From Psammoneis japonica (Eukaryota): 20,000 nt of DNA. The notes under the pieces were generated by a model. That model saw only the letters and a program-made list of their open reading frames with translations. It did not search any database and was not told the origin of the DNA. Positions 1-20,000 of this stretch are shown here, in pieces. Within the stretch, counting starts at the first letter, position 1, and each line of letters opens with the position of its first letter. The translations under genes were made by a program, and so were the position numbers. Location of the stretch: the NCBI GenBank assembly GCA_008632985.1, contig QPGO01000142.1, positions 182,374-202,373 on the forward strand, read 5' to 3'.

Positions 1-2330
1 TCACCCTGCTTGGCAAAGTGAGTGAAAAGGCCTGCAGCCTGGCAGGTCTTGCTCTTCTGGGTGGCAGCACCAACAACATGGGTGCCAGTGGCAATGATGA
101 TGGCACCTTGAGGGGGGCTGACAGGTCAAAGCCCAGCCAGCTGGCCTTGAGCTTGTCTCTGGTTCATGCCACATGACAAAAGGATCCTGCCGGCACCAGC
201 TCACCATGTTGGGGACAGGAGGGCTGTGGGAGTCCAGCAAACCTTGTGGCCATGCAGTGCATGATTTGGCAACAAAATGATGACACCAACTCCTCATTGT
301 CCAATGACTTGCAATCATCATGGCATCAAGGCAGAGGTGGTGCGGAGTCATCATGAGCATCCTCAGCATCCAGAGGAGGAGGGTCCTTGGCATCCTGAGG
401 AGGCAGAGGATGATCTTGATGGGGTGGATCCTCCCTGCCCCATGACATCAGGGTCATCCGCCACTGCACTCACATTGCAAAGCATTGGTGCAAACCAATT
501 GTCTGGGGGATTCTTTCCCAGAGAATGCTGGCTCAGAGAGTTGTGTCTTGAGCCTCAGGAGGGCCATGGAGTGGAGCAGTGCCTGAGACAGTGGCATGTG
601 TGGCAGATGCAATGATCTGACAATCAACATTTGGTGGGCCCAGACTTGAGGAAAACTGCTGGTGGAGCCAGTGCGGAGCACACAACAAAACAAGCACAGA
701 GTGCAACCCCCAGGTGTTGCTCTGACAGAACCAGAGCCAAAGGCAGATGCTCTGGCTTTTGGGTGTCCCCAAACTGAAGCACACAATGGGTTGAGTTGCA
801 TCAATTGGGCGACGATGCAACCACCAGCTAAAGCTTAACACCTCAGACTGATGGTGGAGCGCAGACAGTCTCTGCTGATGAGCAGCAATGCAGTGTTCGG
901 TCAAAAGCACATCACAAACAAAGCTGGCCAGTGCCTCAACCCACTCATCTAGAATCTGCTGAGTGCAAATGCGTTGCGTGTGACATTGGGCCCACAGAAT
1001 TCCACGTGCGAGATCCACAGCAAAAGTGTCAAGCAATGAACACACATGAGTCATCAGCAACAGAAAATGAGGCCATTTTGGGAATGTGTCTCCTCCTCCA
1101 CACTTCAAGTGCACCACTTGCAGTTTGCCTGGGTGTGTTCTTCAAACATTGGAGAATGTGTCTGGCCCATTTTTGCACTCACAATGAAGAAAATAGAAAG
1201 CCTTTGGTTTTGCAAGGCACAAAGCATGAAACAATTTTGTAGAAAATCACATGCAGAAATGCACATGCATGATGTGGGATGTGATCCAAAAAACTGTTGA
1301 TGTCACAGTTCAGCAGCATGAGGTCCCACCCAGAGAGCTGGAACGTGTCCGCAGCTCCACAAACCACAGCGTGAAAATCCATGCCATCTGCTGGTGCACT
1401 GGAGGCAACACCAGTTTCCTGACAATCAACCCAACACCAAAAAGAACCAAAAATGGTCTTGTGACACTCATGGGGGCCAATTGTTGTCAAGCTGTGGGCT
1501 CTGGCAATTTAGACCAATGTGGCAGAATTTTGGAAGGAAAATCATCTCTCACAGATTTGACGGACAAACAGACAGATGAAAGACAGTGTCAATTGGCAGA
1601 ACAGTGTGCAAGTGCTGTTTGAAGCAGAGCCATGCACTGTTGCTGCTCAAGATCTGGTGACACACCTGCACCCATTTTGTTTGATGGCAGCCGCAAGCAG
1701 AAACAAAACGAGCACGCACCTCAAATGTCCATGCCATCTGCTGGTGCACTGGAGGCAACACCAGTTTCCTGACAGTCAACCCAACACCAAAGAGAACCAA
1801 AAATGGTCTTGTGACACTCATGGGGGCCAATTGTTGTCAAGCTGTGGGCTCTGGCAATTTAGACCAATGTGGCAGAATTTTGGAAGGAAAATCTCTCACA
1901 GATTCAACGGACAAACAGACAGATGAAAGACAGTGTCAATTGGCAGAATGGTGTGCAAGTGCTGTTTGAAGCAGAGCCATGCACTGTTGCTGCTCAAGAT
2001 CTGGTGACACACCTGCACCCATTTTGTTTGATGGCAACCGCAAGCAGAAACAAAACGAGCACGCACCTCAAATGTCCAACTTTTTGAGTTGCCCGGAGCT
2101 GACCCTTGTGTGTTGAAGTTTTCTTGAGCTTCAAACCTGTCTGTTTGTGGGTTTCGATGTCACCTCAAAGATCTCCTTGACCATGCCACGATCTGTTCCA
2201 ACTTGCTGCAGCAAAGAAATTGTTCTCTCTGCTCTCTAGCTGCTCTTGTGTCCTGGTGGCATCAGGTTGTGATGCCACATCTTCATCCTCTCAGTTTGAG
2301 TCATGGGGTGACACGGGATTGAGTTGATGC
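1..2330. other. Heavily mutated DNA depleted of both TpA and CpG (TG/CA-rich); probably an old repeat or gene relic, no identifiable protein
   Basis: Hand count finds fewer than ~10 TA dinucleotides in 2.3 kb, most in TAG/CTA context, and CpG is also scarce. The many overlapping Cys/His/Trp-rich ORFs show no recognisable motif. Confidence 0.7.
1378..2078. repeat. Tandem direct duplication with ~350-bp unit (1378-1727; 1728-2074 plus partial)
   Basis: 'tccatgccatctgctggtgcactggagg...gcacctcaaatg' occurs twice. The copies differ by a 3-bp indel, three A/G changes and two TG<->CA swaps. Confidence 0.97.
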
Positions 2331-2411
2331 GTGCACGCCTCGGCCTCCTCGAGAAAGACAAGGCTTGTGAGGCTCATAAAAACACATTGTCGTTGCAACT
2401 TAAGAAGAACA

Positions 2412-3657
2412 ATGAGCACCTGCAAAATGAAGCAACGTGAGACCAACAAGCAGATCGAGCTGCTGCGATTGAAGAATCAAACAAACGAACTGGAATCAGC
2501 CATCAGAAAGGGAACATCGATGATTTTGCCACTCATCCCGCCCGGCAACGCCCAGCTCATTCGTGCCACCAAGTTGCTCAATGACGAGTTGCGAGTGGCC
2601 ACCAACATCAAATCTCGGGTTTAACAGGCAATCTGTCCAGAGCGCCATCAAGTCGGCTCAGCAGCGACTCAAGCTCTACAACAACAGGTGCCCAGCAAAT
2701 GGCCCAGTCGTCTTTTGCGGTCTTGCCGAGGTGCAAGACAGTCGAAAGGAAAGGATGACAACTGTTGATCTTGAGCCCCCTCAACCAGTCAAATTCTTTC
2801 TTTATCGCTGTGACAATCGTTTCCATGTGGATCGCCCAACTTCATCATGTGTTGAGGAAGGTGAAGAGCCATGCGGTTTCATTGTCGTGGATGGCAACGG
2901 GGCGCTCCTTGGTTTGCTGCAAGGGTCGCGAAGAAGAGTTTTGCACAAGTTTTCAGTCGATCTTCCCAGCAAGACTCATCGCGGAGGACAATCGGCTTTG
3001 CGTTTTGATCGGATCCGAGTGGAAAAGCGAAACATTTGCATGCGCAAGGTCACCAAGTTGGCCATGAATTCTTTTCTTTCTCACGGCGACCAGCTCAATG
3101 TGGCCGGTCTTGTCCTTGCTGGAAAAGCAGACTGCAAAAATGACCTTGTCCAGAGCAGCCACTTCAGGCGTCTCTGCGCTCATGTTGTGGCTTGTTTGGA
3201 TGTGTCGTTTGGAGGAGAACGTGGATTTGATCAGGCAATCGACAAAAGTGCTGAAACGATCGGATGCGTCACGCTGGTTCGCGAAAAGCGTCTGTTGGAG
3301 AACTTCTTTGAACACGTCGAGTGCGACACAGGAAAGCATTGTCACTCCGCAGAGGAAACCTTGCACGCTTTAGAAATGGGAGCCGTGAAAGATTTGATTG
3401 TATGGGACGGTCTTGATGTGACCCGCTGCGAGATGCAAAACAAAGAATCAGGGAAGCAAGTGGTTTCCTTTTTCTCCAAGTTGCAGGAGGAAACAAAGAG
3501 CGTCGATTCGTTTGCAGTTGCCAAGACAGAACCACTCCTTGATTGGATTGTCGACCATTGCAGTAATTTTGGTTGCAACTTGGAGCTAATGTCAGACAGA
3601 AGCGGAGTCGGAAAACAGTTTGCCGCAGGATTTGGCGGAATTTTCGTTAGCAGTTAG
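2412..3657 (+). pseudogene. eRF1: Eukaryotic peptide chain release factor 1 paralogue; frameshifted, 3'-truncated, TpA-hypermutated
   Basis: GTS and NIKS motifs (ATNIKSRV) lie in ORF 2331..2624. After an extra T in the T run at 2620-2622 the frame continues NRQSVQSAI..., YRCDNRFH (YxCxxxF), GFIVVDGNG and RGGQSALRF (GGQ at 2983-2991). It ends FGGIFVSS* instead of the usual FGGIGGILRY. Expected Tyr positions read Cys/His (DTGKHCH, VTRCE, DHCSNFG). No introns seen. Confidence 0.93.
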
Positions 3658-3964
3658 GGGTGTCTATGGGGTCGTAAGGGACAACGGTTGTCCCATTCTT
3701 GTACGCTGTATTTTCAGCCAAATATCATATCATGTCTTCAGTGAATTATGACTCAGCAATCCCCAATTATGACGATGCAACATTTAACAACATCAACATC
3801 CTTTCTGGCAATTATGACGCATCATCACTTAACACTGCCAAAATAGAAATGGAAAATGGACAGACGCAGTGGCGGGAAAACTGCATGCGTGCATCAACGC
3901 ATCATCAACCATCACCACACCGCGGCGACACCATGGCCACTCGGTTCCGTTCATACCGCCACGC

Positions 3965-4313
3965 TGGGATGATAAGACGGGTAAGAGCATTCATATAAGG
4001 TAATGTAAATGCCTCCAGTTTTATGGTGGTATTTTTTATTTGATGACTCCTCAAAGTTATTGTGTTATTTTCTATTTTCTACCAGTGCAGGTGGTTGGTG
4101 TTTTTTCTCTGCCGCCGACAAGATCGTTCATGAATCGACTGGTACTGGCGTGATAAGACGGGTGAGAGAATTTACAAAGGTAATTTAAATGTCTCGAGTT
4201 TGATGGTGGTATTTGTTATTTGACAACTCCTAAAACTTATTGTGCTCTTTTCTATTTTCTACCAGTGCAGATGTTTGGTGTTCTTTGTTTTGTTCTCTGC
4301 CGACGACAAGATC
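3965..4313. repeat. Diverged tandem duplication with ~180-bp unit; each unit contains a GT..AG intron-like AT-rich stretch
   Basis: 'gataagacggg...aaggtaat...tggtggtatt...tctattttctaccagtgcag...gacaagatc' occurs at ~3971-4125 and ~4152-4313. Confidence 0.9.
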
Positions 4314-4403
4314 ACGGCGGACAATCAGCCTTGAAAAGACACAGATTAGTGGTTAGTTGGCACCATCAGGACTTTGCTCCTCTTTTCAATGAATTGAATA
4401 TTG

Positions 4404-4575
4404 GTTGACTACAATACATTAGCTCTAGAAGAAACCCTCAGGTAGGAGCATGCACCATGCGACCACGTTTGCCTTTGTACACATGATGCTTCCGGCCCTC
4501 ACACCAAAACTGTTCTCTTCTTTAATGCAGATGCTACTGGCTATGGAGTGTGCATTGCTGCCACTGGATTGCTAA
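4404..4575 (-). repeat. Degenerate tandem copy of the 3' end of the adjacent minus-strand ORF (template ~4583-4787)
   Basis: Shared blocks 'tacaatacatta', 'atgcttccggccctcaca', 'ttctcttcttt.atgcag.tgct.ctggct.tggagt' and 'attgctgcc'. It translates to CEGRKHHVYKGKRGRMVH versus CEGRKHYVQNGLRGRVVH, with a stop and deletions. Confidence 0.88.
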
Positions 4576-4601
4576 CAAAAAATTGATTACAATACATTAA
4601 T

Positions 4602-5555
4602 TCACTCTAAAAGAATCCCGCGGTGGTTTTTTGTGCATGGAAAGGTATGCACGACGCGACCGCGTAAACCGTTTTGCACATAATGCTTCCGGCCCTCACA
4701 GCAAAATTCTTCTTCAGTTCTTCTTCTCTTCTTTGATGCAGGTGCTGCTGGCTCTGGAGTAGGGATTGCTGCCGCAGAATTAGCTACTTGCAGGTTGGTG
4801 GGGAAGCAAAATAGTGGACTGACAAACGAACCAACGCTTGTTTCAATCCATGGCGATGGCGGCGTCGGAACCGGGCGGAAGGGCGATGATGGGAGTTTGT
4901 GGAGAGTTGTTTCCTGCTTCAGAGTCTCTTCATACAAAATGTCTTCCACTATTGACTCAAAGTCTGGACCAAAATATTCAAAATCCGGCGGATCAGCAAC
5001 TCCAACATTGTCGGTCAAGCGTGCCGTCGTATCGGTTGGACCGACGAGCGAGTGATTCGGGTTCAGCAAAGGTGGAGTTTGTAAGCCAGCATCTGGTGTG
5101 GGAGCCAAGCAATGCAAAGGATCCACAGCGGGGATGCTTTCCCACAAATGGTCTAAAACCGAGTGGCCCAGCAGTCCACCGCCCTCTTGAGTTGCAAGAA
5201 ATGTGTTCTCCAATGGACCCCTCCTGAATAAATTGTTTTTGCATTCCTTTGGCAGCACCAGAAGGAAATTGGGTTGCACCTCTTTCAAAACCCGAACAGT
5301 CAGTTCATCTGGTGGATGGCAATTGGAAGCATTCGGATTTCTGTGGCACGTCGCATCGTGACCCTTCTTGCAGCTCGGTCCCCTCACACACCGTGGGCAC
5401 ATTTTTGCACCAAAGTCAACTCGAGTGAGCACGTTCTTTCGTATTTCTTCACTCTCATTGAACAGACAGCATGCACATCTAAACATTGCTTGTTCCTGTT
5501 GCTGGGCATGATTCGCAAACCCATTCCAGCAAGTCGGCGTGTTCTGTTGAAACAT
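4602..5555 (-). CDS. Hypothetical protein (~317 aa from ATG 5555) with two Cys/His clusters and an NLS-like KKRRR; possibly TE-associated
   Basis: Within the 402-aa open frame: CPRC-x8-GHDATC near the N-terminus and FCC-x11-RGRVVH-x3-C at the C-terminus, joined by a Pro-rich linker. The start codon is uncertain. Confidence 0.55.
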   Translation of the reverse strand: MFQQNTPTCWNGFANHAQQQEQAMFRCACCLFNESEEIRKNVLTRVDFGAKMCPRCVRGPSCKKGHDATCHRNPNASNCHPPDELTVRVLKEVQPNFLLVLPKECKNNLFRRGPLENTFLATQEGGGLLGHSVLDHLWESIPAVDPLHCLAPTPDAGLQTPPLLNPNHSLVGPTDTTARLTDNVGVADPPDFEYFGPDFESIVEDILYEETLKQETTLHKLPSSPFRPVPTPPSPWIETSVGSFVSPLFCFPTNLQVANSAAAIPTPEPAAPASKKRRRTEEEFCCEGRKHYVQNGLRGRVVHTFPCTKNHRGILLE

Positions 5556-5835
5556 GTTTAACTTTGAGGAAGACGGCGTGGGTGCTCCTTTTTGCACTCG
5601 TACCCATTTTGACAAAGAGCAGAGCCACAACAACAAGAGTAAGAGCTGTAAAGTTGTGATGAGATGCAGCAATATCGTGGTTCTTGAAAAGGAAAAGCAT
5701 CGACAATGGAAAAGCATGCGGTAACGTTCAACAATTTTCGAAAGATTAGCGCGGCAATTTCTATTTGTCACATCTACGGAAATTTTGTATGAAGGGGGGG
5801 CATGTCGCATATACCAAAATACGGCCGAATTTCAT

Positions 5836-5872
5836 GGGGGGGGCTTAAGTAAAAACAGCGCCCCCCCCCCCC
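5836..5872. repeat. G8/C12 inverted homopolymer hairpin at the junction between two sequence blocks
   Basis: ggggggggc-ttaagtaaaaacagc-gcccccccccccc, with another G7 run at ~5794-5800. Confidence 0.6.
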
Positions 5873-5874
5873 GC

Positions 5875-6645
5875 AAAATCATCAACGGTCGGTGGTGCGC
5901 AGTGCGCTGGGTGGTGAGGTGAAGAAGGACGGACCGAGGGTGCGCACAGACGGGCGAGTGGTAGCGGTGGTTCCGTTGAGCGGGTGTCGTCGAAGAAGAG
6001 CTTGACAGTTGGAGAGATGCGTTGAGAGAGCGAAGCCGAAGTTAAGGCCAAGGATTTGGGAGGCCCACAGTTGGGGTGTTGCGGTGTGTTGGGAGGTGCC
6101 AAAACGGTCGGGTGAGATTTGTTTCCAAGCGGTGTTGGCATGGGCCAAGAGGTTGGAAGGAGCGAGGAGGGAGGTTTTGCACAGGCAGAGAAGGAAGCGC
6201 GCGAATTGGAAAGGTCCGAAGGGCTTGTCCAGGGAGGTTTGGGCGGGATGGGAGGAATGGAGGAGGATGACATGGCAGAGTTGCCGAAGAAGAAGACGTG
6301 AAAGTGGTGGCCAATGCCGCCAAGGTGATCGAAGGTGAAAGGTGGAAGAAAGAGACCGGCTTGGTTGATGGCGTCGATGATGTCAGAGCGGCAGGTTGCA
6401 GATGTTGTGCGACCAAGGAGCTTTTCCCGTGTGCTGCTGAGGTGAGCCTGAGTGAGGAGGTTGTCTGGGGCAGGCAAACCAGGTGCAGGCGGCGGGGGAG
6501 CTGGAGGCACAGTCACATCGATGGCGACAAGTTGATGAGAGGAAGGGGCGGCAGGGGGTGCAGAGCCGGGGACGAGTTGGACTGCGACGTCGGCGGGACG
6601 TTTGAGTGGGTGGTCGGGGAGAAGGCCGGCAGGGTCAGCACTGAG
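5875..6645 (-). mobile_element. 3' fragment of a non-LTR retrotransposon with a restriction-like endonuclease (CRE-type); 5'-truncated and frameshifted
   Basis: PAGLLP...RPADV...AIDVT...H...REK...PFTFDHLGGIG matches the RPD-x-D-x-K-x-P-x-GxxG RLE layout. After a frameshift near 6180 it continues as TPQLWASQILGLN (ORF 5882..6148). No RT is present and TpA is depleted. Confidence 0.7.
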
Positions 6646-6986
6646 GTGGCGAGCAGATTTTGAGTCATTCCTGAACGAGAGAGCGCATGCGATGCGGAGG
6701 AGTAGAAGGGCAAGAACAAGATTCGAGAGCAAAAATCACGAGCCAAAGCGCGAAAAACAACCCGTTTTCGAAGTGTTTCGTAATTCGAACAAATTTGTTT
6801 AAAAATGTTGCTTTTTTAGGATCTCGCTCTCGCGCCTCGCGCCATCCGCCAACATCATCAACATGCAGGACGCATGCTGCACCAACACATCACCGCAACA
6901 GCCTTCTGCTTTTGTCAGGACTGCTCGATGTCAAAGTTTGAGTCTCCTTTTCTGTCATTGCCGTGCCTTGAAGTCCATTGAACACA

Positions 6987-7771
6987 ATGGAATGCCGTCC
7001 CAAACGCAAGGCTGCCGAAGCGGCATTGACGGCGATGAAACAAATGCGAGTGTGCGAGGACGCGCCCAACGAGGACGAATGTGATGCACAGAATCATCTC
7101 GAGAACGCTGCTGCCGCTTCTGCCCCGTGCTTTGCATCCGAAACGGTCACACTCCCCCATGAGCTTGGATTGCTTGTGCTTGAATTTCTTCCAAAACGCG
7201 AGCTTGTCCATGGCGCTTCTATGGTGTGCAAGTCTTGGCTCGCGGCCGCGCGGAATCCGAGTCTATGGCTTGCACTGGAAGCAGACATCTGGAGAAAAAC
7301 AAGCTTTGAACGTCGTTTCTCCATGAAGAGTTTTGTTTCCTTTCTCAATCGTCCACAATTTGTGTTGCTCCAAAAATTGGTGCCTCCGGATCTCTACAGA
7401 ACGCTGCTGCGCAACGTTTTTGATCGCATTGCCGCGGCAATCGGTGAGCATTTGGAGGAGTTTGATCTCTCGGGATGCACGTCGAAGTGCCGTTCGGTGC
7501 CAGTTCCTTATGACGAAGAATTCCTTCGAATCCCCACTCTGTTTCCAAAGCTCAAAAAGGTCTCCATCTGTTTGAGACATGTGCGAGAAGAGACCCTGGT
7601 GCAGTTCATTCAAGTCATGGGGGATCGACTCGAGAGTCTCGAAATTGTGGCGAAGGACAGTGAAGCTCATTTCTGCACGGACGCAACTCTAAAGGCGCCA
7701 GCTCAAAACTGCCCCAACTTGGAGTGTGTTCGACACAAGGACCCAGGACATGCAGACTTTACACTGGGACT
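6987..7771 (+). pseudogene. F-box/LRR-like protein gene, truncated at its 3' end by the LTR
   Basis: F-box LPHELGLLVLEFLPKRELVHGASMVCKSWLAAARNPSLW, then LRR-like units (LEEFDLSGC, FPKLKKVSI, LESLEI, CPNLECV). The frame runs into the LTR at 7772 and stops at 7794-7796. Confidence 0.85.
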
Positions 7772-8056
7772 TGGGATGCAACAATGCACTGTGTAGGATG
7801 GAGAGTTCAGGACTCTCTTGAGGTTGCACAACGCAACAGAGGATGACAAGAAGTGGGTTTGGGACAATGAGATGCGCCAAAGACACGAATTGTGAGAAGA
7901 TCTCACGAGGGATTGGAGATGACATTGTGACCTGACGGTCGTGTGTGTCACTCCGATTGCTGTCGCTAGAAGACTCAACGGACATTTCTTCCGGAAGAAG
8001 AGATCCATGACCGGGAGCGTCATCCGTGAATCAGACTCGGTTGTTGACTCGTGACT
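7772..8056 (-). repeat. 3' LTR (285 bp), TpA-hypermutated copy
   Basis: Colinear with 14758-15042, with 18 mismatches by hand alignment. Only 2 TA dinucleotides remain. Confidence 0.95.
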
Positions 8057-8065
8057 CTCCCTCTC
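8057..8065 (-). promoter_or_regulatory. Polypurine tract
   Basis: Minus-strand GAGAGGGAG directly precedes the 3' LTR. Confidence 0.85.
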
Positions 8066-8092
8066 AACCGAAAAGAGAAGGAGAACCATCAG

Positions 8093-11000
8093 TCACCAGC
8101 CCATGAGGGCTTTGCGACCAGTGCGGAATAGATCAACAGTCAATCCTTTAGCAAACTGGTCAGCAAGCTGTGCAGCTGAGCTCACAGGCTCAATTTTGAT
8201 CTCCAAAGCCTCAACTTTAGCACGAAACCAATGGTGGGGAATGCCGATGTGCTTGGTTCGTGGGGACAATTTTGGCATGCGGGCGAATTGGAGGCAGGCA
8301 GCATTGTCTTCGTACACAACGGATGCTGGGAGGTTAGTGGAGTCAATGGGAGAATCCTCAGTTCCGTCGTTGGCGTGTCGGAAAGCCTTCGAATGTGTCG
8401 AAATGTCGGTCTGTCTGTCCGGCTGTCCGAAAACGAGCGCGTTGATTTCCTTCACGATCTCGCGAAGGGGGATGAGATCACGCATCGCTTGGGAGAGGGC
8501 GACATGCTCGGCTTCCATGGTGGAGAGTGCGACGAGGGTCTGCAACTTGGACACCCAGACAATCGGACATCCAGCACAACAAATGACACATCCCGCACGT
8601 GACTCAACAGACGTGGGATCTTGTCCATCTTCAACACTGAAGAGTCCCGCGAAATCAGCATCAACATGGCAGTCGAGTCGTTGATCGGCGGTTGGAGTTA
8701 GGATGAGTCCTTTATCGGCCGCATCCTTCAGGTGACGAAGAATGCGCTTGATGGCCGCAGCGTGGGAGGCCTTGGGTGCGCAGGAGAACCGTGCGACTTG
8801 ATGGGTCGCGCAAGCAATGTCCGGGCGGCTGTTGGACGCTAGATGCATCAGCATGCCGACCACGGAACGGCAGTCGTGAGGCTCTTCGAACGGTGGCCCG
8901 TCGGTGTCGCTGCCAGCAGGAGCAGGCAAGGCAGGAGTGGGTGCGCCGTTGCACTCAGTCATCTGTGCGGTTCGGAGAACTTTCTCAATTAGGCCGGGTT
9001 GGGTCAGGAGGAATCGGCCGTCTTCGAGCTTTTGAATCTTGACACCTGGAAAGTTGCCGACTTCGCCTTCATCACGTAGATCAAAGACATGGCGTTGCTC
9101 ATCGTCAGAAATGCCCAACTTGGCAATCTCTGCTTCCAAGGCTTGGGCCGATGCGCCGGCGAACACGGTGTCATCAACATGTGCCACACATGACACACCC
9201 CTTTTGAAACAAAGACAAGGGTCAATGGCGGATTGAATCCATCCTCTTTCGAGCAATCCGTCCCTCAGCTTTTCAAAGAAGCACTTGGGAGACTGGCGTA
9301 GGCCGTGTGGGCCTTTCAATAATTTCAGCACCAGATCGGCGCCCGATTTTGGTTGGAAACCCTTGGGAGGCTCTACATGGACCTTCTCCTTGATGTCAGC
9401 TTGGCAGAAGGCTGTAGCACAGTCCACTTGACGTGCAGTCCAACCTTCCTTGAGTGCCGTGGTGAGGAGAAGGCGCGTGGACGACCATTGCACCACCGGC
9501 GCGTAGGTCTCGAAAAAATCGATCCCGTGTTTCTGCAAATCGCCGCGAACGCAACATCGTGCCTTGCACTTCAAGGGCGCACCATCCGGGAGTCGTTTGA
9601 GTTTGAAAGCCCATGTGCCGGGTAGTGCATTCATGTCTGCCGTTCTTGGCACCATTTCCCATGCACGTCGGTGGAGTGGCGCGTCAATTTCGATTTTCGT
9701 AGCCTCAACCCACTCTTCGGATTCATCGCTGCGCATGGCCTCGTGTAAAGAAGGCACATCGGGATCTTTTTGCTTTTTAGCAGTTGCANNNNNNNNNNNN
9801 NNNNNNNNNNNNNNNNNNNNNNNNNNNNNNNNNNNNNNNNNNNNNNNNNNNNNNNNNNNNNNNNNNNNNNNNNNNNNNNNNNNNNNNNNNNNNNNNNNNN
9901 NNNNNNNNNNNNNNNNNNNNNNNNNNNNNNNNNNNNNNNNNNNNNNNNNNNNNNNNNNNNNNNNNNNNNNNNNNNNNNNNNNNNNNNNNNNNNNNNNNNN
10001 NNNNNNNNNNNNNNNNNNNNNNNNNNNNNNNNNNNNNNNNNNNNNNNNNNNNNNNNNNNNNNNNNNNNNNNNNNNNNNNNNNNNNNNNNNNNNNNNNNNN
10101 NNNNNNNNNNNNNNNNNNNNNNNNNNNNNNNNNNNNNNNNNNNNNNNNNNNNNNNNNNNNNNNNNNNNNNNNNNNNNNNNNNNNNNNNNNNNNNNNNNNN
10201 NNNNNNNNNNNNNNNNNNNNNNNNNNNNNNNNNNNNNNNNNNNNNNNNNNNNNNNNNNNNNNNNNNNNNNNNNNNNNNNNNNNNNNNNNNNNNNNNNNNN
10301 NNNNNNNNNNNNNNNNNNNNNNNNNNNNNNNNNNNNNNNNNNNNNNNNNNNNNNNNNNNNNNNNNNNNNNNNNNNNNNNNNNNNNNNNNNNNNNNNNNNN
10401 NNNNNNNNNNNNNNNNNNNNNNNNNNNNNNNNNNNNNNNNNNNNNNNNNNNNNNNNNNNNNNNNNNNNNNNNNNNNNNNNNNNNNNNNNNNNNNNNNNNN
10501 NNNNNNNNNNNNNNNNNNNNNNNNNNNNNNNNNNNNNNNNNNNNNNNNNNNNNNNNNNNNNNNNNNNNNNNNNNNNNNNNNNNNNNNNNNNNNNNNNNNN
10601 NNNNNNNNNNNNNNNNNNNNNNNNNNNNNNNNNNNNNNNNNNNNNNNNNNNNNNNNNNNNNNNNNNNNNNNNNNNNNNNNNNNNNNNNNNNNNNNNNNTG
10701 CCCCCCTTCCAACGGATGGATGCGTGGAGGAGCATCGCTCTCGCCATGTTGGAGACGGAGCGAATGCCGCGTTCTGCGACGCCGTTCTGATGGTGGGCGT
10801 TGGTTCCGCAAAAACGCAGACGTTGTTCGTGCTGTCGTGTGTGTTGCACAAAAGCATTGGCCTTGAAAGCGCCAGAATCGGCAAGAAATTCTTGGATGAT
10901 GACGCCGTGGTCCATCGCGTGCTTTTCAAACGCTTGCTTCGCTCGCACCGTTTCCACAGCAGAGAAACCAAGTTGGTGTTCAATATGCAGGTAACCGGAG

Positions 11001-14000
11001 GCATGATCCACAAAAATGCAGCCTCCTTTGCATTGCTGGGACGAGGCCTTCCCGCAGGAGTCGCAGGTTCGGCCGAGGAGACGGGATTCGAAGTGATCCA
11101 CGCTGACAGCTTGGCCTGGGCGCAGATGCTCGGCTCGAAGAGCACCCTCACGCTCTGGAGCAGCCGTGTGTTTGGCAGACTTGAGGGTTCGGCGATGTCC
11201 TTTGGCACATTCGCGTGCCTCGCACCGCGGAATGTCGCAACGCGAAGCATGCTTGAATTTGGGTCGGAGAAAAGGTTCGGCCCGAAGCAGGCCTTGGATG
11301 CGTGGCATGTTCAGGTGACCAAACCTGAAGTGCCATTCTTGAAGGAGCTTCTGACCGGTGGTGAGGTTCTGGTTGTCCTCGTGCAACACAGACAGATTGA
11401 CTTGAGGAGCGGGTGCCACCCCGTTGGTCACAGACGCAACCGGCAAGTGATTTGACGCGTGCGCGACCTTGAGCGAACCGACGCCATCAACATGCACTCG
11501 AAATGAGTCCTCGTCTCCCTCATGTTTTCCTGTCACGCCATGTTCCTTGCTGTGGAGGCGTTGTGGGGATGGAAGACGTTGTCCAGCCTGAGGCACATGG
11601 CACGCCATCGTCTTGACGACGAGCTCAGAGTCGTCCTCGTCATGGAAAACCCAGGAGACGGGTCCGATGCCGGCGATGGTTAAGCCATTTGCTAGACCCC
11701 CAAGCTTCAATGGGCCATCAGGGATCGTCAGAGGTCCGACAAAGTCGTTTTCATCGTAAGCAATGGCTGAGGATGCGCCAGCATCGCACATGACGGTGTG
11801 GCGCTCATGTGCTAGGCTCAGCAAAGCTTGCGGGTCGGCGGCGAGTTGTGCTAAAGAACGTTGGCCCGTCAACACCTGCACAGAGGCATGAGTGGGACAG
11901 GCTTCGGTTCCGTCAGTAGCTGCCTGGAGAAGCTTCACAGGGTCTTGCCATGGAGTGGTGTCCACGAAACCAAACTTGGTGGACAGCTCGTCGAAACGAA
12001 AATAGTCCGGAGAGAGCTCCTCAACCGCATCAAAGTAGTGGCTCGGCTCGGTCGGGAGCGGGCCGAGGGCTTCCTCTGAATCATAGGTGTCGAAGCAGGA
12101 CTCGAGGTCTTCTAGAGCTGGAGGGATGCAGCGGCCTGGGGAAGAGCATACGTCGTTCTCCCAGAGCTGCGTGAATTTCTTGCTCAGATGATGGTCCGGA
12201 TCGCGCTCCACAAATTCGGCAAGCACTTGTCGCGCCTTGATCTTGTTGCACTCCACCAAACTGCCCGGATCTAACACTGTCTCATCGTCTGGTTCTTCAA
12301 TGATCGAGTAGACCTGAGAGCTGGCTTTGGAGAAGCGAGAAGGGACATTGGAGAATGGATGCGTGGGAAGCTGACCGTTGAAAACAGACGCCCAGACCAT
12401 GACAGCTCCAGTCAGCACCATCCAGGTAGAGGGGAAACCGTGAATGGTTGGGATGAATGCCTTGCGGCGCACACGACGAGGTAAGACAGGAATCGGCGCA
12501 CAGCAAATGTGCAGCACCGTTTCCCAGAACACAGCAAACAGCCAGAAAACTCGGAGCTTCAAGAAGTTCCAGAAAAGCTCAAGACGAGAGCTCGGCGTTG
12601 CCTCCTCGACGCTGCAATCAACATCTTGGGGTTCGGGATCGTAAAATTCGAAACCGCGATGCTGGGTGCTTGGAGGTAAGTGCTCGTAGCTGTCTTCGAA
12701 AGGTAGGATGCTTGCCCCGGAAACGAGATCGTCTGACACGTCGTCGGACAGACCTTCCACGTGAGTTGCGATCGTGTCATAAAACACGTCCGGATTTTGA
12801 ATCTCGTGCATGGCACAGGCCGGAAATAGCTCGACAGCTGACGGTGGGGAGTCAAAAGAGGAGTGAGCGTCGGAGCACTCGGAGTGATCGTCAGCGTCTT
12901 CGGGGTCAACCGTTTCAACCAAGATGGGAGCGGGTTTGGCCACGGTAGTCTCCCTCTCGGCCGATGGAGCAGGAGTGAACGAGACGGTCGCAGTCACTGG
13001 AGTCGAACTCAAAGAGTCGTCCACAGGTGCACACCACATGCCGCAACAAACCAGCTCGTTAGGGTCAGAGGGTTCGTCTGCAGGCGGAGGCGTCGTCTGC
13101 TCGGGAGGACCAAAAGGAATGCCCGAAGAGGGGTCCGACACAGCAGATAAATTTGCCGCAGCGGTGGTTTCGGTGTTGACAGACGGTTTCCCGGTGTGTT
13201 GAGCGGAGGAGTGGCCTTGATGCATGCCCTTCTTGCCCGTTTCCTTGTTCACACACTTGTCGCACCAGTGCCAGGTCGTGCCTTTCTCGTCGGTGACAGT
13301 GGCGCCTTTGTGAACGAAACGCCAGGCCGGCTTGGGTGGTTTCTTGGAAGGGTCAGTCTTCCGGACATCCGGAGGGTCATCCTTGGACTTGTCCGCCGTG
13401 CCCTTTTTGTCCTTCTTGCATTGCTCCTTGCAGGTGGGACACGTGCGTTTGGTGCACCCAACCTTGCCACAGCCGCAGCAATGCTTTTCCGAGTTGTCCT
13501 TGGCGAGGTTGGATTCCGGGAGCTTGGCTGCTAAGGCAGGCCAATCTTCATCGCTAATGAGTTCGCCATGGGTCTTGGTGATCCAGCCAACAAGGCCAAC
13601 AGGTCCAAGATCCGCATGGTCGGCATCCTTGGGGACTTCTGCCGGGTCATGCAAGCGACATTTGCGCTCCAAGCGCTTGACGGAGTCGAGCTTGGCAAAA
13701 ACTTGACGATTGAAAAACTCGGAGGATGTCTTTGACACCTTAGATAAAATGGCAGACCCAGTTTCAACTGGCAACGCACAGTCCGTCTGCATGATCTTGA
13801 GCAGGCGCAGAGCTTCGGTTGCAAGCTCGGTGCAGTCTTCGCCAGGGTGGCCATCCAGAGTTAAGTCGTTCAACTTTTCCTTGGCGGCCTTGACGTCAAC
13901 CAGAGCACTGGCGTTGCAGGCATCCAGAGCCATCATAAATAAGACAGACCCCGGAAGATCCTTGCAGTTCTTCAAGTGATTAAACTTGGTTTCAATCTTT

Positions 14001-14575
14001 TCACGGAAGGTTTCGGTGATGCGCGACTTGACGATGAGTTGTGATGAGCTGATGTCATCGATTTCATGCTGATCGTAGCCTTCGTCACCTGCAGCCGCCA
14101 CACGGGTCTCACATTCCTTCTCAAGGTCTTTGACAGTGAAGGCGTGAAGATGATCAAAAAGGTGCACGACCTTGCCGTCGACTTTCTTGAGATGGTAGAA
14201 AGTTTCTTGTCCGTGCGACTTGATTGAGTCCTGAATGGTCTTGACGAAGTGGTCTTTGTCCAGTTCAGTGCTGGAACCGTTGGACAACTCAATCTGGCCA
14301 TTGAACTTGGATGTGGTTGCCGAAGCGAGTTGATCTCTGAGAGATCGATCGACAGAGTCGACAGCTTTCGGATGGCGACGTTGCGAGGCAAAACGGCAGG
14401 TGCGGGTGTCGGTCTGCTCGCACTTGTTGTTCAGAGCCGAACCACCCAGATGCACTCCATGAGAGTGGTGGGTGCCGCCGCGAAGCGGCGTGGGGATCGT
14501 AGGAGGGTTGGTCGAGGTTTGCATCTTGGCGAAGGCCTCAGCAAACATCTTGACGGTGTCAGGATCCATGGACAT
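8093..14575 (-). pseudogene. Copia Gag-Pol polyprotein; open in the sequenced parts but catalytically inactivated by missense changes
   Basis: Gag knuckles CCGCGKVGCTKRTC and WHWCDKC..H..H; protease CDAGAS; WHFRFGH..C zinc region; integrase VSVDHF, FLADSG, QNGVAER; RT KARCCVRG, KGPHGLRQSP, AHVDD; RNase H DCHVDADFAG, STMEAEH, YEDN, QLADQFAK. Confidence 0.93.
9789..10698. other. Assembly gap (910 N) between integrase and RT
   Basis: Run of N in the sequence. Confidence 1.
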
Positions 14576-14616
14576 GGTTGTGGATGATTCGACATAGAGG
14601 ATCGATTAGCAGGTGG

Positions 14617-14672
14617 GGATTGCGACATAGATGATCGCCGTTGGATTGCGACATAGAAGATCGCCGTTGGAT
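14617..14672. repeat. 26-bp tandem repeat in the element's 5' leader
   Basis: ggattgcgacataga(t/a)gatcgccgtt twice, plus a partial copy at ~14590-14604. Confidence 0.9.
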
Positions 14673-14742
14673 GGGATGTCGTCTGCAACGAGACGAACGA
14701 GTGGCAGCAACTCCGTTGCGAGTTGATGCCGGTGCGTGGATT

Positions 14743-14754
14743 GGGGTCGTAACC
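14743..14754 (-). promoter_or_regulatory. Primer-binding site, probably of the half-tRNA(iMet) type
   Basis: GGTTACGACCCC lies 3 nt inside the 5' LTR end. It resembles the GGTTATGRGCCC anticodon-arm PBS of copia-type elements. Confidence 0.6.
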
Positions 14755-14757
14755 ACT

Positions 14758-15042
14758 TGGGATACAACAATACACTGTGTAGGATGGAGAGTTCAGGACT
14801 CTCTTGAGGTTGTACAATACAACAGAGGATGATAAGAAGTAGTTTTGGGACAATAAGATACGCTAAAGATACGAATTGTGAGAAGATCTCACGAGGGATT
14901 GGAGATGACATTATGACCTAACGGTCGTGTGTGTCACTCCGATTACTATCGCTAGAAGACTCAACGGACATTTCTTCCGGAAGAAGAGATCCATGACCGG
15001 AAGCGTCATCCGTGAATCAGACTCGGTTGTTGACTCGTGACA
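14758..15042 (-). repeat. 5' LTR (285 bp, TG...CA), unmutated copy
   Basis: On the minus strand it starts TGTCAC and ends TCCCA. It contains 16 TA dinucleotides. Confidence 0.95.
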
Positions 15043-15621
15043 CGAACTCACAGCGCTTAGAAAGTGCCAACATGCTCTCCGGGAACGAAAGAAGCCCAAT
15101 CAGACGAAAGTAACTTCACCAATCTCCCTTGAGCAGGTACGTTCGCTGTTCTTCTTTCCTTGCTTGGTGACTCCACGCATCATCTTACTAGCGGTTTTAT
15201 GGCTAATCGACTTTGCTTTTGTCTCAGGCTCCAATCGCACAACACAGCACGACAGAAATCGGCAACCTGACCTGCATCAATGAACGCCAGAGTCATCAGT
15301 TCATCAGACCTGATGACGTTTGCTTGGCGAGGCTCGGGTGCATATGACTACATTGGTAATCGTCGCTTTCGTTGGCTTGTCGAAATGAGAAAGGAGGAAT
15401 ACTCCGGAGCCAAATCTAAAAAGGAGAAGAAGGCGATTGCACTGCAAGTTCATAATCAGGTTCTTGCAAGAGGTGGCAGGTTTCTGTGTGAGAGTCCATC
15501 CAAAGGCGCCAAAGGTAGATTTGTCTATGAGGATGTTGGATTTTATAAGGCGCTACAAAAGTGTTCTCACGCTCTCCGAAAAAGAAGAGAGCTGCCTCAT
15601 GTGATGGCATTGTGGTGGTGA
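15043..15621 (+). pseudogene. Gene with tandem DUF6824-like domains; 5' part cut off by the LTR; frameshift at ~15325
   Basis: ELTALRKCQHALRERK (end of one domain) follows the LTR directly. Then come a phase-0 intron 15137-15227 (GTACGT..GCTAAT..TCAG) and RPDDVCL/frameshift/RGSGAYDYIGNRRFR..EEY..EKKAIA..GGRFL..KCSHALR. A further probable intron lies at 15618-15709, and the gene may extend to ~16038. Confidence 0.75.
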
Positions 15622-17029
15622 GTCTAAAGTCTGTTACATGTGCTGAAAGGTATATACGGTTCTCCCTCTCGCATATATTGCTCTGACATATGCTCACTCT
15701 GATCTACAGCCATCGTATATTCCTATGACGGGTTTGTTCAATTGAATTACCCCAATGGCGTAGCCCCTTCTGTTAATCCGACGCAACAATGCGTACAGTT
15801 TTCGAATTCTCCACCACCCGAGACCTCGCGTCCTGATCTGAACCTTGGTGGTCTGGTATCAGAAAGCTTACAATATCAAGTTATGGACAAAGATGAAATT
15901 TCAAGGAGAAAGGAGGCTGCGGACGCAGCAGAAGCCGCCATTGCACTTGGTTCCTTGCGAAGTAATGCGGCAGTTGGACGAACTGTTTCTGTCATGGCGG
16001 GAATGTCTTGCGCGACTGCAAGCGCGAATCGGACATGATTGAAGTTGAAGGTACAGTAGGACAGATGACGGACGAATCATCACGCCCTGCCTTCAAGGTA
16101 CCGGTACTCTCTCTAGAGAAGAGAGGAGGAAAAGGCTACTCTAGAGTAGACGGCCATGTGTATATATGAGGTCAGGATGTCGGTTTTGGTCATGCTGAAT
16201 TGCGAAATGTATTCTCTAGAGAAAAGTTTCTCAGTCTATTGCATCTCTTGTGAAACACATTCGCTGCTTTTCGGAGAGTTCACCGTCTCAACCCGATTGG
16301 CACCTAGAAGTAGAATCCACGAAGAGATACTGTAGGCGCAATCAGCATACCTGTAGGCGCTCTTGTCCTAGTACGTGGCTTTCCAGTGCGGATGAAGTGT
16401 TTCTTTTGCAAATGTTAGATATACCATGTTGTTTTCGACAATCCTGTCTGTTTGCGGAGCTCCCATGCTTACTTATTATGGCCACCAAGACGATTCAGAG
16501 GCTACAGCATTTTGCTTAAAGCGAATCATGCCATCATAGTACTTGTATATACCAACAGAGCAGATCCCCACCACACTATTCCAAAACCTACAGTATTTTG
16601 CCTTGTTTATTAATCTCGATTGTAAAAAGCTGAGCAGTGGGACCAAGCATTCCGCCCCAAAGAGAAATGGGTACACGCGTTTGATGTGGACCTCTTCCTC
16701 ACCCGGGTGCTAGCGTGGTTACTTCATCTACCAACATACCGCGATTGCTATTGGTAGGTCCAAGGTGCGCATCGTCGTCCAAGTCCCTTCGGTTGGATCA
16801 AACTTTTGGATCTTACCACACAAATCCTACATCTCAGCTTTTTCCGCCACCAAGAGTATGGAATCCGACGGTCTGTTTGAATCATTACTAATTGTCCTGC
16901 TTTTTCCGGAAACGACATCTTTGGCAGTGGATGAGGATGAAGAAAAGTGTGAGGAATCCTTTGCTTACCTTCATGCACAAGAAGAATATTTTGCAATGCA
17001 TGGCAGGGCAAAAGTGATTCAAACTGTGA

Positions 17030-18022
17030 TTAAAACAGCTTTGCATCTTTGCTTTTGTTTTTCTTCCTTCGTTTTGCCAATGCCTTGTTGATTGCGTTCT
17101 GCCCGCCTTTGCGCTTGAGCTGCTCATACTTGAGCTCTGTCGTTATTTGTTTCACTTTGTTGCGCTTCGGATAGTAACCCTGCTGGTGGTACTTTCTTGA
17201 ACGACTTTCTGAACTTGCTGTTGCAACCTGTCTGTTGTAGCGTCGCTCTCTGTTGAATCAATCGTTGCAAAGTAGCTTCATCTTGCTCCAACGTCGTTTG
17301 CTGCAATTCAGCTCGATGTGCTTGACGTCGTCGCTGTCCCCGCCTTCCGGTCAATTTTCGAAGCGCAATTCGCTGTTTAACTCTCTTTATTTCTTCTTGA
17401 TGCTTTTCTTTCATAAATTCATAGTTACGATTGGTGGCTTTTGTGTTGCCGTCAGAACTAAATCTCGGATCGCGAGCCTTGTATCTTCCGCTTCCAATCT
17501 CCACTCCAATGCCTGATGAGTTCAATAGAGGCGCACCACGCTGATAAAAATCACGTCGTAACGAGCTTGCCACTGTTGGAGCATGCTTGGACCTCTTCTT
17601 TGTTTTTGTCTCCTTTTCTGCAAGGTTCTTGTCCGACTTGTGCAGTTGTTCTCGTGCCTTTTCGATCGCCTCCTTTTTTCGTCGACGTTTGTCGTGTAAA
17701 GCCTTTGTTAACTTCATACTACCTTCTGAGCGCCGTTTCTCTAGTCGTTCTTGCAGAGTCATGTGCTGTTCAACGTCATCTTCATTGTCGTATTCTTCGT
17801 CGTGTTGACTGCTACTGCCACTGCTACTCTCGCTCGCTTCATCATCATCGCTGCTGCTACTACTGTCGAGAGAAACGCTGTCGTCTGACGGAAGGTCTTC
17901 CAAGCTGCGAATTTTAGCGACTGCCCGAGGGTGATTCCTCTGAGGAGGTTAATGACACGGAAGAATCATCACCGGAGGAGGACGAAGAGGAGGAGGCTGG
18001 CTCTGCCCGCTGCGTTGCTCAT
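17030..18022 (-). CDS. RRP36: rRNA biogenesis protein RRP36 (DUF947), interrupted by several 1-bp frameshifts
   Basis: Ser/Asp-rich N-terminus, then SKHAPTVASS, ARDPRF and YEFMKEKHQEE. After a shift at ~17180-17235 it reads GYYPKR..LKYEQLKRKGG..KALAKRRKKNKSKDAKLF* (TAA at 17030-17032). The likely ATG at 18022 needs two more frameshifts (~17920, ~18000). Confidence 0.82.
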
Positions 18023-18582
18023 GGTCGTGACACGCATTTTGCTCGGTGATCGGCGAGCGAAAAAGTTCCGCAAAACCATGATGTGCGTGCGCGTACCGGA
18101 GGTATGTAAATAGGGAGCGAAGTTATTTTTGCTATTGAAAAATCTCGACACCAAAAATACTTATCGAAAATCGGCTTTCGTCAGTCACTAAAACACACCC
18201 AGTTGCAGCGACTGACGAAAGCCTTTTTTCGATATCTTCAGTTGTAAGAGCTGTAGAGCAAGAGCAAAGTATAGAAACAAGGTGTCCCATAAGTAATTTA
18301 TATAGTATACAATCCTGTATGAGATTTCGGAACTCCGGATTAAATGTCAAATTTATGATACGACTAATGTTTGTATATAAATACAAAAATCAATTAGAAA
18401 AAGGCGAATATAACCGTTATTTTTCCTTAAATAAATACCAAATTTTCAACGACAAACATTCGCTTTCCGCTCACTCCGACCGATACAACATGCGTTTGAC
18501 CTTGTTCAGCTCGTCGAGAGCTTTCCACCGATATATGGGTCTTGGGGTCTGCGAGGCGATCCTGAAAAAAAGTTCGCTACTA

Positions 18583-18935
18583 TCCCTGCTTATTTTTCAC
18601 GAGCTCTAATTTGCACACGAACCACATGCTGGTTCCTGTGCATTTACGTACATTTTATACCAGTCGCATCGTAGTGGGGTGTTGTTCGCCGGCCCTGACG
18701 AACTCTTTCTTTGACATAAAATATTTGTCACGACGGCCGGCACAGACTGCCGGCTCGGTGGACAAGTGTTGGGTGGTACAAACACGTAGATCCTACGTCG
18801 GATTTACAGTACTCAGATTTATTCGGTACAAATCTACGCAGCATTTTGCGTAGGGTGCACACGAACCACCAGGTGGTTCGTGTGCACCCAAAAATGCACA
18901 CGGACCACCAGGTGGTTCGTGTGCATAAGCAGGGA
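18583..18935. mobile_element. Nested 353-bp MITE-like element with perfect 11-bp TIRs and TA duplication
   Basis: TA|tccctgcttat ... ataagcaggga|TA, inserted into a TA within the right TIR of the outer element. Confidence 0.85.
18853..18926. repeat. Two adjacent long palindromes, with a third degenerate copy at 18612-18642
   Basis: gggtgcacacgaaccacc-a-ggtggttcgtgtgcaccc (perfect 18-bp arms) and atgcacacggaccacc-a-ggtggttcgtgtgcat (1 mismatch). Confidence 0.95.
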
Positions 18936-19399
18936 TATTCACATACCTCCGGTACGTGGGTGACAGCACTCGTGTCCTGCCTTCGTACGTCGGCAGCAGT
19001 TTCGTTCAGTACCATTCTACGTGATTCTACGTGATTTTTGGAATTTCAATGTAGATATTAGAATCTGTATTGGTACATTATTTCAACAAGCGACTGCAGC
19101 GATTCCTCGCCATGATGACAGCCGACCATGACTTCGCTTTTCGCTTTGCCTTTTGGGGTTTGCCACCACTACACCGTCCGTGACGGGCCACAAGCTGGAT
19201 GAAGTACACTGTAGCGGCGCTGCCACTACAACAGCATCACATCCCAAACCAACCTTGGCGCCAAACATGACGCTGCATCTGTCCAAGGAACACCCGCACG
19301 TCGCAAGCAGCGAGCGTTCTTCTTCAAGTTTATTGGCATTACAAGCAAAGCAAGAACGTACCACATCTGCAACAACAACACGCAACACCACCGAGTGAA

Positions 19400-20000
19400 T
19401 GATGCAAAATCACGTCGAGTTGTTTGCCAAGTTCCGAACTCAATTGTGTCTGCCAACTCAATGGATTTGCTGACAATGTCCAGCGGCGGCCTTTGTCACG
19501 GTCCAAGCTGTGTCATCGTGATCCCACCCAAAAGTCACGATTTTGTCCGGATCTCGTTTCCAATGCTTTCCAGCACGTCTGCTGCCGTGTCCTGCGAGGC
19601 AGCTTGTGTTCCAGTGTCGCTTTTTTCGGCACCCATTGCCGCTCCACCTGTGCAAACTTAAACTTGTCAAGCTCATTGTTCTTGAACGGTTGGAAGACCT
19701 CAAGACTCTTCATTGCAAGATCTTGCAGCTGCTGATGGGCATTCTTCGCACGCTTGGTTCCGCAGCGCTGATTTTTGTGAGAAGGTTCTCGATGTTGCCA
19801 TGGACGTTGCTGATTTTTGTGTCGACGCTCAAGCGCAAGGTTGCCGAGACTGCTCAAGAGCAGGACTCTATCGCACCATGGCGGAAGCCAAGAGCATGGC
19901 CTGCCAAGAACATGCTGATTTGGGCCGTTCACAGATGCGCTGTGCGATTTCCCAATTTTGCCGAGTCGGTTGTTTTGCTCTCATGGACTTTTTGGCCGCG
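19400..20000. other. Further TpA-depleted zone with an unidentified, probably degenerate minus-strand coding relic running off the window
   Basis: About 2 TA in 600 bp by eye, CpG retained, and several Tyr-free overlapping ORFs. Confidence 0.55.

Follow-up and report, generated by a model that had tools for sequence, protein, structure and literature searches.

We have found that the 20,000-nt stretch of DNA analyzed here (the window, to which all coordinates refer) carries the signature of hypermutation at 5′-TpA-3′ dinucleotides. The signature is confined to sharply bounded blocks, one of which takes in one long terminal repeat (LTR) and nearly all of the interior of a Ty1/copia retrotransposon. 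We think it probable that a process acting at the level of DNA has turned TpA into TpG or CpA in these chromosomal blocks, and that the likeliest agent is a deaminase of the ADAT2/TadA type. On this reading A:T is converted to G:C at TpA, with the A on either strand, within the blocks, and the adjacent DNA is left untouched.

A repeat search of the window reveals a direct repeat, 7769-8066 and 14755-15052, with an identity of 93%. When the ends are set as TG...CA, this gives two minus-strand LTRs of 285 bp each, at 7772-8056 and 14758-15042. Between them lies one gag-pol frame, open over 2170 codons (8093-14605, minus strand), read through a run of N at 9789-10698 and containing no internal stop. 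It matches RVT_2 with E = 1e-35, and its domains run in the order integrase, RT, RNase H. The two LTRs, the position of the integrase before the RT and the RVT_2 domain place the element in Ty1/copia. Since its sole open frame is on the minus strand, the right-hand, TA-rich LTR (14758-15042) is the 5′ LTR, and it is solely owing to this orientation that the original prediction was right in giving it that name; the left-hand LTR is the 3′ LTR. The 5′ untranslated and primer-binding region occupies 14606-14757 on the minus strand. The best named relatives of the polyprotein are from diatoms (Fragilaria crotonensis, 58-59%; Chaetoceros sp., 53%), as are the best named matches across the proteins of the window (47-60% identity). 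By these matches the host is probably a diatom.

Ungapped alignment of the two LTRs gives 18 mismatches, comprising 16 transitions and two transversions (7857 G/T and 8056 T/A). The transitions all run one way, with G or C in the left LTR and A or T in the right. There are 16 TA dinucleotides in the right LTR (observed/expected 0.73, GC 44.2%), a normal content, and two in the depleted left LTR (observed/expected 0.11, GC 50.2%), both of which are common to the pair. Read in the left LTR, the 16 sites of the right become TG (nine), CA (four), CG (one) or remain TA (two), so that 14 of 16 are changed. Fifteen of the 18 mismatches lie within the 32 TA positions, which make up 11% of the 285 (Fisher p = 1.1e-13). 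All 14 CpG dinucleotides of the right LTR are retained in the left, which has a fifteenth at the TA→CG site. The original prediction had been built on these counts of mismatches, changed TA sites and unchanged CpG, and our comparison reproduces them exactly. Deamination of 5-methylcytosine (5mC) at CpG does not fit the element, given the retention of all 14 CpG and a CpG observed/expected ratio of 0.95 over the element.

The change depends upon the preceding base. Counted on both strands of the LTR pair, A→G has struck 15 of the 32 A that follow T, none of the 34 after A, none of the 38 after C and one of the 55 after G, that is 15/32 after T vs 1/127 after the other three bases. Error-prone synthesis of the Pol-eta type (WA→WG), which had been put forward as a candidate mechanism, is disfavored by the 0/34 for A after A set against the 15/32 for A after T.

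The LTR pair cannot by itself give the direction of the change, because RIP (CpA→TpA) acting on the 5′ LTR would yield the identical alignment. RIP, as it occurs in Neurospora and other fungi, resembles the present pattern in several respects: it makes dinucleotide-specific transitions on both strands, in blocks at repeats and in their neighborhood, approaching saturation and inactivating transposons. The RIP enzyme is the cytosine methyltransferase-like protein RID. If an ordinary RIP-like C→T change at CpA and TpG had struck the 5′ LTR and its surroundings, TG and CA would be ancestral and, of 50 CA/TG sites seen in the left LTR, 13 would be altered in the right. The claim that C→T processes cannot produce the pattern thus does not follow from the pair.

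The direction in coding DNA is provided by conserved tyrosine codons. In the RT-RNase H region 13 Tyr columns are conserved in 44 homologs (46-60% identical), each of which keeps 8-13 of the 13, with no more than two His plus Cys. The element keeps one, the remainder being His (eight), Cys (three) and Trp (one), and the Tyr residues lost include that of the YVDD box in the RT active site. Since 12 of the 13 are now His, Cys or Trp, comparison with the homologs establishes TA as the ancestral state in the coding DNA. At conserved columns there are 56 changes; a single CA/TG/CG→TA reversal suffices to undo 23 of them, and a change in the RIP direction undoes none. A tally of the 23 explained changes revealed no strand bias, the sense strand having 12 T→C and 11 A→G. 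Tyr constitutes 0.8% of the polyprotein, below the 1.6% of the poorest of 240 homologs, and Cys plus His 7.6%, above the 6.2% of the richest. The element, which we take to be CoDi-like, shares with the CoDi-type Ty1/copia elements of diatoms a polyprotein of ~2100-2300 amino acids with the integrase before the RT (RVT_2), but differs in having lost these 12 conserved Tyr. Given this loss, the copy in the window is very probably inactive.

Other properties also argue against RIP, which destroys nothing at TpA but creates it, raising AT content and introducing stops; here TpA is destroyed, GC has risen and no stop is possible. The 2170-codon frame is free of stops. Enumeration of the codons confirms that TA→TG or CA can never convert a sense codon into a stop, so that genes struck by the process would remain open yet lose function, and TAA and TAG triplets are 4-5 times rarer in the depleted blocks. 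The RIP indices TpA/ApT and (CpA+TpG)/(ApC+GpT) are 0.68 and 1.25 for the right flank, 0.73 and 0.90 for the right LTR, and 0.23 and 1.36 for the element. The threshold of TpA/ApT for RIP is 0.89, and the right flank and right LTR, where RIP would have had to act, both fall below it. The best matches, moreover, are from diatoms and not from fungi. We therefore regard RIP as a very improbable source of the pattern. In metagenome contigs the exact 42-base core of the LTR had no match, and a protein-guided scan of the same contigs yielded only two loci, at 25-27% identity, useless as outgroups. For the LTR, we infer from its block context that TA is ancestral there too.

The depletion of TpA extends well beyond the element. 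Depleted blocks, totaling 12,434 bp, contain 7.6 TA per kb (observed/expected 0.14), vs 46.0 per kb (0.64) in 6,656 bp of normal blocks. The corresponding ratios are 1.45 vs 1.19 for CA and 1.35 vs 1.15 for TG, and GC content is 53% vs 46%. Stretches of 660-828 bp in the depleted DNA lack a single TA. The borders of the blocks, at ~3560, 6000, 14595 and 19250, are sharp to within ~100-250 bp.

The first block (block A, 1-3560) has no TA in 1-828, and contains a 350-bp tandem duplication (1378-2078) in which two CA↔TG doublets account for four of the seven differing bases. A short stretch at 5001-5500 is partly depleted (observed/expected 0.27 and 0.12). The largest block (block C, 6001-14594; 0.00-0.44 in 250-bp bins) contains a Pro-rich open reading frame (ORF), an F-box ORF (6972-7796, plus strand) in a region with ratios of 0.09-0.13 per 250-bp bin, the 3′ LTR and the interior of the element, the gag-pol frame having a TA observed/expected ratio of 0.20. 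It is followed by a block of normal composition (14595-19250; 0.36-1.01 per 250 bp) that includes a DUF6824 ORF (15271-15621, plus strand) and an RRP36 ORF (17124-17948, minus strand), both assigned by Pfam and the latter also by the Protein Atlas. A further depleted block starts at 19251 (0.07-0.19 to position 20000) and runs beyond the window. Pfam searches of 30 flank ORFs gave matches only to eRF1, F-box, RRP36, DUF6824 and, weakly, Der1. The depleted set comprises the copia element, two ORFs of host type (the F-box ORF and an eRF1-like paralog) and unannotated DNA.

The left LTR (0.11) has the ratio of a depleted block, and the right LTR (0.73) that of a normal one. The border near 14595 sits ~160 bp inside the element, adjoining the 5′ LTR; from there to 14757 there are five TA, and the 5′ untranslated region, with four in 152 nt, is not depleted. 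The block from ~6000 to 14594 thus spans the 3′ LTR and nearly the entire interior. The 5′ LTR would keep its TA because the block stops ~160 bp before it, and the LTRs would differ almost solely at TA sites because only the 3′ LTR lies inside. The prediction of a near-saturating, domain-confined change of A:T to G:C at TpA on either strand is supported by the Tyr codons, the block context of the LTRs, the CA↔TG doublets and the RIP indices, lines of evidence that the prediction did not have.

Selection or codon usage directed against TpA has little to recommend it. There is a mild under-representation of TpA over the RRP36 ORF (0.47-0.54), which is normal coding DNA. The strong depletion, however, is present in the noncoding LTR and unannotated DNA and in all frames, and residues invariant in the homologs have been destroyed, including the active-site Tyr of the RT; we consider such an origin scarcely credible. 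Because the changes are specific to one dinucleotide, GC-biased gene conversion was rejected as well.

Support for the bases, and a view of other copies, came from the Logan contigs of sequencing run X1, probably the assembly's own sample. These have an even k-mer depth of ~31-63 at single copy and lengths of up to 315 kb, and contain 0.69 of the 31-mers of 10699-20000. One contig corresponds to the TpA-poor left flank at 7014-7393, with no differences in 380 nt. The bases of this flank are thus borne out; none of the 40 variable sites listed (of 132) against these contigs lies in either LTR, so that this support does not extend to the bases of the LTRs. Contigs of high depth (~700-900x vs ~55x for single copy), 214-289 nt in length, are 3-11 letters off the window, and one such stretch (11065-11287) has only two TA among the letters listed. 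The family amounts to ~40-60 copy equivalents at an identity of at least 90%. A contig at half depth, diverged by 10%, covers 7348-7608 and may represent the other haplotype. Both types of LTR seem to be multi-copy, the bins of 7634-8267 summing to ~1900-2200 and the bin 14608-14924 to ~4560. Within the 40 sites listed (of 132), 31 among-copy events could be assigned to a class, including eight CA↔TG doublets and 13 single sites with TA versus TG or CA. Many copies thus have the depleted state in common, and part of the loss of TpA predates this insertion. So many near-identical depleted copies are surprising for an element whose RT is broken.

The window is apparently short of single bases that are found in the X1 contigs at 15318, 15327, 15579, 15732 and 16293, which we read as assembly error of the long-read type. 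A miscalled modified base at TpA (5-hydroxymethyluracil or N6-methyladenine, for example) in a long-read assembly might similarly leave an artificial pattern, and a half-and-half strand miscall could mix TG, CA, CG and TA. Yet contigs that by depth and length we read as derived from accurate reads reproduce 7014-7393 without a difference, and the high-depth contigs within the element are TA-poor as well, making an artefact of sequencing or assembly highly improbable.

The same hypermutation might have occurred with LTRs that are not sisters. The sequences abutting the element (GGACT on the left, CGAAC on the right) form no target-site duplication, alternative choices of boundary likewise fail, and comparison shows the flanks to be unrelated, the right not carrying on the F-box frame of the left. 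For these reasons the LTRs may stem from different insertions, the 5′ LTR and 5′ untranslated region (from ~14595) coming from another, unmutated copy by way of ectopic recombination, of gene conversion or of a join made in assembly; the pair would then date no post-insertion event. In keeping with this, the composition switches within the element and not at its end, both LTR types seem to be multi-copy, the 40-60 copy equivalents invite recombination or misjoining, and the single-base indels reveal an imperfect assembly. A border inside the element is, however, equally expected from the edge of a chromatin-type domain, and the three other sharp borders are away from the LTRs. We consider non-sister LTRs rather unlikely, and the change may have arisen in situ after this insertion, although no target-site duplication is seen.

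Could the element have been altered before it was inserted? Deaminases are known to hypermutate retroelements, with changes that can be fixed in genomic copies, through the hyper-editing of repeat-derived double-stranded RNA by ADAR and the action of APOBEC3 on cDNA. A-to-I editing of the element's RNA by an ADAR-like or ADAT-like enzyme, or deamination of its cDNA, followed by insertion of the edited copies, would account for depleted states common to many copies; overlapping transcripts could produce changes in both sense and antisense (12 T→C, 11 A→G). However, ADAR and APOBEC3 act prior to integration and change both LTRs alike, whereas here one LTR and DNA outside the element are affected, and APOBEC gives C→T or G→A, not A:T→G:C. 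A single template supplies both LTRs of an insertion, which are identical at the start, so that such editing leaves the 16 one-way transitions of a sister pair unexplained. ADAR accepts A besides U at the −1 position, the two being about equally preferred, followed by C and then G; the strict T at −1 observed here, with 0/34 after A, is unlike this. Finally, the F-box region and the eRF1-like ORF are depleted too, as is 1-2250, and the tandem repeat has its doublets. Editing of RNA or cDNA is accordingly an improbable origin, and DNA is favored as the substrate because of the depletion in the non-element eRF1-like ORF, F-box region and tandem repeat.

The surviving TA provide a further indication of the target. 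Relative to normal blocks, the TA remaining per kb fall from 0.36 to 0.18 to 0.04 for sites with zero, one and two TAY strands (p = 6e-5). The target is A after T, with TAY preferred. The wobble adenine of tRNA is found in the context U33-A34, and it is because of this match in context that an ADAT2/TadA-type adenine deaminase operating on DNA would be the likeliest agent. Hypoxanthine made by such an enzyme would subsequently be read as G. We infer that the action would be on DNA after insertion, and that it may have a role in defense.

A process of this kind has a precedent, and the suggestion that it was not described is outdated. De novo TpA→TpG/CpA hypermutation has been reported in mutation-accumulation lines of Bigelowiella natans (Mettrop et al., bioRxiv 10.64898/2026.01.13.699255). 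According to the main text of that preprint, two integrated viral regions had 231 single-nucleotide mutations, of which 230 were A→G or T→C, these all on TpA, and the rate in hypermutated regions was ~1000 times that elsewhere in the genome. Over the long term the process leaves a loss of TpA with a gain of CpA and TpG; among TpA-poor coding sequences, reverse transcriptase and DDE endonuclease domains are over-represented, and an adenine deaminase of the ADAT2 type is proposed. The likeness to our window is close, with changes almost solely A→G or T→C, only at TpA, giving TpG or CpA according to strand, and confined to regions. On the evidence of the sequence signature, the process here is of the kind measured in B. 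natans.

There are also differences. B. natans is a chlorarachniophyte (Rhizaria), whereas the best relatives here are diatoms, and there the process was measured de novo, whereas here there is only a fossil trace. In B. natans the NCLDV region is well short of saturation (Rho TpA 0.45, 3.3% TA; bioRxiv 10.64898/2026.01.13.699255), compared with 0.14 over 12.4 kb in our window. The TAY preference and the borders on a 100-bp scale seen here are not reported in the main text of the preprint, which contains no occurrence of LTR elements, retrotransposons or diatoms. On our own reading of Rho, 13 of 19 1-kb windows here fall within the TpA limit applied to B. natans and two of 19 within both limits, these limits being 5% quantiles of the B. 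natans genome and not of the host here. A search of openly accessible literature found no report of TpA hypermutation in a diatom, and the preprint was the sole precedent that it yielded.

More tentatively, and short of an even expectation, we can envisage an adenine-directed counterpart of RIP in diatoms and chlorarachniophytes, maybe old in SAR. It would convert A to G at T-A-Y on either strand, to saturation, in chromatin-type blocks with borders of ~100 bp, by means of a deaminase of the ADAT2/TadA kind recruited to DNA. It would be active while a family multiplies, and would leave stop-free pseudo-ORFs lacking Tyr and rich in Cys and His, which gene finders would take for genes.

To our knowledge, all genome-defense mutators known until 2026 (RIP, APOBEC and 5mC decay) were cytosine-based. 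With a second case, saturated and from another major lineage, the TpA process could no longer be taken for the peculiarity of a single species. The present case is on an LTR retrotransposon, probably of a diatom, and the diatoms, having transformable species and mapped chromatin marks, would offer a system for finding the enzyme and the targeting signal. Since long open frames persist, hypermutated regions would inflate gene counts with dead genes; they also skew GC and dinucleotide statistics, and TpA hypermutation makes dating by LTR divergence meaningless. For base editing, a naturally occurring deaminase that acts on adenine in DNA and prefers TA(Y) would also be of interest, should one be confirmed.

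The eRF1-like paralog (2328-3657, plus strand), the frame of which is broken near 2524-2624, has 0.5% Tyr vs 2.1-3.9% in 44 homologs, and keeps two of 11 conserved Tyr. It is a less clean test of polarity, being strongly diverged (168 of 321 conserved columns kept); three of its nine lost Tyr are now Phe, two of these in common with its closest paralogs, and reversal to TA explains just 14 of 153 changes. In 1-2250 CpG is depleted as well as TpA (observed/expected 0.05-0.43), and 5mC deamination may separately lie behind that loss.

The window contains a single full-length LTR retrotransposon, lying on the minus strand. Its LTRs are 285 bp each (7772-8056 and 14758-15042), and they enclose a single minus-strand open frame of 2170 codons (8093-14605) that encodes, in translated order, a zinc-knuckle gag, an integrase-like part, reverse transcriptase (RT) and RNase H. 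This is the Ty1/copia order, and the frame matches RVT_2 of Pfam with E = 1e-35. A run of 910 N (9789-10698), left out of the analyses, falls inside the integrase-RT part; since the frame is the same on either side, it replaces genuine sequence of the same length. Because the open frame is on the minus strand, the TA-rich right LTR is the element's 5′ LTR, which bears out the assignment in the original prediction.

Ungapped comparison of the LTRs gave 18 mismatches over 285 bp. Two are transversions; each of the 16 transitions pairs G or C of the left LTR with A or T of the right. The right LTR contains 16 TA dinucleotides and the left two, both common to the pair; of the 16, nine appear as TG in the left LTR, four as CA, one as CG and two as TA. 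The 32 TA positions hold 15 of the 18 mismatches (Fisher p = 1.1e-13). Every one of the right LTR's 14 CpG is intact in the left, which contradicts CpG decay for the LTRs. The comparison reproduced every figure predicted for the pair (mismatches, TA sites, products and CpG).

In which direction did the change occur? The pair is by itself symmetric. Fungal repeat-induced point mutation (RIP, CpA to TpA) acting on the 5′ LTR would give an identical alignment; the earlier claim that the pair excludes C-to-T processes therefore fails, since the pair leaves polarity unsettled. The conserved residues of homologous proteins took the place of an outgroup. In an alignment of the RT-RNase H part (564 aa) with 44 homologs, 46-60% identical to it, 314 columns are conserved at 70% or above, and the element matches 258 of them. 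At 13 conserved Tyr columns it has Tyr once, His eight times, Cys three times and Trp once, while each of the 44 homologs has 8-13 Tyr there and at most two His and Cys. The consensus VYVDD of the RT is AHVDD in the element. One reversion of CA, TG or CG to TA restores 23 of the 56 conserved columns that changed, cross-codon cases (T/ACN to T/GCN) included; none is restored in the RIP direction. Over the whole polyprotein Tyr amounts to 0.8%, compared with 1.6% in the lowest of 240 homologs, and Cys plus His to 7.6%, compared with 6.2% in the highest. The change of conserved Tyr to His or Cys, the lack of RIP-direction changes and the extreme polyprotein composition show that TA was lost rather than gained in the element's lineage. 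With no change in its direction and Tyr codons lost, RIP is contradicted.

TA observed/expected was calculated per 250-bp bin across the window. Depleted blocks occupy 1-3500 (0.00-0.20), 5001-5500 (0.12-0.27), 6001-14750 (0.00-0.44) and 19251-20000 (0.07-0.19); normal blocks occupy 3501-5000, 5501-6000 and 14751-19250 (0.36-1.01). The loss of TpA is thus no property of the element itself. Pooled depleted blocks (12,434 bp) contain 7.6 TA per kb (observed/expected 0.14), with CA at 1.45 and TG at 1.35; the corresponding values for normal blocks (6,656 bp) are 46.0 per kb (0.64), 1.19 and 1.15. The TA deficit of ~38 per kb is roughly offset by a CA+TG surplus of ~28 per kb, and GC content is 53% in depleted and 46% in normal blocks. 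The block borders are sharp, and TA is absent from 1-828, 6043-6703 and 10992-11681. Selection as the cause is contradicted by at least one of the analyses made. Two internal controls are provided by ORFs in a normal block, DUF6824 (15271-15621, plus strand, E = 6e-16) and RRP36 (17124-17948, minus strand, E = 1e-10), both of which retain their Tyr codons. In 1-2250, where the ORFs match no Pfam family, CpG is also depleted (observed/expected 0.05-0.43), and the combined loss of CpG and TpA gives a CA+TG Rho of ~1.9; TG and CA may there be the common end point of 5mC deamination and TpA hypermutation.

In the region of the F-box ORF (6972-7796) TA observed/expected is 0.09-0.13 per bin. An eRF1-like paralog (2328-3657, plus strand; three eRF1 domains, frame break near 2524-2624) retains two of 11 conserved Tyr, and has 0.5% Tyr and 4.8% Cys, compared with 2.1-3.9% and 1.1-1.8% in 44 homologs. 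Because sequence outside the element is affected too, we take the substrate to be DNA rather than RNA, and RNA editing before integration is contradicted. The eRF1-like ORF has a GGQ motif and an unrecognisable NIKS region; it is 47-48% identical to canonical diatom eRF1 and nearest (50-53%) to a group of eRF1 paralogs of ~404 aa that have been met only in metagenomes, in Logan assemblies and in a single MMETSP transcriptome.

The copies of a 350-bp tandem duplication (1378-2078) differ at seven bases, four of which make up two CA/TG doublets, the pattern expected if two copies of an ancestral TA were struck on opposite strands. Diverged direct repeats at 3997-4781 (units of 180-211 bp, 81-87% identical) lie in a normal block and show a mixed difference spectrum with many transversions. 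As they are not TpA-depleted, local repetition alone is insufficient to attract the process.

Sequencing runs X1-X3, from one sample, were compared with 7000-16500; X1 contains 0.69 of the 31-mers from 10699-20000. Depth is ~31-63 in single-copy flanks and sums to ~1000-4600, mostly 2000-3000, over the element, which we read as ~40-60 copy equivalents of the family at 90% identity or above. A 380-nt X1 contig (depth 31.2) equals the depleted left flank 7014-7393 with no differences, contradicting a base-calling artefact. X1 contigs have one extra base at 15318, 15327, 15579, 15732 and 16293 in the right flank. On our reading these are single-base deletions in the window, which would then be a long-read type assembly, and X1 would be an accurate-read library. 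This speaks against the artefact, although X1, of unrecorded platform, is probably from the same sample as the assembly. Given the apparent deletions at five places, reading frames in the window should be treated with care. A contig at 7348-7608 (depth 29.9) differs from the window in 26 of 261 letters, beside the identical contig at 7014-7393; the two may represent haplotypes 10% apart within the depleted block.

Of 132 variable places, the 40 listed resolve into 31 events: eight CA/TG doublets, 13 singles of TA versus TG or CA, and 10 others. On inspection six of these 10 are singles of CG versus CA or TG, and a mis-paired group at 11215-11217 hides a ninth doublet, TG to CA. No LTR position is among the 40. 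Contigs of depth ~700-900 (214-289 nt) lie merely 3-11 letters from the window, and at 11065-11287 the listed letters give the high-depth contig two TA and the window none. Much of the depletion is therefore common to many copies, with alternative TG or CA at some sites, and part of the interior TA loss is older than the present insertion. The family must have multiplied while under mutation, perhaps by mobilisation in trans.

How then did the LTRs come to differ? The right border of the depleted block falls near 14595, ~160 bp within the element. Rightward the composition is normal, with five TA in the 5′ UTR (14595-14757), 0.73 in the 5′ LTR and 0.60 in the right flank; the 3′ LTR (0.11) is deep within the depleted block. 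This border is the simplest account of the asymmetry. It is rather unlikely, in our estimation, that the LTRs are not sisters and were joined near 14595 by recombination, conversion or assembly. Such a join is favoured by the lack of a target-site duplication at the element ends (GGACT at 7767-7771, CGAAC at 15043-15047), by unrelated flanks, the F-box frame that enters the left LTR not being resumed beyond the right, and by the shared, partly older depletion. The signature would hold, yet the pair would no longer date a post-insertion event. A contig of depth 67 runs from about 14408 in the interior straight into position 92 of the LTR (7863), where it matches the TA-poor type; we interpret it as a further copy that lacks ~440 bp and has a depleted 5′ LTR.

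The number of surviving TA per kb, as a fraction of that in normal blocks, fell as more strands had a pyrimidine after the A: 0.36 with TAY on no strand (CTAA, CTAG, TTAA), 0.18 with TAY on one, and 0.04 with TAY on both (ATAC, ATAT, GTAC). The first class comprises 36 of 95 surviving TA compared with 53 of 306 (p = 6e-5). Per strand in the LTR pair, A changed to G at 15 of 32 positions after T, 0 of 34 after A, 0 of 38 after C and one of 55 after G. A T-A-Y preference with strict T at -1 matches neither Pol eta (WA) nor ADAR, and the suggested Pol eta alternative (WA to WG) is disfavoured by the absence of change after A. TadA/ADAT2 deaminates the tRNA wobble adenine in a U33-A34 context, which the T-A-Y preference resembles. 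Judged from this context, the agent may be an adenine deaminase of TadA/ADAT2 type acting on DNA.

A full-text literature search found a single relevant report, on Bigelowiella natans (bioRxiv 10.64898/2026.01.13.699255). In its mutation-accumulation lines two integrated viral regions are described as taking 231 of 302 nuclear single-nucleotide mutations, 230 of the 231 being A to G or T to C, those all at TpA; 324 TpA-poor coding sequences are enriched in reverse transcriptase and DDE domains, and an ADAT2-like protein is proposed as the agent (bioRxiv 10.64898/2026.01.13.699255). A 'reverse RIP' therefore does exist, and had been discovered independently, months before, in another lineage. 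The core of the original prediction stands, on Tyr-codon polarity, blocks and T-A-Y context; the Pol eta alternative does not, nor, from the main text of the preprint, does the novelty of a process said not to be recognised as described. The words diatom, stramenopile, retrotransposon and LTR do not occur in that main text (10.64898/2026.01.13.699255). The window adds a probable second lineage for TpA hypermutation, an LTR retrotransposon among the targets, borders on a 100-bp scale, the TAY preference, a Tyr to His/Cys read-out that serves as a polarity test, and near saturation, the depleted blocks standing at 0.14 compared with the 0.45 given in the main text for the viral (NCLDV) region of B. 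natans. Among named sequences, those closest to the polyprotein come from Fragilaria crotonensis (58-59%) and Chaetoceros sp. (53%). Among the best 120 matches of the eRF1-like ORF the named ones are all diatoms, including Seminavis, Conticribra, Odontella, Corethron, Nitzschia, Rhizosolenia, Cyclotella, Mayamaea and Eucampia. These matches make a diatom, rather than Bigelowiella, the most likely source of the window.

By enumeration, no sense codon becomes a stop through TA to TG or TA to CA. Per kb, depleted blocks have 4.7 TAA and 5.2 TAG triplets, compared with 20.9 and 18.0 in normal blocks. Because the changes make no stops, a dead element can have a 2170-codon frame, and long overlapping ORFs crowd the depleted blocks.

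Follow-up and report, generated by a model that had tools for sequence, protein, structure and literature searches.

The closest described system is that of the chlorarachniophyte Bigelowiella natans. In the main text of a preprint (Mettrop et al., bioRxiv 10.64898/2026.01.13.699255), de novo mutations in integrated viral DNA, almost all of them A>G or T>C, are reported only at TpA, with TpG or CpA as the product depending on the strand, together with kilobase clusters that have little TpA and much CpA+TpG, and an enrichment of reverse-transcriptase domains among low-TpA coding sequences; its authors read the process as a defence against foreign DNA. A word search limited to that main text found no mention of flanking or trinucleotide context, of diatoms, stramenopiles or other species, and neither a RTAY/YTAR effect nor a consequence for tyrosine codons and open frames is present in the abstract, Results and Discussion. 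RIP of fungi changes C:G to T:A, mostly at CpA (PMC2621366, PMC7296669). APOBEC3 and ADAR work on RNA or on single-stranded cDNA, and the changes they cause are strand-biased and confined to the element (PMC4866542), and ADAR prefers U before the edited A (10.64898/2026.01.13.699255, Discussion). For the copia-type CoDi elements of diatoms (Maumus et al. 2009, PMC2806351), copies without target-site duplication, arising from recombination between copies, have been described; a word search of that paper gave no mention of hypermutation, TpA, deamination, point mutation or dinucleotides, and a single, unrelated use of "transitions". A full-text literature search, combined with a word search of diatom transposon papers, found no description of TpA-directed hypermutation in diatoms.

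In this work we analyse a window of 20,000 nucleotides of the diatom Psammoneis japonica (contig QPGO01000142.1, forward-strand positions 182,374 to 202,373), which contains a retrotransposon polyprotein frame poor in tyrosine. We consider it probable that the element and the surrounding chromosomal DNA went through regional hypermutation of TpA to CpA or TpG at the DNA level, with the signature known from B. natans.

TpA-depleted tracts and the element

TpA is depleted in three tracts with sharp edges (Table 1); in tract B we counted 0–5 TpA per 250 nt where 8–18 are expected. TpA stands at 7.7 per kb inside the tracts vs 45.3 outside, CA+TG at 172.8 vs 148.2 per kb, ApT at 48.0 vs 66.1 per kb and G+C at 53.3% vs 46.1%, and the TpA odds ratio is 0.20 in the polyprotein region vs 0.61 in the right flank. 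About 83–88% of TpA sites have been lost. The loss extends beyond the element into low-copy DNA unrelated to copia, and both strands are affected about equally. The eRF1-like frame of tract A, with 2 Tyr in 377 residues, is to be compared with a median of 2.87% Tyr among its relatives (n = 150). No Pfam match was obtained for 9 of the 11 flanking ORFs of the window, and no tRNA genes or Rfam families were found in it. The named relatives of a neighbouring RRP36 gene are diatom proteins of 33–45% identity, with no identical or near match, and B. natans is on these grounds rejected as the source of the DNA.

Table 1. Features of the analysed window (positions count from its first letter)
Feature	Position	Strand	Remarks
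Tract A, TpA-depleted	1..~3640		low-copy; CpG also depleted in 1–2500
eRF1-like ORF	2524..3654	+	in tract A; N-terminally short; 2 Tyr in 377
Tract B, TpA-depleted	5876..14750		element minus 5′ LTR, plus 1.9 kb non-copia DNA on the left
F-box-like ORF	6972..7793	+	in tract B; 2 Tyr in 274
3′ LTR	7769..8055	-	287 nt, TpA-depleted, 2 TpA; direct repeat with 14755–15041
Polypurine tract	8056..8065	-	10 purines on element strand, adjoins 3′ LTR; putative function, from position
gag-pol polyprotein ORF	8093..14575	-	2160 codons, 304 = X; 13 Tyr in 1856 resolved
Reverse transcriptase domain (Pfam RVT_2)	8927..9664	-	E = 1e-35, 124 bits vs cut-off 31.6
RT motif HVDD	9170..9181	-	codon CAT; homologues Y 113/120, H 0/120
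PHGL replacing LYGL	9299..9310	-	codons CCA, CAC; homologues L 120/120, Y 119/120
Assembly gap	9789..10698		910 N; covers integrase core and linker to RT
gag-pre-integrase-like match	11234..11344	-	weak; PF13976, E = 0.0074, 16.5 bits, under cut-off 28.4
Protease motif DAG	11777..11785	-	homologues D-S/T-G: S 52, T 49 of 101; A 0
5′ LTR	14755..15041	-	not depleted, 16 TpA; tract edge within ~10 nt of inner side
Tract C, TpA-depleted	19251..20000		continues past window end

The left edge of tract B, at about 5876, coincides with a sequence junction, and a patchwork of segments mutated elsewhere is therefore a possible origin of the tracts. Its right edge is no more than about 10 nt away from the inner side of the 5′ LTR. 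A second version of part of tract A was met in contigs from one sample, which is possibly the source of the assembly, so that they are not independent confirmation. Forty of the 804 differences from these contigs were listed, 33 of them in 1980–2969; at nine of these 33 the contig has TpA that is lost in the window, the reverse being seen at none. Four rows (two sites) among the listed differences have CA in one version and TG in the other at the same place.

Its RVT_2 domain, the direct LTRs of 287 nt and the polypurine run mark the element itself as a diatom LTR retrotransposon of the Ty1/copia type. Along the polyprotein the protease motif D-x-G (residue 931) is followed by the weak gag-pre-integrase match (1078–1114) and then by the reverse transcriptase (1638–1883), the integrase core falling in the gap; the RNase H part was judged by alignment to homologues only. 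The closest homologues are 59–60% identical, those with names being diatom proteins, with Fragilaria crotonensis named among the best. Sibling copies were not found in the protein collection, where the best matches reached 60% (RT-RH query, longer proteins) and 58% (201-aa query, near lengths), and a scan of metagenome contigs for relatives gave only two remote loci of 25–27% identity.

Comparison of the two LTRs supports a change from TA to CA or TG at the DNA level. They are identical at 270 of 287 bases, and 16 of the 17 differences are transitions. Fifteen of the 17 affect TpA sites of the 5′ LTR, 14 of its 16 in all; there the 3′ LTR always has the G or C (P = 6e-13) and reads TG, CA or CG. 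Only two differences lie elsewhere, which makes the element young by ordinary mutation. We found no exact 5- or 6-mer target-site duplication and no adjacent match at the LTR ends; the "pair" may therefore be derived from two copies and does not by itself place the mutations later than the insertion. A different copy may have supplied the spared 5′ LTR, and the missing duplication fits a recombinant or chimeric element.

Retained TpA in RTAY, mixed and YTAR contexts number 5, 54 and 35 in the tracts vs 103, 149 and 53 outside (P = 2e-8), a shift present in tract A alone (P = 1.7e-4) and in tract B alone (P = 6e-7): RTAY sites are nearly all lost, and YTAR sites are kept best. A pyrimidine precedes 12 of the 13 retained tyrosine codons vs 10 of the 21 mutated ones (Fisher P = 0.011). 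It is the context of the whole site, RTAY vs YTAR, that alone matters, not that of one strand. We also tried a one-strand model, in which the target A is favoured when a pyrimidine follows or when a purine stands two bases upstream, and rejected it, YTAY outcomes being CA 7 and TG 6 (hand count over Tyr codons and LTR sites).

Tyrosine loss and the open reading frame

The first-pass annotation, made by counting by hand, had put the polyprotein at 13 Tyr in about 1850 codons, and the count stands: 13 Tyr are found among 1856 resolved residues (0.70%), along with 4.47% His and 3.18% Cys. This is below every one of the 120 listed homologues, in which Tyr amounts to 1.59–3.90% (median 3.04%); the probability of 13 or fewer Tyr in 1856 residues is 2e-12 at the median and 5e-4 at the lowest of these values.

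The annotation had further described the frame as left open, which holds in part. There are no internal stops in the translation, and two stretches of 1292 and 564 codons are open; the 910 N between them, however, are not a multiple of 3, and continuity across the gap is unverifiable. Homologues span the corresponding distance with a median of 321.5 residues (IQR 310–334, n = 120) vs the 304 X of this frame, and these 304 codons fall outside the count of resolved residues and outside any statement that the element carries missense changes only. That TpA loss creates no stop codons and removes existing TAA and TAG is logically right: its destruction cannot turn a sense codon into TAA, TAG or TGA, and the frame therefore stays open. 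The tracts agree, with 0.33–0.64 TAA+TAG per 100 codons vs 1.74–1.91 outside and TGA unchanged.

For individual residues we used alignment columns anchored by BLASTP to the gag-pol query in 120 homologues. Most of the motif substitutions proposed earlier are borne out by these columns: HVDD for YVDD and PHGL for LYGL (Table 1), CHVDAD for CYVDAD (Y in 104/120), EAEH for EAEY (115/117) and PHHWF for PYHWF (112/113). The same holds for the protease, where D-S/T-G has become DAG through the codon GCT, which is preceded by T as claimed. For CKARC, proposed to derive from YKARY, a Tyr ancestor is plausible, but homologues vary at both positions (F 50, Y 38, H 16, L 14 at the first, F 63, Y 51 at the second).

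Over the whole alignment, 26 columns of conserved Tyr are occupied here by His in 14 cases, Cys in 7, Tyr and Phe in 2 each and Trp in 1, and at the 21 columns changed to His or Cys these two residues make up 66 of 2046 in the homologues. Other conserved residues are kept, Gly in 57 of 58 columns, Pro in 34 of 34 and Asp in 28 of 29. Changes of TpA to CpA, TpG or CpG alone explain 38 of the 87 changed conserved columns, control dinucleotides explaining 0–23, and the 38 divide on the coding strand into 19 T>C and 19 A>G. All six T>A replacements have T preceding the codon, and all three L>P replacements are CCA. The proposed direction from TA to CA or TG is thus supported by the protein columns and by the LTR pair alike. 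Judging from the altered invariant residues, the gag-pol protein is very probably inactive.

Origin of the TpA loss

In the reading as regional hypermutation of chromosomal DNA, A:T to G:C transitions on both strands of a tract turned TpA into CpA or TpG, occasionally into CpG. Tyrosine codons (TAY) became His or Cys, invariant residues of the reverse transcriptase and protease were changed, and Thr, Ile and Leu codons touching TpA turned into Ala, Val or Pro. By analogy with the mutation-accumulation lines of B. natans, the target would be integrated double-stranded DNA. The chemistry might be deamination of adenine in a 5′-TA-3′ context, a modification of thymine at TpA giving the identical pattern. 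A tract that stops just where the interior meets the 5′ LTR is not predicted by a purely regional process; it would fit two copies having been joined, in recombination or in assembly, or editing during reverse transcription.

We regard as unlikely the last of these possibilities, in which a deaminase would act on single-stranded cDNA or RNA before integration, in the manner of APOBEC3, with the copy dead on arrival. It would account for a mutated 3′ LTR and interior beside a spared 5′ LTR, and for the edge at the junction of LTR and interior. In the textbook order of strand transfers, the single-stranded state lasts longest for the minus strand of the 3′ LTR and interior, and copying of the 5′ LTR comes at the end. 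The pooled Tyr codons and LTR sites also lean to one strand (24:12), but the lean is not significant (P = 0.065), both strands are affected (19 T>C, 19 A>G), and editing of sense RNA would yield A>G only. Depletion is moreover equal in the 1.9 kb of low-copy, non-copia DNA past the 3′ LTR and in tract A with its eRF1-like ORF, and the missing target-site duplication speaks against the two LTRs being a genuine pair.

It is quite improbable that we are dealing with a living family which is naturally poor in TpA and Tyr, and for which HVDD and DAG are the working consensus, perhaps as an escape from a TpA-directed defence. The two long open stretches would suit it, as would the many contigs of the sample that map to the element and so indicate a family of many copies. 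Against it stand the homologues, with so few His or Cys at the 21 altered Tyr columns, no His at the Tyr of YVDD and no Ala in the protease motif; the LTRs, with 16 TpA remaining in one and 2 in the other; and the equal depletion of non-coding and non-element DNA.

A technical artefact, whether a systematic error of base calling or polishing at TA or a purely chimeric assembly, is hardly to be credited. In its favour, an N gap is present, the tract edge is an LTR edge, no target-site duplication was found, and one contig links 14408 back to 7863, i.e. to the mutated version of the LTR. A chimeric join could indeed give the edge at 14750, but not the loss of Tyr relative to homologues from other species, and an error process would not respect sharp tracts of kilobase length. 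Contigs from another assembler (public run, possibly the same sample) also match the depleted low-copy segments 1–1006, 2049–2459, 2664–3125, 5887–6379 and 7014–7393, with 0 other letters. Just as implausible is ordinary slow decay, by GC-biased gene conversion or a general AT to GC bias in repeats, which would suit the higher G+C of the tracts but not the confinement of changes to TpA (15 of 17 LTR differences), nor an ApT content far less depleted than that of TpA.

Regional hypermutation at the DNA level thus remains our preferred reading. We propose in addition, and only tentatively, since we put it somewhat below an even chance, that diatoms (Stramenopila) and chlorarachniophytes (Rhizaria) have in common an editing defence that works over whole chromatin domains, converts TpA to CpA or TpG with a palindromic RTAY preference, may be old within SAR, and would silence transposons, viral inserts and adjoining DNA by missense alone. 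If so, many intact-looking protist ORFs would be dead, and detectable from a deficit of Tyr together with a surplus of His and Cys.

Comparison with known systems

This would be the second lineage in which TpA-directed hypermutation is seen and the first diatom, the sole earlier report being the B. natans preprint of 2026; among marine algae the mechanism may be common. In such genomes ORF-based annotation would be misleading, as would dating by LTR divergence, because 15 of the 17 LTR differences reflect hypermutation and not clock-like decay. The RTAY/YTAR effect narrows down the responsible enzyme, and a natural DNA-level editor of A:T to G:C with a short motif would be relevant to base editing.

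The element resembles CoDi (PMC2806351) in being of the copia type in a diatom, with the protease before the reverse transcriptase and best matches among diatom proteins, a likeness by similarity, without a tree; the identity of its LTRs is inside the 94–100% range reported for CoDi. With APOBEC3 and ADAR the locus shares clustered transitions of the deaminase type that cripple retroelements, but here both strands (19 T>C vs 19 A>G) and the flanking DNA are affected. With RIP it shares regional, dinucleotide-specific transitions in repeats and neighbouring DNA and skewed dinucleotide ratios. RIP, however, generates TpA as well as stop codons and reduces G+C, whereas here TpA is lost, stops do not arise and G+C goes up; the first-pass description of the process as the opposite of RIP is apt in this sense, C:G to T:A change at CpA being reversed, and we may speak of an analogue of RIP that runs from AT to GC and keeps reading frames open.

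The likeness to B. natans consists in A>G and T>C change at TpA to TpG or CpA and in tracts low in TpA and high in CpA+TpG, the latter without the exact cut-offs of the preprint. The host there is a chlorarachniophyte (Rhizaria) and here a diatom; there de novo events were followed in mutation-accumulation lines, whereas the present locus displays the end state only; and the main targets there are giant-virus DNA and a virophage insert, here an LTR retrotransposon with neighbouring low-copy DNA. Depletion is more complete in the diatom, with a TpA odds ratio of about 0.1–0.2 vs 0.45 in the viral region of B. natans as given in the preprint.

Tyrosine loss in an open gag-pol frame

Features of the window are collected in the table. 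The element, an ordinary copia-type retrotransposon of a diatom, has an RT-RH part that matches 931 proteins at E <= 0.001 (protein collection, 8000 candidates scored), with identity of at most 60% among the best 120 of the 931, and the diatom Fragilaria crotonensis is the named source among the best-scoring ones. The unreadable gap of 304 codons compares with a median of 321.5 residues at the same place in the homologues. Because the polypurine run lies next to the left repeat, the right repeat is the 5' LTR on the element strand; the two LTRs agree at 270 of 287 bases.

Coordinates of the features discussed; tracts A, B and C are the three TpA-depleted stretches of the window
Feature	Position	Strand	Remarks
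eRF1-like ORF	2524-3654	(+)	eRF1 domains 1-3; intron-free, N-terminally short; inside tract A
F-box-like ORF	6972-7793	(+)	PF12937, E = 2e-9; 2 Tyr in 274; abuts 3' LTR, inside tract B
Left direct repeat, 3' LTR, 287 nt	7769-8055	(-)	polypurine run adjoins
gag-pol ORF	8093-14575	(-)	2160 codons, zero internal stops, 304 codons unreadable
Reverse transcriptase, copia-type	C-terminal part of ORF	(-)	Pfam RVT_2, E = 1e-35
HVDD	9170-9181	(-)	homologues Y 113/120, H 0
PHGL		(-)	homologues L 120/120, Y 119/120
CHVDAD, EAEH, PHHWF		(-)	altered motifs, as in the first-pass annotation
DAG (protease)	11777-11785	(-)	homologues S 52, T 49 of 101, A 0
N run, 910 nt	9789-10698		masks 304 codons of the element ORF
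Tandem repeat, 26-nt unit, 2.2 copies, 96%	14617-14672		leader between 5' LTR and start codon
Right direct repeat, 5' LTR, 287 nt	14755-15041	(-)	keeps all 16 TpA
RRP36 (rRNA-processing)	17127-17948	(-)	PF06102; TpA content normal; 2 kb from element

The first-pass annotation had counted 13 Tyr in ~1850 codons and read the element as killed by missense changes only. We obtained 13 Tyr in 1856 resolved residues (0.70%; His 4.47%, Cys 3.18%), fewer than in any of the best 120 of the 931 homologues (1.59-3.90%, median 3.04%); the probability of 13 or fewer is 2e-12 at the homologue median and 5e-4 at the minimum. These 120 homologues were projected onto the query by BLASTP, and columns with at least 30 homologues and at least 70% agreement were used. 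The window deviates in 87 of the 557 conserved columns. Tyr was kept in 2 and changed in 24 (His 14, Cys 7, Phe 2, Trp 1), while Gly (57/58), Pro (34/34) and Asp (28/29) were mostly kept. Thr columns changed in 11 of 22, T preceding the codon in all six Thr>Ala cases, and all three Leu>Pro changes read CCA. Conversion of TpA to CpA, TpG or CpG alone accounts for 38 of the 87 changes, versus 0-23 for the other 15 dinucleotides in the identical test. The altered motifs HVDD, PHGL, CHVDAD, EAEH, PHHWF and DAG, named earlier with their coordinates, proved correct against the homologues; the proposed YKARY to CKARC is weaker, both columns being mixed F/Y there.

At residue 1121 (window 11215), within the zinc-binding region that precedes the integrase, Arg (CGC) replaces an invariant Cys (113/116 homologues). 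It is a T>C outside any TpA, so the TpA process is not the source of all damaging changes.

Changes restricted to TA to CA/TG cannot create TAA or TAG, and TGA arises in this way only from TAA, that is, from a codon which was already a stop. As predicted earlier, existing stops are also removed: TAA+TAG per 100 codons in six frames is 0.33-0.64 in the tracts vs 1.74-1.91 outside, TGA being unchanged (1.7-2.4). The other five frames across the element ORF still hold 37-77 stops, hence the open frame is the original coding frame, preserved since ordinary mutations were few (2 non-TpA differences per 287-nt LTR). From the altered conserved motifs we infer that the element would have lost its function; death by missense only is compatible with the open frame and these motifs, for the resolved codons.

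Direction and sequence context of the changes

The deduced direction, TA to CA/TG, is borne out by the LTR pair. It differs at 17 positions, 15 of which fall on 14 of the 16 TpA sites of the right LTR (P = 6e-13 for landing on 32 TpA bases by chance), the left LTR reading TG, CA or, once, CG. The remaining two differences, one G/T and one G/A, lie outside TpA. The single TA>CG outcome in 14 sites needs a second hit outside the TpA context, thus the specificity of the process is not absolute.

Contigs from a public run of one sample, possibly the source of the assembly, were also compared, with 40 of 804 differences listed. Region 1980-2969 has a second version at roughly equal depth. Among its 33 listed differences the contig carries TpA where the window has lost it in 9 and the reverse in none; 4 (two sites) are CA vs TG at one place, as expected of independent hits on a single TpA; contig CpG stands against window TG/CA in 10, with the reverse in 2; and 8 are of other kinds. 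Within the element, at 13591-13592, contigs read TG and the window CA.

Both strands were affected: the 38 TpA-explained codon changes split into 19 T>C and 19 A>G on the coding strand. Tyr codons pooled with LTR sites lean 24:12 toward one strand (P = 0.065). TpA surviving in the tracts is distributed 5 / 54 / 35 among the contexts RTAY, mixed and YTAR (R, purine; Y, pyrimidine), compared with 103 / 149 / 53 outside (P = 2e-8; tract A, P = 1.7e-4; tract B, P = 6e-7). A pyrimidine precedes 12/13 retained Tyr codons vs 10/21 mutated ones (P = 0.011). Susceptibility seems to be set by the whole tetranucleotide. A one-strand rule for which TpA base changes was not predictive in a hand count of Tyr codons and LTR sites.

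Regional extent and the edge at the 5' LTR

Counted per 250 nt, TpA is depleted in three sharp-edged tracts, 1-~3640 (A), 5876-14750 (B) and from 19251 to the window end (C), and near-normal between them. Per kb, tracts vs outside hold 7.7 vs 45.3 TpA, 172.8 vs 148.2 CA+TG and 57.3 vs 50.2 CG; G+C is 53.3% vs 46.1%. Tract B extends 1.9 kb past the 3' LTR, where it takes in G-rich sequence as well as the low-copy stretch that carries the F-box-like ORF, and its CpG is normal. Contig cover shows tract A to be low-copy. Its eRF1-like ORF has 2 Tyr in 377 residues vs a median of 2.87% in 150 relatives; it retains the GGQ motif, and comparison with human eRF1 reveals no recognisable NIKS region. 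The closest relatives are not canonical diatom eRF1 but unnamed environmental proteins of 287-394 aa with 62% and 47% identity and the same start point, and the ORF could come from a mobile or viral family. Of 12 Tyr aligned with the 47% relative, 2 are kept and the others read Cys (4), His (1) or Phe (5) by hand count. RRP36, the nearest clearly host gene (76 matches, 31-65% local identity; named relatives in the diatoms Chaetoceros, Cyclotella, Thalassiosira and Discostella), is outside the reach of the hypermutated tract. Given these relatives, the host is most probably a diatom and not Bigelowiella natans.

Since contigs in two runs connect 3642 to 6642 with 10 other letters between, the 3 kb at 3643-6641 are an insertion here or were deleted in another version. 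This stretch is composite: 3643-5875 has a near-normal TpA content, 5876-6641 almost none, and a G-run/C-run junction at ~5838-5875 divides the two parts. If the stretch were absent, tracts A and B would form a single domain.

Several local features were also seen. Positions 1-2500 are depleted in CpG besides TpA (CpG odds ratio 0.14-0.37; CA and TG 1.6-2.05) and seem to have been subject to CpG>TpG decay as well as TpA hypermutation. A 347-nt unit is tandemly duplicated at 1378-2078 (2.0 copies, 97% matches). Summed contig depth at 668-1334 is ~24,000 vs 40-90 alongside, many contigs ending at 1283-1316, and this part probably includes a short fragment of some highly abundant repeat. Tract C starts sharply, runs past the window end and is repeated by contig depth; its ORFs gave no match in a Pfam search.

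Hypermutation of integrated double-stranded DNA across kilobase domains is the best-supported reading. Tract B ends at most ~10 nt from where the 5' LTR begins on its inner side, and a target-site duplication was not found at the LTR ends; both speak against a simple regional picture. They are most simply explained if the right LTR and the flank on that side derive from another, unmutated copy, by recombination between copies or through assembly; one contig connects the interior near 14408 to the mutated LTR version, and the paper on CoDi, the copia-like elements of diatoms, describes inter-copy recombination for those lacking target-site duplications (PMC2806351). The LTR pair then compares two copies, which leaves the spectrum valid and gives no dating after insertion. 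If the cDNA had been edited during reverse transcription, the 5' LTR would likewise have stayed untouched, but strand bias and unedited flanks would then be expected, neither of which was observed. The initial observation is confirmed and its interpretation supported within limits on function, gap and regionality: element interior and 3' LTR were hit by a regional process not aimed at the element.

Possible chemistry and comparison with known systems

In the preferred reading, TpA would be converted to CpA/TpG in integrated double-stranded DNA. The simplest chemistry would be adenine deamination within 5'-TA-3'; alternatively, the thymine of TpA may be oxidised, or modified in some other way, and mispair with G. 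TpA being self-complementary, modified thymine would leave an identical pattern, and the two are indistinguishable from sequence alone. The tRNA substrate of ADAT/TadA enzymes is A34, preceded by U33.

Fungal RIP is the mirror image of this process: it changes C:G>T:A at CpA, makes TpA and stops, and lowers G+C. In full-text searches, the only description of TpA hypermutation found was a preprint on Bigelowiella natans (10.64898/2026.01.13.699255), whose main text does not contain the words 'diatom' or 'stramenopile'; the diatom transposon literature consulted (a 2025 preprint and PMC2806351) does not mention it. According to the main text of the B. natans preprint, the process arises de novo in mutation-accumulation lines, 230/231 mutations in two viral inserts are A>G or T>C and fall without exception on TpA, reverse-transcriptase and DDE domains are over-represented among CDS with low TpA, and the authors propose an ADAT2-like deaminase (10.64898/2026.01.13.699255). 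As described there, the signature is identical to that in the window. The process is thus of a known, very recently described kind, here in a second major lineage, and what the present case adds is that nearly all TpA is lost, that the loss follows an RTAY/YTAR context, that low-copy ORFs nearby are affected too and, as first pointed out in the annotation, that Tyr disappears from a frame that stays open.
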